DNA of 64,000 nt, taken from positions 12,538 through 76,537 of the forward strand of contig JBAQAF010000049.1 of NCBI GenBank assembly GCA_049285595.1, written 5' to 3'. The position numbers and the translations under genes are program-made. The notes beneath the pieces are model-generated. The model was not told the DNA's origin, ran no database searches, and was given only the letters and a program-made list of their open reading frames with translations. This stretch comes from Thermoplasmata archaeon (lineage in GTDB: Archaea; Thermoplasmatota; Thermoplasmata; Lutacidiplasmatales; UBA184). Numbering within the stretch: the stretch's first letter is position 1; the number at the start of each line of letters is the position of its first letter. Of this stretch, positions 1 to 64,000 are shown piece after piece.

Positions 1-818
1 AGCAGAGGTTCCGTGAGCTCGTCAAATCGACGGGGGTACGGATCGACGCCCCCGACCGCGAGGCGGAGCGCCTCGGGCCGGTCGCCGTCCCAGCGGGCCG
101 ACACGGCCACGCCGAGCTCCGGGAAGTCGAACGCCGGACGGACGCGCAGCTTTTTGTACCGTCCGCTCCGACCGCGCGCCGCGGCCGGCAGGTGGACCGC
201 GACGAGCAGCTCTCCGGGGGCGAGCGTGAGCCGGCGGATACCGTCGCCCTCGAGATCGTAGAGCGCGCCGAGCGGGATCCGCCGCCGGCCGGCGGGTCCG
301 GCCACTTCGATCTCGGCGTCCGCGACGAGCAGGGCCGGGGCGAGGTCCCCCGAGAACGTCGCATAGCAGCGGACCTTCTGCGGCACCACGTGGCATCGGT
401 CGCCCTCCGCCTTGAGGCAGTAGCCGAGGCTCTCGCGCCAGAAGTGGCTCTGATTGAAGAAGAAGCAGCGCGTCTCGACCAGCAGATTGCCCCCGACGGT
501 CCCGCTCGCACGAACGAGCGGCGTCGCGACCTCGCCGACCGCGTCCGCGATCGCCGGCCAGCCGTCCCGCAGCGTCGGATCCCGCTCGAGATCGGCGAGG
601 CGGACCATCGCCCCCCATCGTCCCTCGCTACGCTCCTTGAGCTCCGACACGTCCTCGAGGGCGATCAGATGCGGGCGCAGATTGATGTGCATCTTGTAGT
701 TCGGGAGGAGGTCGGTCCCTCCGGCGAGGTAGTCGAACGACCCCGCCAGGCGCTCGGCGAGGCGCACCGTCTCCTCGACGGTCGTCGGCCGGTGCAGCTC
801 GAACTCATCGAGGTGCAC
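1..818 (-). CDS. Molybdenum hydroxylase (xanthine dehydrogenase/CO dehydrogenase family) FAD-binding medium subunit; 3' end runs off the window
   Basis: Absent from the ORF track because it has a GTG start at 818 and no stop inside the window. My manual reverse translation from 818 gives VHLDEFELHRPTTVEETVRLAERLAGSFDYLAGGTDLLPNYKMHINLRPHLIALEDV...GNLLVETRCFFFNQS...RYKKLRVRPAFDFPELGVAV. This shows the GGTDL FAD-binding fold typical of CoxM/XdhB-type subunits. It begins 4 nt after the large-subunit stop. Confidence 0.75.
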   Translation of the reverse strand, partial: MHLDEFELHRPTTVEETVRLAERLAGSFDYLAGGTDLLPNYKMHINLRPHLIALEDVSELKERSEGRWGAMVRLADLERDPTLRDGWPAIADAVGEVATPLVRASGTVGGNLLVETRCFFFNQSHFWRESLGYCLKAEGDRCHVVPQKVRCYATFSGDLAPALLVADAEIEVAGPAGRRRIPLGALYDLEGDGIRRLTLAPGELLVAVHLPAAARGRSGRYKKLRVRPAFDFPELGVAVSARWDGDRPEALRLAVGGVDPYPRRFDELTEPL

Positions 819-822
819 GCGC

Positions 823-3147
823 CTACGCCCCCTTCCAGCGACGGCCTTCCTTCGCGCGGAGGTCGAGAGCGCGGACGACGCGGTCCGGCGTGATCGGCAG
901 CTCGGTGAACCGGCAGCCGATCGCGTCGTAGAGCGCGTTCGCGACCACGGGGAGCGTGGCGACCAGCGGCCCCTCGCCCGCCTCCTTCGCTCCGAACGGC
1001 CCCTCCGGGTCGTCGTCCCCGACGAGGAGGACCTCGACGTCCGGCATCTGCTGCGGGGCGGGGATCTTGTACTCGAGCAGCGACGGATTGAGCAGCCGCG
1101 AACCGCGGTAGTTCATCGTCTCGCCCATCACCTGGCCGAGCCCCATGTGGATCGACCCCTCGATCTGTCCTTCCACCGCGAGCCGGTTGAGCGGTCGCCC
1201 GCAATCGAAGGCGGCCCAGATCTTGTCGACGGAGTACTCCCCCGTTTCGGCGTCGACCGTCACCTCGGCGACGTAGGCGGCGAACGAGTAGGCCGGGGCC
1301 GTTCCCGCGCGGGCCCCCTTGAACGATCCCCCCTTCGGCGACGTCTGGTACGACCCCGACGCCGTCAGGGCCCCGGTTCCCTCCATCGCACGGTGCAACG
1401 CCTCGAGGAACGGCACGCCCTGGTGCGGGTCGCCTCGGCGCTGGATCCGCTCGTGGACGACCTCGAGCTCCTCCACCGGGGTGCCCAGCAAGGCGGACGC
1501 ACCCCGCACGATCTGCCCTCGAAGGTCGAGCGCCGCGGCGCGCGCGGCGTTCCCCATCATGAACGTGACCCGACTCGAGTACGACCCGAGGTCGATGGGG
1601 CTCACGTCGGAGTCGACCCGCTGGACGTGCACGCGTTCCAGATCGACCCCGAGCACCTCGGCGACGATCATCGCGAGGAGGGTGTTCGACCCCTGCCCGA
1701 TGTCCGCTTGCATCGAGTGAACGGCGATCCCTCCGTCCATGTCGACCTTCAGGTGGACGGTCGACTGCGGCATTTTCGGGGTGAAATGGATCGGGCTGTT
1801 CGAGCCCGAAATGTAGAAGCCGCAGCCGAGCCCGACCCCGCGGCCGTACGGGAGGCGGCGGAACTTCTCCTCCCATCCGCTCTTCGTCCGCGCGGCGGAG
1901 AGGCATTTCTCGAACGAGGTCGAGGTGATGACGAACTCGTTGATCGTCGTCGAGTTCGCCTTGAGCGCATTGCGGCTTCGCAGATCGAACGGATCGATCG
2001 CGAGCTCCTCCGCGAGCCGGTCGAGGCCGACCTCGACCGAGTAGCGGATGTTCGTGCCTCCGTGCGCCCGCATCGCGCCGGACGGCGGCTTGGTCGTGTA
2101 GACGCGCCGCCCCCGGTAGCGGAAGTTCGGGACGCGGTACGGACCCATCGAGAGGACGCCGTTGTAGTACGTCGTCACCGTCCCGAACGAGCTCCACGCC
2201 CCCCCGTCGATCACCGCGTCGATGTCGTAGGCGAGGAGGTGACCGTCCGCGTCCGACGCGATCCGCACGTCGTTCTGGGTCGGATGGCGGCCGTGGTTCG
2301 TGTAGAAGACGTCCTCGCGGTCGATGAGGATCTTGACCGGTCGCCCCGTTTCGAGGGAGAGCGCCGCGCAGACGATCTCGTGGGGGAGGGGGTCCGACTT
2401 CCCTCCGAAGCCGCCGCCGACCTCGGGCTTGATGACGCGGATCCGGTGCATCGGGATCCCCAGCACCTCGGAAAGCGCCCGGTGCAGGTAGTGCGGCACC
2501 TGCGTGGCGCTCCAGACCGTGAGACGTCCGTCGGGCGTCGCCTCCGCGATCGTAACGAGCGGCTCGGTGAAGGCGTGGGTCACCCCCGCGAACGTCCCCC
2601 GGACCCGGACGGACGTAGCGGCTTCCGCGAACGCCGCATCCACGTCTCCGAAGTGCTGGACGACCTCCTTCTGGATGTTCGTCCCTTGGAACGAGCGAGC
2701 GTGGATCGGCTCGGCGACCTTGAGCAGGCCGGCCTGCGGATCGGGGTACTCCGGAAGAGGATCGACCTGGAACCGGATCAACGCGAGCGCCTCTTCCGCG
2801 GTCCGCTCGTCCTCGGCAGCGACGGCGGCGACGATGTCGCCGATGTAGCGGCTCTTGTCGACGGCGATCGCGGTCTCGTCATGCGTGATCGGGAGCACGC
2901 CGAACGGGATCGGGTACTTCTCCCCGGTGAGGACGGCGTGGACGCCCGGGTGCGCGCGCGCGGCACGGGTATCGATCGAGACGAGTCGGGCGTGGGCCCA
3001 CGGGCTCCGCAGAAGGCGCCCGACCAGCTGCCCGGACCGACGGATGTCGTCCGTGTACTCCGCGCGCCCGGTGACCTTGAGCGGCCCCTCGACGTACGGC
3101 ACCTTGGTGCCGATCAGGCGGTACGGACCGGGCGTGGAGGAGGACAT
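823..3147 (-). CDS. Molybdenum hydroxylase large (molybdopterin-binding) subunit, aldehyde oxidase/xanthine dehydrogenase family
   Basis: This is the tail of track ORF 823..3564. The true start is MSSSTPGPYRLIGTKVPYVEGPLKVTGRAEYTDD at 3147 (cat at 3145-3147). A GGGFGGK motif is present. The CODH-type AYxCSFR loop was not seen. The start shares 1 nt with the small-subunit stop (TGATG). Confidence 0.9.
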   Translation of the reverse strand: MSSSTPGPYRLIGTKVPYVEGPLKVTGRAEYTDDIRRSGQLVGRLLRSPWAHARLVSIDTRAARAHPGVHAVLTGEKYPIPFGVLPITHDETAIAVDKSRYIGDIVAAVAAEDERTAEEALALIRFQVDPLPEYPDPQAGLLKVAEPIHARSFQGTNIQKEVVQHFGDVDAAFAEAATSVRVRGTFAGVTHAFTEPLVTIAEATPDGRLTVWSATQVPHYLHRALSEVLGIPMHRIRVIKPEVGGGFGGKSDPLPHEIVCAALSLETGRPVKILIDREDVFYTNHGRHPTQNDVRIASDADGHLLAYDIDAVIDGGAWSSFGTVTTYYNGVLSMGPYRVPNFRYRGRRVYTTKPPSGAMRAHGGTNIRYSVEVGLDRLAEELAIDPFDLRSRNALKANSTTINEFVITSTSFEKCLSAARTKSGWEEKFRRLPYGRGVGLGCGFYISGSNSPIHFTPKMPQSTVHLKVDMDGGIAVHSMQADIGQGSNTLLAMIVAEVLGVDLERVHVQRVDSDVSPIDLGSYSSRVTFMMGNAARAAALDLRGQIVRGASALLGTPVEELEVVHERIQRRGDPHQGVPFLEALHRAMEGTGALTASGSYQTSPKGGSFKGARAGTAPAYSFAAYVAEVTVDAETGEYSVDKIWAAFDCGRPLNRLAVEGQIEGSIHMGLGQVMGETMNYRGSRLLNPSLLEYKIPAPQQMPDVEVLLVGDDDPEGPFGAKEAGEGPLVATLPVVANALYDAIGCRFTELPITPDRVVRALDLRAKEGRRWKGA

Positions 3148-3650
3148 CAGTCGCCTCCCCGCGCCGCCGCCTCGATCGCCTCGACGATCTTGGTGTACCC
3201 CGTGCATCGGCAGAGGTTCCCCGAGATCGCCCGTTCGATCTCCTCGCGCGTCGGGTGCGGGTGCTCTTCGAGGAACGCGGTCGCGGTCATGATGAAGCCG
3301 GGCGTGCAGAAGCCGCACTGCGTGGCGCCGTTCTCGACGAACGCACGCTGAAGTCGCGAGAGGCCCGAGCGCGGCGAGATCCCCTCGATCGTCGTGACGG
3401 CCCGGCCGTCCACGAGGCGTCCCAGGGTGAGGCAGCTCAACGTCGGGCGACCGTCGATCAAGACCGTGCAGCACCCGCAGGTGCCGAGATCGCACCCTCG
3501 CTTCGTCCCCGTGAGCCCGAGATCGTCCCGCAGGAGATCGAGGAGGATGCGCGGGGCGTCGCACGGCGTCGAGACCGGGTGGCCGTTCAGACGGAACCTA
3601 ACGGGGTCGCCGGCCGACATCGGTAGCCGTAGAGGGCGACGGGGCAGCAC
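3147..3650 (-). CDS. Molybdenum hydroxylase small subunit, [2Fe-2S]-binding (CoxS/XdhC-iron-sulfur type)
   Basis: Two Cys clusters are present: CDLGTCGCCTV and ATQCGFCTPG...CRCTGY. The start may instead be the internal MSAGDPVRFRLNG at 3620. Confidence 0.9.
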   Translation of the reverse strand: MLPRRPLRLPMSAGDPVRFRLNGHPVSTPCDAPRILLDLLRDDLGLTGTKRGCDLGTCGCCTVLIDGRPTLSCLTLGRLVDGRAVTTIEGISPRSGLSRLQRAFVENGATQCGFCTPGFIMTATAFLEEHPHPTREEIERAISGNLCRCTGYTKIVEAIEAAARGGD

Positions 3651-4443
3651 GCTCGGGAGTACGTAAGCTCGGGGGGTGGATGTCGCGCACGACCTCCGCG
3701 ACGATGCTCACCGCGATCTCGGCCGGGCTCTGGGCTCCGATCTCGACGCCCACGGGGGAGCGGATCCGCGCGAGGGTCTCCCGAGCGACGCCGCGATCGC
3801 GCAGGCGGGCGTACAGGTGCTCGCGCTTCGAAGCGCTCGCGATCAGCCCGATCGTGTTCGGGAATCGCTCGATCGCCTCCGCCAGGACCTCGAGGTCGCG
3901 CAGCGCGTCGTACCCGAGGACGTAGAGGTGAGTGAACTCGGCGGGCTCGAACGTCTCGAACAGATGGCCGGCCCGGACGACCTCCCGCCGGTCCGCGTCG
4001 GGAAAGCGGTCGCGGCCGACGTAATCGGGCCGATCGTCGGCGACGCTATGGTCGAACTCGAGGGCCGGCAGGAGTCGGGAGACCGCCTCCGCGACGTGGC
4101 CCCCGCCCCAGAGCAGGAGATTCGGCCGGGCCGGGACGAACTCGAGCGCGACGTCCACCGAGCCCCCGCACAGGCTCGCGAGCCCCCCCGGCTTCCACAC
4201 CGCGAGGTCGAAGTGCACGAGGTCTCCGGCTCGGTGTTCGATCGCGAGCCCGGCGAGCCGCTTCACCTCCTCCTCGAGGGAAGCCCCCCCGACCGTCCCG
4301 AGCGTCGATCCATCGGCGCGGACGATCATCGACGCCCCGATCTTCCCCGGCACCGAGCCGGTCGCGCGAACGACCGTCGCCCTGACGAACGTCCGGTGGT
4401 GCCGAAGGAGCCGCACGGCCTCCTCGGCGGTCCGTCGGTCCAT
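3598..4443 (-). CDS. xdhC: XdhC/CoxI-family molybdenum hydroxylase maturation factor
   Basis: The 281-aa ORF has an N-terminal XdhC_CoxI-like region (ATVVRATGSVPGKIGASMIV) and a Rossmann-like C-terminal half (LLLWGGGHVAEAV). It lies directly upstream of the hydroxylase subunits. Confidence 0.8.
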   Translation of the reverse strand: MDRRTAEEAVRLLRHHRTFVRATVVRATGSVPGKIGASMIVRADGSTLGTVGGASLEEEVKRLAGLAIEHRAGDLVHFDLAVWKPGGLASLCGGSVDVALEFVPARPNLLLWGGGHVAEAVSRLLPALEFDHSVADDRPDYVGRDRFPDADRREVVRAGHLFETFEPAEFTHLYVLGYDALRDLEVLAEAIERFPNTIGLIASASKREHLYARLRDRGVARETLARIRSPVGVEIGAQSPAEIAVSIVAEVVRDIHPPSLRTPERAAPSPSTATDVGRRPR

Positions 4444-4446
4444 GAC

Positions 4447-5055
4447 CTACTCCCCGCCGCGTCGCCGCCACTCCTCGAAGGCGGTGCGGAAGTCGTCGGG
4501 GGTGTCGATGTTATCGAGGATCCCCGGGTCGTCGACCCGGACGCGGCGAACCTGCGGCCCGAACTCGGGGATCAGCGAGCGGATCGGCGCATCGGGGCGT
4601 AGCGCGAGGAGGTCCGGGCGCAGCCGGGAGCGCCAGAGCACCGGATGCCCTCCCCGGCTCCCGGTCTCCGGGATGAACCAGAGGGCGAGCGGGTCGCTCT
4701 CGCGCGCCGCGAACAGCGAATCGAGCGTTCGATTGGCGACGAACGGATGATCGACCGGCCAGAAGAGCAGGTCGCGGTCTTCGGGGATCGCGTCGAGCCC
4801 TGCCTGCATCGACGCGGTGCGGCCCTCCCGCCAATTCTCCGCGTTGACCACGCTTACGACGAGGTCGCTGACCGCACCGACAATAGGACCATGGTGGGCG
4901 CCCGCGACGACCACGACGGGATCGTAGCCGCGTACGAGGCAGCGCGACGCGAGCGAATGTACGACCGTCTCGTTCCCGAGCGACAGCAACGCCTTGGGGA
5001 ATCCCCCGAACCGGCTCGATTCTCCGCCGCTGAGCACGAGCGCTGCGGTGGTCAT
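4447..5055 (-). CDS. mocA: MobA/MocA-like molybdenum cofactor nucleotidyltransferase
   Basis: The N-terminus AALVLSGGESSRFGG.PKALL is the NTP-transferase signature of MobA-like proteins. It is the first gene of the hydroxylase operon. Confidence 0.75.
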   Translation of the reverse strand: MTTAALVLSGGESSRFGGFPKALLSLGNETVVHSLASRCLVRGYDPVVVVAGAHHGPIVGAVSDLVVSVVNAENWREGRTASMQAGLDAIPEDRDLLFWPVDHPFVANRTLDSLFAARESDPLALWFIPETGSRGGHPVLWRSRLRPDLLALRPDAPIRSLIPEFGPQVRRVRVDDPGILDNIDTPDDFRTAFEEWRRRGGE

Positions 5056-5177
5056 CGGAGCTTCGGGGCGGCCGGTCTCCGCCGACCGCGCCAGGGGAAA
5101 GAAGGTAGTAAAGGCAACGTGGAGGCGCGCGCAGAGTCGCCGGTCCGCCTCGGTTCTCGAGGGCCGGGGTCTGATTC

Positions 5178-5185
5178 TTTAAATA
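5178..5185 (+). promoter_or_regulatory. TATA-box-like element (TTTAAATA) upstream of rps19e
   Basis: It is the only AT patch in a GC-rich intergenic region. It is centred about 30 nt upstream of the ATG at 5211, which fits a leaderless or short-leader archaeal promoter. Confidence 0.5.
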
Positions 5186-5210
5186 CACCGGCCGAGTGGG
5201 CGCCCGCTCG

Positions 5211-5666
5211 ATGGTGCATCCGAACGACGTCCCAACGTCCGCCCTGCTCGCGAAGCTGGCGGTCGAGTTGAAGAGCCGGGGAGCGGTCACGCCGCCCCCC
5301 TGGGCGGAGTTCGTCAAGACCGGCGTCCACAAGGAGCGCGCCCCGGTCCAGCCGGATTGGTGGTATCTCCGCAGCGCCTCGGTGCTTCGTAAGATCTACC
5401 TCAAGGGATACATCGGGGTCGAGCGACTGAGCGCCGAGTACGGCGGCAAGCGCGACCGGGGCAGCGCCCCCTACCACGCCCGTACCGGCTCTCGGGCGAT
5501 CCTTCGCGAGATCCTCCAGCAGCTCGAGAAATCGGGACTGGTCCAGCCGTACAAGACTCTCGGGCGTCGGGTGAGCGCTACGGGCCAAAAACTTCTCGAC
5601 ACGGTGAGCCGGGACTTGCTCCGCACGCTGGCCGCCGAGCGGCCCGTGTTGGCCAAGTACCTCTGA
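5211..5666 (+). CDS. rps19e: 30S ribosomal protein S19e
   Basis: PPWAEFVKTGVHKERAPVQPDWWYLRSASVLRKIYLKGYIGVERL...GSRAILREILQQLEKSGLV is the S19e family pattern. The track ORF starts at GTG 5196, but the ATG at 5211 fits the TATA spacing better. Confidence 0.9.
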   Translation: MVHPNDVPTSALLAKLAVELKSRGAVTPPPWAEFVKTGVHKERAPVQPDWWYLRSASVLRKIYLKGYIGVERLSAEYGGKRDRGSAPYHARTGSRAILREILQQLEKSGLVQPYKTLGRRVSATGQKLLDTVSRDLLRTLAAERPVLAKYL

Positions 5667-5696
5667 GACGTACGGGAGACCGGGCGGTGAGATGGA

Positions 5697-6056
5697 ATGT
5701 CGTACGGCGACGACCCGGAGCTCGCCGAGCTGCGTCGGCGCCGGATGCAACAGATCCAGGAGACGCAGACCGGCGACGCGGGGAACGCACAGGCGTTCGC
5801 CGCGCAGGATTCCGAGCGACAACGTCGCGAATCGGAGCGCGCGGAGGTGCTCCGGCGCATCCTCACGACCGATGCGCGCGAGCGGCTCGGTCGCATACGT
5901 CTCGCCAAGCCCGATGTAGCGAATGCCGTCGAGCAGCAACTGCTCGGCCTCGCCGCGGGCGGGCGCATCCAGCGGCCGATCGACGATCCGACCCTGCGCG
6001 CGCTGCTCGAGCGGATCGCTCCCGATCGGCGCGACATCCGCATCACACGTCGTTGA
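5697..6056 (+). CDS. PDCD5/TFAR19-family dsDNA-binding protein
   Basis: RRILTTDARERLGRIRLAKPDVANAVEQQLLGLAAGGRIQRPIDD...IRITRR matches the archaeal PDCD5-like family. Its position between S19e and L39e is the conserved one. Confidence 0.8.
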   Translation: MSYGDDPELAELRRRRMQQIQETQTGDAGNAQAFAAQDSERQRRESERAEVLRRILTTDARERLGRIRLAKPDVANAVEQQLLGLAAGGRIQRPIDDPTLRALLERIAPDRRDIRITRR

Positions 6057-6068
6057 GGAGAACCGGGC

Positions 6069-6227
6069 ATGGCGAATCGTAGGAAGAGCTTGGCGCGCAA
6101 GGTGCGCCTATTCCGCGTCGTGAAGCAGAACCGCCGCGTGCCGGCGTGGGTGATGCAGCGAACGAACCGCACGGTGTCGCGCCACCCGAAGCGCCACTCC
6201 TGGAAGCGCGGCCACCTGCACAAGTAG
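6069..6227 (+). CDS. rpl39e: 50S ribosomal protein L39e
   Basis: At 52 aa it is below the track cut-off. Manual translation gives [52 protein letters not shown] with a TAG at 6225-6227. The pattern is typical of L39e. Confidence 0.85.
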
Positions 6228-6240
6228 GGAGGGAAGCACG

Positions 6241-6537
6241 ATGTCTCCGGACAAGGCCGTCGGCCGCCGAGAAGAACTCGAGCGGGAGTACGTCATTCCC
6301 CTGCGGGCGAGCCGTCACCAGCCGTCCCGCCGTCGCCGCTCGGGCCACGCGCTCGAGACGGTCCGCCGGTTCATCGTCCGTCACATGAAGGGCCGCTCCG
6401 AGGACGTGTGGATCGACCCGCGGCTGAACGAGCACATTTGGGAGCGCGGCATCCAGCATATCCCGAGCCAGGTCCGGGTCAAGGCGATCCGCTTCGAGGA
6501 CGGCCTCATCGAGGTCGACCTCCTCGAGGCCGAGTAA
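6241..6537 (+). CDS. rpl31e: 50S ribosomal protein L31e
   Basis: EREYVIPLR...RRFIVRHMKG..EDVWIDPRLNEHIWERGIQHIPSQVRVKA is the L31e pattern. Confidence 0.9.
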   Translation: MSPDKAVGRREELEREYVIPLRASRHQPSRRRRSGHALETVRRFIVRHMKGRSEDVWIDPRLNEHIWERGIQHIPSQVRVKAIRFEDGLIEVDLLEAE

Positions 6538-6547
6538 CCCCGGGAGG

Positions 6548-7225
6548 ATGGCCCGTCGCGTGCCGGTCGGTCGCACGCTGTTTGTCGGCAGCCCCTACCT
6601 CGGCGTCTTCGTTCGCGCGGGCGACCGCGCGGTGATCGTTCCCCCCTCGACGCCCGCGCCCCTGGAGCGAGAGCTCGCCCGGGTCCTCGGCACCGATCCG
6701 ATCCGCACGACCATCTGTGATTCCGAGGTCGTCGGGGCGCTGATCGCCTCGAACTCGAACGGCTTCGTCGTGGGCGACGCGCTCGACCCGCTCGAGCGGC
6801 GCGCGCTCGAGGCGGTCGCCCCGGTATCGGTCGTGCGCGACCGTCGGAACGCGCTCGGGAACAACGTGCTGGCGAACGACCGGGGGGCGCTCGTCCATCC
6901 CGAGTTCACGGACTCCGCGATCGCGGCCCTCTCGGAGGCGCTCGGAGTTCCGGCGATGCGATCGACCGTGGCCGGTCTCGGGACCGTGGGCATGGCGGGA
7001 GTGGCCACCAACCGAGGGGTCGTCCTTCACCCCAAGGCGACGGAACGCGAGGCGGCGCTCGCGGAGAAAGTGCTCGGGGTCCCGGTCCACCGGTCGAGCG
7101 CCAACTTTGGTGTGCCGGTCGTGGGTGCGTGTGTCGTCGCGAACTCGCGGGGCCTGCTGGTGGGACGGCCGACCACTCCGGTCGAGATCGTCCACCTGCA
7201 GGAAGGGCTCTCGCTGTTCGAGTGA
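6548..7225 (+). CDS. eif6: Translation initiation factor 6 (aIF6)
   Basis: The 225-aa ORF contains GSPYLGVF...NSNGFVV...NALGNNVLANDRGALVHPEF...GTVGMAGVATNRGVVLHP, the pentein repeats of the eIF6 family. Confidence 0.9.
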   Translation: MARRVPVGRTLFVGSPYLGVFVRAGDRAVIVPPSTPAPLERELARVLGTDPIRTTICDSEVVGALIASNSNGFVVGDALDPLERRALEAVAPVSVVRDRRNALGNNVLANDRGALVHPEFTDSAIAALSEALGVPAMRSTVAGLGTVGMAGVATNRGVVLHPKATEREAALAEKVLGVPVHRSSANFGVPVVGACVVANSRGLLVGRPTTPVEIVHLQEGLSLFE

Positions 7226-7274
7226 GGAAGTCGCCCGAGAAGGGCGGAAACTCCGCGCGTCCCGCGGATCCGAT

Positions 7275-7502
7275 CTACGTGCCGCGCTTTCGCTTGGTGT
7301 AGCGAACCGCGTACCCCGCGATGCGGTTCGCGAGCTTCTTGTGAACGACCGTGTACTTTCCGTCGGCCCCCTGCTTGCCGAGGTCGGTCAGCTCGAGAAC
7401 CTTCTGCTTGTTATGGGCGAAGTCGCCCCCGAACTCGGTCGGGTAGTGGCGGATCAGCTCGATCGCGACCCGCTTGATGTACGTTTGGCGGATGCTGCCC
7501 AT
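7275..7502 (-). CDS. rps17e: 30S ribosomal protein S17e
   Basis: The C-terminal 75 aa of track ORF 7275..7718 read MGSIRQTYIKRVAIELIRHYPTEFGGDFAHNKQKV...KLANRIAGYAVRYTKRKRG. The ATG is at 7502 (cat at 7500-7502). Confidence 0.85.
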   Translation of the reverse strand: MGSIRQTYIKRVAIELIRHYPTEFGGDFAHNKQKVLELTDLGKQGADGKYTVVHKKLANRIAGYAVRYTKRKRGT

Positions 7503-7525
7503 GTGCGCGGGCCGACTCGGGTTCG

Positions 7526-7535
7526 GGTTATAACC
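7526..7535 (-). promoter_or_regulatory. TATA-box-like palindrome GGTTATAACC upstream of rps17e
   Basis: It lies about 28 nt upstream of the S17e ATG on the minus strand and is an isolated AT patch. Confidence 0.45.
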
Positions 7536-7723
7536 GTTGGGAAGAGCACGAATCCCCTCCGGTCGAGGGCCGGGGGGCCCCCGGGACGACCACCCGAATC
7601 GTCGGAAGCCACAAATACCCACTCCAGGGTAAATGGGAGTGTGCAGCACGGTGGGCCCGCCCGTTCCGTGGCCCGGGATTGACCGGAGTAGGACCGGCGA
7701 CGTTGGGCGCACCTCCATCCGCG

Positions 7724-9220
7724 ATGCAGGAAGCGACCGGCGCTCCGCCGGAGCAGAAGCTGCGCGAGCGCAACGTGCTCCTCCTCGACCTGTCGAAGAG
7801 CATGCTGGCGCCGTTGCCGGATCCGGCGGGGAACCGCACCGAGCGCCAGAAGATCGAGGTCGCGCGGACCGCGGTGTTCCGCATCCTCCAGGACGCGGCG
7901 ACGACCGGGACGCCGTTCGGGCTCGTCACGTTCACCGAGACGGTCCGCGTCCCCGTTCCGCTCGGGGAGGTCCACCGCGAGAACCTCCCGTACATCGAGA
8001 ATCTCCTCGCCCTCCTGCAGCCGAGCGGCCGGTCGGCGGTCTGGGACGCGATCGCCGTCGGCGCCGACCTGTTGCGGATGGGATTGCAAGGAGTGCGCGG
8101 CAATCTCGTGCTCGTGACGGACGGCTGGGATAATGCGTCGGCCCGCTTCGGCGTGCGCGGGGAGACCGAGCCGCTGAAGGGAGGGCTCACCGATCTGGTT
8201 CCGTACATCCTGCCGCCCCACTCCGAACTGAGCCTGCGGATCGTCGGGATCGGCAGCGGGGTGGAGCGCGACCGGGGGGTCGACGCCGGGAGCATGAACG
8301 TCTTCCTCGACCAACTGCGCTCCCGGGCCCAGGAGCTCGGGCTCGCGGGCGCCTTCGGCTTCCAGGAAGTGACGACCGGCACCCAACTGTTCGCCCAGAT
8401 GGTGCAAGCCTTCCTCGACGTCGGGTACGACGACGACCGCCCTCTCGAGGAGATGCACCCGGAGGAGCTCGCGCAGCACGCCGCGAGCGCCGCGCGCGCC
8501 CTGAAGGAACCGCAGCAGCACGCCACCGTTTCCCGGCTTCGGGCCCCTCGGGTGAACGTGCCCGCCACGGACGTGAGCTATCTGGAATCGCCCGACCTGG
8601 AGGTCGGGGTCCTCTCCGCCTCGGGCGGTGCCCCCGCCTATCTCAAGGAACGGTACGGCCCGCTCGGCGAGGTGGTGGAAGCGTACATCGGCGGCCAGTA
8701 CGCGCGGGCCCTCGCCATCCTGACGGACGCCAAGGCGGTGTTGCCGCCGGTCACTCGCCTCTACTGGGAGGCGCGGATCCAGTTCGCGCAGCGGGCGGTC
8801 GTCGAGGCGGCCCGCGCGCTCTTGCAGGCGTGGAGCGAGGCCGAGAAGCTCCCCGCCGGCAGCCAGGCATCGGTCCTCCGGCGCCTCGCGCTGCTCCAGG
8901 CGCGGATGCAGAACGACAAGGAGACGGAGACCCTCGTCCGGTTCATCGACGACACCGAGCACCGTCTCGGCGGCGTCGACCCCGCGGCCCGGGAGCGACT
9001 CATGGACCTTCTCGGTCGGCTGATGGAGCTCCGGGGCACGTACCAATTGACGCGGCTCGCCGGCGAGGGGGACCTCCAGGATGCCGCCCTCCGGCACGAG
9101 GCGGCGGTCGAGGACGTCTTCGGGCGTCTCCAGGACGCCCGCCTCGAATTCTCGAGCGCCGGGGCGATCGTCGAGGGGGCGCTCGATTTTATCGAGATAT
9201 GTCTCGCGGAGATGCGGTAG
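7724..9220 (+). CDS. von Willebrand factor A (vWA) domain protein with a ~300-aa alpha-helical C-terminal domain
   Basis: MIDAS-type motifs are present: LLLDLSKSM (DxSxS), SGRSAVWDAI and LVLVTDGWDN. The C-terminal half is helical and TPR-like (YIGGQYARALAILTDAK...YWEARIQFAQRAV). The track ORF begins at TTG 7679; the ATG at 7724 (MQEATG) is preferred. Confidence 0.7.
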   Translation: MQEATGAPPEQKLRERNVLLLDLSKSMLAPLPDPAGNRTERQKIEVARTAVFRILQDAATTGTPFGLVTFTETVRVPVPLGEVHRENLPYIENLLALLQPSGRSAVWDAIAVGADLLRMGLQGVRGNLVLVTDGWDNASARFGVRGETEPLKGGLTDLVPYILPPHSELSLRIVGIGSGVERDRGVDAGSMNVFLDQLRSRAQELGLAGAFGFQEVTTGTQLFAQMVQAFLDVGYDDDRPLEEMHPEELAQHAASAARALKEPQQHATVSRLRAPRVNVPATDVSYLESPDLEVGVLSASGGAPAYLKERYGPLGEVVEAYIGGQYARALAILTDAKAVLPPVTRLYWEARIQFAQRAVVEAARALLQAWSEAEKLPAGSQASVLRRLALLQARMQNDKETETLVRFIDDTEHRLGGVDPAARERLMDLLGRLMELRGTYQLTRLAGEGDLQDAALRHEAAVEDVFGRLQDARLEFSSAGAIVEGALDFIEICLAEMR

Positions 9221-9232
9221 GAGTTTCCCACC

Positions 9233-10402
9233 ATGGGTGAAGTGAAGGTAACCACGCGCTCGAAGCGCAGCACCGGGTCGAAGCGCGAGCCGAAGTCGAC
9301 GTCCCCGGAATCGGCGCGGATCGCCGTGGTCGGGATCCCGGCGTCCGGGAAAACGACGTACTTCCGCTTCCTCTCCGGCCACTTCGGCCTCAACCTTCCG
9401 ATCCTGTACGTGCCCGCCCGCGAGGACGGCGGCAACCTGCCGCTCTACGGCGACCTCGACAACGACGTCGCGCTCGAGGAGACGACGTACGAGACGACCG
9501 ACCCGACGGACCCCGAGGAGAGCCTCGAGACGACGACCCGCTACTACGTCAACCGCCCGATGGAGGACCGCAAGAAGCTCTGGGTGGAGCTCTCCGCCGG
9601 ACGCGAGGACCAGGGGATCCTGACGAAGTACCCGCTGCCGACGAAGTTCAACCAGTTCGTCGAGATGAAGATGCACTTCCGATACGGCGCGCCCGAGGTG
9701 AAGACCGGGTCGCGTCCGATGGAGCTGGAGACTGTCGACGAAGCGGGCGGCATCATCGCCGATTACTTCAGCTACGATCGGCTCTGGATCGACTCGACCG
9801 AGGGCGAGGTGACGGAGAAGAGCTGCCGGGTGATCCCGCACTTCGACTCCTGGCGCCCGGACCGTCGGGACCTCTGGCGCCGCGGGCTGACGCTCCTCGG
9901 GAGGTTCGTGCAGGAGGCCGACGCGATCATTCTGTTCCTCTCCCCGGCGCTCGCCTCCCTGCGCGACCAGGCGCAGCAGATCAACCTCGCCCGAGGCGTC
10001 TTCCGCTACACTCGCACGCGCGACATCCCGCTCGTCATCGCCATCTCGAAGGCGGACAAGCTGAAGGAGTTCTACGGCGAGGTCGAACGCTCCGTCCGGG
10101 AGCGTACGTTCCGCAGCCAGTTCGACCCCGTCGACTTCCTCCTGCGGCGCGACGGCGCCGGCATGGGCACGATCCTCGTCGCTCAGGAAGGGCGCGGGAT
10201 CTCGATCAAGGAGGACGTATTCCTCGTCTCGAGCGCGGTCTCCACCGGTGAGGGGCACCCGTTGATGGTCGGCGAAGGGGGGCAGGAGGCGCCCGCCATG
10301 GGTACGCCGACCCTCGGGGTCCCGGTGATGGTGAACACGACGCTCCCGCTCGCCCGGGCCTGCGAGCGGATCCTGCAGAAGCGCGCGACAAAGGGGTCCT
10401 GA
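9233..10402 (+). CDS. Divergent P-loop GTPase-like protein (TRAFAC-type motifs)
   Basis: G1 is VVGIPASGKTT (aa 31-41), G3 is VDEAGG (aa 167-172), and the G4-like motif is ISKADK (aa 271-276). DAIILFLSP follows G3. The N-terminal 30 aa form a basic K/S/T-rich tail. A GGAG lies in the 12-nt spacer after the vWA stop. Confidence 0.65.
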   Translation: MGEVKVTTRSKRSTGSKREPKSTSPESARIAVVGIPASGKTTYFRFLSGHFGLNLPILYVPAREDGGNLPLYGDLDNDVALEETTYETTDPTDPEESLETTTRYYVNRPMEDRKKLWVELSAGREDQGILTKYPLPTKFNQFVEMKMHFRYGAPEVKTGSRPMELETVDEAGGIIADYFSYDRLWIDSTEGEVTEKSCRVIPHFDSWRPDRRDLWRRGLTLLGRFVQEADAIILFLSPALASLRDQAQQINLARGVFRYTRTRDIPLVIAISKADKLKEFYGEVERSVRERTFRSQFDPVDFLLRRDGAGMGTILVAQEGRGISIKEDVFLVSSAVSTGEGHPLMVGEGGQEAPAMGTPTLGVPVMVNTTLPLARACERILQKRATKGS

Positions 10403-13329
10403 TGGCCGATCCCGACCCTCTGCCGACGAGGGCGGTCGCGCCGGTCGCATCCGTCTGGTGCCGCCAGGTCGACAACGAGGCGGAGAGCCCGGGGTACACG
10501 ACGATCCCGGACGACTTCGCCGGTCTGCGCGAGACGCTCGAATCGATCCGGATCGTCGGGAACCTCACCATCAACATCGCCGACACCCACGACTACTGGG
10601 ACCCGGGACCGTCCCAGTCGCTCTCCTTCTACCCGAACCTGTTCCTGTATCCGGCCGCGGGCCAGCGCTACACGTGCGTCGGCCGGATGTTCCTTTCCAC
10701 CGAGGACCGACCGCGGCTCGGGATGAAGACCCTCGTCTTCTCGACCGCGGAGCTCCTCGCGGGCGGCGACTTCGGCGGCATGGTGCTGCGCGCCCACGCG
10801 ACGATGGACGGGCGCGGGGAGATCCGTCGACTCTCGGCCGACCCCGACACGAGCGTCTACCAGGCGGTCGGCGACGGTTTCCTCTTCGGCAAGGGGACGA
10901 CGGACCCGGTCGTCATCGTCGCGAGCGATCAGTGGGAGGCGGCGGCCCAGACGGTCCTCGAGCTGGTCGGGGCGATGCCCGCGGCGCTCGTCGCGCTCGG
11001 TGCCTTCCTCGTCTTCCCCTACTTCCTGCCGGCGGCGAAGGTGAGCCTCGCCGAGCTCTCCGAACAGCTTCCGACCGCCCTCGCCGTCATGCGGGTCGCC
11101 CGGGGCGAAGCGACCGGGGAGCGGCATGAAAAGCGCCTCAAGAGCTGGGAGGAGCTTTCGGTGACGCTCCGCGACCTCACGAAGCCGGCGTCCGGCAAGA
11201 AGGCCGACGCCCTGCCGCTCGTCCTGCAGTACCTTCACGATCACGAGGAGGATAAGGAACGGGAGGTCGCCCGGCGCGTCGACGCCGTCGAGCTGCCGCG
11301 CCTCGGCACTCACCTCGGCGATGCGGACCGCCAGTCCGGGCGCGAGCGGCGCAAGGAGATGTGGAGGATCGGTGCGGCGATGGAGACGGCGGCGCTCCTC
11401 CTCTCGAAGCCAAAGGGCCGCTCCGTGAGCGTCTCGGGCGAGGCCGGCAAACGCGCGAACGCCTACCTCCAGGCCCGGCCGGCCGACGCCCCGCCCCCCC
11501 CCGTCCCCGCGGAGCTCACCGCCGCCGCGAGCGGATCGGGGTCGACGGGCCCTCTCGACCCCCCCTCCGCGAGCCAGCACCCGGCGTGGCTTCGCGCCCC
11601 GCAGCAAGTGGCGGTATCGGTCCCGGAGTCGATCGGCGTGCCCATGCCGACCGGTGACGATCCTTCGCTGCTCTCCGCGCCGCCCCCTCCGGCGGTCCCG
11701 AGCGTCGCGTCCGACAACGTTCCGATGCTCCGTGCGACGTCGCGGCCTCCCGAGCGTGCGCCGTCGCCCGCCGCCCCCGCCGTCGACCTCGGAGCGATCG
11801 ACGAGCGGGTCCAGAACGCGCTCCGCGACCACGAATCGAAGTGGGCGATCACGATCGAGACCCGTCTCCGCGAAGGGGACGAAGCGCACCGAGCCTCGCT
11901 CGCAGCCGCGCAGCAGGAACTGTCGACCCGTCTCGACTCGCTCGAGGCACGGCCGTCGCTCGACCCCGCCGAGCTGACCCATGCGATCCACGACCGGGTG
12001 GCGACCGCGGTGGACGAACGGTCGGCCGCGCTGGGGGCCTCCGCCTCGCAGGCCGCCGAAAGCGCGTGGTCGACCCGGTTCACGACCGAGCTCAACGGTG
12101 CGATCCAGGAGTTCGACGCCCGCGCGGCGAAATCCGAGGAGGAGCTGCGCGCCGCCCTCGTCGCGCAGCTCGATGTCGAGCTCACCGAGACGAAGGAGCA
12201 GGGAACGGTGCTCCGCGAGGAGATCGAAGGGCGCGTGCGCAAATTGCTCGACGAGCGGGCGACGGAAGTGTCGCAGAAGATGGGCCGCGAGGTCCGCGAC
12301 CTGGAGCAGCGTCTGAACGGGCTCGTCGAGGGCCGATCGAAGGACCTCGAGACCCGCCTCGGCACGAACGTCACGTCCCAGCGCGAGAAGCTCGCCGCCG
12401 TCGCGGACGAGCGGGTCGCCCGCGCGGAGCAACGGATGGCGCTCGAACGGGAGGCCCGGCTCGGGGAGATCACGGAGACGCAGACGGAGGCGCTCGCCGG
12501 CCTGCAGGTCCGCATGCAGTCGTTCGTCGAGGGGAAGCTGCGCGAGACGCTCGAGAAGGATCGGGAACAGTACCTAGCCCTCTTCGCCCGGATGAAGCTC
12601 GACAACGAGCAGGCGCTCGCCCGGACGGTCGACGCGGCGCACCTCGACACGCTGCTCAACGAGCGGCTCACGGAGATGCTGGAGCGAGCGCACGCCGACC
12701 AGTCGAAGGCGGTCGCCGCGGCGGTCACCCACTCGGAGGGCCGTATCCGCGCGGCCCAGCAGGAGCTCCTCACCCGCCTCCACCACCTCGAGACGAGCAT
12801 CCCGACGCAAGCGGTGGACGTCAGTCACATCGAACGGACGGTGCGCCGGGAGCTCGACGACTTCGACCGCCGCCTGAAGGTCGTTCACGATCACATCCTC
12901 CCGATGGTGCGCCAGACGTGGCTCAAGGTCTCCCAGCAGGAGTTCGGCGGCAGCATCCGGGACCTGCGCCAATCGCTCGAGAAGGAGATCCAGCGGGTCG
13001 AGGCGTCGCTCCTCGCGGAGAACGACCAGATGCGCGAACGGATGGAGACCGCCGTCGCCCAGCACGGGCGCATCTGGCTCAACCTGATCCAGCAGATCTC
13101 TCGGGAGGAAGGGTCTCTCGCGGGCCCGGCCCGTGGCCGCGGTCGGGGCATCCACCGGGCCGCCCGGCCGCTCTCCGCCGCGCCGCCGCCGACCTCGGAC
13201 GGGTCGTTCCCTCCCGAAGCGAGCTCCACACATTCGCGCGCGGGTCCCGCTCCCCCCGTCGAGGCTCGACCCGACCCATCCAACCCCGAGTCGGCCGAGC
13301 GGCGACGGCTGCGCCGCGCCGCCCAGTGA
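10402..13329 (+). CDS. 975-aa multidomain protein: N-terminal globular domain, hydrophobic segment, Pro-rich linker, ~440-aa coiled coil and basic Pro-rich tail
   Basis: The ATG shares 1 nt with the GTPase stop (TGATG at 10400-10404). The N-domain occupies aa 1-190 (VWCRQVDNEAESPGYTTIPDDF...FLSTEDRPRLGMKTLVFS). The hydrophobic stretch is AMPAALVALGAFLVFPYFLPAA. The P/A/S-rich linker spans aa ~357-460. Heptad-like E/R/L/A-rich helices span aa ~462-905. No named family recognised. Confidence 0.6.
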   Translation: MADPDPLPTRAVAPVASVWCRQVDNEAESPGYTTIPDDFAGLRETLESIRIVGNLTINIADTHDYWDPGPSQSLSFYPNLFLYPAAGQRYTCVGRMFLSTEDRPRLGMKTLVFSTAELLAGGDFGGMVLRAHATMDGRGEIRRLSADPDTSVYQAVGDGFLFGKGTTDPVVIVASDQWEAAAQTVLELVGAMPAALVALGAFLVFPYFLPAAKVSLAELSEQLPTALAVMRVARGEATGERHEKRLKSWEELSVTLRDLTKPASGKKADALPLVLQYLHDHEEDKEREVARRVDAVELPRLGTHLGDADRQSGRERRKEMWRIGAAMETAALLLSKPKGRSVSVSGEAGKRANAYLQARPADAPPPPVPAELTAAASGSGSTGPLDPPSASQHPAWLRAPQQVAVSVPESIGVPMPTGDDPSLLSAPPPPAVPSVASDNVPMLRATSRPPERAPSPAAPAVDLGAIDERVQNALRDHESKWAITIETRLREGDEAHRASLAAAQQELSTRLDSLEARPSLDPAELTHAIHDRVATAVDERSAALGASASQAAESAWSTRFTTELNGAIQEFDARAAKSEEELRAALVAQLDVELTETKEQGTVLREEIEGRVRKLLDERATEVSQKMGREVRDLEQRLNGLVEGRSKDLETRLGTNVTSQREKLAAVADERVARAEQRMALEREARLGEITETQTEALAGLQVRMQSFVEGKLRETLEKDREQYLALFARMKLDNEQALARTVDAAHLDTLLNERLTEMLERAHADQSKAVAAAVTHSEGRIRAAQQELLTRLHHLETSIPTQAVDVSHIERTVRRELDDFDRRLKVVHDHILPMVRQTWLKVSQQEFGGSIRDLRQSLEKEIQRVEASLLAENDQMRERMETAVAQHGRIWLNLIQQISREEGSLAGPARGRGRGIHRAARPLSAAPPPTSDGSFPPEASSTHSRAGPAPPVEARPDPSNPESAERRRLRRAAQ

Positions 13330-13388
13330 CCGGGGCCCCCGCGCGAATAACGCTAAACCCGCGAACGGTCTGAACGGCCCCGGGATCC

Positions 13389-13577
13389 GTGAGCGACGAC
13401 CACCGCCACTGCAAGATCTGCGGCCGGACCTGCCCCATCGACGAGGTGACGTGCAGCGCGAAATGCCAGGACTCGCTCGACCGGCGGGCGCGCTCCCGGC
13501 GCAATTACATGTACGTGCTCTACGGGACGGCGGCGCTCCTGTTCGTTCTGCTGCTCTCGAGCCAGTCGCATCTGTAG
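13389..13577 (+). CDS. Small zinc-ribbon protein with C-terminal transmembrane helix (DUF2116-like)
   Basis: HRHCKICGRTCPIDEVTCSAKCQD is followed by a basic stretch and YVLYGTAALLFVLLLS. The start is GTG. Confidence 0.6.
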   Translation: MSDDHRHCKICGRTCPIDEVTCSAKCQDSLDRRARSRRNYMYVLYGTAALLFVLLLSSQSHL

Positions 13578-13586
13578 GGAACATCG

Positions 13587-14396
13587 ATGCCGCGGTACGC
13601 CCACGCCGTGCTGGGCGGGACGTTCGACCGGCTGCACGTCGGACACGAGGCCCTGCTCGCCGCGGCGATGCGCGCGGGACGGCGCGTCTCGGTGGGGGTC
13701 ACCACGGACGACTTCGTCCGGGCGCTGGGGAAGCCGAGCGGCGACACGATCCAACCGTACGCGACGCGCCGCCGGATCGTGCGCCGTTGGCTCTCCCGAC
13801 ACTTCCCGGGACGCGAGGTCCGGACCGTTCCGCTCTCCGACCGCTTCGGCCGATCCGTGGGCCCGGGCGTGAGCGTCCTCATCGTCTCCGCCGAGACCGC
13901 CGGCGGGGGCCGGGCCGTCAACGCGGAACGGCGCCGACGCGCCGAGCGACCCCTGCCGGTCGTCATCGTTCCCCTCGTACTGGCCGACGACCTCTTGCCG
14001 GTCAGCTCCCGGCGGATCCGCGCCGGTACGATCGATCGGAACGGACGGCGGCGCGCGCAGATCACGATCGGTGTCGCTGCCGAGGACGGCGACGATCGGG
14101 CGGTGATCGGCGTCGGGGCTCGCCGTGCGTTCCCGGTCGCTCACCTCCGGTTCGTCGCGTCGCCCGCCCGCCCCCGAGGCTCCCCGGCGGCCCGAGCCCG
14201 GGCCTTCGCCCGCAACGCGATCGGCGATTTCGACCTGGCGATCGGCGTCGCCCGGGAACGGCGGGGCGGCTGGATCGCGGTGGAGCGCTCGGCGTCCGTG
14301 CTCCTCGACCCCGTCCGGATCCCAGGACGTTCCGCGAAGGCGTTGCAACGGGGGATCTCCCACCTCCTCGTGCCCCGCCGGCCGCAAGGACTTTGA
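13587..14396 (+). CDS. coaD: Archaeal-type phosphopantetheine adenylyltransferase (cytidylyltransferase fold) with a ~110-aa C-terminal extension
   Basis: The N-terminus reads AVLGGTFDRLHVGHEALL (GxFxxxHxGH) followed by ...ISSRRIR-like VSSRRIRAG. The protein is 269 aa, whereas stand-alone archaeal PPATs are about 150-160 aa. Confidence 0.75.
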   Translation: MPRYAHAVLGGTFDRLHVGHEALLAAAMRAGRRVSVGVTTDDFVRALGKPSGDTIQPYATRRRIVRRWLSRHFPGREVRTVPLSDRFGRSVGPGVSVLIVSAETAGGGRAVNAERRRRAERPLPVVIVPLVLADDLLPVSSRRIRAGTIDRNGRRRAQITIGVAAEDGDDRAVIGVGARRAFPVAHLRFVASPARPRGSPAARARAFARNAIGDFDLAIGVARERRGGWIAVERSASVLLDPVRIPGRSAKALQRGISHLLVPRRPQGL

Positions 14397-14420
14397 TACG
14401 CCGCGTTCGTAGGAGAGCCG

Positions 14421-14642
14421 ATGGAGACGTATCTTCGCGTCAGTTTCAACAGCGAGGGCGCGAAACCGTCGGAGGTCGCCGACCGGCTGAGGTCGTGCGG
14501 CTTCGTCCCGACGCACGGGAACTACGACTTCGTCTACGACTGGCAAGGGTCGGCGACCCGCGATCAGATCCTCGACCTTTCCGACGAGATCACGCGCCAG
14601 TTGCGCGGCTACTGTGTCCTGATCGAGCTCGAGACGATCTGA
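14421..14642 (+). CDS. Hypothetical small protein (73 aa)
   Basis: It is an ATG ORF with protein-like composition (METYLRVSFNSEGAKPSEVADRLRSCGFVP...) and is co-directional with its neighbours. No family recognised. Confidence 0.45.
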   Translation: METYLRVSFNSEGAKPSEVADRLRSCGFVPTHGNYDFVYDWQGSATRDQILDLSDEITRQLRGYCVLIELETI

Positions 14643-14695
14643 ACGGACGCCGCTCGCCGGTAGAGGTTTTATCGCGGACCCCGGTGCCCGTCCCC

Positions 14696-15022
14696 GTGCA
14701 ACGGTACCCCGTGCGGGCGAACCATCGCTCCAACCTGACCCCCGTCGCGCTGGGGCGGATCCTGACCGAGTGTTTCGGTTCCGCGAACGTCGACGGGGAC
14801 GCGGCCTCGGCGGCATTCGGGGCGATCGTCCGACTGTCGGCGCGCGCCGACCGCAAGGAGCTCGCCGTCGAGGTGACGATGAACCCGAAGGTCCCCGACG
14901 AGGTCGCCCGGGACACGATCGCGCGATACAACCGGTTCCTCGAGGCGACGACCGGCTTCAACTCGAAGGAGCGGGCCCGCCGTCTGCGCAAATCCACCGC
15001 CGAAGCCCCCGCGGGGGCCTAG
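14696..15022 (+). CDS. Hypothetical protein (~108 aa)
   Basis: Only the tail of the artefactual track ORF 13133..15022 looks protein-like (LTPVALGRILTECFGSANVDGD...EVTMNPKVPDEVARDTIARYNRFLEATTGFNSKERARRLRK). In-frame GTG starts lie at 14696 and 14711. The stop is 4 nt before the S2P start. Confidence 0.45.
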   Translation: MQRYPVRANHRSNLTPVALGRILTECFGSANVDGDAASAAFGAIVRLSARADRKELAVEVTMNPKVPDEVARDTIARYNRFLEATTGFNSKERARRLRKSTAEAPAGA

Positions 15023-15025
15023 GGG

Positions 15026-16597
15026 ATGGCCTCGGGGCCGGGTCCCCGGCCGAAGGCCACCTCGTCCGAACTCGAACGGATCCGCGCCCTCGTCTCGGCT
15101 CGATTCCCCGTCTACGAGGTCCGAGTCGGACCGCAATCGCTGCTGCTGGCCGTCCGTGCGGACCCCGCGACGCTCGAGGAGCGGTTCGATCTCCTCCGGC
15201 GAGAGCTTGGCGCGCAAGGGTACATCCCGCTGCTTCGGCGCGAGTTCGGGGAGGAGTTCATCGAGGTCGTACGGCGGCCGAGGACGAAGAATCGCGGTCT
15301 CTGGGTCAACTTCGTGCTCCTCGGCGCGACGCTCGCGACCACCGTCTTCGCGGGCGCGCTGATCTGGCTTACGTACGTCGGGGCCAACGCCCTCACCCTC
15401 CCGGACGTGACGAACGGAACGGTCTACTTCGCGATCCCGATCATGGCGATCCTGGGGCTCCACGAGCTCGCCCACTACTGGATCGCGCGGCGCCACCATT
15501 TGGACGCGTCGTTGCCGTTCTTCATCCCGGTACCGCCGCCGCTCCCGTTCGGCACCTTCGGTGCGTTCGTGAGCATCCGGGACCCGTTCCCCGATCGCAA
15601 GGCGATGTTCGACGTCTCGGCCGGCGGGCCGATCGCCGGGTTCGTCGCCTCGATCCCGATCTCGCTCGGGGGGCTCTACCTCTCGGCGCACGGGCCGGCG
15701 GTCGCGGCGAGCTACTGCGCGCCGACGATCCTCGGGCTCGACTACGGCCACGAGATCTTCTCCCCGTCGCTCCTCTGGAACCTCTTCTCCGCCTTCTTCC
15801 CGTCCGGGGCGGGCGCGGTCCATCCGCTCGCCATCGCCGGATGGGTCGGGATCCTCGTGACGTCGATCAACCTCCTGCCGATCGGATCGCTCGACGGAGG
15901 ACGTGTCTTCCGCGCGCTCTTCGGGGAGCGCTCCCGGTACGTCAGCTACGGGGCCGCGTTCGCGCTGTTCGGCCTGAGCATCTTCTACTTCGGCTGGTTC
16001 ATCTTCGGGGTCCTCGTCATCTTCCTCGGCCTGCGGAACCCCCCGCCGCTCAACGACCTGTCTCCGCTGGGAGCTCGTCGGTACGCGGCGGGGGCGGTCG
16101 TCGCCGCGATCCTCGTCGCCGGGTTCGTCGTCGTGCCGATCCAGCTCCCCGCGGGCTCCATCGGCCTCGCTCCCCAGGCGGTGGAGTATCCGCCGCTCCC
16201 CCCGGGGGCGGCGATCGCCGCGAACGTGACGGCGATCGTCGCCAACCACGACCCCGTCGTGCACGGCTTCGTCTTTACCGTCGAGGTCGAGAACGTCTCG
16301 GTGACCAACGGGAGCGGTACGCATTTCCTCGACCCGGCGGAGCTGGCGGCCTGGGCGGCGACGGCGAACTGGACGTTCGTCCTGCCCGGGGGATCGATCG
16401 TTCCCGCGCCGGCGGGGGCGTCCGCGGCGCTTCCGTCGTCGGATTTCGTCACGATCGACGGGGGGGCCGAGCAGCCGGTGATGGTGCAGTTCTCGAACCC
16501 CCAGGGCGCGACGGCGGTCGTGATCGGCTTCCAAGCGCTCGAACTGTGCCCACCGGTCGGGGGCGGGAGCGCTGGCACCGACTTCTCGGTGACCTGA
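15026..16597 (+). CDS. Site-2 protease family (M50) membrane metalloprotease with C-terminal extracytoplasmic domain
   Basis: An HExxH motif (GLHELAHYW) sits in a TM segment. Also present are multiple TM helices, a second motif region (NLLPIGSLDGGRV) and a C-terminal non-membrane domain bearing N-x-S/T sequons. Confidence 0.8.
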   Translation: MASGPGPRPKATSSELERIRALVSARFPVYEVRVGPQSLLLAVRADPATLEERFDLLRRELGAQGYIPLLRREFGEEFIEVVRRPRTKNRGLWVNFVLLGATLATTVFAGALIWLTYVGANALTLPDVTNGTVYFAIPIMAILGLHELAHYWIARRHHLDASLPFFIPVPPPLPFGTFGAFVSIRDPFPDRKAMFDVSAGGPIAGFVASIPISLGGLYLSAHGPAVAASYCAPTILGLDYGHEIFSPSLLWNLFSAFFPSGAGAVHPLAIAGWVGILVTSINLLPIGSLDGGRVFRALFGERSRYVSYGAAFALFGLSIFYFGWFIFGVLVIFLGLRNPPPLNDLSPLGARRYAAGAVVAAILVAGFVVVPIQLPAGSIGLAPQAVEYPPLPPGAAIAANVTAIVANHDPVVHGFVFTVEVENVSVTNGSGTHFLDPAELAAWAATANWTFVLPGGSIVPAPAGASAALPSSDFVTIDGGAEQPVMVQFSNPQGATAVVIGFQALELCPPVGGGSAGTDFSVT

Positions 16598-16599
16598 GC

Positions 16600-17598
16600 C
16601 TACGTACCGCGTACGTAGACCCGAAACTCGCGCGTCAGGCTGCGGTGGACCCGGACCGAGACCGCGCTCCGGACGACCCAGGGGGCGGGCAGGGCGGGAG
16701 ATCCTTCCGGGGCGACGACGACGAGACGTCCGCCGTCGCGCACCCGGTCCGCCCAGCGGGGGAGCACCCGGGCGACGACCTCCCGGACCGGCTCGCCACC
16801 CGAGGACGAGGATCGACCGTACGGAGGATCGGTCAGGAGCGCGTCGAACCGCAGCTCGGGACCGTCGAGGTCGATCGTCCCCGAATCTCCTTCGGCGATC
16901 CGCGTCGCTTCCACCCCAAGGTGCGCGAAGTTGCGGAGCGCTCCCCGCACCATGTCGGGATCGCGATCGATCCCGTAGACCCGCGCGCCCATCAGGGCCG
17001 CCTCCGCGAGCAGGGCTCCGGTGCCGAGGAACGGGTCGACGATCCGGTCGCCGGCCCGGAGCTGAGTCAGGTTGGCCGCCGCGCGGGCCAGGCGAGGAGG
17101 GAGAGAGACCGGGCGCTGGAACGGAAGCAGGGGCATCCGGCGGGACGAGCTCCGGGTCCGGTCCACGGCCGCGACCTCCCGCAACAGCACGGGCGTGCCG
17201 TCAAGCGCGCTCGCGATCCAGTAGCGACGGCGTGGCTCCTCGAGGTCGATGGAGCCGCCCGCGGCGAGGTACTGCCGACCCGCATCGAGGACGCCGGGAT
17301 CGACCGCTCCCGGCGAGCGACCCAGCCGCCGGAACACCGCCGACGCACCGGCCCGACCTTCCTCCGCGACGGCCGAGGCGAATGAGGCGCCCGGGCGGGC
17401 CTCGACGAGGCAACGTCGGGCGAGACCGAGCCGGCCGGCGAGCGATTCGATCGCAGCGACGTCCGGGAGCTCGACCGCCAGGAGACCGTCGATCTCCGAC
17501 TCCCGTCCCCGCCCTCCCCCCGCGTCCGCGGCGGAGAGGACCTCGAGACGAGCGAGTGCGGGTGCCTCGCCCGAAGGCTCGACGAACCCCCGGATCAT
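16600..17598 (-). CDS. THUMP-domain tRNA (guanine-N2)-methyltransferase, Trm11/Trm-G10-like
   Basis: The true start is MIRGFVEP at 17598, forming an ATGA overlap with the upstream gene. SAM motif I is IVDPFLGTGALLAEAALMGARVYGIDRD and the catalytic motif is LTDPPYG. Confidence 0.75.
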   Translation of the reverse strand: MIRGFVEPSGEAPALARLEVLSAADAGGGRGRESEIDGLLAVELPDVAAIESLAGRLGLARRCLVEARPGASFASAVAEEGRAGASAVFRRLGRSPGAVDPGVLDAGRQYLAAGGSIDLEEPRRRYWIASALDGTPVLLREVAAVDRTRSSSRRMPLLPFQRPVSLPPRLARAAANLTQLRAGDRIVDPFLGTGALLAEAALMGARVYGIDRDPDMVRGALRNFAHLGVEATRIAEGDSGTIDLDGPELRFDALLTDPPYGRSSSSGGEPVREVVARVLPRWADRVRDGGRLVVVAPEGSPALPAPWVVRSAVSVRVHRSLTREFRVYVRGT

Positions 17599-18071
17599 TC
17601 GATCGGCTCCGCGGCCCATCGGGCGAGCCGTTCCTGGATCCGCGTCGTGTGAGTACCCTCCCAGTAGAGGTGGCCGCACGCATCGCAGCTCCATAGGGCC
17701 ATCCCGCCCGCGGCCCGGTCGGTGGGGACCCCGTTCTCGCGGTCGGGGGTCGTGCCGATCCGATACGGGAGGAGCCGCCCGTTGCAGAGGGAACACCGCT
17801 CGAAGCGAAGGCGGTCCGGGAGCGTGGGCCAGGCCCGACGTACCGAACGCCACTGCTCGGCGAGCTGGGGGCTCGCGATCCAGAGCGATCGCGCCGCGCG
17901 ACGCGCGAGCGCTCGGTCACGAGTGAGAATCACCCGATCGTCCGCCGTGGCGCGCGCGAGGAGCGCGTCGTCGCCTAGCCCTTGGACATACAGGGTATCG
18001 CACCCCACGAATCGGAGATATCGGGCCAACCGCCCGAGCATCTCGTCCGCGAGCCACGGGGGGACGGTCAC
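17595..18071 (-). CDS. Mut7-C (DUF82) PIN-like RNase domain protein with C-terminal zinc ribbon
   Basis: WLADEMLGRLARYLRFVGCDT...VILTRDRAL...RCSLCNGRL...CDACGHLYWEGTH is the Mut7-C pattern. Confidence 0.75.
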   Translation of the reverse strand: MTVPPWLADEMLGRLARYLRFVGCDTLYVQGLGDDALLARATADDRVILTRDRALARRAARSLWIASPQLAEQWRSVRRAWPTLPDRLRFERCSLCNGRLLPYRIGTTPDRENGVPTDRAAGGMALWSCDACGHLYWEGTHTTRIQERLARWAAEPIE

Positions 18072-18154
18072 GTCCCACGGGGGGTGCTCCGGGGATTATC
18101 AGAGTTCGCCGCCCGTCTTATACGACCGTTCGTCTCCGCCCCCTCGGGCACGCC

Positions 18155-19525
18155 GTGGCGCGTCTGTTCGGCACCAACGGGATCCGAGAGATCGTCGGCG
18201 GTCCGCTGACGGCCCCGTTCGTCACCCGGGTGGCGGCAGCGATCGCCTCCCTCGTGCCGCCGGGCCGGCCGCTCGCCGTGGGCTGGGACGGGCGCACCTC
18301 GAGCCCGGCGTTCTCCCGGATCGTTTCCGCCACCTTCGCGCTTGCCGGCCATCGGGTGATCGAGCTCGGCCTCCTCCCGACCCCCGCGATCCAGTACAGC
18401 GTGCCCCGAGTCGGCGCCGGCCTCGGCCTCATCGTGACGGCGTCCCACAACCCCCCCGAGTTCAACGGGGTCAAGTGCATCGCCGCCGACGGTCTCGAAG
18501 TCTCCCGAGAGTTTGAGGAATCGATCGAGGCCGCCGTCGAACGTGCGGTCACCCCGTCGGTCCCGTTCGATCATGTCGGTGAGATCGCCTCCGACTCCCT
18601 CGGCGGTGCCCGCTACCTCGAAGGAATCCTCGACCGGGTCGATCGCGCCCGGATCGCCGCACGGAAGTTCACGGTCGTCCTCGACTGTGCCAACGGGGCG
18701 TCGGTGGTGACGAGCCCGACGCTCCTGCGCCGGCTCGGCTGCCGGGTCGTCACGATCAACGGGCAGGTCGACGGAACCTTCCCCGGGCACTTCCCGGAAC
18801 CGACCGAGACGAACCTCATTGACCTGAAGCGCACGGTGTCGAGCGTGGGGGCCGACCTCGGGATCGCGCACGACGGGGATGCCGATCGCGCGGTCTACGT
18901 CGACGCCACCGGTCGGTACGTTCCCGGGGAGGAGATGCTCGCCCTGCTCGCCAAAGATGCGGTCGAACGGCATCACGGCGGGGTGGTCGTCACCTCGATC
19001 TCCTCTCCGCAATCGATCGAGGACGCCATCCGGCCGCTGGGCGGCACGGTGGAGTACACCCGGGTCGGCTCTCCCGCGATCTCGCATGCCATGAAGCGGA
19101 CGGGCGCCGTGTTCGGCGGCGAAGACAACGGGGGGCTCATCTTCCCCGAGTTCCAGCTCGCGCGGGATGGGGCGATGAGCGTCGCGGCGACCCTCGACCT
19201 GATCGCCCGGGCCGGTCGCCCGTTCCCCGAGCTGCTCCGCGAGCTCCCGCACTACGCCCTCGTCAAGGAGAAAATCGCCTGCCCGGTCGCTGCGCGCGAC
19301 GCGGTGCTCGCTCGGGTGACGGAGGCGCTCACGACCGGGGCGGATCGGGTCCTCACGCTCGATGGACTCAAGGTGTACCGGGACGGAGGGTGGGTCCTCG
19401 TCCGCCCCTCCGGCACCGAACCGTTGCTCCGGGTGATCGCCGAGGCGAAGGAGCCCGCGATCGCCCGCCAGCTCGCGGAGCGGACGCTCGCGACGCTGCG
19501 GGACGCGATCGCCGCGCCCCCGTAA
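18155..19525 (+). CDS. glmM: Phosphoglucosamine/phosphohexose mutase (alpha-D-phosphohexomutase family)
   Basis: LFGTNGIRE is present, as is the active-site loop TASHNPPEFNGVK and the metal loop HDGDADR. The start is GTG, with a CTTATAC patch about 32 nt upstream. Confidence 0.85.
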   Translation: MARLFGTNGIREIVGGPLTAPFVTRVAAAIASLVPPGRPLAVGWDGRTSSPAFSRIVSATFALAGHRVIELGLLPTPAIQYSVPRVGAGLGLIVTASHNPPEFNGVKCIAADGLEVSREFEESIEAAVERAVTPSVPFDHVGEIASDSLGGARYLEGILDRVDRARIAARKFTVVLDCANGASVVTSPTLLRRLGCRVVTINGQVDGTFPGHFPEPTETNLIDLKRTVSSVGADLGIAHDGDADRAVYVDATGRYVPGEEMLALLAKDAVERHHGGVVVTSISSPQSIEDAIRPLGGTVEYTRVGSPAISHAMKRTGAVFGGEDNGGLIFPEFQLARDGAMSVAATLDLIARAGRPFPELLRELPHYALVKEKIACPVAARDAVLARVTEALTTGADRVLTLDGLKVYRDGGWVLVRPSGTEPLLRVIAEAKEPAIARQLAERTLATLRDAIAAPP

Positions 19526-19537
19526 GGGGGCCGATCC

Positions 19538-19957
19538 CTAGCGGATCAACGGGCCCAGGACGAACAGCCCGAACAGTAGCAGCAGGAGGACGGTCAGCGT
19601 GATCGCGGTCATCGTCCGCTCGCCCCCGCGCCGGAAATAGTAGAGGCCGGGGAGCACCCGGAAGATCGGCGTCGCGACCAGCAGGAGGATGCCGAGCGTC
19701 AGGAACGCGACGGGGGAACCGGCCTCGAGGCCGCGGAGGAACCCCGCCGCGCTGAGGAACGGCCGCCAGGTCACGGGAGCGGACGACTCCCAGGCTGCGC
19801 CCGGGTGGATCGCCAGGTACGCGATCAGGGCGGCCAGGAAGACGGTGAGGGAGAGCGCGAGCCCGACCCGGAGGACGAGCGCCATCCGGAGGTACGCCGG
19901 ATCCGGGAGCCGGCCCGGCGCCGGGGGAACGCTCGGGGACGGCGAACGGCCGGTCAC
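19538..19957 (-). CDS. DUF1634-family membrane protein
   Basis: It is a small multi-TM protein directly downstream of the TauE gene with a 4-nt overlap, which is the usual DUF81-DUF1634 pairing. The start may instead be the internal MALVLRV. Confidence 0.6.
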   Translation of the reverse strand: MTGRSPSPSVPPAPGRLPDPAYLRMALVLRVGLALSLTVFLAALIAYLAIHPGAAWESSAPVTWRPFLSAAGFLRGLEAGSPVAFLTLGILLLVATPIFRVLPGLYYFRRGGERTMTAITLTVLLLLLFGLFVLGPLIR

Positions 19958-20805
19958 GGGAGTCCGACCCCCCGGAGGATCGTCTCGACCGCGAGCACGG
20001 CGATCACCGGTAGGAACAGGTACCTCACCGTCTGGTTCCTCAGGCCCGGGAGGATCCGGCTGCCGAGCAACGCCCCGGCCGTCGTCCCGAGCGCCGCGGG
20101 GGCGGCGATGAGCGGGTCGACGTACCCCGCCGCGAGCAGGACGCCGGCCCCGGCCGCGGCCGTCACCCCGATCATGAAGTTGCTCGTCGCGGTGGCGACC
20201 TTCATCGGAAGCCGAAGGTAATGCTCCATCGAGATCACCTTGAAGACGCCGCCTCCGAGACCGAACATTCCCGAGACGAGGCCGGCGCCGAACGCCACCC
20301 CCAGCGCCGGGGTCGTCCGCTCCGCTTCGTACGCGACCGATCGCCCTTGCTCGTCCACGTAGGAGCCCACCAGCCCGAGACCGCGCGAGCGGGCGTCAGG
20401 GTGCGCCGCTTCGTTCGGGTCGCGCCGACCCCGGCGGAGCGCTCCCGGGATCGTCGCCAGCAGGACCGCTCCGAGAGCGATCAGCAGCGCCCGGTCGAGG
20501 TCGGCGTGGGTCAGGAACACCGTCAGGCTCGCGCCGATAAGCGCGCCGGGCACGGTGGCGATCTCTAGGAACATCCCGATCCGAAGGTCGGAGAGTCGTT
20601 CTCGAAGGTACGCCGCCCCCGTCGTCGTGGACGTCGCGAGCACGGTGATGAGCCCGGCTCCGGCCGCCTCCGGGAACGGCGTGCCGAATCCGATGAGGAG
20701 GACCGGGATCATCACGACCGCGCCCCCGAGCCCCGTGAGCGAGCCGATCAGGCCCGCGGCTACCCCGGTCAGGAGGAGGAGGAGCACGAAGACGAGCAGT
20801 TCCAC
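19954..20805 (-). CDS. TauE/SafE (DUF81) family anion exporter
   Basis: It is a polytopic membrane protein containing GLIGSLTGLGGAVVMIPVLL and a second repeat GMFGLGGGVFKV. The N-terminal extension of track ORF 19954..20943 is Arg/Pro-rich junk, so the GTG at 20805 (VELLVFVLLLL) is preferred. Confidence 0.7.
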   Translation of the reverse strand: MELLVFVLLLLLTGVAAGLIGSLTGLGGAVVMIPVLLIGFGTPFPEAAGAGLITVLATSTTTGAAYLRERLSDLRIGMFLEIATVPGALIGASLTVFLTHADLDRALLIALGAVLLATIPGALRRGRRDPNEAAHPDARSRGLGLVGSYVDEQGRSVAYEAERTTPALGVAFGAGLVSGMFGLGGGVFKVISMEHYLRLPMKVATATSNFMIGVTAAAGAGVLLAAGYVDPLIAAPAALGTTAGALLGSRILPGLRNQTVRYLFLPVIAVLAVETILRGVGLP

Positions 20806-21050
20806 GGGGTTCGGTACACGGACGCTCGGAAAAGCCCGCTGGGCGGGGAGCGACGACCTTCGAGCGCCCGGCAACCCTGAAAGGCGGCGAGGGCTCCCGA
20901 GCGCGGGGTTCGATCCTGCAGCCGCGAGGAGACCGGGTCGCATTTGGCGCGCCCGGCATCGAGCCCCGCTGGTCGCACAGCAACAAGGACGGGGTCGGCA
21001 CGGCGTACTCCGCCGACGCGCGGCTCTGGTTCACGCTCTGGCGCGGCATC

Positions 21051-23354
21051 GTGACCGAGGTGTACTTCCCGATGATCGACCAGCCGCAGCTGCGCGACCT
21101 CCAGTTCCTCGTGAGCGACGGGGCGACGTTCGTCCACGAGGAACGTCGGCAGATGCGCACCACGACGGTTCGGCCGACCGCCCGGGCGCTCGGCTACTCG
21201 GTCACGAGCGAGGACCCGGACGGCCGGTACCGGATCTCGAAGACGGTGCTCGGGGACCCGCACCAGCCGTGCCTGCTGCTGCGGACCCGGGTCGAGGTCG
21301 GCCCCGCGCTGGCGGGACGACTTCGCCTCTTCGTGCTGGCCGCACCGCACTTGGGCGTGGGAGGGTGGGGGAACCGCGGGACGGTCTACGACCTCCTCGG
21401 GCATCCGTTGCTCGCCGCCGAGAAGGACGGGGTCGCGTTGGTCCTCGCCGCGTCGATCCCCTGGAGTCGTTGCTCGGTCGGGTACGTCGGAGCGAGCGAC
21501 GGATGGTCCGATCTCGCCCAGCATCGTTCCCTCGACTGGGAGTTCGACCGGGCCCCCGACGGCAACATCGCGCTCACCGGCGAGCTCCCCGTAGGCGCCA
21601 CGACGGAGTTCACGATCGGCCTCGCGTTCGGAGAGTCGATCGAGTCGGCGGCGACCACCCTGCTGCAATCGCTCGCGACCCCGTTCGAGGTCCACCATCG
21701 CCGGTTCATCGAGCAATGGAACCGCACCTCGACGCGCGAACTGCCGCTCGCCGACCGATCGGGCGACGGAGGGAAGCTCCTGCGCGCGAGCCACTCGATC
21801 CTGCTCGCGCACGAGGACAAGGTCTACCCGGGGGCGTTCATCGCCTCCCTCTCCATTCCTTGGGGGTCGAAGAAGACCGATAGCGACCGGGGCGGCTACC
21901 ATCTCGTTTGGACCCGGGACCTGGTCGCCACCGCGAGTGCGCTCTTCGCGGTCGGCTCGCCCGACGCCTCCCGCCGGGCGCTCATTTACCTCGCCGCCCG
22001 GCAGCGGCCGGACGGCGGATTCCCCCAGAACTTCTGGGTCGATGGGACGCCGTACTGGCAGGGGATCCAGCTCGACGAGGTCGCGCTGCCGATCCTCCTC
22101 GCTGCCCGGCTCAAGGAGGCCCGTGAGCTCGGGGAGTTCGACCCGGACCCGCTCGTCCGCCGGGCGGTCCGATTCCTCATCCACGCCGGACCGGCGACGC
22201 AGCAGGACCGCTGGGAGGAGGTCGGCGGGTATTCCCCCTCCACGCTCGCCGCGACGATCGCGGCCCTGACGGTCGGCGCCGGGTTCGCGCGGGTCCACTC
22301 CGATCCGGTGACGGCCGAGTTCATTCATGCGTACGCCGATTTCCTCGAGGCGCGCGTCGAGCGGTGGACCGTCACGACGACGGGAACGCTCGTTCCCGGG
22401 ATCCCTCGGCACTACGTCCGCATCCGGCCGGCCCAGATCGACGAGCCGACCCCGGACGAAGGCTCCGACCTCGGGTCCGTGGAGCTTCCCAACATCCCCC
22501 CGGGCGAGCCCCGTCGATTCCCGGCGGGCGAGATCGTGGACGGCGGATTCCTCGATCTCGTGCGCTACGGTCTCCGACGTCCGGACGACCCCCTGATCGT
22601 CCACAGCGTCGAGGTCGTGGACCGGATCCTTCGGGTCGAGACCCCGTTCGGTCCGGTCTGGCGGCGGTACAACCACGACGGCTACGGTGAGACGGCCGAC
22701 GGGCAGGCGTACCTCGGCTGGGGCGTCGGTCGGGCGTGGCCTCTCCTCGTCGGCGAGCGGGGACACTACGAGCTCGCCGCGGGGCGCGACCCGACGCCCC
22801 AGCTCGACACCCTCGAGCGGATCGCGACCACGAACGGTCTCCTCCCCGAGCAGGTGTGGGACGGACCGAACCGACCGGAGCTTCACCTCGAGCTCGGCCG
22901 TCCGACCGAGGCGGCGATGCCGCTCGCCTGGGCGCACTCGGAGTACGTGAAGCTGTTGCGCTCGGCGAGCGATCGGGTCGTCTTCGACCGGGAGCCGGCC
23001 GTGGCGGAGCGGTACCTCGGACGGGACCGGCCCCACCGGCCGCTCGAGATCTGGAAGTTCAACCGTCAACCCGCGACGATCGCACCGGACGCGCCGCTGC
23101 GCGTCATCGCGAACCGGCCGTTCCGCCTGCACGCGAGCTCGGACGGATGGCGGACGTTGAGCGATCGGGACGCGATCGCCACTCGGCTCGGCCTCCACTT
23201 CGTCGACCTGGAGCCGCTGGACCGACCCGGCCTGGCCTGGCGGTTCACGTTCTACTGGCCCGAAGCCGACCGCTGGGAAGGGGCCGACTTCGTCGTGCGG
23301 GCCGCGGCCGAGGCGGGCGTTCCGTTCACTCCACCCGGAGCCAGCGGGCACTGA
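21051..23354 (+). CDS. Glycoside hydrolase family 15 glucoamylase/trehalase-like enzyme (N-terminal beta-sandwich plus (alpha/alpha)6 catalytic domain)
   Basis: EVYFPMIDQPQLRDLQFLV...GGYHLVWTRD...WEEVGGYSPSTLAA...GLLPEQVWD is the GH15 pattern. GTG 21051 is the first canonical start, but conserved GH15 N-terminal sequence continues in frame upstream (see findings). Confidence 0.85.
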   Translation: MTEVYFPMIDQPQLRDLQFLVSDGATFVHEERRQMRTTTVRPTARALGYSVTSEDPDGRYRISKTVLGDPHQPCLLLRTRVEVGPALAGRLRLFVLAAPHLGVGGWGNRGTVYDLLGHPLLAAEKDGVALVLAASIPWSRCSVGYVGASDGWSDLAQHRSLDWEFDRAPDGNIALTGELPVGATTEFTIGLAFGESIESAATTLLQSLATPFEVHHRRFIEQWNRTSTRELPLADRSGDGGKLLRASHSILLAHEDKVYPGAFIASLSIPWGSKKTDSDRGGYHLVWTRDLVATASALFAVGSPDASRRALIYLAARQRPDGGFPQNFWVDGTPYWQGIQLDEVALPILLAARLKEARELGEFDPDPLVRRAVRFLIHAGPATQQDRWEEVGGYSPSTLAATIAALTVGAGFARVHSDPVTAEFIHAYADFLEARVERWTVTTTGTLVPGIPRHYVRIRPAQIDEPTPDEGSDLGSVELPNIPPGEPRRFPAGEIVDGGFLDLVRYGLRRPDDPLIVHSVEVVDRILRVETPFGPVWRRYNHDGYGETADGQAYLGWGVGRAWPLLVGERGHYELAAGRDPTPQLDTLERIATTNGLLPEQVWDGPNRPELHLELGRPTEAAMPLAWAHSEYVKLLRSASDRVVFDREPAVAERYLGRDRPHRPLEIWKFNRQPATIAPDAPLRVIANRPFRLHASSDGWRTLSDRDAIATRLGLHFVDLEPLDRPGLAWRFTFYWPEADRWEGADFVVRAAAEAGVPFTPPGASGH

Positions 23355-24093
23355 CGAAGTAGCCGACGACGAGCCCGATGACCCCGAAGCCCACGATGAT
23401 GCCAAAGTAGCTCCACGGGATCGCCTCGCCGAGAACGAACGCCCTTCCGAGCAGCGCCGAGTAGGTGATCGGGTTGAGGTCCGAGATGTACCTCATCCAG
23501 GTAGGGAACCCCGGGGTCGGCACCAGGGCCGCGCTCGCGAACATGAACGGCATCGTGACGAAATTGGCGAGCACCGCGGGGGTTTGCCAATCGGTCGAGG
23601 GGGCCGTGACGGCGAGGAACAGGCTCGAGAAGCCCATCGCCAGGAAGAACAACATGACGCCCCAGGCGGCCCACTCGAGCGGCGTCACGTGCCCGAAGTC
23701 GACCCCCCAGACGTACGCCGCGACCAGCATGACCGGGATCTGAACGAGACCCCGCGTCGCCGAACCGAGGGTCTTCGAGAGGAAGATCACCTCCTTGGTC
23801 GTCGGCGTGATCAGGATGCGCTTCATGAAACCGAATCGCTTGTCCTGGATCGTGCTCATCGCGCCGAACATGCCGACCGAGAGCATCGAGGTCGAGAGCA
23901 CCCCCGGCAACAGGAACGCGATGTACCCTTCTCCGCCGAATTCGCCCGGTACCTGCGAGGCGACGTGGGACCATGCGGACCCGAAGAACGTGAGCCACAT
24001 GAACGGCTGGACGAGCGTCAGGAGCAGGACGAGCGGGTTACGGAACGTCCGAAGGATCTCGCGGGAGTAGAGACCCCAGAACTGGCTCCTCAC
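23326..24093 (-). CDS. ABC-2 type transporter permease
   Basis: The GTG at 24093 overlaps the ATPase stop (GTGA). The protein starts VRSQFWGLYSREILRTFRNPLVLLLTLVQP and has 6 predicted TM segments typical of ABC-2 exporters. Confidence 0.8.
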   Translation of the reverse strand: MRSQFWGLYSREILRTFRNPLVLLLTLVQPFMWLTFFGSAWSHVASQVPGEFGGEGYIAFLLPGVLSTSMLSVGMFGAMSTIQDKRFGFMKRILITPTTKEVIFLSKTLGSATRGLVQIPVMLVAAYVWGVDFGHVTPLEWAAWGVMLFFLAMGFSSLFLAVTAPSTDWQTPAVLANFVTMPFMFASAALVPTPGFPTWMRYISDLNPITYSALLGRAFVLGEAIPWSYFGIIVGFGVIGLVVGYFVSARWLRVE

Positions 24094-25085
24094 AGGCGCA
24101 ACCTCTTCATCTGCTGGTAGAATTTGCGAATATCGCGGATCGATTCCGCCTGGGCCATCCGCCGTCCGGTCAGCTGCAAGAAGACGGTCTCCAGGCTCGG
24201 CTTTTCCACGCTGATCCGCCGGAGCCGTTCGGCGGGGACGGCCGAGAGGAGCCGCGGGAGGAACTCCTCCGACGAGTCGACCCGAAGGATCCAGCCGGTC
24301 CCCTGCGAGCGGCACTCCTGGACGCCCGGCAGCCGGCCGATCGCCTCCGCGTCCGTTCCGTCCGAGAGCGTCAGCTCCACGATGTCGGCCTTGACGCGGG
24401 CTTTGAGCTCCGTCGGGGTGCCGTCGGCGATGATCTTTCCCTGGTCGATGATGGCGATCCGGTCGCAGAGCGCGTCCGCCTCCTCGATGTAGTGCGTCGT
24501 GAGGAGCACCGTGACGCCGAACTCCCGGTGGATCCCGGTCACGATGTCCCAGAGCATCCGGCGCGTACCGACGTCGAGCCCGATCGTCGGCTCGTCCATG
24601 AAGATCACCATCGGCTGGTGGAGCAGCGCGAGCGCGATCTCGAGCTTCTTTCGCATCCCGGTCGAGTAGGTGCTCACCTTGTCGTTCTTCCGATCGGAGA
24701 GCTCGAAGTAGGCGAGCAGCTCGTTCGCGCGTTCCTCCCAGTCGGTGAGGTCCTGGAGCTGGGCCTGAAGTCGAAGGTTCTCCCAGCCGCTGAAATCGTC
24801 GTCGAGGATCACTTCCGCCGCGACCCATCCGATCCGGGCCCGGACCTTCAGGGACTCCCGACGGACGTCGAAGCCGGCGACACTCGCGGACCCCTCGGTG
24901 AGGGGGCTGATCCCGGTCAGGATCTTGATGATCGTCGTCTTCCCCGCGCCGTTCGGCCCGAGCAGCCCGAAGACGGTTCCCTTCGGGATCGAGAGGCTCA
25001 CGTGGTTCAGGGCGAGTACGCTGTGCTCGCCGTGCCCGTACCGCTTGGAAACATCGTGCAACTCGATCGCATCCGAGCTCGCCAT
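24090..25085 (-). CDS. ABC transporter ATP-binding protein (ABC-2/DrrA-like)
   Basis: The true start is MASSDAIELHDV at 25085. Walker A is GPNGAGKTT, the signature is YSTGMRKKL and Walker B is VIFMDEPTIGLD. Confidence 0.9.
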   Translation of the reverse strand: MASSDAIELHDVSKRYGHGEHSVLALNHVSLSIPKGTVFGLLGPNGAGKTTIIKILTGISPLTEGSASVAGFDVRRESLKVRARIGWVAAEVILDDDFSGWENLRLQAQLQDLTDWEERANELLAYFELSDRKNDKVSTYSTGMRKKLEIALALLHQPMVIFMDEPTIGLDVGTRRMLWDIVTGIHREFGVTVLLTTHYIEEADALCDRIAIIDQGKIIADGTPTELKARVKADIVELTLSDGTDAEAIGRLPGVQECRSQGTGWILRVDSSEEFLPRLLSAVPAERLRRISVEKPSLETVFLQLTGRRMAQAESIRDIRKFYQQMKRLRL

Positions 25086-25089
25086 CTCG

Positions 25090-25596
25090 CTATCTCCTCC
25101 GGGGGGCCCGGCGCGCACCCCGCGGGGCCAGGGCCAAGCGACGCTGGGCGGCGGCGAGCTCGGCGACCGCCTTCGCCCGGAAGGCGCGGTCCACCGGGCC
25201 CGTGCCGGACCCTCGCTCGACATAGTCGGCGAGCGCGCCGGTCACCCGCCGGACGCGACGCAGCATGAATTCCCCTCGGTCCCGAACGCCGACGATCTCC
25301 GCCCAGAGCACCGAGAGGTCGGGCGCCGAAGTGGGGCGACGACGCCGTGCGCGGAGCTCTCGAAGCACGCCGCGACCCCGAGGGGTGATCCGATACTCGA
25401 GCCGCCGGTCGTGGCGGACGGACCGGGCGAGGCCGCGATCGACGAGGGCGCGCAGCGCGGGGTAGATCGCACCGGGCCCCGGCTGCCATGCGCCCTCCGT
25501 CCTCTCCGCGATCTGCCGAGAGATCCGGTAGCCGTACGCGCTCCCTTCCCGATCCATGCAGGCGAGCGAGTAGAGGCCAAGGATACGGGCCGGCAT
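25090..25596 (-). CDS. PadR-family transcriptional regulator
   Basis: GYRISRQIAERTEGAWQPGPGAIYPALRALVDRGL...EYRITPRG is a PadR winged helix. It ends 4 nt before the ABC ATPase start. Confidence 0.85.
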   Translation of the reverse strand: MPARILGLYSLACMDREGSAYGYRISRQIAERTEGAWQPGPGAIYPALRALVDRGLARSVRHDRRLEYRITPRGRGVLRELRARRRRPTSAPDLSVLWAEIVGVRDRGEFMLRRVRRVTGALADYVERGSGTGPVDRAFRAKAVAELAAAQRRLALAPRGARRAPRRR

Positions 25597-25612
25597 GGCG
25601 GTTCGGGCGGGA

Positions 25613-25632
25613 CTTATCGATTTCGATATAAG
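25613..25632. promoter_or_regulatory. Imperfect inverted repeat CTTATCGA-tt-TCGATATAAG overlapping the PadR promoter TATA (candidate PadR operator)
   Basis: The palindrome was read directly in the sequence. It lies 17-36 nt upstream of the PadR ATG (25596) and contains the only AT-rich patch there. Confidence 0.45.
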
Positions 25633-25774
25633 GCCGTCGCACGGCGGTCGGACCGGGGGAATCGGATCCGTCGGACGGTGCTCGCCGGGGCGAAAACTCT
25701 CGGGGAAGTGTATTTAGCAGGCGGCCGCGCCTGTACTACTTCCGGAGTGCCCTCCGACGCTCGGAGGAGCTCGG

Positions 25775-27100
25775 GTGAAGACCGTGACGAACGAACCAGC
25801 GGACGAAGGCGGCGAGCCCGCGGCGTCGTTCGAGGCCGCCGCCTCCCGCGCGGGCCTCGTCCTGCCGCCCCGGCGGCGCCTGAACCTCTGGGTGGCGATC
25901 GGGATCGTCGTCCTCCTCGTCGGCGCATCGATCGGGGTCGGGGAGCTGACCGGCTGGGCGATCGGTCCCCGGGAAAACCGCGGGTCGCCCGGCGTGTACG
26001 GGGCGCAGCAGTGCCAGCACGTCCCATCGTATCTTTCCGTCAACCTCACCGCCTCCGTGAGCGGCCACGCCGATCCGGTGCTGAACCGTGCGCTGGCCTC
26101 CTGGGGATCCGACTTCTCGAATTGGAGCGGAGGGTGCGTGCACCTGGATGAATTGGCGAGCGCGGGCGACGGATTCGTCCCGGACCTCGCCGGGGCGCAC
26201 GTCGACGTCGTGGCGACGGACGCGCTGCCGAACGCGTCGGACCGGGAGGCCCTCGCTGCCTCAGTAACCCTCGTCCCCGAAGCCGCTGCCGCGGTCTCCG
26301 TCATCTACGACCTCCCCGGCGTCTCGAGCGAACTCCGGCTGGACGGCCCGGTACTCGCAGGCCTGTTCAACGGGTCGATCACCGCCTGGGACGATCCTGC
26401 GATCAGAGCCCTCAATCCGACGGTCGACCTTGCCGGAGCGCCCCCGGTCGAACCGGTCTATCGTTCCGACAGTGCCGGAGTGAACGCCGCGTTCACCGGC
26501 TACCTGGCCGAAGCGAGCGGGGCGTGGAATCTCACGGTCGGGGTCGGAGACTCCGTCCTTTGGCCCACCGGGACGCCGGCCAATGGCGCGACCGCAATGT
26601 CGAACCTCCTCACGGAGACCCCCGGCGCCATCGGGTACCTCGAAGCCGGCGAGGCGCTCCCGGCCAATGCGAGCGTCGCGTCGCTCGAGAATCCCACCGG
26701 GGCGTTCCTTCTGCCGACCCCGGCCAACGCTTCGGCGGCCGTGGTCGCGCGGGAGAACAGCTCGTTCGCCAAGGCATCCGACTGGACGAACCTCTCTCTC
26801 GTGAACGCACCCGGGCCAAAGAGCTACCCGATCACCGAGTTCGTCTACTTCGCCGTCTATCACGAGATGGGGAGCGCGTATTCCGACAAATTTAGCCAGA
26901 CGAACGCGACCTGGCTCCTCACGTTCCTGTGGTGGCTCGCGGGGAACGGGGGCGCCAACGTCACCGAACTCGGCCTCGGGCTCCTTCCGAACACGTTCTT
27001 CGGCCTCGACCAGGTCTCGCTCGAGGGCGTCACGTACAACGGCGGATCGCTGCTCGAGAACAACGAAGGCGGCGAGGGCGGCGAGACCGGTGAGTTCTAG
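25775..27100 (+). CDS. PstS-like type-2 periplasmic-binding-fold protein, membrane-anchored, with substituted anion-binding residues
   Basis: An N-terminal TM is present (LNLWVAIGIVVLLVGASIG). A PstS-like core follows (GSITAWDDPAIRALNP...VYRSDSAGVNAAFTGYL...PGAIGYLE...YPITEFVYF). There are many N-x-S/T sequons and an acidic C-terminal tail. Confidence 0.65.
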   Translation: MKTVTNEPADEGGEPAASFEAAASRAGLVLPPRRRLNLWVAIGIVVLLVGASIGVGELTGWAIGPRENRGSPGVYGAQQCQHVPSYLSVNLTASVSGHADPVLNRALASWGSDFSNWSGGCVHLDELASAGDGFVPDLAGAHVDVVATDALPNASDREALAASVTLVPEAAAAVSVIYDLPGVSSELRLDGPVLAGLFNGSITAWDDPAIRALNPTVDLAGAPPVEPVYRSDSAGVNAAFTGYLAEASGAWNLTVGVGDSVLWPTGTPANGATAMSNLLTETPGAIGYLEAGEALPANASVASLENPTGAFLLPTPANASAAVVARENSSFAKASDWTNLSLVNAPGPKSYPITEFVYFAVYHEMGSAYSDKFSQTNATWLLTFLWWLAGNGGANVTELGLGLLPNTFFGLDQVSLEGVTYNGGSLLENNEGGEGGETGEF

Positions 27101-27202
27101 GTGGGGCGCTTCGGGCCTACTTACGACTAAATAGGTCCGCCCACCGTATTCATCGACAGCAGACGGCGGAGCGCGCTCCGTCCTTACGCATCGAAGCATT
27201 CC

Positions 27203-29320
27203 ATGGACGGTGGGCTCTGGGCGGTGGGTGGAGGCGCCGGCGGCGCCGTCGTCGCAGCCTCCGTGCTCGCGGCGCTCGCATCGTTCGGCAAATCCACTGA
27301 CCCAGCGCTTCGGCGAACCTGCTTCGCCCTCGCCGGCGTATGGATCGCGCTCGCCGCGGTCATCGGGCTCCTGAGCGGTCGGTCGGCGCTCGCCCTCACC
27401 GCCCTGATCGCCGCCGGGGGCGCGCTCTCCCTCGTGGTCGGATCCTCCTTGGCGGGCGAGCGGTTCGGAGCGTCCCCCGAGTACGCCGGGGGGGCCGCGA
27501 CCCGCCCTCCGTTCGGAACGAACGCTCTCCTGGCGGGGCTGGTGGTGGGGGCCGACCTGCTGTTCGGCGGGGTCCTCGCCGTGGCGGGACTGGTTCCCGC
27601 GCTCCCGGGCGGCCCGGTCTTCGGATCCGCGCCGGTCGCCGTCCTCCTGTCCCCGGGGTTCCTCGGGGTGGTCGCTGCCGAGCTCGCCCTGCTCGTCGCG
27701 CTCTCGGCCGGTCGGTTCGACTATCGCCTCCGGGTCTTGCTCCTCGCTCAGGCCGGAGTCGTTCTGCTCTCCCCGACGCTCCTCGGGAACTCCTCCTGGG
27801 GGACCGCGGCATCGGTCGTCGGCGGCGCGCTGATCATCGGGATGTTCGTTGTCGCCCTTCAGTTCCTCTACCGCACGAAGCAGCTGTCCGCCTCAGTTTC
27901 CCGCTATCTCGTCGGCTGGTCGCTCGCCGCGACCGTAACGGCCGCGGGCTGGTTCCTCTGGAGCTTCGAGCATTCGGGGTGGTTGCTCGCCGTCGCGGTC
28001 GTGACCGAGCTCGGCCTCGGGGCGACGGTGGCGCTCGTTGCTCCCCCCGAGAACACGGGCGAGCGAGAGGCGTGGCTCGTCCGGCCGTTCTGGGTGTTCC
28101 TGTTCCTCCTCTTCACGTTCCTCACGGAATTCTTCCTCGGGGCGCTGCTCGACCTCACGATCGCCGGACGCGGATTCCTCGAGTACATCCCGTTCGTCCG
28201 CCCCTCCGGGGGAGGGGGCGCCGTCGCCAACGCGCTGGTCTACAACGGTCTCTGGTTCGGCGCGGCGATCATGGCATCCGCCTGGTTCCTGGTCGCTCTC
28301 GGCTTCACGATGGGCCCGCTCGTGCTGCTGAAGATCCGGGAGACCCGGGAACGCCCGCAGAAGTACCGTCTCGGGCTCACGGTGGCGTTCTACGCCCTCG
28401 CAGCGGTGTACATTCCGAGCTTCACATCCTCCACTCCGCTACTGAATATCCCGGCGCTCGCGAATCTCCCGGTCCTCGGGTGGGGATTCGGTCTGAGGGC
28501 CGGCGGGCCGTTCGAGGCCGGCGTGTCGCTCGCGGTCCTCCTCATGTACCTCGGGGTCGGCGTGCTGACGCTTCTCTTCGGCCGCAAGGCGCTCTGCTCG
28601 GTGATGTGCGGCGCGGCGTTGATGTACCAGGGCACCGCGATCAACGAGATGCGGCAGTTCAACCAAACGTCCAAGGTCGGGCGCTACTTCCTCGGAAGCC
28701 AGATGTCGACCGCCTACGTCGTCGCGTCGGGGTTCGCCGTCGTGTCGTTGTTCGCAATCTCCATGCTCTCCTTCCTCCGCCTCCTGCCGGCCGTTCAGGT
28801 GGCGAGCGGTCAGCTCGACACCGCCGCCCTTCCCCTCCCGATCGAGCTCTACTTCGGAGGGGTCTGGTTCGTCATGTTCGTCTCGACCCCGTACATCGGG
28901 ACGTACAACTGCGCGACGACCGGCTTCTGCCACTGGGGCGCGCTCAGCATCCCGTTCGCGAAGGTCGGCATGTTCAGCCTGAAGGTCAAGGACAAGAAGA
29001 TCTGTCAAGAATGCACGACCTTCGACTGCGCCAAGGCATGCCCCGTCGGGCTCGTCGACATGCCGCTTCACTTCCAGACCAAGGGAGAGTATCGGAGCAC
29101 GAAGTGCTGCGGGGTGGGGGATTGCGTCGGGGCGTGCCCGTACGGCAACATGTACCACCAGGACGTTCGGTTCTGGCTGCGCCGACGCCTCGGGCGGGCC
29201 GACCCCCACACCGACCCGGCGGCTCGGGGCGGGATCCCCCTCCCGATGGTCTCGTCGCCCTCCTCGCCCGCCGCGACCTCCGCGCGGACCGCGCTGTCGA
29301 CCTCCGCTCCCCGCGAATGA
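27203..29320 (+). CDS. Large polytopic membrane protein with a NapH/FixG-like polyferredoxin C-terminal module (two 4Fe-4S motifs)
   Basis: The N-terminal ~450 aa are Ala/Leu/Gly-rich TM helices. The membrane Cys motif GRKALCSVMCG follows, then CQECTTFDCAKACP and CCGVGDCVGACP ferredoxin-type clusters. Confidence 0.65.
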   Translation: MDGGLWAVGGGAGGAVVAASVLAALASFGKSTDPALRRTCFALAGVWIALAAVIGLLSGRSALALTALIAAGGALSLVVGSSLAGERFGASPEYAGGAATRPPFGTNALLAGLVVGADLLFGGVLAVAGLVPALPGGPVFGSAPVAVLLSPGFLGVVAAELALLVALSAGRFDYRLRVLLLAQAGVVLLSPTLLGNSSWGTAASVVGGALIIGMFVVALQFLYRTKQLSASVSRYLVGWSLAATVTAAGWFLWSFEHSGWLLAVAVVTELGLGATVALVAPPENTGEREAWLVRPFWVFLFLLFTFLTEFFLGALLDLTIAGRGFLEYIPFVRPSGGGGAVANALVYNGLWFGAAIMASAWFLVALGFTMGPLVLLKIRETRERPQKYRLGLTVAFYALAAVYIPSFTSSTPLLNIPALANLPVLGWGFGLRAGGPFEAGVSLAVLLMYLGVGVLTLLFGRKALCSVMCGAALMYQGTAINEMRQFNQTSKVGRYFLGSQMSTAYVVASGFAVVSLFAISMLSFLRLLPAVQVASGQLDTAALPLPIELYFGGVWFVMFVSTPYIGTYNCATTGFCHWGALSIPFAKVGMFSLKVKDKKICQECTTFDCAKACPVGLVDMPLHFQTKGEYRSTKCCGVGDCVGACPYGNMYHQDVRFWLRRRLGRADPHTDPAARGGIPLPMVSSPSSPAATSARTALSTSAPRE

Positions 29321-29345
29321 TCGGGGATCCGTGAGATCGTGCGCC

Positions 29346-30380
29346 TTAGTTCTTCCCGGGAGCTCGCCCGGAGGAGCCAGCCCATCGCCGGCGCTGGCGC
29401 GAAGCCCAGGCGACCAACGGAACCTCGAACAGGGCGACGCCCCAGAGGATCCACAAGTAGTAGTTCCAGTGGGGATAGAGACCGACGGGCCGCCCCCCGG
29501 GGGCGGCGCACCCGGGCGCCGCACCGAACGTGAGCGCCTGGCAGAGGAAACCGTGGGGGTGCCAGATGAGGAACGGCGCGGCGATGACCAGCGTCCCGGC
29601 GAGCACCCCGAGAACGCTCCACCATCGCTGTTGGACCGCGTAAAAGACGATCCAGAACACGTTCGCGAACTGCTTCAGCCCGTAGGTGACGAACTCCAGA
29701 ACCGACCCCGACCGGCCGAGCCCCCCGCGCAGCGCCAGGGTCGTGAGGAACAGGACGGGAAGGTCGTTGAACCCGTTCGCCGCGACGAGCGCCACCATCG
29801 GGGTCGCGAGCGATAGGGCGGCGATCTCGTCCTTTCGAACGACGTAGAGGAGGCCCCCCCAGCAGGCGAGGCACAGCGCGTCGTATCCCAGGTACCCGGT
29901 CCCCGGGACCTGGAGGAACATCAGGAGCGGGAGGTACGGGTCGTAGCTGACCGATCCGACCGAGCGATGCCAGAGGTTGAGAACGGAGACCCGATAGTGG
30001 AGAACGAGGAGCGTCGTGTACGGATCGTGGCCCCGCACGAGCTCCCCCAGGAAGGCGATCGTCGTTCGGTTCTCGTCCGTCCCTCCGTTGCCGATCCCCG
30101 TGACGACGCTCACCACGGCCAGGGCGAGCGAACCGCCCCCGAGCCAGGGCAACGCCGACTCCCATCGAATGCCGGCCCGTCGGACCGCCCGGGGCACGGC
30201 GAGAGAGCTCAGCGTCCCGGCCCCCAAGATCGCCGAAAAGAGCGCCGGAGCGACCCCGACGAACACGGAGGAAGCGTAGATCGCGACGGCCATCGCGGAG
30301 AGCGCGACGAGGATGATCAGGACGGGAAGCGAGCGTTCCCAGGACCGCGCTCGGGGAACTGCGCGCGGAGCGGCCGCCAT
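29346..30380 (-). CDS. Polytopic integral membrane protein, function unknown
   Basis: The 344-aa ORF has about 9 hydrophobic segments. A GGTAAATAGAGG patch lies about 25 nt upstream of the ATG. No family recognised with confidence. Confidence 0.5.
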   Translation of the reverse strand: MAAAPRAVPRARSWERSLPVLIILVALSAMAVAIYASSVFVGVAPALFSAILGAGTLSSLAVPRAVRRAGIRWESALPWLGGGSLALAVVSVVTGIGNGGTDENRTTIAFLGELVRGHDPYTTLLVLHYRVSVLNLWHRSVGSVSYDPYLPLLMFLQVPGTGYLGYDALCLACWGGLLYVVRKDEIAALSLATPMVALVAANGFNDLPVLFLTTLALRGGLGRSGSVLEFVTYGLKQFANVFWIVFYAVQQRWWSVLGVLAGTLVIAAPFLIWHPHGFLCQALTFGAAPGCAAPGGRPVGLYPHWNYYLWILWGVALFEVPLVAWASRQRRRWAGSSGRAPGKN

Positions 30381-30524
30381 CTCCGTGGCTCGACCCCGTT
30401 CCTCTATTTACCTGCCGTTCGGCCGGGGTCTGCCCGCGGACCGTGAGCGGAGACGGGAGGGCAGCGCAGGGGTACTCCGGCCCAGCGAACGGCTTTCTGG
30501 AGACCGCGGCTCCGTGATCGTCCG

Positions 30525-31688
30525 ATGCCCGCGGTCCGAACGGAGGAGGGGCTCGTATGGCTCGAGGCCGGCGCGAGCGACGCAGTGCCGCTGCGATTCA
30601 TCGAGGAGCACGGTCGGTACTTCGTTCTGGCGACGACCGCCCGTACGAAGTGGGTCGGCGTCTCGTTGCGAACCGGCGGGTGCTTCGTCACTCGTTCCGG
30701 GAGCCTACGGCAGAGATGCGCCGTCGATCCCGTGATCGATCCATTTGACCGAGCCCGGATCCACGCGGGATTCCGGATCAGGTACGGCGCCGCGGCGTGG
30801 CTCCCTCCGCTCTCCCCTTCCCTGCGCATCCTGCGATTGGACCCGGGGGCATCGGTCATCGAGCGCTCTCAGGCCGACCGAGCGCGTCTCGAGTTCGATG
30901 CCGCCGCGCCCGACTACGCCGACCGCGTTGCCGCCCGTCGGGTGGAACGATATCTCAAGGCGACGACGCTCGCTCGGCTCCGGACGACTTTCTCCGGGGT
31001 CGACCCGCTGCTCGAGATCGGACCCGGCGTGGGGCTCGAGACGATCCCTCTCCTGGCGGATGGCCATCGGATCACGGCCGTCGATCTTTCCGGTCGAATG
31101 CTCGAAGAACTTCGGAAGCGAGCGGACCGGATCGTCCCGGGGAACCGCCTTGACTGCCGAGTGGGTCGCCTGGGTGACCTCGACACCGCCCTCGCGGGAC
31201 TCCCCGCGGGTTCGTTCGCGGGAGCGTTCTCCACCTTCGGCGCCTTCAACCTCGAAGAAGACCTGACCACGCTCCGCCGCGGCCTCGCCAACGCCCTGGG
31301 GACCGAGGCTCGACTCGCGTTCACTACCCTCAATCGACCCGCGCCCCTTCCGATGCTCTGGGACGCCGTGGATGGGCATCTGCGCGAAGTTCCACGACGG
31401 ATGCTCTTGCGAACTGCGACAGAGAACACGACGTACCCCCTCGATCTGTTCCGCCGTCGACCCGCGGAGTGGGACGTCGCGCTGCGCCCTGAATTCCTCC
31501 GGCGGAGCAGCGAAGCTGTGTCAGTGCTCGCCCCCCCCTTCGAGCCCGTGCGGGCCTGGGCCGCTCTGGGGGAGACGGGACACCGGGCGATCGCGAGGGC
31601 GGATGGCTGGCTGCGCCGTCGCAGGGTCCTCGCCGAGCTCGGGGAGTGGGCGCTGCTGACCTACGAGCGACTTCCGCCGGCGGGCTGA
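30525..31688 (+). CDS. Class I SAM-dependent methyltransferase with ~110-aa N-terminal extra domain
   Basis: Motif I is LLEIGPGVGLETIPLLADGHRITAVDLS, followed by the post-I/II pattern (GAFSTFGAFNLE). Confidence 0.65.
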   Translation: MPAVRTEEGLVWLEAGASDAVPLRFIEEHGRYFVLATTARTKWVGVSLRTGGCFVTRSGSLRQRCAVDPVIDPFDRARIHAGFRIRYGAAAWLPPLSPSLRILRLDPGASVIERSQADRARLEFDAAAPDYADRVAARRVERYLKATTLARLRTTFSGVDPLLEIGPGVGLETIPLLADGHRITAVDLSGRMLEELRKRADRIVPGNRLDCRVGRLGDLDTALAGLPAGSFAGAFSTFGAFNLEEDLTTLRRGLANALGTEARLAFTTLNRPAPLPMLWDAVDGHLREVPRRMLLRTATENTTYPLDLFRRRPAEWDVALRPEFLRRSSEAVSVLAPPFEPVRAWAALGETGHRAIARADGWLRRRRVLAELGEWALLTYERLPPAG

Positions 31689-31744
31689 CCCACGGTCTCC
31701 CCGGCCCCCGGGGTGAGGGCGGACTCCAGGGGGCCGGGCGGGCG

Positions 31745-31753
31745 ACTATAAAC
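31745..31753 (+). promoter_or_regulatory. TATA-box-like element ACTATAAAC
   Basis: It is an isolated AT patch about 35 nt upstream of the ATG at 31784. Confidence 0.4.
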
Positions 31754-31783
31754 GGGCCCCCGGCCGTGGGTCGAGGAGGGCCG

Positions 31784-32047
31784 ATGCGGCGGTGGATCTC
31801 TGAGCGTCATACGGTCAAGATCCTGATCGAACCCCGCGGAGTGGTGGTGGGTCTCACCATGAAGCGCTACTCGATCCTGTTCTTCCTCACCCGAGCGTTT
31901 CTCGGCATCCGACGGGTCCGCACGGCGGATCGCGTGGTCGCCCGCGCGGGCTACAGCGCCCCGGGAACCCTCGCGCTGATCCGCGAGTTGTATCCCGCCG
32001 GTGTCCGCGGCCCGTCGGAGCCGGCCGGCGTTCGTCCGGGGGGATGA
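31784..32047 (+). CDS. Hypothetical small protein (87 aa), translationally coupled to the downstream nucleotidyltransferase-like gene
   Basis: The plausible part of track ORF 31646..32047 starts at MRRWISERHTVKILIEPRGVVVGLTMKRYSILFFL. It forms an ATGA overlap with the gene at 32044. Confidence 0.4.
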   Translation: MRRWISERHTVKILIEPRGVVVGLTMKRYSILFFLTRAFLGIRRVRTADRVVARAGYSAPGTLALIRELYPAGVRGPSEPAGVRPGG

Positions 32048-32985
32048 ACGTACCAGCTCCGGAGGAGCCGTCGGTGGTCGCTCGGGCTCCCGAGCCTCCC
32101 TGGCAGCGCCGAGCCACCGAAATCGTCCGGATCGCGGCCGATCATCAGGCCGGGATCCGGCTCCTGAACCTCGTCGCGCTCCTCCCCCCCGGGGCCCCCT
32201 CGGACCCGTACGCGATCGCCGGATGGTTCGCGGGTCGATTTCCGAGGGGAGCGATCGTCGATGGCGTCGTCTACGCGGAGACCGAAGGGACGCCGTCTCC
32301 GCGCGACCGAGCGGCCCGGGCCGAGCGGTACCTGGCTTCGGCCCGGCATCTGTTCGAGACCGGTCTCGGCTCCGAACGGGAATGGGTCCGGTGCGCGGCC
32401 GTCACAGGATCGGTCTCCTACGGCGAGGCTAGGGAGGGGGATGATTGCGATCTCCTCGTGGTCACACGACCCCAGACGGTGTGGCCGTTCCTGCTCCTCG
32501 CCTTCCTCCGATTCCGGCTCCGCCGAGACGCGGCGAATCCCCCGTGGTGCCTGAATCTTGTGGCGGACGAGGGCCTCGCCGAGGAAGAATTCCTGACGCC
32601 GCAGGGATTCCACGTCGCCCGCGAGGCGCTCCTCGCCCGGGTCGTGCACGGGCCGGCGTACTACGAGTCGTTGCTCCGCCGTTCTCCCTGGATGCGCGAC
32701 GAGGTTCCGCGACTTTACGCAGACCGGGTTCCGCCCGGGGACAACGGTCCGCCGGCCCGGTCGCGGGCTCCCCGACTGGTCCGGGCCGTCAATTTCCCCA
32801 TCTTCATCGCCCTCGGGTGCTACCTCGGAGCGATGGGCCTAGTGCGGAACGCACGGCTTCGCCGGGCCGGTCGCTCGGAGAAGTGCTTCCGCACGAGGCT
32901 CTCCCCGCACGGTCTTACGTACGAGAGCGTCGAGTTCGACCTGCTTCGGGGCGCCTTTGACGAGACGACTACGGCCCCGACGTAG
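32044..32985 (+). CDS. Putative Pol-beta-superfamily nucleotidyltransferase-like protein with C-terminal hydrophobic segment
   Basis: VTGSVSYGEAREGDDCDLLVV resembles the GS...[DE]xD minimal NTase motif. A later hydrophobic helix is present (VNFPIFIALGCYLGAMGLV). The assignment is tentative. Confidence 0.45.
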   Translation: MNVPAPEEPSVVARAPEPPWQRRATEIVRIAADHQAGIRLLNLVALLPPGAPSDPYAIAGWFAGRFPRGAIVDGVVYAETEGTPSPRDRAARAERYLASARHLFETGLGSEREWVRCAAVTGSVSYGEAREGDDCDLLVVTRPQTVWPFLLLAFLRFRLRRDAANPPWCLNLVADEGLAEEEFLTPQGFHVAREALLARVVHGPAYYESLLRRSPWMRDEVPRLYADRVPPGDNGPPARSRAPRLVRAVNFPIFIALGCYLGAMGLVRNARLRRAGRSEKCFRTRLSPHGLTYESVEFDLLRGAFDETTTAPT

Positions 32986-33013
32986 CCGCGACGCCCGCGG
33001 CCCCCGCTCGACC

Positions 33014-34012
33014 TCAGGCCGGCGATCGGCGGGTCGAGCCAAGGAGCTGCCAGCGGGTGTAATCGCGACCGCGACGGTGGTCCACGTATCCTCGGACGAG
33101 CGCGATCCCCTCGAGGAACGCGAGGACCGGAATGGTGCCGAGCTCGCGCGGATGCGCGAGGATCGATTTCCAGAAGATTCGCACGAACAGCCCGGGGCGA
33201 CGGACCAGCAGCGTATCGAGGGTCGAGGGAAGGTACCCCGCCTGCCAGAGCTGGAAATGGCCGAAGTTTATCCGGGTCCGCTGCGCGAGGAGGTCCCGGA
33301 ACGTCTCGGGAACGACGTTCGAGACCACGGCCTCGCGCTCGTAGACGACCGAGTACCCCCGCTCGGCGGCCCGCAAGCAGACCCACGCATCCTCGTTGAT
33401 GATCGGGGGGATCGTTTCGAGCAACTCTCGTCGGACGGCCTGCAACTCGCCCCCGTGAACGGTCAGGCCGAGACGGGTCGCCTCGGCGTGCTGGGCGTCG
33501 CGCAGGCTCCATAGACGGGCCCCGACCCGCGTCACCCAGCTGTGGACGTTGGACGGCTCGACGCGCGGGAAGGCGACGCCAGCGCCCCCCACGATCCGGT
33601 GCAGCAGCCGCGGAAAGGCGTCCGGCCCGAGCTGAACATCGCCCGAGACGAGGAACACCACGTCACCGGTCGCGCGGCCGACCCCTCGATTGAACGCATC
33701 CCACTTGCCCGTCCGCTCCTCCTCGAACACGGCCATGAGGCGAGGGTCGGAGAACGAATCGAGCACCGACCGCGTGTCGTCGGTTCCGCCGTACATGACG
33801 ATCACCTCCTCCACGGACGTGGCGAGCACCTCGGGAAGCAGACGTCGCAACCCGGCCGCGTTGTTGTACGCGAACACGATCGCGCTCGTCCGATTCCCTG
33901 GAGGGGGCGTCGGCCCGACGGCCGAGGGGGGCGTAGCTGCTATCGGGTCGATGGTTCGGGGAGAACACGAAGCGCTCACGGTGGATCCCACTTCCGGCCG
34001 GTTCCCTCCCAC
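33014..34012 (-). CDS. Glycosyltransferase family 2
   Basis: SAIVFAYNNAAGLRRLL...VIVMYGGTDDT...DVVFLVSGDV (DxD-like)...NEDAW is the GT-A/GT2 pattern. The start is uncertain: a TATA-like TCGTATTTAG at 34021-34030 suggests a start at or near GTG 33979. Confidence 0.75.
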   Translation of the reverse strand: MGGNRPEVGSTVSASCSPRTIDPIAATPPSAVGPTPPPGNRTSAIVFAYNNAAGLRRLLPEVLATSVEEVIVMYGGTDDTRSVLDSFSDPRLMAVFEEERTGKWDAFNRGVGRATGDVVFLVSGDVQLGPDAFPRLLHRIVGGAGVAFPRVEPSNVHSWVTRVGARLWSLRDAQHAEATRLGLTVHGGELQAVRRELLETIPPIINEDAWVCLRAAERGYSVVYEREAVVSNVVPETFRDLLAQRTRINFGHFQLWQAGYLPSTLDTLLVRRPGLFVRIFWKSILAHPRELGTIPVLAFLEGIALVRGYVDHRRGRDYTRWQLLGSTRRSPA

Positions 34013-34159
34013 GGGCTCGGTCGTATTTAGGCTCCCAAAGTCGCGGACCCCAACCTCTCCCGACGGGAGGGCCCGCGGGGGGAGCGCCCCGGTTCCTCCG
34101 ACGATCGACCTCGATGAAAATTATGTAGGGCGAGCCGTATCGACGTTCGGCGCGAAGGG

Positions 34160-34930
34160 GTGAGGCGTTCGATGGTCGATCACTCGAAGATGAGACTCGG
34201 CAAGAATCCCCCGGTGCGGGACGCGCGTACTCTGCAGCTCGCCAACTACCTGGTCGCAGCGGACCTTCCGGCCCCTCCGCCCGAGGCGAACTGGGCCGCC
34301 AAGGTCAGCTCCTGGCCGATGATGCTCAACGACACGATCGGAGACTGCACCGTCGCCGCCGCCGGGCACTGTATCGAAGAGTGGACGACCGACGCCGGGG
34401 ACCCCGTGATCGTTCCCAACGCGACGGTGCTCGCCGTCTACTCCGCCGTCTCCGGCTACAATCCCGTAACGCACCAGCACGATGTCGGAGCCACGGAGAT
34501 CAGTGTCCTCAACTATTGGCGCCAGCAAGGGATCGGAGGTCACTCCATCCGCGCGTACGCCGCTCTCGAGCCGGGGAATCTCGACCACGTCCGTGATTCG
34601 GTCTCTCTCTTCGGAAACTGCTACCTCGGGCTGGCGATGCCGATCTCCGCCCAGACGCAGGCGGTCTGGTCGGTTCCGCCCGGCGGACCGAGCGGCCTCG
34701 CGGCTCCGGGGTCCTGGAGCGGTCACGCTGTGCCGATCGTGGCCTACGATCCCCTCGGTCTGAACGTGGTGACGTGGGGAAAGCTCAAGCGGATGACGTG
34801 GGGATTCCTCACGACGTACTGCGACGAGGCGTACGCCCTGCTCTCCGATGATTTCCTGACAGCGGACGAGACCCCCGCGGGAGTCGATCTGACCACTCTG
34901 GAACAGGACCTTGCGGCGGTGACCGCCTGA
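34160..34930 (+). CDS. Putative papain-fold cysteine peptidase-like protein
   Basis: A candidate catalytic Cys lies in NDTIGDCTVAAAGHCI and a candidate His in WSGHAVPIVAYD, followed by VVTWG. An AAAATTAT patch lies at about 34115. ATG 34172 is an alternative start. Confidence 0.45.
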   Translation: MRRSMVDHSKMRLGKNPPVRDARTLQLANYLVAADLPAPPPEANWAAKVSSWPMMLNDTIGDCTVAAAGHCIEEWTTDAGDPVIVPNATVLAVYSAVSGYNPVTHQHDVGATEISVLNYWRQQGIGGHSIRAYAALEPGNLDHVRDSVSLFGNCYLGLAMPISAQTQAVWSVPPGGPSGLAAPGSWSGHAVPIVAYDPLGLNVVTWGKLKRMTWGFLTTYCDEAYALLSDDFLTADETPAGVDLTTLEQDLAAVTA

Positions 34931-35041
34931 CCGAGCCGCGCCTACCGCCCGCCGAGACAGCCTCCGAGCTCCCTCGAAGCGACATCCACCGCGGGGGGAG
35001 CGTGGATCAGGCCCTGGCTCGAGGCGAAACGCGCGGCGATT

Positions 35042-35287
35042 TCACTCGCGGGTCCGGGAATTCGTAGAGTCGAACGCCGAGGGGGGTCGCAACCGTATCC
35101 CCTCGGGGGATTCGGCGGTCAACAGGTCCCGAGCGCACTGTTCCAGGATCCGGTTCAGACCGGCCAATGATATCGTATGACCGCGGGCCTTGAGAGCGGC
35201 CAACAACTTCCGCCGGCGAATCGGGCCGCCGTCCGTGCGGAGAATCGTGACGACCGCATCGATCGACCCTGCCGGGATTCCGTCCAT
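35042..35287 (-). CDS. Hypothetical small protein, possibly winged-helix
   Basis: Only the C-terminal 81 aa of track ORF 35042..35539 look protein-like (MDGIPAGSIDAVVTILRTDGGPIRRRKLLAALKARGHTISLAGLNRILEQ). Support is weak. Confidence 0.3.
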   Translation of the reverse strand: MDGIPAGSIDAVVTILRTDGGPIRRRKLLAALKARGHTISLAGLNRILEQCARDLLTAESPEGIRLRPPSAFDSTNSRTRE

Positions 35288-35778
35288 CGCTTCGGAGACG
35301 ACGCGGGCGGTCCTATACCGATTGCCGCACGGTCCTTCCGGAGATCTCGGGCGTTGTCTCGTCGGTGCGGTCCCCGGCCACTCACAGGGCGTGGGGAGAT
35401 GAGAGACCGTGCCGGGGGCATCCATCGTGTCGATCGACCGCTCCCCGTCACCCGGAGCGCAATGCTGACCGGGTCGCATTCCGCGTACCGGGTCTCGGGC
35501 CTCCTCCGTCCGTTCCCCGGGGGGAGGCTCGGTCACCACCCCACCGTCCCGGTGAGTCAGGTCACGGCGGGTCGGACCGTTAGACTACGAGGGGGACTGT
35601 GGCGATGGAGTCGGGTCGTTCCCCCGAGATTCACGGCCACCCTCCCGGTGGGACCGGGCGCCCACCGGATTCGGGCGGAGCGAGACACTTCCTCCTGGGT
35701 CAACGGAAACCGTTGGGGCCGAGGGCGGCCCGTGCGCGAACCTTCCTATAGGAGAGTCCGCTTCGGGGTCCGGGGAGC

Positions 35779-36864
35779 GTGCGCGCGTCGACCATGACCG
35801 ATCCACCGAAGCTCGACCCGGAGAAGCTGAATCAGTTCGTCGGTAAGTTCGTCCAGGACCTGGGAGCCGCCGCCCACGGCGCCACCGTCGTCCTCGGGGA
35901 GAAGCTGGGACTCTACAGGGCCCTCAACGTCCCGGGAGGGATGACCTCCGCCGAGCTCGCCACGTCGACCGAGACGCATGAGCGGTTCGTCCGGGAGTGG
36001 CTCTCCGCTCAGGTAGCGTCGGGGTGGATCAGCTACCAAGCCGATCAAGGAAAATTCTACCTCACACCCGAACAGGCGTTCGTTCTCACCGACGAGAAGG
36101 GCCCGGCGTACTTTCCGGGGGCGTACCTGATCGTCTCCTCGGCGTACCAAGATCTGAGCCGGACCGCGACGGCGTTCAGGTCGGGGGTCGGGGTCGGTTG
36201 GCACGAGCGGTCCGAGAATCTGTTCGAGGGGACGAACAAGTTCTTCCGGCCCAATTACATCGCCAACCTGATCTCCGGATGGCTACCGGCCCTCGACGGC
36301 ATGGTGCCTCGAATGGAGCGGGGGGCCCGGGTCGCCGACGTGGGGTGCGGGTTCGGCTCCTCGACCCTTCTGATGGCCGCCGCCTTTCCGAGGTCCGAGT
36401 TCTTCGGCTTCGACTACCACCGGGGCTCGATCGATGCCGCTCGGGCGCAGGCAGCGCTCGACCGGGCCGTGGAGCGGGTCCATTTCGACCTCGCGCGAGC
36501 CCAGGATTATCCGGGGACGCAGTACGACCTTGTCACCTTCTTCGACTGCCTTCACGACATGGCCGACCCTGTCGGGGCCGCCCGGCATGTACGGTCGACG
36601 CTCAAGCCGGACGGCGTCTGGATGCTCGTGGAGCCGTTCGCCGGGGAGTCCCTCATGGCGAATCAGACCCCGGTCGGCCGCGTGTTCTATAGCGCCTCGA
36701 CAATGATCTGCACGCCCGCTTCCCTCTCCGAGACGGGAGGGGCTGGTCTGGGAGCTCAGGCCAGCGAAGCCCAACTTCGGGCGATTGCGGAGGCTGGCGG
36801 GTTCACTCGATTCCGACGGGCGACCGAGACGCCGTTCAACCGGGTGTTCGAGATTCGTCCGTAA
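35779..36864 (+). CDS. Class I SAM-dependent methyltransferase with N-terminal winged-helix/dimerisation-type domain
   Basis: Motif I is RVADVGCGFGSSTLLMA, followed by DLVTFFDCLHDMADP and WMLVEP. A TCCTATAGGA patch lies about 31 nt upstream of GTG 35779. ATG 35794 is an alternative start. Confidence 0.75.
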   Translation: MRASTMTDPPKLDPEKLNQFVGKFVQDLGAAAHGATVVLGEKLGLYRALNVPGGMTSAELATSTETHERFVREWLSAQVASGWISYQADQGKFYLTPEQAFVLTDEKGPAYFPGAYLIVSSAYQDLSRTATAFRSGVGVGWHERSENLFEGTNKFFRPNYIANLISGWLPALDGMVPRMERGARVADVGCGFGSSTLLMAAAFPRSEFFGFDYHRGSIDAARAQAALDRAVERVHFDLARAQDYPGTQYDLVTFFDCLHDMADPVGAARHVRSTLKPDGVWMLVEPFAGESLMANQTPVGRVFYSASTMICTPASLSETGGAGLGAQASEAQLRAIAEAGGFTRFRRATETPFNRVFEIRP

Positions 36865-36969
36865 CGTATCGCAGCGCTCCCTCGGTCCTATCTTTGAATC
36901 GTCTCGAGCAGGTCCACCGAGCGGTGGCCGGCCGCGCGGCCCTCTCCGTCGGGAGCGCAGCGGCCGGGC

Positions 36970-37449
36970 TTATGCCCGCTTGGTTCGAGCTTTGAGGTAG
37001 TCGCGCTCGATGAATCGGCCGAACTCGTTCCAGCTCTTCTCGACCGAGCTCACCCACTGCGACTTGGGCGGATTCTTCCCGCCGATCCCGTACGGGCTCC
37101 GGCGAGCGACGAGCGTCAGCTGGGTTTGATCGCCCGGGAGCTCCGTGAGCTGGTAGTCCAGGGAGTAGGCGCGGTGGCTTCCGATCGAGTCGGAGTGCCA
37201 GCGATTCGGTGGAAGCAGGCGCACCTGGTGCCGTGACCAGAACCAGCCGTCCTTGGAGTCTTCGAGATCCTCGTAGAGGACTTCGCGGGCGGTTCGGCGG
37301 AGAATCCGGCGTTGGTACGTCTCCCCCTCAAGACGCGCGTCCCCTGGCGTGTAGTCGGTGCACCAGCGGTAGACAAAATTCACGGGCGCGCGGAACTTCA
37401 CCCGTGCCTCGTAGCGCGGACCGGGCCATCGCTTCGGCATCGATTCCAT
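36970..37449 (-). CDS. SRPBCC (START/polyketide-cyclase-like) superfamily protein
   Basis: The 159-aa ORF has the pattern ...VKFRAPVNFVYRWCTDYTPGD...LTLVARR..., typical of SRPBCC ligand-binding folds. The assignment is tentative. Confidence 0.55.
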   Translation of the reverse strand: MESMPKRWPGPRYEARVKFRAPVNFVYRWCTDYTPGDARLEGETYQRRILRRTAREVLYEDLEDSKDGWFWSRHQVRLLPPNRWHSDSIGSHRAYSLDYQLTELPGDQTQLTLVARRSPYGIGGKNPPKSQWVSSVEKSWNEFGRFIERDYLKARTKRA

Positions 37450-37968
37450 CTCTCTCGACCCCGGCCCCTCAGGCGCAGGAAATTAAAGAATTCTGCGGTA
37501 CGGACCGTGCCTCCATTCGACCGTCCGCGGCGCTCTCGGCGGCGGTAGAGAAGGTGAGTCTCCCGAGGGGTGATCCGGGCTCGCGACGAACGGAACGCGG
37601 ATTTCAAAGTGTTCTCCGACCCCTTAACGATCGGACCGGGGCAGGATTCTCACCGATATCGGCGCGGACTACTTCTCAGTAGGCTGAGAGGGAACGGACG
37701 GTCGGTGGAATCGCCCCGAGGGACGGCGGGGAACCACTCCCTAGTTGTAGTGTGTCAGGACAAATCCCCTCGTGGGCAAGGGAAGGCGGTCCCCACAAGC
37801 GAACTCACCCCAGCACAAGGGACTCTATTCGGGGTTTCCAACGCGACCGATCCACGTTCTGCTTCGAACGAGCCCACCTCGGTACGGTAACAGGAACGCC
37901 AGCAGGGGGGGACGCGTACACTTCCCCCTTATGGGCTGCAAGGGGTGCAGTTCCGTCAGGCACGCGAA

Positions 37969-38358
37969 ATGACGGGTTGGTTCAAGGCCGCGGACGCGAA
38001 GGAGTTGCCCACGGGGACGATGAAGGGGATCGAGGTCGACGGAGCCAAGGTTCTACTGGTTCACGGCTCCTCAGGAATCCGCGCCTTTGAAGACCGCTGC
38101 GGCCACATGTCGGCCCCGATGAGCATCGGGACTTTCAAAGCTGGTGTGCTCAAGTGTGCGCTTCATTCCGCAGTGTTCGACGCCGAGACCGGGGCAGTCC
38201 GGGGACAGCCCCAGATGCACGTGCCTTCGGCGCAGCTCCCCCCGGAGATGATGGCAGCGATGGCCCAGATGGGTCAGATCATGGGTCAGATCCGCTGCGA
38301 GGCACTTCGGCCATACCCAGTGGCGGTTGAGAACGGCCACGTAATGGTCTACGTTTGA
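37969..38358 (+). CDS. Rieske [2Fe-2S] domain protein
   Basis: CGHMSAP (CxH) and CALHSAVF (CxxH) are about 20 aa apart, and an N-terminal MTGWFKAADAKELPTG pattern is present. The track ORF starts at 37945. Confidence 0.75.
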   Translation: MTGWFKAADAKELPTGTMKGIEVDGAKVLLVHGSSGIRAFEDRCGHMSAPMSIGTFKAGVLKCALHSAVFDAETGAVRGQPQMHVPSAQLPPEMMAAMAQMGQIMGQIRCEALRPYPVAVENGHVMVYV

Positions 38359-38835
38359 TGGTTCCGCGGGTCGGGCTCGAATTCAGTCACCGGCCCGATC
38401 CCTGGCGATCGAGATTTGATGGCGACCGAGCCGGGTGGTCCGGGAATCAGCTGATCGACCCGATGAATAGCCGTGGTATGCCGAAGATCCTCACGATTTG
38501 CCGTGGACCGCACGTGGGTCCGGTCATCCTGCGCTACAACAGACCGGCGGAATTCAGGGCGGCTCATCGCGGCGTCGACAAATTTTTCACAAAGCCTCCA
38601 CCTTTTTTGTGACGGCCGGTGGAAACGTGGGTCGGCTGTCCGAGTCTTCGAGAAGCCGGTCTCGGGATGTCGAAAGTACTCGGAGAGCGGGAATGGCGCG
38701 GGTCTGACTCTCGGGCGAGTTTTCCGGAACGTCTTCCCTCGGAGACCAAATTGAAAAGCGCAGTTAAATCGGCGAAACCAGCGCGGGCGCGGCGAGATTG
38801 CAACCCCCGGGGTCTCAAGATTTATATCTGGTAAG

Positions 38836-38847
38836 ATGTATATACAT
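38836..38847. promoter_or_regulatory. Perfect 12-nt palindrome ATGTATATACAT in an AT-rich patch upstream of arsR-family gene (TATA plus candidate operator)
   Basis: Read directly in the sequence. It is centred about 27 nt upstream of the GTG start at 38868. Confidence 0.5.
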
Positions 38848-38867
38848 TCAACAGATTACGCCCTGTA

Positions 38868-39203
38868 GTGGCCAACGATGTCTTCGCCGTACTGGCAGAT
38901 CCCACCCGACGGCGTCTCCTCAAGGAGCTCGCGTCGGGAGAGCGCACCGTGAACGACCTCGTGCGGCAGGTCGACATCGCACAGCCCGGCGTATCGCGTC
39001 ATCTCCACATCCTCCAGGAGGCCGGTTTCGTCGTCGCTCGCCCGGAGGGCCAGCATCGCTGGTACACGCTGCGGGCCGAGGCGTTCGAGGGACTGGTCGA
39101 TTGGATGCGCAGTGTCGCCCAGGATCAGGCAGGCCGCCTAAGGCGGTTGGCCGACCTCGTAGAGGGACCCAAGAAAATGAGAGCGAAGGGAAAGAAACCA
39201 TGA
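38868..39203 (+). CDS. ArsR/SmtB-family transcriptional regulator
   Basis: VFAVLADPTRRRLLKELASGERTVNDLVRQVDIAQPGVSRHLHILQEAGFV is the canonical ArsR HTH. Confidence 0.85.
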   Translation: MANDVFAVLADPTRRRLLKELASGERTVNDLVRQVDIAQPGVSRHLHILQEAGFVVARPEGQHRWYTLRAEAFEGLVDWMRSVAQDQAGRLRRLADLVEGPKKMRAKGKKP

Positions 39204-39682
39204 CCGAACAGTTCACGAAGCGAATGGATAGCGAAAGAGAGTTTGTCGTTGAACGCACACTCAAGGCAAGCCCCGAAAGGATCTTCGACGCCTACACGGA
39301 CGCGAAGCTCGTACCGCGGTGGTGGGCGCCTCCGGGCGGCTCCCTGCGGGTCGAACAGATGGACGTTCGCCCGGGTGGGAAGTATCGCTACGTGCAGCTG
39401 ACCCCCGGCGGGCAGGAACTGGTCTTCGTTGGTTCGTACATTCAGGTGGAGCCCCCCGTGCGGCTGGTGTACACTTTCGAGGTCGAGGGGCAAGGCAACC
39501 CCGTGACTACAACGGTGGAACTTCATCGTGAGGGTAGGTCGACCCGGGTCACCCTTACGAACCTTTGTGTCTCGAAAGAGGTCCGTGAGATGATGGTGAA
39601 GTACGGGGCGGTTGCGGGGGCGAACTCCGCGCTCCAGCAGCTAGCCAAGCTCCTCGAGCCGCCGGGGGGAACTGAACCATGA
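39200..39682 (+). CDS. AHSA1/Aha1-like SRPBCC domain protein
   Basis: ATG 39200 overlaps the ArsR stop (ATGA). The sequence is FVVERTLKASPERIFDAYTDAKLVPRWWAPPG...GGKYRY...RLVYTFE. Confidence 0.8.
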   Translation: MTEQFTKRMDSEREFVVERTLKASPERIFDAYTDAKLVPRWWAPPGGSLRVEQMDVRPGGKYRYVQLTPGGQELVFVGSYIQVEPPVRLVYTFEVEGQGNPVTTTVELHREGRSTRVTLTNLCVSKEVREMMVKYGAVAGANSALQQLAKLLEPPGGTEP

Positions 39683-40086
39683 AGGGCACGAAGAAGTCCG
39701 GCGCTTCTTCCGCGCCGATCGGGACGAAGACCGACGAACTATCCGATTGGCGAGCCGAAGCGCTCGACCGGTTTCGCCGCCTCATCAAGGAGGCAGACCC
39801 GGGGATCGTCGAGGAGCGCAAATGGAAGAAGCCATCGAATCCGAGCGGAATTCCCGTATGGTACCACGACGGGATAATCTGTACCGGCGAGACGTACAAG
39901 AACCACCTTAGGCTGACCTTCGCCGACGGGGCTGCTCTCCAGGACCCGACCGGCCTCTTCAATGCCAACCTCCAAGGCGTCACGCGAGCGATCGTCCTTC
40001 ATGAAGGCGGCTCGATCGACGGCAACGCCTTCAAGGCGCTGATCCGCGCCGCAGCGGCGCAGAACGCGTCCTCAGCCCGGGACTGA
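39679..40086 (+). CDS. DUF1801 (YdhG-like) domain protein
   Basis: It forms an ATGA overlap with the upstream gene. The pattern is WRAEALDRFRRLIKEADPGIVEERKWKKP...GIPVWYHDGIICTGETYKNHLRLTF. Confidence 0.7.
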   Translation: MKGTKKSGASSAPIGTKTDELSDWRAEALDRFRRLIKEADPGIVEERKWKKPSNPSGIPVWYHDGIICTGETYKNHLRLTFADGAALQDPTGLFNANLQGVTRAIVLHEGGSIDGNAFKALIRAAAAQNASSARD

Positions 40087-40380
40087 CCTTGAAGCCGCTG
40101 CTTGAGGTCGAGGAAGAGGCGAATCGGCCCCTCTGGGAGTCGTGAGGATCGGGGGCGGATGAACCTGACTAAAAAAATTGCGCTGTTGGACTCGTCCGGC
40201 CGATAGAGAAGGGGGGTCGAAGACCGCCCAATCAAACTACGTCGAGGACTGCGGAAAGTTCGCGACTCATTCAGCCAATAGAGTGTTGTTCTCATCCATC
40301 AGGGGCAATCCCCCAAGTCACAAGCGCGACTGAATGGCATGACTGTCGCCGTAACTTATCTCAGAAACTAGCAGCTTTCA

Positions 40381-40905
40381 TCATGGTTCAGACCCTTTGA
40401 AAGGAGGATCGTGGCTGAGCAATCTGTCGTCAGCGAAGTCGAGCCACCGGACTAACCATCCCGGTAAATTTCGAATGGGACATTTCGGATCTCCCAACAC
40501 TGCACAAGCCTGTGCGCGGCTGAGGGTGACGGTGAAGAATCGAGTACTTGTTAACAGGCGTACAATCCCAAGGGCGGCTGCGAATCTAGTTGTTCCCACC
40601 GACGTTAAGTCGTCCCAGTTGAGATCGGATTGCTTTCGATGATCGGTTCGCCAACCCCTCCGTTCGATGGTTACGCCTCGAGTGGTCACCCGAATGTTTC
40701 GGGACACCGAGCCGGGGAAAGGTAGGAGTCCCAAAAACATGCAGACGTAACCAGCAAGAATCGATGTCTCAACGACTACGCGGCCCTGACCGGAAAACGC
40801 CCATTCGAATATTGCAGCAAGTAATGTCCCCGTCAGGAATGCGAGGAGAACGTAGCGCGCCCAAATGCTCGACATGGAGGCCGAGATGGCGACCTCCTCG
40901 CTCAT
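40381..40905 (-). CDS. Hypothetical membrane protein (2 TM plus soluble C-terminal domain)
   Basis: From MSEEVAIS there are two hydrophobic helices (YVLLAFLTGTLLAAIF and ILAGYVCMFLGLLPF), followed by a ~100-aa domain. No family recognised. The start is uncertain; the track ORF extends to 40992. Confidence 0.4.
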   Translation of the reverse strand: MSEEVAISASMSSIWARYVLLAFLTGTLLAAIFEWAFSGQGRVVVETSILAGYVCMFLGLLPFPGSVSRNIRVTTRGVTIERRGWRTDHRKQSDLNWDDLTSVGTTRFAAALGIVRLLTSTRFFTVTLSRAQACAVLGDPKCPIRNLPGWLVRWLDFADDRLLSHDPPFKGSEP

Positions 40906-41266
40906 TCTACACGCCTGAGAAGCGAGAATCCTATCGGCCTTTGATTGTTGTGGGCATGTTCTTCCCTCGGTTGACGAATTCCATGTGAACAATCAATTGC
41001 GCGAATCCACAAGAGCGCGGAGGGACCCGCCCACATACGTTCGCTGTCGGATTCGTTCGGCCGATAGCGGAGGGTAGCCGGAAAAACGAACGATGGACCG
41101 ATAACTCTTCTCCTGAGTTGGCGGGGTGTTACACAAACCCCCTCGTAGACAAAGCTCTGCACGGTCCGGCGAGGACGGGATGGTAGACATGGTGCCCCTT
41201 TCGAACCCTTCTCGGTTGCAAAAGCGGCGGGAGGGTCCTTAATCTAGGAGCGACCGTTTTCGCGCC

Positions 41267-43201
41267 GTGGCCAAGACCCGTCGCCTCGCCGCAATCATGT
41301 TCACCGACATGGTTGGATACACAGCGGGCACCCAGGCCGACGAGTCGGCCACGCTCGCACTTCGAAAGGAGCAGGAAAACCTCATTCGACCTGTGCTGGC
41401 CGCGCACCAGGGCCGGAAGGTCAAATCGACCGGTGACGGCTTTTTGGTCGAATTTGAGAGCGCTCTCAAAGCAACCGAGTGTGCCCTGAGCATTCAGAGG
41501 CGGATCCACGAACGCAATGCGAGAGTCGGAGTCAAACCGATCCAGCTGCGAATCGGTATCCACCTTGGTGACGTCGAACAGGAAGGCACCGACATTTTCG
41601 GTGACGCCGTGAATATCGCGGCTCGAATCGAGCCCGTCGCAGAGCCCGGAGGAATCTGTCTCACGGGCGCGGTCTACGAACAGGTCCGGAACAAGATTCC
41701 GGACAAGCTCGAGAAGCTTCCACCCAAAGAACTCAAAGGCGTCGAAGTTCCGATGGACATTTACCGGGTGGTGTTGCCCTGGACCGCCCCAGAATCGGCC
41801 CCGCCTCGGCCCGGACCCGCGCGACTGGCGGTCCTTCCGCTGAAAAACATCAGCCCGGACCCAATGGATGAGTACTTCGCTGACGGCCTAACGGAGGAGC
41901 TCATTGGTACTCTTTCGAAGATTCGGGAACTCCGGGTCATCGCTCGAACCTCCGTCGGCCAGTACAGGGCGACCTCGAAGACCGTTGCTCAGATCGGGAG
42001 CGAACTCGGCGTCACCACCGTCCTCGAGGGGAGCGTACGGAAGGCGGGCAACCGCCTTCGGATCACGCTGCAACTCATTGACGCACGCACTCAGGAACAC
42101 ATCTGGGCCAACAATTACGATCGCGATCTTGACGACGTGTTCGCGATTCAGACTGAGATTGCGGAGAACACGGCGAGCGCGCTTCGACTCGAGCTCCTCC
42201 GGCCAGAACGAGAGTCGATCGAGAAGGTCCCAACTACCGACCTCGCAGCGTACCATCTCTATTTGAAAGGAATCCATGCGAGTTCGGCGGAGGATTCAGT
42301 CCGATTCTTCGAGGAGGCGATTCGGAACGATCCGCACTTTTCCGAAGCGCATTCGCACTTGGCGAATGTGTTGATCGACCGTACCCTCACCACCTTCGCG
42401 GGTCCTCAGGCAAACCAACGCGTTCGGGAGCTGGTTGCCAAAGCAATCGAGCTCGACCCGAGCTCAGCGGACGCGCACACGGCTCGCGGCAACATGACTT
42501 TCCAGTGGGACCACGACTGGGAAGTCGCCGAGACCGAGCTTCGCCGCGCGATCTCTCTCAATCCGAGCCACGCCAACGCCCACCATTGGTACGGACACCT
42601 TCTGAAGGCGCTGAATCGCTACGACGAAGCGGTAAAGGAGTTCACGATCTACAAGGAGCTGAACCCGGACTGGTTACATCCAGGATGTTGGCTGCTGACA
42701 TGCCAGATTCTCGCAGGTGACCCCGCCCCAGTAATCGCGCGAGTCGAACAAGCTCGTGACAAATCGCCAGCGGACCCTGAACTACGTGTGATGCTGGGCA
42801 TACTGTATCTCCAAGAGGGCCGGATAAACGACGCGCGGAGAGAGGCAGAACGCGCACAGGGGCGAATGGATGGCTGGAGCGAGTGGAATCGTGCGGTTCT
42901 CTGGGCTCAGGTGGGGAGAACCGACGACGCTCGTCGCGTGCTGAGGGAGATGGAGGAAGCATCCCCCAGGTATGTCGCCCCCGAGGGTGTTGCCAGCATC
43001 TACGCTGCGCTTGGAGAGAAGGCGAAGGCGCTCGAGTGGCTGGAACGGGAACACGGGGAGGGGGCTAGTTATCTCGTGTTGGATTACCAATCCCGGATCT
43101 TCGATTCGATTCGAGATGATCCCGGCTTCCGCTCGGTTCTCGAGAGGCTTAAACTGCCAACGGAAGTAAAGTGGACAAGAGGCGCACGGACCAGCCCCTG
43201 A
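41267..43201 (+). CDS. Class III adenylate/guanylate cyclase fused to a TolB-N-like domain and TPR repeats
   Basis: The cyclase core is AAIMFTDMVGYT...STGDGFLVEF...IGIHLGDVE...GDAVNIAARIE. It is followed by LAVLPLKNISPDPMDEYFADGLTEELI...VLEGSVRKAGNRLRITLQLID and C-terminal TPR-like repeats. Confidence 0.85.
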   Translation: MAKTRRLAAIMFTDMVGYTAGTQADESATLALRKEQENLIRPVLAAHQGRKVKSTGDGFLVEFESALKATECALSIQRRIHERNARVGVKPIQLRIGIHLGDVEQEGTDIFGDAVNIAARIEPVAEPGGICLTGAVYEQVRNKIPDKLEKLPPKELKGVEVPMDIYRVVLPWTAPESAPPRPGPARLAVLPLKNISPDPMDEYFADGLTEELIGTLSKIRELRVIARTSVGQYRATSKTVAQIGSELGVTTVLEGSVRKAGNRLRITLQLIDARTQEHIWANNYDRDLDDVFAIQTEIAENTASALRLELLRPERESIEKVPTTDLAAYHLYLKGIHASSAEDSVRFFEEAIRNDPHFSEAHSHLANVLIDRTLTTFAGPQANQRVRELVAKAIELDPSSADAHTARGNMTFQWDHDWEVAETELRRAISLNPSHANAHHWYGHLLKALNRYDEAVKEFTIYKELNPDWLHPGCWLLTCQILAGDPAPVIARVEQARDKSPADPELRVMLGILYLQEGRINDARREAERAQGRMDGWSEWNRAVLWAQVGRTDDARRVLREMEEASPRYVAPEGVASIYAALGEKAKALEWLEREHGEGASYLVLDYQSRIFDSIRDDPGFRSVLERLKLPTEVKWTRGARTSP

Positions 43202-43351
43202 CTGCTCCGAGGGGAATCGCGGACCACGATCCGGACAGTACCGAGTGAGTGTGGCGATAGCCTCAACCGGCCTCCGGGGAAGGGCAAGTCCGGAGCCGGT
43301 TGGATTCCCACAGTTAGGGTCTCCTTTGAAAACCGACCGGTTTCAAGGCGG

Positions 43352-43398
43352 GCTGCGTGGATTGACGGATTCGAACCCTCGAGTGTTAGAATCCGGCC
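43352..43398 (-). pseudogene. Decayed tRNA 3'-half-like fragment directly abutting the tRNA-Arg 3' end
   Basis: The minus strand reads GGCCGGATTCTAACACTCGAGGGTTCGAATCCGTCAATCCACGCA. It has a T-arm-like GAGGG-TTCGAAT-CCGTC with one stem mismatch, an anticodon-arm-like CCGGATTCTAAC and no 5' half. Confidence 0.4.
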
Positions 43399-43473
43399 CG
43401 GGCGCGGAGGGATTTGAACCCTCGACCGCCGGGTTAGGAACCCGGTGCCCTATCCAGGCTAAGCTACGCGCCC
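43399..43473 (-). tRNA. tRNA-Arg (anticodon CCU)
   Basis: The minus strand reads GGGCGCGUAGCUUAGCCUGGAUAGGGCACCGGGUUCCUAACCCGGCGGUCGAGGGUUCAAAUCCCUCCGCGCCCG. I folded the cloverleaf by hand: a 7-bp acceptor, a 4-bp D stem, the anticodon stem CCGGG/CCCGG with loop UUCCUAA, a 5-nt variable loop and the T stem GAGGG/CCCUC. CCA is not encoded. Confidence 0.85.
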
Positions 43474-43496
43474 TCGATGGACTGGTGCGATTTCGC

Positions 43497-43503
43497 AATT
43501 AAT
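43497..43503 (-). promoter_or_regulatory. TATA-like AATTAAT upstream of tRNA-Arg
   Basis: It is an AT patch 24-30 nt upstream of the tRNA 5' end on the minus strand. Confidence 0.45.
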
Positions 43504-43557
43504 CCCTTCCCCCAGTCACATCGGCGGCGAACCTCGAACGCGCGTCACCGGAAATGG

Positions 43558-44625
43558 CTAGTGCTTCGGGGTCGGCGGCGACCCCGCCGGAGGGAGAAGT
43601 CGGTCGTATCGATGATCGACGAGGGCGCGGAACGTCGCGGCCGGTTCCTGAACGATCTCGATCCCCTCCAAGAACTCCTGCAGCGTGGGAAGCACCGGCC
43701 GTCGGGACGCCCGGGGGTCGTCCGGCGGGGGCGTCGAGCCACCCATCGCACCGAGGAGCCATCGGTCCGGCCCCACCACGAACAGGAACGGGAACACCCT
43801 CGATTCCCGGGAGAGCGTCGCGAACAGCAGTTCCGGGCGAGCGCCGTCCCTGGGAGTGCCCGTGAGGAACACGACCTGATCCGCCGACCGACCCTGATAG
43901 GGCGGCAGCCGCGACGGATCGAGGATCGTGCGATGCACGACCCAGCCGCGCTGAAGGAGTCGCCGCTGGGAAAACGGCAACCCGAGCGGACCGACAAGGT
44001 GCGCCCCACGACCCTGCTCCGCGGCGACGAACGGCCTTCGTAGCATTTCCCCAACCGCCCACCACTGATGGGAGGAGAGCGCGATGCTCTCCTCTTCCGT
44101 CTCGACGCCCTCCACGGTTCCCCCGAGCCCGTGAGGATACGCGATCGTCCCCGGGAGCGCGACGACATTGCACCACAGGCCCTCGAAATCGAAGTAGACC
44201 GGCACGTTCGGGCCGTCCGCCCTCACCGTGACGGTCCTCGGTTCGGGACTCAACCGGTTCTTCACCAACGTGTCGACCGTCCGCCGAGCGTCGTTCGCTT
44301 TTGAGTGGAACATCACCGCGAGCGCCATCTGCGCCCCGGTCCACAGTACGACGGTTCCGGGATTCGAGGAAACGATCTCCACCGTCTCGGCGAACCGATC
44401 GGCGAACGGGCGGAGAAGGACGAACGATACCAGCGGACGCCCGAGCGGGACCGGGTGCGGAACGTACCGGTCGCGAAGCCACCCTTCCTGGTAGGCCCGC
44501 TTACGCACCGCGTGGTACGTCGACCGAGGGACGTCAACCACCCGGAGTCGCTCCCGTTCCCGGTCCGGACGGGCAGCGAGCATCACCGCGATCACTCGGG
44601 CCTCCGACTCCGTCAGCGTCCGCAC
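43558..44625 (-). CDS. Hypothetical protein with N-terminal HTH-like segment
   Basis: The 355-aa ORF has protein-like composition (MRTLTESEARVIAVMLAARPDRERERLRVVDVPRSTYHAVRKRAYQEGWL...). No family recognised. Confidence 0.5.
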   Translation of the reverse strand: MRTLTESEARVIAVMLAARPDRERERLRVVDVPRSTYHAVRKRAYQEGWLRDRYVPHPVPLGRPLVSFVLLRPFADRFAETVEIVSSNPGTVVLWTGAQMALAVMFHSKANDARRTVDTLVKNRLSPEPRTVTVRADGPNVPVYFDFEGLWCNVVALPGTIAYPHGLGGTVEGVETEEESIALSSHQWWAVGEMLRRPFVAAEQGRGAHLVGPLGLPFSQRRLLQRGWVVHRTILDPSRLPPYQGRSADQVVFLTGTPRDGARPELLFATLSRESRVFPFLFVVGPDRWLLGAMGGSTPPPDDPRASRRPVLPTLQEFLEGIEIVQEPAATFRALVDHRYDRLLPPAGSPPTPKH

Positions 44626-44754
44626 AGAATCCCACCTCCCCGAGTGCGACGGCCTAGCATGGAGTCCAGTCGTGACGGGAGCCGGCGAAACTCCGGCTTA
44701 TGAAGCCAGCCGCGCATCGCCACTCTCGAGTGACCCGTGAGAGGTGTCGTATCC

Positions 44755-46170
44755 ATGGCGCTGCGCTCGCGGTCCACGTCGACCTTCCTAGTAGTGGCCT
44801 CCGTCCTCTTGACCATATGTATGTTCGGGAGCGGGATCGCGAGCGCCAGTACCACCCCGGCGGCCTCTCCGTCCCCGTCCTGGGCGTACGGGGAGCTCAA
44901 GACGATAGATTATCACGGATCTGCCGGCCTCTACACCTACGAGGGGAGCGCAACCCTCGGTTTCTCCGTCGTCTTCAACGAGACTCAGAACGCCACAGAC
45001 GGCGTCATCACGGTGAACGCGCTCCGAACGATCGGCGCGCTCGTCAACGTCCGTTACTGCCTGCCCGACTGCTCCTCGCCGCGGATCGTGGCCAACGTCA
45101 GCTACCATGCCTGGGAGACGACCAACGCCTGGGCGAATCTCAGCACCTCCGGGACCGTGACCGAGCCTCACGGCACCGCCGCGGGCCTGGCGTTGAACAA
45201 CTCGAGCGTCGGCGTCACCGCGAAGTTGCGGGAATCGGCCGACTCGATGAACGGCGCGGTGGTCCTCAGCGACCGGTCGCTTGAAGTGAATGTGACCGGA
45301 CGCCTCTCCGTGAATCTCACCCCGTCGCTCGGTCTCTATCCGCTCAACCTGAGCGTGGGGGACACATGGAACTCCTCGAGCGTCTTCAACGCCTCGGGCA
45401 AGATCGCCTGGTCCTCGTTCTACACCGCCTTCGGGACCCACGTGGGAACCCCGGTGAAGACTTCGCAATCGGGAACCGCGATGAAGTCGGGCAACGGTAC
45501 GATCGCTGTCGCGGGGAGTTACGGGGCCGGCACGGACTTCTCCTACCTCGGAACGGCCTATCCCGCTGCGGACCTGACGCTGAGCGGACCGTTCTCGCTC
45601 TTCGAGGGCGTGATCCTGGTGCCGGCCACTGCCGACCTGTTCGCCTCTGGCGCCCACCCGTGGTCGTCCGAGCAGGACGGCTCCGCGGTGGTCAGCAGCG
45701 CCGTACTGGACGTCCACCCCGGCAAGTACTTCCACGGCCACCTACCGATCGTTGCCTCGGGCTTCTATCTCCAGACGGCGGCGTCGAACGTAGCGACCGA
45801 CCTCGCCCCGGCGGAGTCACCGCGGTTCCCGGCCGCGACCCCGACGGCGAGTTCCGACAACTCGACCTTCGTTCAGGGCAACCCCGAAACGGTCGCTCAG
45901 GCCCACTCGGGCCAGACCTGCCTCATCACCGGAGCCGGATGCCCCTTGGCCGCCGGACCGAAATCGCTCCTCCGATTCTTCCTGTTGGTTGGGTCGGTCG
46001 CGGTCGTAGCCGTCCTGGTCGGGGTCGCCGTCGCCGCCCGGCGCCGCCCGCCCGTGCCCGTCTACCCGAACTCGGCGCTCTACCCGCCGGGAACGACCGT
46101 GACTAAGGCTCCGACTCCCGCACCGGCTCCGAAGCCGGCCGAGGAAGATCCGCTCGGCCACCTCTGGTAA
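44755..46170 (+). CDS. Secreted/surface glycoprotein candidate with C-terminal membrane anchor
   Basis: A signal-like N-terminus is present (MALRSRSTSTFLVVASVLLTICMFGSGIASA). There are more than 15 N-x-S/T sequons, a C-terminal TM (FFLLVGSVAVVAVLVGVAVAA) and a basic/Pro-rich tail. The track ORF starts at 44737. Confidence 0.55.
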   Translation: MALRSRSTSTFLVVASVLLTICMFGSGIASASTTPAASPSPSWAYGELKTIDYHGSAGLYTYEGSATLGFSVVFNETQNATDGVITVNALRTIGALVNVRYCLPDCSSPRIVANVSYHAWETTNAWANLSTSGTVTEPHGTAAGLALNNSSVGVTAKLRESADSMNGAVVLSDRSLEVNVTGRLSVNLTPSLGLYPLNLSVGDTWNSSSVFNASGKIAWSSFYTAFGTHVGTPVKTSQSGTAMKSGNGTIAVAGSYGAGTDFSYLGTAYPAADLTLSGPFSLFEGVILVPATADLFASGAHPWSSEQDGSAVVSSAVLDVHPGKYFHGHLPIVASGFYLQTAASNVATDLAPAESPRFPAATPTASSDNSTFVQGNPETVAQAHSGQTCLITGAGCPLAAGPKSLLRFFLLVGSVAVVAVLVGVAVAARRRPPVPVYPNSALYPPGTTVTKAPTPAPAPKPAEEDPLGHLW

Positions 46171-46218
46171 CGTCCCGGCGACCGCGAGCGAGGGGGCATG
46201 CGACCTTGCGCGTGCGCA

Positions 46219-47508
46219 TCAGCTCGAGACCTTGACGCGGACCGGGGCGGCCGTCGCCATCGGGTACCGGAGGATCGCGGCGACCCCTCCGAACGCCTTT
46301 GACAGCATCTCGCCTTCCTCGCTCTCGGTCGAAACGAGCCGGGCGGTCGCGCCACCCTCCGCGGCGCGTCGGAACAACCCCTCGACGTAATCCTCGGTCG
46401 AAAGCTCCGTCAGCGCGCGGGCGCCACAACTGGGGCACGGTCCGTCGAGGACCCCGTCGATCTGATCGTCGGGTAGGGAGCGTTGGAACTCCTTCAGGCA
46501 CGTCGAGCAGCGGAAGGTCACTCGGCGCTGGCGCAGACCGTCCGAGACGAGGAGGATGTCGACCGCCCCGAGCTCGAGGGCGTGCGCGACGTCCCGTTCC
46601 CCGTAGGCCGCGAGCCCGATGTCGGCCTTTCGGATCTCGGAGAGCAGTCGCTGGACGATCCGCTTCTCTTCCGTGAGCTCAAGCCCGTGGAGGGTCTGGG
46701 TCGCCTTCTCCACCATTTCCTTCAGGCCGTAGTCGTCCGTGTAGCCGGTGTCGAACAGCGGCTGGACGACCTTCTGCTGGAGTTCGTAGTGCAGGAACGC
46801 TTCCTTGTAGAAGAACTCCTTCGTCGCCCCGGGTCCGCCGAGGAGGATCCCCTTCAGCTGGTCCTTCTTCGGGAGGAACATATCCCCGGACATCTCCGCG
46901 ATCCGGACGAAGAACTCGTGGGCCGCGTGCTCGATCATCCGCTCGAAGCGGTGCGCGGACTGCCCGCCCCGGCCGTGCTTGCTCGGGACCTGCGACTGCT
47001 TGTTCCGGAGCGCTTCGACGCGCTTGCCCCGAAGGAACCCGAGCGTTACCTCCGCGCGGTCGAGCACGATCAGCCCCCACAGATCCGGCTCATGGACCAT
47101 CGTGAGAAGCGGATCGAGGAAGAACGACGAGTCGCATCGGTACAGGTACGTGTTGAGCGGCTCGGGCGGCTCGACGATGAACGTGACCGGCTCCGACTTG
47201 TCCGCACCGACCGCCTTGCTGCCGACGAAGAACGCCACCCCGTTCGAGGGGGGCTCCTTGAACGCGCGGACCCGCCCCATGAGCGACTCGATCGCCCACA
47301 TCACGTTCTTTCGGGTCGTCCGGCTCTTGATGTTGGAGCTCTGCGCGTACTCGTTCCGCAGGTAGTTCATCACGTCCGAGATCTGTTTGCCCGGCGAAAC
47401 GTAGAGGCTGATCAACTCGGTCGCGCGCCCCCGGGACGCGGCGATCTCGTCGAGCTTGCGCTGGAACGAGTAGCGGGCGAGCTGGGTCTCCGTAGTGTCG
47501 GTCGCCAT
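46219..47508 (-). CDS. prf1: Peptide chain release factor aRF1
   Basis: The NIKS motif (QSSNIKSRTTRKN) and GGQ motif (HGRGGQSAHRFERM) are present, as is a C-terminal zinc-ribbon-like CSTC...CPSCG. Confidence 0.9.
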   Translation of the reverse strand: MATDTTETQLARYSFQRKLDEIAASRGRATELISLYVSPGKQISDVMNYLRNEYAQSSNIKSRTTRKNVMWAIESLMGRVRAFKEPPSNGVAFFVGSKAVGADKSEPVTFIVEPPEPLNTYLYRCDSSFFLDPLLTMVHEPDLWGLIVLDRAEVTLGFLRGKRVEALRNKQSQVPSKHGRGGQSAHRFERMIEHAAHEFFVRIAEMSGDMFLPKKDQLKGILLGGPGATKEFFYKEAFLHYELQQKVVQPLFDTGYTDDYGLKEMVEKATQTLHGLELTEEKRIVQRLLSEIRKADIGLAAYGERDVAHALELGAVDILLVSDGLRQRRVTFRCSTCLKEFQRSLPDDQIDGVLDGPCPSCGARALTELSTEDYVEGLFRRAAEGGATARLVSTESEEGEMLSKAFGGVAAILRYPMATAAPVRVKVSS

Positions 47509-47610
47509 CGATTACGCCCCCGCCCGCCGAACGCTCGGCACTCCGCCGGAGGCAGCACGCCCGGGGAACCCGGACGAGAGTGGGTTCCGCCCGTTCCCCG
47601 GGCCGCGGAG

Positions 47611-47928
47611 TCAGAGGAGGCGACGCACGTGCTCGTCGATGACCTCTTCGGGGTACGCCCCGACGATCCGGTCGACGAGCTTTCCCTGCTTGTAGAACAG
47701 GAGCGTGGGAATGCTCATGATGCCGAGCGCGCCCGCTTTCTCGCCGTTGTCGTCGGAGTTCATCTTGCCGAACGCGACCTTGCCCTTGTACTTCTCGCTG
47801 AGCCGATCGACGATCGGGGAGACCATCCGGCACGGGCCGCACCACGGCGCCCAGATGTCGATGACCGCCGACGAGCTGCCCTGGGTGAACTTGTCAAAGG
47901 TCGTTCCGAGAACCTCTTCTACGGGCAT
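47611..47928 (-). CDS. trxA: Thioredoxin
   Basis: The true start is MPVEEVLGTTFDKF at 47928. The active site is WAPWCGPCR and the conserved SIPTLLFYK is present. Confidence 0.85.
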   Translation of the reverse strand: MPVEEVLGTTFDKFTQGSSSAVIDIWAPWCGPCRMVSPIVDRLSEKYKGKVAFGKMNSDDNGEKAGALGIMSIPTLLFYKQGKLVDRIVGAYPEEVIDEHVRRLL

Positions 47929-48106
47929 ATCGGGATTCCCCACCGGACGAGGTGCGCCGGATATTAAAGAGGGTTGTGAATCGAACGCCACCGGTGGACC
48001 CAGGACCGACCGACCCGCGGTGTGAGGCGGAACTTGCTCCGCCGACGGCCGGTGTCCGTCCTTAGAGAACGAATGGTCTTTGTAGCGAGGAGCCCATGGG
48101 AGAACC

Positions 48107-48937
48107 ATGGTTTCTCCCACCCCACCTTCTCACGCCGAGCGCCAGCTAGGTGTGGCCCCCGATCTCGCCGGTGAGTCGGTCCCCTGGGTCGACCGCGTGG
48201 GACCGAAGGCATCGGTCGTCTCCCCGGCGGCGCGCAAGGCGATCCGCCAGCGCATGCTGTTCTTCCGGCAGGCGTCCCTCGACCGCGTCGCCGCGCTCGC
48301 CGGCGTCCTCCCCGCGGAGCTCCAGTCGTTCCGTCGCGAGCTGCGGGAAGGGGATCTGCCCGACATCCTGTACCAACGAGGGGCGGGCGTCGCCTTCACG
48401 CACGAGCTTCCTCAGGGGGCCTTGCTCTACCTGCTCGTCCGCGCCACCCGACCCACACGGATCGTCGAGACCGGCGTGGGACCGGGGTATTCGACCGCGT
48501 GGCTCCTCGCCGCCCTGGACGCGAACGGGGCGGGCGAACTCGTCTCTCTGGGTCCCGGCACGACCGCCGGGCGACCGGCGGGCCTGCAGAACCTATCGGT
48601 CGGACAGTTCGTTCCGCCGCGGTACCGATCCCGGTGGACCCTCGCGCTCGGGAACTCCGAGGACCGATTGCGTCAGATCCTCTCGGGAGGGAACCGGGTC
48701 GACCTGTTCTTCTACGACAATGGGCCGGACGCGACCCGGGCCCGATTCGAACTGCGGACGGCGTGGGATGCGCTCTCGCCCCGAGGGATCCTTCTCGCCC
48801 ATCACATCGACGCGAACACCGCGTGGACCGAGTTCTGCCGACGGCAGGGACTCCCGCCGCAGATCCTCGACCCGGGTCCTCCCCCGATGGGGGCGATCGG
48901 CCTCCGGGCCGGCCGCCCCGGCGGCGCGACCGCCTGA
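48107..48937 (+). CDS. Class I SAM-dependent methyltransferase-like protein (O-methyltransferase/Methyltransf_24-like)
   Basis: Motif I-like RIVETGVGPGYSTAWLLAAL is present, followed by DLFFYDNGPD. The N-terminal ~90 aa are unassigned and the start is uncertain. Confidence 0.55.
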   Translation: MVSPTPPSHAERQLGVAPDLAGESVPWVDRVGPKASVVSPAARKAIRQRMLFFRQASLDRVAALAGVLPAELQSFRRELREGDLPDILYQRGAGVAFTHELPQGALLYLLVRATRPTRIVETGVGPGYSTAWLLAALDANGAGELVSLGPGTTAGRPAGLQNLSVGQFVPPRYRSRWTLALGNSEDRLRQILSGGNRVDLFFYDNGPDATRARFELRTAWDALSPRGILLAHHIDANTAWTEFCRRQGLPPQILDPGPPPMGAIGLRAGRPGGATA

Positions 48938-49456
48938 CTACCGCTCGAGCTCCTCGACCAGATGGATCGCGGCGGGGACGATCAGCTTCTCGATCGCCGT
49001 GCGGACCGCGCGCTCGCTTCCGGGCAGCGCGAAGACGGGCTTTCCCTTGATCACGAACAGCGACGCCCGGCTGATGAGGGCCAGCGGGCCCACTTCCGCG
49101 AAGCTGAGCGACCGGTAGATCTCGCCGAACCCTTCGAGCCGGCGGCCCCCCATCGCCTCCAGCGCGGCGATCGTGAGGTCGCGCGAGCTGACCCCGGTCC
49201 CGCCGACGGTGACCGCCGCCTCGACCGGGACTTCGTTGAGCCACGGCTCGAGACGCTCTCTCAGGTCCGCGACCGAATTCGCGACGAGCCCGTAGTGCAC
49301 GATCTTGTGCCCCCCGGCCCCGAGCAGTCTCTGGGCCAGCGTTCCCGACGGATCGTCGTCCTCCGTGTGGGTGTCCGACAACGAAACAACGACAAAGCCG
49401 AGGGAACGAGTCCCGCCTAAGTGGTGGCGTCCGGTCGACGCTGGCGCCCCGTTCAT
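48938..49456 (-). CDS. moaB: Molybdenum cofactor biosynthesis protein B (MoaB/Mog family)
   Basis: VVVSLSDT...VTVGGTGVSSRDLT...ALPGSERAV is the MoaB/MogA fold pattern. Confidence 0.8.
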   Translation of the reverse strand: MNGAPASTGRHHLGGTRSLGFVVVSLSDTHTEDDDPSGTLAQRLLGAGGHKIVHYGLVANSVADLRERLEPWLNEVPVEAAVTVGGTGVSSRDLTIAALEAMGGRRLEGFGEIYRSLSFAEVGPLALISRASLFVIKGKPVFALPGSERAVRTAIEKLIVPAAIHLVEELER

Positions 49457-49902
49457 CGTGACGAACCGTCCCCCTTCTCCTTCGACTTGACCCGGATCGG
49501 CCCGAGGACCGTTCCCGGATAGAGTCCGCGGCCATCCTTCTCAAGGTACTTGACCATGTCCCACACGGTGAGGAGGGCGACCGTCGCGCCGACGAGCGCC
49601 TCCATCTCGACCCCGGTACGATCGAGCGCTTCCGCGGTCGCCCGAACCTGGACGGTCCGAGCGCCGACCCGGATCTCGACCTCCCCCCCCGTCAAGTGCA
49701 CCGGGTGGCAGTGCGGGATCAGCTCGGGTGTTCGCTTCATGGCGAGCAGACCGGCGAGCTCCCCGGCCCCGATCGGGTCCCCCTTCGCGACACGCCCCGC
49801 GCGGATGGCTCGGCGGGTCGCCGCCGAGACCGTGAGCTCCCCGAAGGCGACGGCCGTACGTGCTACGACCGGCTTTTCCCCGATCGACCGTTGCCGGGCC
49901 AC
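49453..49902 (-). CDS. moaC: Cyclic pyranopterin monophosphate synthase MoaC
   Basis: The GTG at 49902 is preceded by GGGGGAGG. The sequence is GEKPVVARTAVAFGEL...MKRTPELIPHCHPVHLTG...TGVEMEALVGATVALLTVWDMVK. It forms an ATGA overlap with moaB. The upstream part of track ORF 49453..50691 is artefact. Confidence 0.85.
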   Translation of the reverse strand: MARQRSIGEKPVVARTAVAFGELTVSAATRRAIRAGRVAKGDPIGAGELAGLLAMKRTPELIPHCHPVHLTGGEVEIRVGARTVQVRATAEALDRTGVEMEALVGATVALLTVWDMVKYLEKDGRGLYPGTVLGPIRVKSKEKGDGSSR

Positions 49903-49913
49903 GGACCTCCCCC

Positions 49914-50897
49914 CTACGGCCGCGTCGTCGGTCCGGCGGCGATGTGCGCGAGGACGGCCTCGAGTTGGATCCGGTCGGAGGCCCCCTGCGCGAGGCGGAA
50001 GTCGACCTCGCCGAGGTACTCGATCAATCGGACCTTCTCGCGGGCGGGGAGGGCGGTGTCGGGAATGTCGGGCAGATAGCTGTGGATCGCGCGGAGGATC
50101 TCTTCCCCCGACGTCCCCCGGTCCGTGAACAGCGTATACAGCCGGTCGCGCGCCTCGTTGAAATTTCCCCGGATCGCCGCGGTGAGCATCGCCTCGACCT
50201 CCCGTCGGAGCGGGACGGTCGCGTACTCCTTCACCGTCTCGACCGTCACATGGTCGGTGTGCGTCGCGGTGAGCTGCAAGAGGTTCGTCGCCCGTCGCAG
50301 ATCCCCGGCGCTCGCGCTGACGATCGTCTCGAGCGCCTCCGAGTCGACCGTCGTCCCTTCGGCCTTCGCGATCCGCTCGACCTGAGCTCGCACGGCCGCC
50401 GGGCTGTAGGGCCGGAAGCGGAACACTGCACATCGGGACTGGATCGGGTCGATGATCCGCGACGAGTAGTTGCACGAGAGGATGAACCGACACGATCCGG
50501 AGTATCGTTCCATCATCCGTCGCAGCGACGCCTGCGCCTCCGAGGTCAGATTGTCGGCCTCGTCCAGGAACAGGATCTTGAAACCGACGCCTCCGATCGG
50601 CGCCGTGCGAGCGTACTGCTTGATGGTCGTGCGCACGGTGTCGATGCCCCGCTGGTCGCTCGAATTCAGTTCGAGGAACGACTGGCGCCACTCATCGCCG
50701 AACATATCTCGGGCGAGCGCCAGGGCGGCGGTGGTCTTCCCGGTCCCCGGGGGCCCCGCGAACAGGAGATGGGGCATCGACCGCTTCTGCGCGTACGATC
50801 GGAGCAGCGGGACGATCGATTCCTGGCCGACCATCTTCTCGAGCGACGACGGTCGGTACTTTTCGACCCAGACGGCTTCTCCCGCACGACCGGCCAT
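49914..50897 (-). CDS. rfcS: Replication factor C small subunit
   Basis: WVEKYRP, Walker A GPPGTGKTT, the DEAD-like box ILFLDEADNLT and SRC (IQSRCAVFRF) are all present. No intein is present. Confidence 0.9.
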   Translation of the reverse strand: MAGRAGEAVWVEKYRPSSLEKMVGQESIVPLLRSYAQKRSMPHLLFAGPPGTGKTTAALALARDMFGDEWRQSFLELNSSDQRGIDTVRTTIKQYARTAPIGGVGFKILFLDEADNLTSEAQASLRRMMERYSGSCRFILSCNYSSRIIDPIQSRCAVFRFRPYSPAAVRAQVERIAKAEGTTVDSEALETIVSASAGDLRRATNLLQLTATHTDHVTVETVKEYATVPLRREVEAMLTAAIRGNFNEARDRLYTLFTDRGTSGEEILRAIHSYLPDIPDTALPAREKVRLIEYLGEVDFRLAQGASDRIQLEAVLAHIAAGPTTRP

Positions 50898-50927
50898 CGC
50901 TTCGGGTCGCTCTCGCCCGGTCGGGTA

Positions 50928-51359
50928 TTAGCGTTTCGCGGATGCCCCGTCGGTCGCCGTCGTCGGCGGCGAGCTGGCTCGCGGGAGGTCGCCCCGCTCT
51001 TCCGTGAGATGGCGCCGCAGCGCCTCGGCGACCAGACGACCGTACTGGCCGAGCGCCTGGCGGTGCCCCCCGTGGTCGTCCGCCGCGACGATCCCGTAGA
51101 ACCACCAGAGCTGATCGAGGGACACGAGGAACCGATCGTGGTCGGAGTCGGTCGTTGAACGACCGAGGCGCCGACTGGATCCGGCCGAGACGTGGGCGCG
51201 TACGGCGATGTCCAACGAGGAGATCGCGGTCTGCAGCCCCTCCACGGAAGGCCCGGAGAGAAGCACCAGATTCGTGCTGAGACGGTCGAACCGATCGACG
51301 AGCTCGTCGAGCGTGGCCGAGGGCTCATCTCGTGCCGAGAATCTCGGAGTCGACCGCAC
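50928..51359 (-). CDS. Hypothetical protein (143 aa)
   Basis: It is an ATG ORF, co-directional with rfcS, with helical His/Asp-containing sequence (DHDRFLVSLDQLWWFYGIVAADDHGGH). No family recognised. Confidence 0.4.
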   Translation of the reverse strand: MRSTPRFSARDEPSATLDELVDRFDRLSTNLVLLSGPSVEGLQTAISSLDIAVRAHVSAGSSRRLGRSTTDSDHDRFLVSLDQLWWFYGIVAADDHGGHRQALGQYGRLVAEALRRHLTEERGDLPRASSPPTTATDGASAKR

Positions 51360-51446
51360 GGACGCTTCAGGCCCCGAAGAGAAAAAAAGCCGTTCGGGGC
51401 GTCTCGGAGAGTACGCGCGGCCGCCCGGCGTTCGTCCGGTCCGTGG

Positions 51447-52463
51447 TCAGTCCGGGGGCCGAACGTCCAATGCTCCCAGCGGGACGGGCCGATCCGCCCA
51501 CCCGGCGCGCCCAGCGATCCGTCGTCCGAGGCGGTACTGAAGGTAGACGAACACGGCGGCGACCCCGAGGATCCCGGGAATGGCGAATTCGACCGGGATA
51601 TCCCATAGCCATAGTGCGAGGAGCATTCCCGTGGCAAAGTAGAACTTGGACCACTCGAGCCCCTCGGAGCCGACCCGACGGAGCACGAAGGCGATCGCGG
51701 CGAGATTGACCGTCACGAGCAGCAAGGCGGCGACCCATGCGGAGACCCGCTGCCCGGACGCGAGCACGAGGAGGAGCAGCCATCCGGCAAATCCCAGCGT
51801 GCCGACGATGACGAGCCCGAGCTTTCCCGAGCGGCGCGTGCCCGGTCGTACCGATAGGAGGTCCGCCGGGGCCTTCCCGGCCAATGCCACGAGCCCGGCC
51901 ACGAGGAGAAGGAAGACGGTGAGCGCTTCGGGGGACGGAGGGAACCCTTCGTGAGTCGAGAACAGCGCGACGGTACCGAGGAAGACGACACCGATCAGCA
52001 GGAGGGCGGAGCCGTCGAACCAGCGGTTCCGGCGAGCCTCGGGGTACCACAACCCGACGAGCAGGATCGGAAGCGCGATGGAGTAGGTGGCGTGGAACGC
52101 CACGATCCCGAGGGCCCAGAGCCAGTTCACGCCGAACGCATGGCCGTAGGTCGCCAGCGAGTCCACGGGAGCTCCTGCCGTTTGGAAGATCGTGTGGACC
52201 GCGAACCCTTCCTCCACGATCCCGTACGCCGCCCCCAGGAGGAGGATCGACGCCCATCCCTTCTGGAAGACCACGGCGAATTCGCGGATCAGAAGGGCCC
52301 CGCCTCCGTAGAGTCCGATCTCGAACGCGAAGTCGAGAGCGAACCGCAGCGGCTCGAACGGCAGGGCCGAGATGGGGGTGGAACCCGTGAGCAGCTCGGG
52401 GATCGCTGGCGCGAACAACAGGAGCAGGAGCACCGGAGCCCGCCGCCGGACGAGAATGCGCAC
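51447..52463 (-). CDS. Polytopic integral membrane protein, function unknown
   Basis: The 338-aa ORF has about 9-10 hydrophobic helices. No family recognised. Confidence 0.5.
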   Translation of the reverse strand: MRILVRRRAPVLLLLLFAPAIPELLTGSTPISALPFEPLRFALDFAFEIGLYGGGALLIREFAVVFQKGWASILLLGAAYGIVEEGFAVHTIFQTAGAPVDSLATYGHAFGVNWLWALGIVAFHATYSIALPILLVGLWYPEARRNRWFDGSALLLIGVVFLGTVALFSTHEGFPPSPEALTVFLLLVAGLVALAGKAPADLLSVRPGTRRSGKLGLVIVGTLGFAGWLLLLVLASGQRVSAWVAALLLVTVNLAAIAFVLRRVGSEGLEWSKFYFATGMLLALWLWDIPVEFAIPGILGVAAVFVYLQYRLGRRIAGRAGWADRPVPLGALDVRPPD

Positions 52464-52560
52464 GCGCGCTCCTGCGCCCCGCTCCTACTTGAACCGACGT
52501 CCCGAGGCCGTCGGCGTGGGCCCGTTAATACCGCGCGCTCCCTCGCGACGCCGGCGAACG

Positions 52561-53355
52561 ATGCGCGCTCAACTTGCTCATGTCGCTTTCCGAGGTACGA
52601 TCCGGGAACGCTCCATCGAACCGTTCCTGCAGATCTTCAAGGCGTTACGGTCACGCAAGCGGGTCCGAGCGGTCCTGTTCGACATCTCGAGCGGCGGAGG
52701 GGAGTCCGTCGCCTCGATGGACCTCTATCTCGCCGTCAAACGGCTGAACCAGGTGAAACCGGTCTTCGCCTCCCTCGGAGCGATCGGCGCCTCGGGAGCG
52801 TACCTCGCCGCGCTCGGGGCCCGGCGGATCCTGGCATATCCGGAATCCCAGGTCGGCTCGATCGGCGTGATCTACCCGCATATCGCGGTTCGGGAGCTCG
52901 TCCGCCGGCTCGGCATCTCGGTCGACCTCCTGCACGTCGGAGAGCACAAGGACGCGTACCAGGGGTATCGTCCGCTGACCGACGTGGAACGGGGGAAGCT
53001 CCAGGCGGTCGCGCAGGAGAGCTACGACGGATTCGTGGCGCGGGTCGCCGAGGAACGGCACCGCCCCCTCGAGGAGATCCGCGCGCTCGCCACCGGCGAG
53101 GTATGGTCGGGTCGGCGCGCCGCCGAGCTCGGCCTCATCGACGGGCTCGCCGACCGGGAAGCCGCCCTCCAGGAACTCTCGGAGGCGGTCGGCGTCCCGG
53201 TCTCGAGGACCGTGCGCGTCGTGCCGCCGCGCCCGTTCCTCGAACGACTGTTCGCGGGGGGGATCTCGGGAAGCTTCGGTGGCCTTTCGACGGGCCTCAA
53301 GGAGTCGCTCGAGGACGCGATCCTCGACCTCGGCGGCCCGGCCCTGCGTCGGTAA
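52561..53355 (+). CDS. sppA: Signal peptide peptidase SppA (S49 family), 36K type
   Basis: The true start is the ATG at 52561 (MRAQLAHVAF). The pattern is VLFDISSGGGESVAS...GASGAYLAALGA...SIGVI...GEHKD...GEVWSGRRAAELGLID. Confidence 0.8.
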   Translation: MRAQLAHVAFRGTIRERSIEPFLQIFKALRSRKRVRAVLFDISSGGGESVASMDLYLAVKRLNQVKPVFASLGAIGASGAYLAALGARRILAYPESQVGSIGVIYPHIAVRELVRRLGISVDLLHVGEHKDAYQGYRPLTDVERGKLQAVAQESYDGFVARVAEERHRPLEEIRALATGEVWSGRRAAELGLIDGLADREAALQELSEAVGVPVSRTVRVVPPRPFLERLFAGGISGSFGGLSTGLKESLEDAILDLGGPALRR

Positions 53356-53388
53356 CCGTTATCTAACGGGGGGCGTCTCGAAGGGGCG

Positions 53389-53550
53389 ATGCCCGAAAAC
53401 CGCCGCTCCGGCTTCTCCAGCGCCGCGGGGCTCATCCAGTACTACGACATGGAGGAGACCAAGTCGCTCAAGCTCAATCCGCTGTTCGTGATGAGCATCG
53501 GCGTCGTCGCCGCTGTGCTCGTCGAGATCCTGAACTGGCGGATCGGGTAG
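53389..53550 (+). CDS. Preprotein translocase subunit Sec61-beta (archaeal SecG)
   Basis: At 53 aa it is below the track cut-off. Manual translation gives MPENRRSGFSSAAGLIQYYDMEETKSLKLNPLFVMSIGVVAAVLVEILNWRIG with a TAG at 53548-53550. This is the typical Sec61-beta pattern (SSAGL.RY.D plus a C-terminal TM). Confidence 0.7.
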   Translation: MPENRRSGFSSAAGLIQYYDMEETKSLKLNPLFVMSIGVVAAVLVEILNWRIG

Positions 53551-53551
53551 A

Positions 53552-54538
53552 CTAGGCCGCCATCGGCAGGGCCGTCGCCCCGAGGGGGATCGGCGAAGGT
53601 TCCCGACCGGGCAAGTATCTTCCCCTCTCGCTTCGTCCCAGCAACACGACCTTGGACTCCGGGGATTCGTCGAGCACGCGGTAGCCGGTTCGTGCGGCGA
53701 GGCGCTGCGCGAACACCGCGATCTCCGAGTGCTCGGGCACGTGGTCACGGCCGAGCCGCTGGCGCGAACGGCCCATGAAGACGTACCCCTTCGGCTCGAT
53801 GAAATCCGGCCGGGCGAGCGAATCGAGCTCGGCGTACGCCTCCGTCCATCCGAGGTTCCAACCGCGGACGAGGGTGTGCCGGACGACGCGGCGGGTCTTC
53901 AGGTCCTGGACGATGGCGAGCGATTCGCGCAGTCGGGACCAGGCACCGTCGTCGGTCGGGAGCGTGAGGCGGCGGAAGATCTCCGCGTTCGGCGCCGTCA
54001 CGGAGACGTAGAGCTGCGTGGGAAGAGGGTCGAGCGCGCGCAGGCCGTCCGGGTTCGTTCCGTTCGTGACGAGGAACGTCGTGATCCCCCGCTCCTGGCA
54101 GAGCTCGAGGAACCGGTTCATCTTGGGATAGAGCGTCGGCTCGCCCGTCAGGGAGATCGCGATGTGCCGGGGGGACTGGGACTCCTCCCAGCGGTCGATC
54201 TCCACCTGCGGGTCGCCCTTGAACCCAGAGAGGATGCGGCGCTGGGCGTCGATCGACCGGTCAAGAAGCATCTCGGGATCGTCGTACTCGGGCATCACGC
54301 CGTCGTTCTCCCACCCCTGGCTCCGCCAGCAGAATCGGCAGTGCAGATTGCACGAGTCGATCGCCGGGGACATCTGCAGGCACCGGTGGCTCTCGATGCC
54401 GTAGAAGCGGCCCTTGTAGCAGTCCCGCCCTTTCGTGAGGGATTCGCGCGTCCAGTAGCAGAGCTTGACCGCGCTGTGGCGCCCCGTGAGCTGGTATCCC
54501 TGGCCCGCGAGATCGCTCGAGAGGTCCTGGTCGCCCAT
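53552..54538 (-). CDS. taw1: tRNA 4-demethylwyosine synthase Taw1 (radical SAM, TYW1 homologue)
   Basis: GYQLTGRHSAVKLCYWTRESL...CYKGRFYGIESHRCLQMSP and the radical-SAM CNLHCRFCW motif are present. The start at MGDQDL (54538) is preferred over the upstream Arg-rich extension. Confidence 0.85.
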   Translation of the reverse strand: MGDQDLSSDLAGQGYQLTGRHSAVKLCYWTRESLTKGRDCYKGRFYGIESHRCLQMSPAIDSCNLHCRFCWRSQGWENDGVMPEYDDPEMLLDRSIDAQRRILSGFKGDPQVEIDRWEESQSPRHIAISLTGEPTLYPKMNRFLELCQERGITTFLVTNGTNPDGLRALDPLPTQLYVSVTAPNAEIFRRLTLPTDDGAWSRLRESLAIVQDLKTRRVVRHTLVRGWNLGWTEAYAELDSLARPDFIEPKGYVFMGRSRQRLGRDHVPEHSEIAVFAQRLAARTGYRVLDESPESKVVLLGRSERGRYLPGREPSPIPLGATALPMAA

Positions 54539-54620
54539 CTGCGATTGGCTCGACCGCCCGTCGGGCCATAATGCTTTGGAAGGCGCACGTCTCGGACGCC
54601 GCTCCGGGAGCGCTCGCGCC

Positions 54621-55859
54621 ATGGATCGGAACATTCGGTGGCTCGGGCTGGGCGGGGTCGTCCGGGCCGGCGGGATGACGCTGGTCGCTCCCTACCTGGT
54701 CCTCTATCTTCGCAACGTCCTACAGATCGGCTACGCGGAGATCGGTCTCCTGACCGCCCTGACCGGCGTGATCCCTCTCCTGGTGGTACCGTTCGCCGGC
54801 TTCGTCACCGACCGGATCGGACGACGCCGTGTCTTCCTCGTCTGCCTCGTGGCGGAAGCGCTCTGCGTGCTCCTCGTCGCCGAGGCGATGAACGTCCGTT
54901 GGCTGCCCGGGCTGCTCGCAGCCGCAACCGCCGTCTACACGGTCGGGACCGTCGCGGGCCCGGCGATCTCGGCGTATGTCGCCGACTTCGCGGAAGGATC
55001 GGAGCGCACGCTCGCGTTCACCTACACGCGGATCGGCTGGAATGTCGGGTTCACCCTGGGCGTTCTCGCGGGCGGGGCGCTGATCGGGCTGATCGGGTTT
55101 CCGGACGTCGGATTCCTCGCCGGGGGCACCCTGCTCGTCGCCACCGCCCTCCTCGCGGCGGTGCTTCGCCCCTCGCCGTACGACCTCGCCCGCGGGGCGG
55201 CTCGGCGGCTCCCCGTGGGCGACCGACCGCCCCGCGCGTCCCTTTCGGCGAGCGCCCGCGTCCTCGGCCGGGACCGGGTCTTCCTCGGCTTGTGCGCGTC
55301 GGTCGGGCTCGCGTGGCTGACGATCGGCCAGTGGGGAACGATCTTCCCGCTGTACGCCAACACCGTGCTGCACATCCCGTACGACCTGATCGGGGTCGGC
55401 CTGGCGATCAACGGACTGCTCGTCGTCTTCACCCAGGCACCGATCACCCGCGCGGGGTTCGGCCATCGCCACACCTCCCTGTTCCTCGCCGGCACCGCCC
55501 TCTACGCGGCGGGGTTCCTTCTCCTCGGCGGGTTCGCCGCGCTCCGGTTCGAGGTGCTGCTCGGCTTCTTCCTCGCCATCGTCGTGCTGACGACCGGCGA
55601 GAACCTCACCTCCATCCCGACGACGACCCTCCCGTCGAACCTGGCGCCCCCGGACGAGATCGGCGCGTACAACGGCGCCTACTTCGCGATCACGGGGGTC
55701 GGCCAGCTGCTCGCCCCGACGCTCGGGGGCCTCGTGCTGGCGTTGACCGCGAATCCGCTGCTCACGTGGGCGATCCTCGTGGGGCCGTCCCTCCCGGCGA
55801 TCCTCTGGCTCGGGGGATTCGTCGCGCCGCGGATCGCACCGCACGCGAACCGGGCGTAG
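54621..55859 (+). CDS. Major facilitator superfamily transporter
   Basis: The ATG at 54621 (MDRNIRWLGLG) is followed by 12 predicted TM segments and an MFS loop motif, FVTDRIGRRRVFLV. Confidence 0.8.
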   Translation: MDRNIRWLGLGGVVRAGGMTLVAPYLVLYLRNVLQIGYAEIGLLTALTGVIPLLVVPFAGFVTDRIGRRRVFLVCLVAEALCVLLVAEAMNVRWLPGLLAAATAVYTVGTVAGPAISAYVADFAEGSERTLAFTYTRIGWNVGFTLGVLAGGALIGLIGFPDVGFLAGGTLLVATALLAAVLRPSPYDLARGAARRLPVGDRPPRASLSASARVLGRDRVFLGLCASVGLAWLTIGQWGTIFPLYANTVLHIPYDLIGVGLAINGLLVVFTQAPITRAGFGHRHTSLFLAGTALYAAGFLLLGGFAALRFEVLLGFFLAIVVLTTGENLTSIPTTTLPSNLAPPDEIGAYNGAYFAITGVGQLLAPTLGGLVLALTANPLLTWAILVGPSLPAILWLGGFVAPRIAPHANRA

Positions 55860-55871
55860 GACCGAAGAGGC

Positions 55872-56780
55872 CTACGTGAACTCTTCCCGCCCGAAGAGGG
55901 CGAGCCCGGCGATCGCGGTCAGCACGAAGTATCCCGCCATGATGACGAGCCCCTCAAGGTAGGTCGGGTTGTACGTCGTCACCGTGATCGTGGCCCCATG
56001 GAGGCCGTGCATCGTCACGGTCGAGACGTGCGGCGGGAGCGTGGAGAGGAACGGATACCCGATCACCTGGTCCGCGTAGGTGATGATGAACCACGGCTCG
56101 ATCTTGACGAGGTCGGTGACGACCCCCTGGATGATCGAGAAACCGAACAGGAACAGCACGGCCACCACCAGGACGGCGTACAGACTGTTCTTGAAGAGCG
56201 AACTGAAGAGAAACACGGCTCCCAGCAAGGCGAGCAGGTAGAGCAGCGCGATCGCGAACGACTCGATCAACGGGACCGGGAAGGCGTGGCTGGCACCGAG
56301 GTAGTACGCGCCGTTCGCGAGGAGGATCGCAAGGTAGAACACGACCGCGACGAGGGAAGCCGCGAGCGCCGCAAGGAATTTGCCGGCGTAGACGCTCGTC
56401 CGTCGGATAGGGAGTCCCATCAGGAAATAGCCCGTCTTATTCTGGAACTCTCCCGCGATCGCGTCGCCGCCGAAGATGATCCCGGAGAAGATGATCACGA
56501 TCGTCACGCCGCCCGCCCAGGTCGATCCGTAGTACGCGTCCGAGCTCGCTACGAGCCCCATCACCGCGGACGAGGTGTGGAAGTACGCGAGGACGAACGA
56601 TAGGATCGCCCCGATCACCGCGACGATCACCATCATCAGGACGAACCGTCGGGACCGCAGGTAATCCCGGAACTGGTATCGGGACATCAAGAGGGCCTGG
56701 ACCAGCGACCCGGGCACCGTGCCGAGCTTGTTCGGGCGCACCGCCCCGGCACTGAGGTCGGGGGTCGCGGCGGGAGGCAT
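55872..56780 (-). CDS. ABC-2 family transporter permease
   Basis: It is a 302-aa polytopic protein whose start shares 1 nt with the stop of the upstream ABC ATPase. Confidence 0.7.
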   Translation of the reverse strand: MPPAATPDLSAGAVRPNKLGTVPGSLVQALLMSRYQFRDYLRSRRFVLMMVIVAVIGAILSFVLAYFHTSSAVMGLVASSDAYYGSTWAGGVTIVIIFSGIIFGGDAIAGEFQNKTGYFLMGLPIRRTSVYAGKFLAALAASLVAVVFYLAILLANGAYYLGASHAFPVPLIESFAIALLYLLALLGAVFLFSSLFKNSLYAVLVVAVLFLFGFSIIQGVVTDLVKIEPWFIITYADQVIGYPFLSTLPPHVSTVTMHGLHGATITVTTYNPTYLEGLVIMAGYFVLTAIAGLALFGREEFT

Positions 56781-57727
56781 CAGGACTCTCCCGTAGAAAT
56801 CTCGCGCAGGTAGATGTCTTCGAGGGCGCTGCGCGACTCATGGAAGCTCGTGAGGCCGAGGCCGAGCGCGCTGACCTGGGCCAGGACCTTGGCCCGGACC
56901 TCGGGGCCCCCCTGGATCATCAGGGCGAGCCGTCGGTCGTCCAAGCGGGACCAGCCCGCCACGCCGGGAATACCGGCGATCTTGGCCACGGCGACCCCGT
57001 CCTCGACCGGGTTCAGGAACTCCGCGTCGACGGAGGCGGCCCCGCTCGTGAACCGGGCCGTCACGTTCGCGAGCGTGTCGTAGAACAGGAGCTTGCCCCG
57101 GTTCAGGAGCGCGACCTCGTCGCAGACGTCGATGACCTCGCTCAGGATGTGGCTCGAGAAGAAGATCAGGCGTCCGTGGCCCTTCAGGTCCCGGATGATC
57201 GAGCGGACCTCCGCCATCCCCCGGGGGTCGAGCCCCGTGCTCGGCTCGTCGAGCATCACGACCTCAGGGTCCGATAGGAGCGTCGACGCGACGTTGACGC
57301 GCTGCTTCATCCCCTTCGAAAACCGGCCGAACTTCTTGTCGGCCCACTCGGTCATCTTGACCTCGGCGAGGACCTCGTCCGTGCGCGAGCGGATCTCCCG
57401 GCGATCCATCCCCCGCAGGGCGCCGACCAGTTCGAACGCCTCGCGCGGGCTGAGCGAGCCGTAGATCTCGGGAGACTCGATCAAGGCGCCGCAGGAGGCG
57501 AGGGCGGTCTTTCGGTCCTTCTGGACCGATATCCCGTTGATGAACGCCTCGCCCTCGGAGGGGAAGATCAGGTCCGTGAACATCTTGAGGGTGGTCGTCT
57601 TTCCGGCGCCGTTCGGTCCGAGGAACCCGACGCACTTCGCCCCTTCGACCTTCAGGTCGAGGTGGTCGAGCGCGGTGAACGGCCCGAACCGCTTGGTCAA
57701 GCCGCGCGCTTCGAGACTGGGGGTCAA
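56780..57727 (-). CDS. ABC transporter ATP-binding protein
   Basis: Walker A is GPNGAGKTT, the signature is FSKGMKQRV and Walker B is VVMLDEPSTGLD. The start appears to be TTG at 57727. Confidence 0.9.
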   Translation of the reverse strand: MTPSLEARGLTKRFGPFTALDHLDLKVEGAKCVGFLGPNGAGKTTTLKMFTDLIFPSEGEAFINGISVQKDRKTALASCGALIESPEIYGSLSPREAFELVGALRGMDRREIRSRTDEVLAEVKMTEWADKKFGRFSKGMKQRVNVASTLLSDPEVVMLDEPSTGLDPRGMAEVRSIIRDLKGHGRLIFFSSHILSEVIDVCDEVALLNRGKLLFYDTLANVTARFTSGAASVDAEFLNPVEDGVAVAKIAGIPGVAGWSRLDDRRLALMIQGGPEVRAKVLAQVSALGLGLTSFHESRSALEDIYLREISTGES

Positions 57728-57885
57728 GGGGTCAGCGACTCCGGGGTTGGGATACGAGGGGGCCCCGGGAGCTTGAAAAGACTGCGGGCGCCGAGTGAAA
57801 CTCTCGCATTGGGCGGGTGGACACGACCGTAGCCTCGTGCCTTTCTGGTCAAACGAGCCTGCTTCGAGCGTGACCGGGAGGGTCT

Positions 57886-58809
57886 CTAGTGGTCTACGAG
57901 CCGCGGGCGCGTCGCGACGGCGCGGCGGACGGTGGCGAGCGCTGCGCCGAGCTCGGCTCCGTTCAGCTCGAGGCGAGGGGGACGAACTCGCGAGGAGCCC
58001 AGCCCCAGCTCTGCCGCCAGGAGCTTGATCAGCTGGACGAACTTCGGATCGGCGTCCATTCGTAGCAGCGGGAGAAACCAGCGGTACAGGTCGCGGGCCC
58101 CGGCGAGATCCCCGTCTCGCGAGCGATCGAACAGGGCACGGGATTCGAGGGGCAGTGCGTTCGCAAGACCCGCGACCCAGCCGGAGGCTCCCGCCGCGAC
58201 CCCCTCGAGGACCGCATCGTCGATCCCTACCGCGATCTCGATCCGCTCCCCGAGCAGCGCGCGCAGTGCGCTCACGCGCCGTACATCCCCGCTCGACTCC
58301 TTGACCGCCGTCAGGGTCGGATGCTCTTCAACGAGCTCGAGCACCTGGTCCGGCAGAACGTCCGTGCCGTACGCGGGGGGATTGTTGTAGAGCATGCAGG
58401 GCAGTTCGGTCGCGCGAAGGACGGCTCGGAAATGCTCCCCTACCTCGCGTCGATCGCCCCGGTAGATGTACGGAGGGAGCACGAGCAATCCCCGCGCGCC
58501 CGCCCGCGCCGCCGCTCGGGCGTCGTCGACGGCGTCCCCCGTCCGCGCCGAGGCGATGGCGGCGACGATCGGCACGCGGGCGCCGACCGCTCCCACGAGC
58601 GCTTCGATCATCTCTGTCTTCTCGAGCGGGCGCAGCGTACTTCCTTCGCCGAGCGAGCCGCCGACGACCAGAGAGTCCATCTTCGAGTCCACGAGCCAGC
58701 GCGCGTGGACGATCAGCGCCGTCCGGTCCACCTCGTACCGAGCGTCGAGCGGCGTAGTGAGCGCCACGGAGATGCCTCTCCACATCGTGGATGAGGGGAG
58801 GTTCGTCAT
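57886..58809 (-). CDS. Dihydrodipicolinate synthase/N-acetylneuraminate lyase family protein; by context likely 1-pyrroline-4-hydroxy-2-carboxylate deaminase
   Basis: The DHDPS-family pattern is present (GISVALTTPL...VVGGSLGEGSTL...YNNPP...AVKESSGD, with a Schiff-base Lys candidate). It is the last gene of the epimerase/oxidoreductase chain. Confidence 0.75.
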   Translation of the reverse strand: MTNLPSSTMWRGISVALTTPLDARYEVDRTALIVHARWLVDSKMDSLVVGGSLGEGSTLRPLEKTEMIEALVGAVGARVPIVAAIASARTGDAVDDARAAARAGARGLLVLPPYIYRGDRREVGEHFRAVLRATELPCMLYNNPPAYGTDVLPDQVLELVEEHPTLTAVKESSGDVRRVSALRALLGERIEIAVGIDDAVLEGVAAGASGWVAGLANALPLESRALFDRSRDGDLAGARDLYRWFLPLLRMDADPKFVQLIKLLAAELGLGSSRVRPPRLELNGAELGAALATVRRAVATRPRLVDH

Positions 58810-58816
58810 CGGGCCA

Positions 58817-59956
58817 TCACGACGGTAGCGATCCCGCCCCCGAAAGCCTGTCGGGGGTGGGAGCGAACCGGGACGCAGGGATCGCCGTCGGCCGGCCCAG
58901 GAGGAGATCGGCGAGGAGCTTTCCGGTGCCGAGTGACGTCGTCACCCCCAGCCCCTCGTGCCCTGCCGCGATCCAGAGACCGTCCGACTCCGGGAGCCGG
59001 CCGATCCACGGGAGGCGATCCGGAGTCCCCGGGCGCAGCCCGGTGCGGACCTCCAGTCGGGGCAGCTCTAGCAGCGACGGCAGGAACTTCCGAGCGTGGG
59101 CGCAGAGACGCTCCACGATCGTCGGATCGACGGTCAGGTCCGTGCCCGCCCACTCCCTCGACGCTCCGAGCAGGACCGAACCGTCCGTCTGGGGCTGAGC
59201 GTTGAAGGCGACCGTTGACCGGTCGACGTCTCGAACGGCCGTGGAGTAGCCGACCTCCACGACCGCATGTCGAAGGAGGTTCCGGGCCGGCCCCCACCGG
59301 ATCAGGTGCCCCTTTCGCGCAAGTATCGGACACTCCGGCGTCAATGTCGGGGCGTCGACCCCCGTGGCATTCACCACATTCTCGGCTCGAATCTGGCTAC
59401 CGTCCAGGAACTCCACCGCTCCCTCGAGGATCCGGCTCACCGCTCGGTGCGGCTCCACCCGCGCCCCCCGGGCGGCCGAACTCTTCCAGAGGTACCTCGT
59501 CGCGGGCACCGGATCGACGAGGCAGTCTTCTTCCACCAGCAGCGCGCCCGAGAGGTCCGGGCTCAGCGCGGGCTCGAGGGCGTGAAGGGCGTCCCGTTCG
59601 AGTACCTCGCTGGGAGTGTCGCCGGCCCGAAGGGTGAGCTGCTTGCGACCGAGCTCGGCCAACTCCTGCTCGCTCCCGGCGACCCAGAGCGTTCCCACGG
59701 CCCGGAAGCCTACCGAAGGTGGCAGCCTCGGTGCCAGCTCCCGCCAGAGTCGCTGGGAGTACCGCGTGAGCGGCAGCATCGCGGGAGGTTCCTCGAGCGC
59801 CACGATGTGACCCATGCCCGCGCCGGTGGTGCCGGCCCCCGGGGAGATCCGGTCGCACGCGTAGACCCGCAGCCCTGCGTCGGCGGCCCAGTAGGCGCAC
59901 GACGCGCCGACGATCCCGCCGCCCACCACGGCAACGTCGAACTCGACCGCGGTCAC
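58817..59956 (-). CDS. FAD-dependent oxidoreductase (DAO family); by context D-hydroxyproline/D-proline dehydrogenase candidate
   Basis: The GTG at 59956 overlaps the epimerase stop (GTGA). The dinucleotide-binding motif is FDVAVVGGGIVGASCAYWAADAG. Confidence 0.8.
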   Translation of the reverse strand: MTAVEFDVAVVGGGIVGASCAYWAADAGLRVYACDRISPGAGTTGAGMGHIVALEEPPAMLPLTRYSQRLWRELAPRLPPSVGFRAVGTLWVAGSEQELAELGRKQLTLRAGDTPSEVLERDALHALEPALSPDLSGALLVEEDCLVDPVPATRYLWKSSAARGARVEPHRAVSRILEGAVEFLDGSQIRAENVVNATGVDAPTLTPECPILARKGHLIRWGPARNLLRHAVVEVGYSTAVRDVDRSTVAFNAQPQTDGSVLLGASREWAGTDLTVDPTIVERLCAHARKFLPSLLELPRLEVRTGLRPGTPDRLPWIGRLPESDGLWIAAGHEGLGVTTSLGTGKLLADLLLGRPTAIPASRFAPTPDRLSGAGSLPS

Positions 59957-60903
59957 GGGGGGATCCCGCCGACGAACGGGTCCCGCTCGTCGAAGAGGAG
60001 CTCCGATTCGCCCGTGACGAAGGCCCGACCCTGGATCTTCGGGAGAACCCCGCCCGGTGCCGCCTGCACCGTCCCCACGAACACCCCGCCGAGGATCCCT
60101 TCCTGGCGCCAAGGTTCCCCTGCGGCGAGTTTCCCGTCGGCGAACCGGCATGCCATCACGGCGCTGGTCCCGGTGCCGCAGGGGGAGCGGTCGTACGCCC
60201 CTCCAGGACAGAGGACAAAATTCCGCGCGGAGTTGTGCGGGTCGGCGGGCGGGCCCGAGATCTCGATGTGGTCGATGACCGCCCCGTCGTCGCCCGTGAT
60301 CCGCGCCCGATTCAACGCCTCGCGCACCTCCTCAGCGTAGGCGCTGAGCCGTCCCACGTTCTCGACTCGGAGGGAGACGGGCGCGTGGTCGGTCAGGAAG
60401 AACCAGTTTCCGCCCCAAGCGACCGAACCGACCACGGAACGCCCGCTCGGGAGCTCCAGTCGGACGTCGGCCCGCACTCGGCGGCTCACGACGTTCGTCA
60501 CCGTCACTTCCCCCCCTCCGTGCAGCTCCGTCCCGACCGTTCCGGCAGGGGTGTCGATAGGATGGAGACCCGGCGCGATCCGACCGAGGTGGGCGAGCGA
60601 GACGACGAGTCCGATCGTCCCGTGGCCGCACATCGAAAGATAGCCGACATTGTTGAAGAAGATCGCCCCGGCGGTCGACTCGGAACGTTCGGCGGAGCAG
60701 AGCAACGCCCCCACGAGAACGTCGGATCCTCGAGGCTCCGCGAGGACCGACCGCCGGAACGAGTCGTGGTCGGCGCGGAACCGGTCGCGTCGATCGGCCA
60801 AACTGCCGCCCCCGAGCGACGGGCCCCCTCCGAGCACCAGCCGCGTTGGTTCCCCTTCGGTATGGGAATCGACGACCCGAACGCGACGCATCCCGCGCGT
60901 CAT
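59953..60903 (-). CDS. Proline racemase family protein (4-hydroxyproline 2-epimerase/proline racemase, Cys-Cys type)
   Basis: VVDSHTEGEPTR is present. The first catalytic Cys lies in SMCGHGTIG and the second in DRSPCGTGTSA. The ATG at 60903 overlaps the copA stop (ATGA). Confidence 0.85.
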   Translation of the reverse strand: MTRGMRRVRVVDSHTEGEPTRLVLGGGPSLGGGSLADRRDRFRADHDSFRRSVLAEPRGSDVLVGALLCSAERSESTAGAIFFNNVGYLSMCGHGTIGLVVSLAHLGRIAPGLHPIDTPAGTVGTELHGGGEVTVTNVVSRRVRADVRLELPSGRSVVGSVAWGGNWFFLTDHAPVSLRVENVGRLSAYAEEVREALNRARITGDDGAVIDHIEISGPPADPHNSARNFVLCPGGAYDRSPCGTGTSAVMACRFADGKLAAGEPWRQEGILGGVFVGTVQAAPGGVLPKIQGRAFVTGESELLFDERDPFVGGIPP

Positions 60904-63023
60904 ACCGGCGCGCTCCGTGCGGTCCGTCCGGGAGACCGGCCCGCGGAACGCTCCGCCGGGAGGGGCCGGCGCAGCGTCAGCGAGTTGAGGACGACGGTCG
61001 CGGACGACAGACCCATCGCCAGCGCACCGGCGATCGGCAGCCATCGGTAGATCCCGTAGCCGAGCCACGGGACCAGGGCGCCGGCCGCGATCGGCAGCAG
61101 GACCGCGTTGTACCCGAGCGCCCAGACGAGGTTCCACCGGACCCGGGCGACCGTCCGGCGGGCCCAGCCGATCGCGGCCGGAACGACTCGGAAGTCCGGG
61201 CGGACCAGGATCACCTGCCCGGCCTCCCGGGCGACGTCCGTGCCGCTGCCGATCGCGAACCCGGCGTCGGCGCCGGCGAGGGCCGGGGCGTCATTGACGC
61301 CGTCCCCGACGAAGCCGACGTGGTACCCCGCCCGACGGTACCGCTGGACGATCGCGACCTTCTCCGACGGCCCGGCCGAGGCGTACACCTGCTGGATCCC
61401 GAGCTGCTCCGCCACCCGCCGGGCCGCGGGCTCATTGTCCCCGGTCACGATCGCGACGTCGATCCCCCCGGCCCGGAGGGCGGCCACCGCTTCGCGGGCC
61501 CCTGGTACGAGCGCCGCGCCAAACGACACGCCTCCGAGGAGCCTCCCGTCGCGCACGACGATCGACGCGCTTTCGCCTCGAGCGGCAACCGCCCAGGCCC
61601 ATTCCGAGAGGGGGGCGAGGTCCACCCCTTCCCGCTCCGCCGCTCCGAGCGAAAGGATCGCCGCCGTCCCTGCTTCTGATCGGCTCCGGGCCCCGATCCC
61701 CGGGTCGATCGTGGTCTCTTCGAACCGGACCGGCGCGATCCCACGGCTCCCCGCGGAACGTCGAATGGAAAGGCTAAGCGGATGATCCGTCCCCGAGGCG
61801 ACGCCGGCGGCCACGGCGATCAACTCCTCTTCAGGTACCGCCGGTGCGACCGCCCACGAGGCGACGATCGGATCCGCGGACGTCAACGTCCCCGTCTTGT
61901 CGGTCAGCAGAAGGTCGACCCGCGACACTCGTTCGATGGCGTCTCCCCCCTGGAAGAGGATGCCGTCCTCGGCCGCCCGTCCCGTGCCGACCAGGATCGC
62001 GGCCGGAGTGGCCAGTCCAAAGGCGCACGGACACGCCGTGATCGTCACCGTCACGAAGACGAGCAAGATGACGGTGAGATCGGCCCCCGCGAACGTTCGC
62101 CAGAAGATGGCCGCGGCGATCGCCAGCACAAGGACGGCCGGGACGAATCCAGCGGCGATGCGATCCGCGGTCCGTTGGATCGGAACGCGGGACATCTCGG
62201 CCTCGCCGAGGAGCGCCCCGATCTGGGCGACGAACGTCTCCGCACCGGTCCGGACGACCTCGATCTCCACGGCCCCCTCGCCGTTGACCGAACCACCGAG
62301 GACGGTCGCCCCCGAAGTTTTTTCCACGGCTCCGGGCTCTCCCGTCAGGATCGCTTCCACGACGCTGGTGCGGCCCGCCCGGATCGTCCCATCGGCCGGG
62401 AATCGCTGCCCGGGAGCGACCCGCACCCGGTCGCCGACGATCAGCTCCCCGACCGGCACGCTCCGCTCGACCCCGTCCTGGACCACGACCGCTTCCGTCG
62501 GGAGCAGTTCGCCGAGCCGCCGTAACGCAGAACCGGCCCGCAGCCGAGTGAGATGCTCGAGGTAGCTGCCCGTCAGGATCAGAGTGACGATCATCGCGGA
62601 AGCATCGAAGAAGTAGACCGGCGGGAGGCGTCCTGGTAGGAGGAGCGCCGCGAGGCTGTAGCCGAACGCCGCCGAGGTGCCGATCGCGATCAGCACGTCC
62701 ATGTTGCCGATCCGCTGCCGGACCGCATCTCGGGCGCCGAGATAGAATGGGTAGCCGGCGTATCCCTGAACGACCGCACCGAGCACAGCCGAGATCACGG
62801 CCGAGTCGCGCGACGCGACGGCATAGGTGAGCACGAGGATCGCGACGGAGAACGGCCACGCGACCGCGAGGCGACGGGCGAGTCGGCGCGCCTCCCGCGC
62901 GGGGTCGGCGAACCGATCGCGGCATTCGGAGGCGCAAAAGTAGTAGACCCGGTTCTCCCGGGCGAGTTGCAGCGAATCGGGTCGTTCCTCGACGAACATC
63001 CCGCAGACGGGGTCGGTCGCCAT
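60900..63023 (-). CDS. copA: Copper-translocating P1B-type ATPase with N-terminal TRASH/YHS-type metal-binding domain
   Basis: The true start is MATDPVCGMFV at 63023. Present are the TM CPC motif (ITACPCAFGLATP), the phosphorylation site LLTDKTGTLT, and TGEP, VGDGVNDAP and HP-like motifs. The upstream 81 aa of track ORF 60900..63266 are artefact. Confidence 0.9.
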   Translation of the reverse strand: MATDPVCGMFVEERPDSLQLARENRVYYFCASECRDRFADPAREARRLARRLAVAWPFSVAILVLTYAVASRDSAVISAVLGAVVQGYAGYPFYLGARDAVRQRIGNMDVLIAIGTSAAFGYSLAALLLPGRLPPVYFFDASAMIVTLILTGSYLEHLTRLRAGSALRRLGELLPTEAVVVQDGVERSVPVGELIVGDRVRVAPGQRFPADGTIRAGRTSVVEAILTGEPGAVEKTSGATVLGGSVNGEGAVEIEVVRTGAETFVAQIGALLGEAEMSRVPIQRTADRIAAGFVPAVLVLAIAAAIFWRTFAGADLTVILLVFVTVTITACPCAFGLATPAAILVGTGRAAEDGILFQGGDAIERVSRVDLLLTDKTGTLTSADPIVASWAVAPAVPEEELIAVAAGVASGTDHPLSLSIRRSAGSRGIAPVRFEETTIDPGIGARSRSEAGTAAILSLGAAEREGVDLAPLSEWAWAVAARGESASIVVRDGRLLGGVSFGAALVPGAREAVAALRAGGIDVAIVTGDNEPAARRVAEQLGIQQVYASAGPSEKVAIVQRYRRAGYHVGFVGDGVNDAPALAGADAGFAIGSGTDVAREAGQVILVRPDFRVVPAAIGWARRTVARVRWNLVWALGYNAVLLPIAAGALVPWLGYGIYRWLPIAGALAMGLSSATVVLNSLTLRRPLPAERSAGRSPGRTARSAPV

Positions 63024-63064
63024 GGTACCCCGCGCCCGGGACCGCCTACGGTGGGACCCGGGGT

Positions 63065-63208
63065 CTACCGCGCCGGGGGATGCGTGCGTTCGTACGTCTT
63101 CTGGCAGGCGGCGGCGCAGAAGTAGACGGTCTCCCCGCCGTAGACTCCGCGCGCCGGGGCCCGTTCGGTGTCGACGGTCATTCCGCAGACGGGATCCTTC
63201 GCTTTCAT
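63065..63208 (-). CDS. Small TRASH/YHS-domain metal-binding protein (47 aa), candidate copper chaperone
   Basis: It is below the track cut-off. Manual translation gives MKAKDPVCGMTVDTERAPARGVYGGETVYFCAAACQKTYERTHPPAR with the stop at 63065-63067. It carries the same CGM...FC..C motif as the CopA N-terminus. Confidence 0.6.
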   Translation of the reverse strand: MKAKDPVCGMTVDTERAPARGVYGGETVYFCAAACQKTYERTHPPAR

Positions 63209-63300
63209 CGATTCGCCAAATTCCCGAATGGTTTAGCGATGCCGCCGCGTGCGGCCCGGGCCGCAATCCCTAAGCGGGACCCGCTCTCCGCAAGAGAGCG

Positions 63301-63627
63301 ATGGTCGACGAGCTGACCCCCGAGCAGGTCGCGGCACTGCTCAAGGACGACCCGAAGGGCGTCGTCCTGTTGGACGTGCGCGAGCCGTTCGAGCGGAGCC
63401 TGGCGACGATCGATCCGTCGCTGCACATCCCGATGCGCGAGGTCGCTGGTCGCGTCGCGGAGATCCCCAAGGACACGCGGCTCGTGGTGTACTGTCACGG
63501 CGGGACCCGGTCGATGATGGTCGCCGCCTACCTCGAGGGGCACGGGTTCTCCTCGGTCGCGAATCTCGCCGGCGGGATCGACGCCTGGTCGGTCCGAGTG
63601 GACCGTTCCGTGCCCCGGTACGGGTAA
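63301..63627 (+). CDS. Rhodanese-domain sulfurtransferase
   Basis: VLLDVREPFE is present, as are the active-site loop YCHGGTRS and the C-terminal LAGGIDAW. Confidence 0.85.
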   Translation: MVDELTPEQVAALLKDDPKGVVLLDVREPFERSLATIDPSLHIPMREVAGRVAEIPKDTRLVVYCHGGTRSMMVAAYLEGHGFSSVANLAGGIDAWSVRVDRSVPRYG

Positions 63628-63652
63628 CCCGCGGAATCCCGGCAGCCCGTGC

Positions 63653-63997
63653 CTACGGCCGACGAACTTTCCGGCCCCCGGGATGCCCGTCCGGCGCGCG
63701 CCCGAGCACCTCGATGTAGGCGCGCATCCTCCAGTAGGTGTCGAGGAACTCCTGTCCTCGGGGTGTGATGTCGTACACCGGGCGGCCATCGACCTCTTCG
63801 CTGCGCAGGAGGCCGAGCGCGAGGAGACGTTCGACGAAATTCCGGAGCCGGTCGACCGGCATCCCCGCCCCGTAGGAGACCCGGGTGATCCGGGCGGCCC
63901 CGTGGTAGCGCTTGACGACCTCGAGGACCGTGGCGTACAGATCCGTCACCTCCCGGCGACGGCCCGCGCTCCCGTCCGGCCCCCGGCCTTCGAGCAT
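63653..63997 (-). CDS. Winged-helix DNA-binding protein (archaeal transcription regulator-like)
   Basis: DLYATVLEVVKRYHGAARITRVSYGAGMPVDRLRNFVERLLALGLL...YDITPRGQEFL is a wHTH pattern. The ATG at 63997 is close to the window end. Confidence 0.5.
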   Translation of the reverse strand: MLEGRGPDGSAGRRREVTDLYATVLEVVKRYHGAARITRVSYGAGMPVDRLRNFVERLLALGLLRSEEVDGRPVYDITPRGQEFLDTYWRMRAYIEVLGRAPDGHPGGRKVRRP

Positions 63998-64000
63998 CGC

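Follow-up and report, generated by a model that had tools for sequence, protein, structure and literature searches.

A three-gene module of Thermoplasmatota that looks like an uncharacterised housekeeping GTPase switch

Longin/Roadblock platforms act on the GTPases Arf, Rab, Rag and MglA, and MglB, a stand-alone Roadblock dimer of ~160 aa, is the Roadblock/longin-related GAP of the Ras-like MglA. We know of no MglAB operon with a vWA partner. [quoted passage not shown] In the longin GAPs, the catalytic pocket sits around the β1–β2 loop (PMC12290439). In DO-GTPase systems, a TRAFAC GTPase that keeps a Walker-B Glu precedes a three-domain GAP1 protein, and vWA and coiled-coil proteins are sometimes present as well; the vWA–MoxR ternary and GTPase-centred conflict systems are mobile, patchy, effector-bearing and fast-evolving (PMC7159879). 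Here we compare with these systems a trio of genes for which the initial annotation could find no characterised match. At the sequence level that claim stands, since searches of Pfam, NCBIfam, PADLOC and PDB sequences with the three proteins gave nothing beyond the P-loop or vWA level.

The trio lies in the window, by which we mean the whole 64,000-nucleotide stretch of DNA analysed, and coordinates below refer to its + strand unless stated otherwise. The initial annotation described three co-directional genes packed end to end, and direct reading of the ORFs and junctions confirmed this: gene 1 runs from 7679 (TTG) or 7724 (ATG) to 9220, gene 2 from 9233 to 10402, and gene 3 from 10402 to 13329. 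The stop codon of gene 1 (TAG, 9218–9220) is followed by a gap of 12 nt (9221–9232) before gene 2, and the first base of a GGAG at 9220–9223 is the last base of that stop codon. The gene 2 stop and the gene 3 start overlap in TGATG (10400–10404). The 12-nt spacer, which measures 7–19 nt across the whole main clade, and the TGATG overlap count as support for translational coupling of the trio. Its GC content (0.69–0.71 against ~0.69 for the window) is host-like, as had been claimed. The antisense strand carries a 998-aa ORF at 7454–10450, an example of the long spurious ORFs of high-GC DNA.

Co-occurrence across related genomes had been proposed as a check, and it proved strict. The order of the trio is identical in all 86 of the related loci and is also kept in three further clades with different flanks; in L087 and L089 it is the same next to entirely different neighbours. 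Such an arrangement is far beyond chance, and together with the host-like GC it bears out the view of a real, coupled, chromosomal module. The carriers, at least 159 species, are restricted to uncultured soil and peat Thermoplasmatota (Lutacidiplasmatales and relatives); the GTPase gene was found in 159 GTDB species representatives, all Thermoplasmatota MAGs. Relatives of gene 2 form 354 clusters, all from Thermoplasmatota and at least 56% identical, and an exhaustive search of 1.84 billion representative proteins found none outside the Thermoplasmatota clade. Purifying selection on the trio is strong. Relative to L007, dN/dS is 0.049 for gene 1, 0.036 for gene 2 and 0.050 for the gene 3 head, compared with 0.106 for eIF6, 0.171 for M50 and 0.135 for the gene 3 rod. 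In every locus compared, the identity of gene 2 (75–97%) exceeds that of eIF6 (58–89%). The gene 3 rod drops to 28% identity, and the head loops and the GTPase are best conserved.

The product of gene 1 (7724..9220) is a cytoplasmic vWA protein of 498 aa whose C-terminal half is helical. The ORF from the TTG at 7679, as annotated, does exist, but the conserved start is the ATG at 7724, where the aligned homologues also begin. A vWA domain with an intact MIDAS had been predicted, and the prediction holds: Pfam VWA_2 (E 8e-8) and VWA both match above cutoff, the matched core spans residues 18–138 (7775..8137; Pfam and homologue alignment), and 17 homologues, down to 41% identity, all keep the MIDAS residues D22-x-S24-x-S26, S104 and D133 (numbering from ATG 7724). 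The best PDB profile matches are the vWA domains of BatA/BatB (E 3e-3). No hydrophobic segment was found in gene 1 (maximum KD19 1.36). The C-terminal helical region (about residues 300–498, 8621..9217) keeps the blocks RYGPLG, YWEARI and RRLALLQA in the alignment and terminates in the conserved LDFIEICLAEMR. The TPR likeness of this tail, described initially, is weak, with TPR_16/TPR_19 matches in only two of the 17 homologues.

Gene 2 (9233..10402) encodes a 389-aa orphan TRAFAC-type GTPase, as judged from the ORF, the homologues and the model. Behind a basic, variable N-terminal tail (residues 1–27) lies the G1/P-loop GIPASGKT (residues 34–41, 9332..9355), invariant except at position 37 (A/S) and the sole stretch that matches Pfam or PDB GTPase profiles. 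In the G3/Walker B motif DEAGG (residues 169–173, 9737..9751), D169, E170, A171, G172 and G173 are invariant in 35 homologues; a Glu directly follows the Asp, and a Gly stands where Ras has the catalytic Gln Q61. The guanine-specificity motif G4, SKAD (residues 272–275, 10046..10057), follows a modelled strand (267–272) and has Ser in place of Asn or Thr, with S272, K273 and D275 invariant. G1, G3, G4 and G5 (S334-A335) are thus all invariant or nearly so in the 35 homologues, which upholds the description of gene 2 as a P-loop protein with G1, G3 and an atypical G4, GTPase-like rather than a MoxR AAA+ protein. There are inserts between α1 and switch I (β-rich), after switch II and after G5. 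The AF2 model is of medium confidence (pLDDT 64, pTM 0.71; below 50 in the P-loop and switch I). Foldseek matches it to MglA, Rab27a, NOG1 and PH1320 at probability ~0.9 and to a kinesin motor (E 2e-3); for this model and the gene 3 head alike, the matches have TM ~0.2 and none reaches E ≤ 1e-3. Some homologues carry JGI labels of the SRβ or SAR1 family.

Gene 3 (10402..13329) encodes 975 aa. A longin/DENN-like head is followed by a Pro/Ala/Ser linker, an amphipathic helical rod and, at the end, a basic tail rich in Pro; 64 complete homologues are 558–1206 aa long, with a median of 1019. The globular head had been put at ~190 aa. In the AF2 model (pLDDT 84, pTM 0.88) it is instead a three-part module of ~335 aa, whose secondary-structure order, longin, then α/β, then helical, is that of a DENN module. 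Domain 1 (residues 16–161, 10447..10884; AF2 model, Foldseek) has the longin-type topology β-β-α-β-β-β-α-α. Domains 2 and 3 (residues 170–335, 10909..11406; pLDDT >90) consist of four β-α units and three long helices; they are DENN-core-like and dDENN-like, respectively, in agreement with the published description of DENN/d-DENN (PMC3521125). The hydrophobic stretch 188–206, described initially as one hydrophobic segment, is not a membrane anchor but a buried strand/helix of the second domain (modelled at pLDDT >90), with invariant prolines P193, P206 and P210; no TM segment was found in any of the three proteins. The best PDB match by Foldseek is 7mge_C, a chain of C9orf72:SMCR8:WDR41 (E 1.7e-3, weak), which is also the sole top longin-type match to cover the entire head. 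Next, and likewise weak, come TagF, the Lst4 longin, a Lokiarchaeota Roadblock-Longin protein and the GATOR1 chain 6ces_N. Profile searches gave no sequence profile linking gene 3 to the DENN, Folliculin, C9orf72 or TagF families. With moderate confidence, the head appears to share the fold of the longin–DENN proteins that regulate trafficking GTPases in eukaryotes.

Two blocks of gene 3 are absolutely invariant, and in the longin-like domain they correspond to the β1–β2 loop and the β4–β5 hairpin. The 12-residue block WCRQVDNEAESP (residues 19–30, 10456..10491), which takes in the last part of β1 and the loop from there to β2, is invariant in all clades, at an identity of 37–44% overall. Its structural position is that of the catalytic-pocket GP/WD motifs of longin GAPs (PMC12290439); the GP motif is absent as such, and gene 3 has S-P-[G/K/R/W] in its place. 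The near-invariant block GRMFLSTEDRPRLGMKTL (residues 94–111, 10681..10734; alignment, AF2 model) forms the β4–β5 hairpin, which, from the longin sheet order, would adjoin the β1–β2 loop. Its invariant R95, R103 and R105 are candidate arginine fingers.

The predicted Pro/Ala/Ser linker is present (residues 341–465, 11422..11796, with 23 prolines in residues 351–450) and contains the conserved short motifs P-[AP]-W-L and DDPSLL. The following ~440 aa had been called a coiled coil. A helical rod with almost no Pro or Gly and many charged residues is indeed found (residues 466–895, 11797..13086), but its hydrophobic period is 3.75 and not the heptad 3.5 (power 2.99 against a shuffle maximum of 2.09). 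The rod varies in length from ~150 to 650 aa; its C-terminal part, with LPMVRQTWLKV and GRIWLNLIQQISR, is conserved and is found also in 555-aa homologues. A basic, Pro/Gly-rich, disordered-looking tail of net positive charge, as expected from the annotation, ends the protein (residues 896–975 and the stop codon, 13087..13329).

The module had been placed between rps17e and coaD. Upstream, rps17e (7275..7502, - strand; translation read) is divergently transcribed and lies outside the module; its equivalent in L088 gives a weak Pfam Ribosomal_S17e match. Downstream, however, a gene for a DUF2116 treble-clef protein with a C-terminal hydrophobic helix (13389..13577, +; Pfam DUF2116 E 1.6e-14) intervenes between gene 3 and the PPAT-like gene. 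It comes next after gene 3 in most loci, the exceptions being L034, L035, L037, L043, L046, L053, L058, L087 and L089. Because it is often, though not always, adjacent, the DUF2116 protein is a possible accessory or membrane partner of the trio.

The longin–DENN-like head allows a more specific reading of the module, namely, a GTPase with a tethered regulator. To us the trio resembles a housekeeping GTPase switch, so far uncharacterised, more than a defence system. With evenly balanced confidence we take it for an operon with a housekeeping role, vertically inherited and specific to the lineage of Lutacidiplasmatales-type Thermoplasmatota, that encodes a three-protein switch. Gene 2 would be the switch itself, a guanine-specific TRAFAC GTPase with intact G1/G3/G4/G5 and a Walker-B Glu in the absence of the Ras-type Gln. 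Gene 3 would serve gene 2 as a dedicated regulator and as a scaffold. On its head, the WCRQVDNEAESP loop and the STEDRPR hairpin would together make up an invariant surface that may dock onto the switch regions of the GTPase and control hydrolysis or nucleotide exchange, in the way that longin/Roadblock platforms act on Arf, Rab, Rag and MglA. The head would be connected by a flexible Pro-rich linker to the variable-length rod, which may oligomerise or lie along a surface. Gene 1 would act as a cytoplasmic vWA–TPR-like adaptor whose intact MIDAS may clamp onto an acidic motif in a partner protein; the DDPSLL of the gene 3 linker is one possibility. We infer that gene 3 touches both gene 2 and gene 1 directly, that there is a GAP or GEF activity, and that the module serves membrane, cell-shape or division biology and not defence.

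Other explanations have to be weighed against the housekeeping switch. It is next to impossible that the three genes are unrelated, adjacent by chance or artefacts: high-GC DNA does give many long spurious ORFs, such as the antisense one at 7454–10450, but homologues of each of the three number in the hundreds and dN/dS is low, a start codon overlaps a stop codon, and the order is kept in every locus and across different flanks. This reading is refuted by the order in 86/86 loci and the low dN/dS. The GTPase might instead be a ribosome-biogenesis or translation factor belonging with the rps19e–rpl31e–eIF6–rps17e cluster, and the vWA and rod proteins assembly cofactors. We regard this as very improbable. 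The trio and rps17e are transcribed divergently, and rps17e and eIF6, although directly upstream in most loci, are no longer adjacent in seven (L001, L004, L044, L060, L067, L087 and L089), where the trio is intact. The Foldseek matches to NOG1 and PH1320 (probability 0.91–0.94) speak for such a role, but those to NOG1 have TM 0.2–0.3 and reflect the generic GTPase core. MIDAS domains do function in eukaryotic 60S assembly (cited in PMC7159879); however, profile searches detected no RNA- or ribosome-binding domain, and a variable rod of 150–650 aa would be unexpected in a ribosome assembly factor.

The initial suggestion that the trio is akin to vWA–MoxR ternary or GTPase-centred conflict systems finds no support: the trio is syntenic in every locus examined, its dN/dS of 0.04–0.05 is below that of eIF6, and it has no PADLOC match. 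A divergent DO-GTPase–GAP1-type or GTPase-centred defence system, with the vWA protein as sensor and gene 3 as a GAP1-like partner, is improbable as well. The invariant D169-E170 of gene 2 and the three subdomains of the gene 3 head would suit it, but GAP1-N, GAP1-M and GAP1-C were unmatched in profile searches. Faint DO-GTPase2 matches in 11 of 35 homologues (best E 0.012) cover the P-loop only (profile positions 3–16), at 13.6 bits against a cutoff of 27. The trio has no Zn-ribbon or TM components and, as annotated, no effector domain by profile searches. Its GC is host-like. Conflict loci are mobile, patchy and diversifying, whereas the trio has fixed synteny and a dN/dS lower than a translation factor's. 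The module could instead be a membrane-remodelling or cytoskeleton-like machine, with gene 3 as its chief structural part, the rod as an amphipathic, lipid- or filament-forming polymer, the GTPase in control of assembly, and a head that is not a DENN-type regulator. This seems unlikely, and it overlaps the preferred reading rather than excluding a housekeeping GTPase switch. A period of 3.75 is typical of straight amphipathic helices and not of heptad coiled coils, the rod is variable in length, both gene 2 and gene 3 have basic tails, an M50 protease and a DUF2116 protein anchored in the membrane are often encoded nearby, and the evidence for a DENN fold is weak. However, conservation is highest in the head loops and the GTPase and lower in the rod (dN/dS 0.135, identity down to 28%), and no TM segment occurs in any of the three proteins.

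Compared with known systems, gene 1 has its nearest vWA structures by sequence in BatA/BatB (E 3e-3), and BatB likewise combines a vWA domain with TPR-like helices. Unlike BatA/BatB and the vWA–MoxR pairs, gene 1 has no TM segment, the partner NTPase is a GTPase, and no MoxR AAA+ or DUF58 gene was found in the loci examined. Like the trio, DO-GTPase–GAP1 systems place the gene of a multi-domain partner after that of a TRAFAC GTPase bearing a Walker-B Glu, and some versions include vWA and coiled-coil proteins (Kaur et al., 2020, PMC7159879). However, the trio is without above-threshold profile matches, effectors, mobility or Zn-ribbons, and its evolutionary regime, strong purifying selection with fixed synteny, is opposite. 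In MglA–MglB also a prokaryotic GTPase gene stands beside a longin/Roadblock-type platform gene, and gene 2 matches MglA by Foldseek (probability 0.90–0.91). However, the platform here belongs to a protein of 560–1200 aa, and gene 2 has a DxxG motif (DEAGG) and ~200 extra residues.

The longin–DENN GAP complexes (C9orf72–SMCR8–WDR41 and FLCN–FNIP) and the longin GAP GATOR1 share the order longin, α/β core, helical predicted for the gene 3 head, and the conservation of gene 3 peaks, with invariant arginines, at the β1–β2 loop, their GAP-pocket loop. The likeness is limited to TM ~0.2, SP replaces the GP motif, the client GTPase is none of Arf, Rab and Rag, and nothing points to a heterodimer of two longin–DENN subunits. 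The Asgard operon differs in its Roadblock protein, where the Thermoplasmatota trio has a vWA–TPR-like partner, and in its Rab-like GTPase, where gene 2 is an orphan with large inserts; no DENN signature can be detected in the sequence of the gene 3 head, which is joined to a long rod. The likeness is one of layout and predicted roles. On our best reading, the trio would nevertheless resemble the Asgard Roadblock–GTPase–DENN operons most: both are conserved archaeal operons that join a small-GTPase-type switch, a longin/DENN-type protein and a third adaptor, with the DENN-type protein as the predicted regulator of the GTPase in each case.

The three genes form a real, strongly conserved and uncharacterised GTPase module, and their layout in the window is largely as the initial annotation described it. 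All three ORFs lie on the + strand: the gene for the vWA protein (gene 1) at 7679-9220 if read from TTG or 7724-9220 if read from ATG, the GTPase gene (gene 2) at 9233-10402, and the gene for the 975-aa protein (gene 3) at 10402-13329. Gene 1 ends with TAG at 9218-9220 and is separated from gene 2 by a 12-nt spacer, and GGAG (9220-9223) straddles this junction, its first G being the final base of the TAG. Genes 2 and 3 overlap by a single base (TGATG at 10400-10404), common to the stop of one and the start of the other. The gene 1 ORF itself stands but its start has moved: the aligned N-terminal methionines of the homologues coincide with the conserved ATG at 7724, so the protein is most likely 498 aa long, not the 513 aa read from the TTG at 7679. 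A 998-aa ORF runs antisense over genes 1 and 2 (7454-10450, - strand), and similar long antisense ORFs are found through the region; they are the usual stop-poor artefact of ~70% GC DNA and a trap for gene callers. Several database homologues of gene 3 (P0121, P0124 and P0125) have garbled C-termini consistent with such a gene-calling artefact.

The region of the trio has ~69-71% GC, a host-like composition as had been claimed. The 69% GC and the habitat agree with the order Lutacidiplasmatales as described (PMC9287336); the trio is unmentioned in that paper. Elsewhere in the window, at 38000-44000, GC drops to 0.58-0.62 from about 0.69. This stretch carries ORFs for an AHSA1/SRPBCC-domain protein (38798-39682, + strand) and a class III adenylate/guanylate cyclase fused to TPR repeats (41267-43201, + strand) and adjoins the window's only tRNA gene, tRNA-Arg(CCT) (43399-43473, - strand); it could be a horizontally acquired island at the tRNA.

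With one genome scanned per GTDB species, gene 2 relatives turned up in 159 species, all of them represented by Thermoplasmatota MAGs. These MAGs, which include the AcS and SubAcS ones of Lutacidiplasmatales, were recovered from soil, peat and comparable material. Wherever the contig reaches, the order and orientation of the three genes are identical (86 of 86 loci), with spacers of 7-19 nt between genes 1 and 2 in the main clade. The flanks, in contrast, vary. Archaeal ribosomal-protein and eIF6 genes lie upstream of the trio in the window, and rps17e/eIF6 upstream and DUF2116-PPAT-like-p73-M50 downstream are common, but they are displaced or absent in several loci. The L001 and L004 clades have different upstream genes, and at loci L087 and L089 the neighbours are wholly unrelated on both sides, yet the trio is retained, with vWA proteins of 533 and 508 aa, GTPases of 459 and 482 aa, and large proteins of 865 and 904 aa, respectively. 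Since the flanks change and the trio persists, the three genes are a conserved unit. The earlier view of a coupled, chromosomal, host-like module is supported. At L016, L023, L058, L070, L072 and L076, gene 1 or gene 3 seems to be interrupted by frameshifts or in-frame stops; these are probably assembly or sequencing errors and not pseudogenes, because they occur mostly in large single-contig 'MFD…bin' MAGs.

The module had been placed between rps17e and coaD. A PPAT-like gene does lie downstream, but a gene for a DUF2116 treble-clef/TM protein, unlisted before, intervenes between it and the trio. The two genes together occupy 13389-14396 (+ strand), the DUF2116 gene lying at 13389-13577. The product of the "coaD" slot is cytidylyltransferase-like and 269 aa long, of which ~120 aa form a C-terminal extension; at locus L088 an NTPase_I-T protein fills this slot. 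In most loci the DUF2116 and PPAT-like genes are accompanied by p73 (14421-14642, + strand), a 73-aa protein with no Pfam match, 55-93% identity across all clades and a dN/dS of 0.06 against L007. On the other side of the trio, directly upstream of the vWA gene and overlapping its start, a 79-aa Cys protein (LLCPFCG…FPCMFSP) is encoded at L001 (5018-5257) and L004 (4850-5089). It may be a fourth, clade-specific component; the window and the main-clade loci hold no counterpart, and a 77-aa gene at L087 (3851-4084) is a possible one.

Selection on the trio is strongly purifying when judged against L007, the closest relative, for which dS is about 0.45-0.6; more distant pairs are affected by saturation. 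The dN/dS values are 0.049 for gene 1, 0.036 for gene 2, 0.050 for the head of gene 3 and 0.135 for its linker and rod, compared with 0.106 for eIF6 and 0.171 for the M50 protease. At every locus the gene 2 protein is more conserved than eIF6 (75-97% against 58-89% identity).

The gene 2 product (389 aa) is a GTPase by its motifs. G1 (GIPASGKT), G3 (DEAGG), G4 (SKAD) and G5 (S334-A335) follow in canonical order and are invariant, except for A/S at position 37 of G1, in 35 homologues with 54-97% identity to the window protein, which upholds the P-loop assignment of the initial annotation, including the atypical G4 with Ser in the Asn/Thr position. After DxxG there is a Gly and not the Ras-type catalytic Gln, and the Walker-B Asp is followed by an invariant Glu. 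In an AF2 model of medium quality (pLDDT 64, pTM 0.71) the motifs fall on the expected strands and loops, the core order being β1-P-loop-α1 … β2-β3-DEAGG … β4-α3-β5-SKAD-α4 … β6-SA … α5. The model places a three-strand β insert between α1 and the conserved segment LTKYPLPTKxNQF, which is probably switch I, and additional inserts after switch II and after G5. The N-terminal 27 residues are basic (net +4) and vary in length across homologues, which range from 364 to 482 aa in total. Large inserts and a basic N-terminal tail had both been anticipated.

The family stands alone. Profile searches of gene 2 against Pfam, NCBIfam and PDB gave P-loop matches only, all below cutoffs. Searched exhaustively with phmmer, 1.84 billion representative proteins yielded 14 matches, all of them fragments or members of the same family (sister clades at ~60% identity), so no relative outside the family is detectable by this search. 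At 90% identity the family falls into 354 clusters, every one of them from MAGs assigned to Thermoplasmata, Thermoplasmatota or "Euryarchaeota"; a few members bear the JGI labels "SRP receptor beta" or "SAR1 family". By structure, Foldseek matched the model to MglA, PH1320, NOG1 and Rab27a with probabilities of 0.90-0.94, at low TM (0.2-0.46) and with the model's pLDDT at 64. The lowest E-values went to kinesin Eg5 motors (2e-3, probability about 0.5, TM 0.2), but a kinesin relationship was rejected. Kinesin and myosin motor domains have a β1-β3 lobe before the P-loop and a switch I of the NxxSSR type, and are without NKxD or SAK motifs. Gene 2 has a single strand before the P-loop, and its β5 and β6 are followed by G4 SKAD and G5 SA; we therefore read it as a GTPase with inserts, and the Eg5 matches probably reflect the β-rich insert.

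The gene 1 protein exceeds the curated Pfam cutoffs for VWA_2 (33.3 bits, cutoff 27) and VWA (26.5 bits, cutoff 23.8), and VWA_2 is matched by 17 of 17 homologues. Its MIDAS is complete, as had been thought: D22-x-S24-x-S26, S104 and D133, numbered from the ATG, are invariant in the 17 homologues down to 41% identity, with Ser where Thr is usual. The closest solved structures in a PDB profile search are the vWA domains of BatA/BatB, a weak match (E 3e-3). The ~200 C-terminal residues show conserved blocks of helical appearance, in keeping with the helical tail proposed for the protein. A TPR-like nature of this tail is plausible but weakly supported, since TPR_16 and TPR_19 match only 2 of 17 homologues (E about 1e-3-1e-4). 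A hydropathy scan found no hydrophobic segment in gene 1.

Gene 3 begins with a head of ~335 aa; its N-terminal 340 residues have 30 detectable homologues, including those of a distant clade (about 40% identity) with proteins of just 555-561 aa. AF2 models the head with confidence (pLDDT 84, pTM 0.88). Residues 16-161 are predicted to have the longin-type order β-β-α-β-β-β-α-α (strands 16-21 and 31-35, helix 42-58, strands 80-85, 90-99 and 105-114, helices 124-134 and 150-161), followed by four β-α units (170-258) and three long helices (273-335). This predicted order is compatible with the tripartite DENN module, described as a longin domain, a three-layer α/β DENN core with a five-stranded sheet, and an all-α d-DENN (PMC3521125). 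The best Foldseek match in PDB, over the full length, is chain 7mge_C of the C9orf72:SMCR8:WDR41-ARF1 complex (E 1.7e-3, probability 0.66, TM 0.23), followed by TagF (4e-2), the Lst4 longin domain, a Lokiarchaeota Roadblock-Longin protein and a GATOR1 chain, all with TM about 0.2. The TagF match is a weak Foldseek result only, as a literature search for TagF as a DENN-like protein yielded just author-name matches ("Dennis"). Nothing in PDB passed 1e-3 in Foldseek, PDB sequence searches gave zero matches, and the DENN, uDENN, Folliculin, C9orf72, Avl9 and TagF Pfam families gave none at E <= 10 for any of 17 homologues. With such low TM scores and no sequence-profile support, a longin-DENN-like fold of the head is likely but not established.

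Even at the deepest divergence available (37-44% identity), the head keeps two blocks with absolute or near invariance: WCRQVDNEAESP at residues 19-30, from the end of β1 through the β1-β2 loop, and GR(M/L)FLSTEDRPRLG(M/I)KTL at residues 94-111, which makes up the hairpin of β4 and β5. Longin-type GAPs build their catalytic pocket from β1, β2 and the connecting loop, with WD and GP motifs and an arginine finger nearby (PMC12290439). The GP motif as defined there is absent from gene 3, which has S-P in place of G-P: the position reads E28-S29-P30-[G/K/R/W], with the Pro conserved. Four arginines, R21, R95, R103 and R105, are invariant and map within or next to the β1-β2 loop and β4-β5 hairpin of the predicted structure; those of the hairpin (R95, R103 and R105) are candidate arginine fingers. 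The strongest conservation falling at this place, together with the invariant arginines, would fit a GTPase-contacting surface. A ~190-aa head with a separate hydrophobic segment had been proposed, but the hydrophobic stretch (188-206, KD19 2.12) lies within the second domain of the longer head at pLDDT > 90. Its position there, together with the invariant prolines P193, P206 and P210, argues for a buried core element and against a transmembrane or membrane anchor.

The Pro/Ala/Ser linker and the basic Pro-rich tail of gene 3 are as described initially. The linker (residues 341-465, window 11422-11796) has 23 prolines in residues 351-450 and is variable except for P-[AP]-W-L, kept in all clades, and DDPSLL, a D-x-x-L-L-like acidic dileucine pattern kept in the main clade; both could serve as docking peptides, the gene 1 MIDAS being one possible receptor. 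The rod (466-895) is Pro/Gly-poor, charged and helical, which accords with part of the earlier claim of a ~440-aa coiled coil. A canonical heptad pattern, however, is not supported: hydrophobic residues recur most strongly with a period of 3.75 residues (power 2.99; the highest value among 200 shuffles was 2.09), and in the C-terminal third the period is nearer 3.5-3.7. No internal sequence repeats turned up by BLAST. The last part of the protein is a basic, Pro/Gly-rich tail (896-975). Among 64 complete copies the protein measures 558 to 1206 aa (median 1019), and the short homologues keep the motifs at the C-terminal end of the rod (…TW.KV… and GRIWL.L.QQ.SR), which suggests that the rod acts as a spacer of variable length between conserved ends.

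Kinship with conflict or defence systems, of the vWA-MoxR or GTPase-centred kind, had been part of the initial interpretation. The DO-GTPase systems do resemble the trio in having a TRAFAC GTPase with a Walker-B Glu followed by a three-domain partner, and faint P-loop-level DO-GTPase2 matches are seen in 11 of 35 gene 2 homologues. The window protein scores 13.6 bits against a DO-GTPase2 cutoff of 27, on the P-loop only, and GAP1-N/M/C gave no match. A MoxR-type AAA+ gene is absent from the window neighbourhood, L001, L004 and L087-L089, in line with the earlier reading of the NTPase as GTPase-like; CDC48, encoded upstream in L001, is a housekeeping gene apart from the module. The vWA-MoxR and DO-GTPase-GAP1 systems are mobile, patchy and linked to effectors (PMC7159879). 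The trio, in contrast, is a strictly kept operon of fixed synteny with a vertical-looking distribution, host-like GC and low dN/dS; no PADLOC match was obtained, and, as noted initially, no effector domain is found in it. These features argue against the conflict-system reading and leave a conserved host GTPase module as the preferred one.

From the observed gene content and conservation and the predicted fold, we infer how such a GTPase module might work. Gene 2 would alternate between GTP- and GDP-bound states, and the head of gene 3, docking with its invariant loop and hairpin on the switch regions of gene 2, would set the rate of hydrolysis or exchange. The MIDAS of gene 1 would hold an acidic motif, for which DDPSLL of the linker is a candidate, and the rods and basic tails would put the complex on a surface such as a membrane. 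The model singles out E170 of gene 2, the WCRQVDNEAESP loop and R21, R95, R103 and R105 of gene 3, and D22, S24 and S26 of gene 1. Evolution slower than that of a translation factor implies that the three orphan families are important in the cell biology of archaea that are abundant in soil and peat. A bolder proposal, which we consider improbable, is that a non-Asgard lineage keeps an ancient, probably essential GTPase machine, made of the kinds of parts by which eukaryotes control membrane traffic: a small-GTPase-type switch, a longin-DENN regulator and a vWA-plus-helical adaptor, which in this reading recalls the trunk and helical domains of Sec23/24. The machine would act on the membrane or cell envelope. 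If true, longin-DENN/GTPase control would predate the Asgard-eukaryote lineage or have arisen independently of it. Still more speculatively, the β-rich insert of gene 2, with its kinesin-motor matches, might mark a relative of the prokaryotic ancestor of the kinesin/myosin motor fold.

GTPase switches and their longin, Roadblock and DENN regulators organise membrane traffic in eukaryotes. In prokaryotes, to our knowledge, this type of regulation has so far been traced to MglA-MglB and Asgard archaea. At the sequence level the trio matches no characterised system, as had been anticipated: Pfam, NCBIfam, PADLOC and PDB searches with the three proteins, and Pfam scans of the homologue sets, gave matches at the vWA and P-loop level only. 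It is best classified with the theme of a GTPase plus a longin/DENN (Roadblock-type) regulator, as three orphan families confined to uncultured Thermoplasmatota. The closest described arrangement is an Asgard operon that combines a Roadblock protein with a Rab-like GTPase and a DENN protein (10.1101/2020.10.19.343400). The trio differs from it in its host phylum, in its vWA-TPR-like third partner, in a GTPase that is an orphan and carries inserts, and in a head fused to a long rod; the resemblance to MglA-MglB is more distant. The trio would add an independent, deeply conserved Thermoplasmatota example of such GTPase regulation, in which a vWA-MIDAS protein and a rod of variable length are a new combination of partners for the switch.
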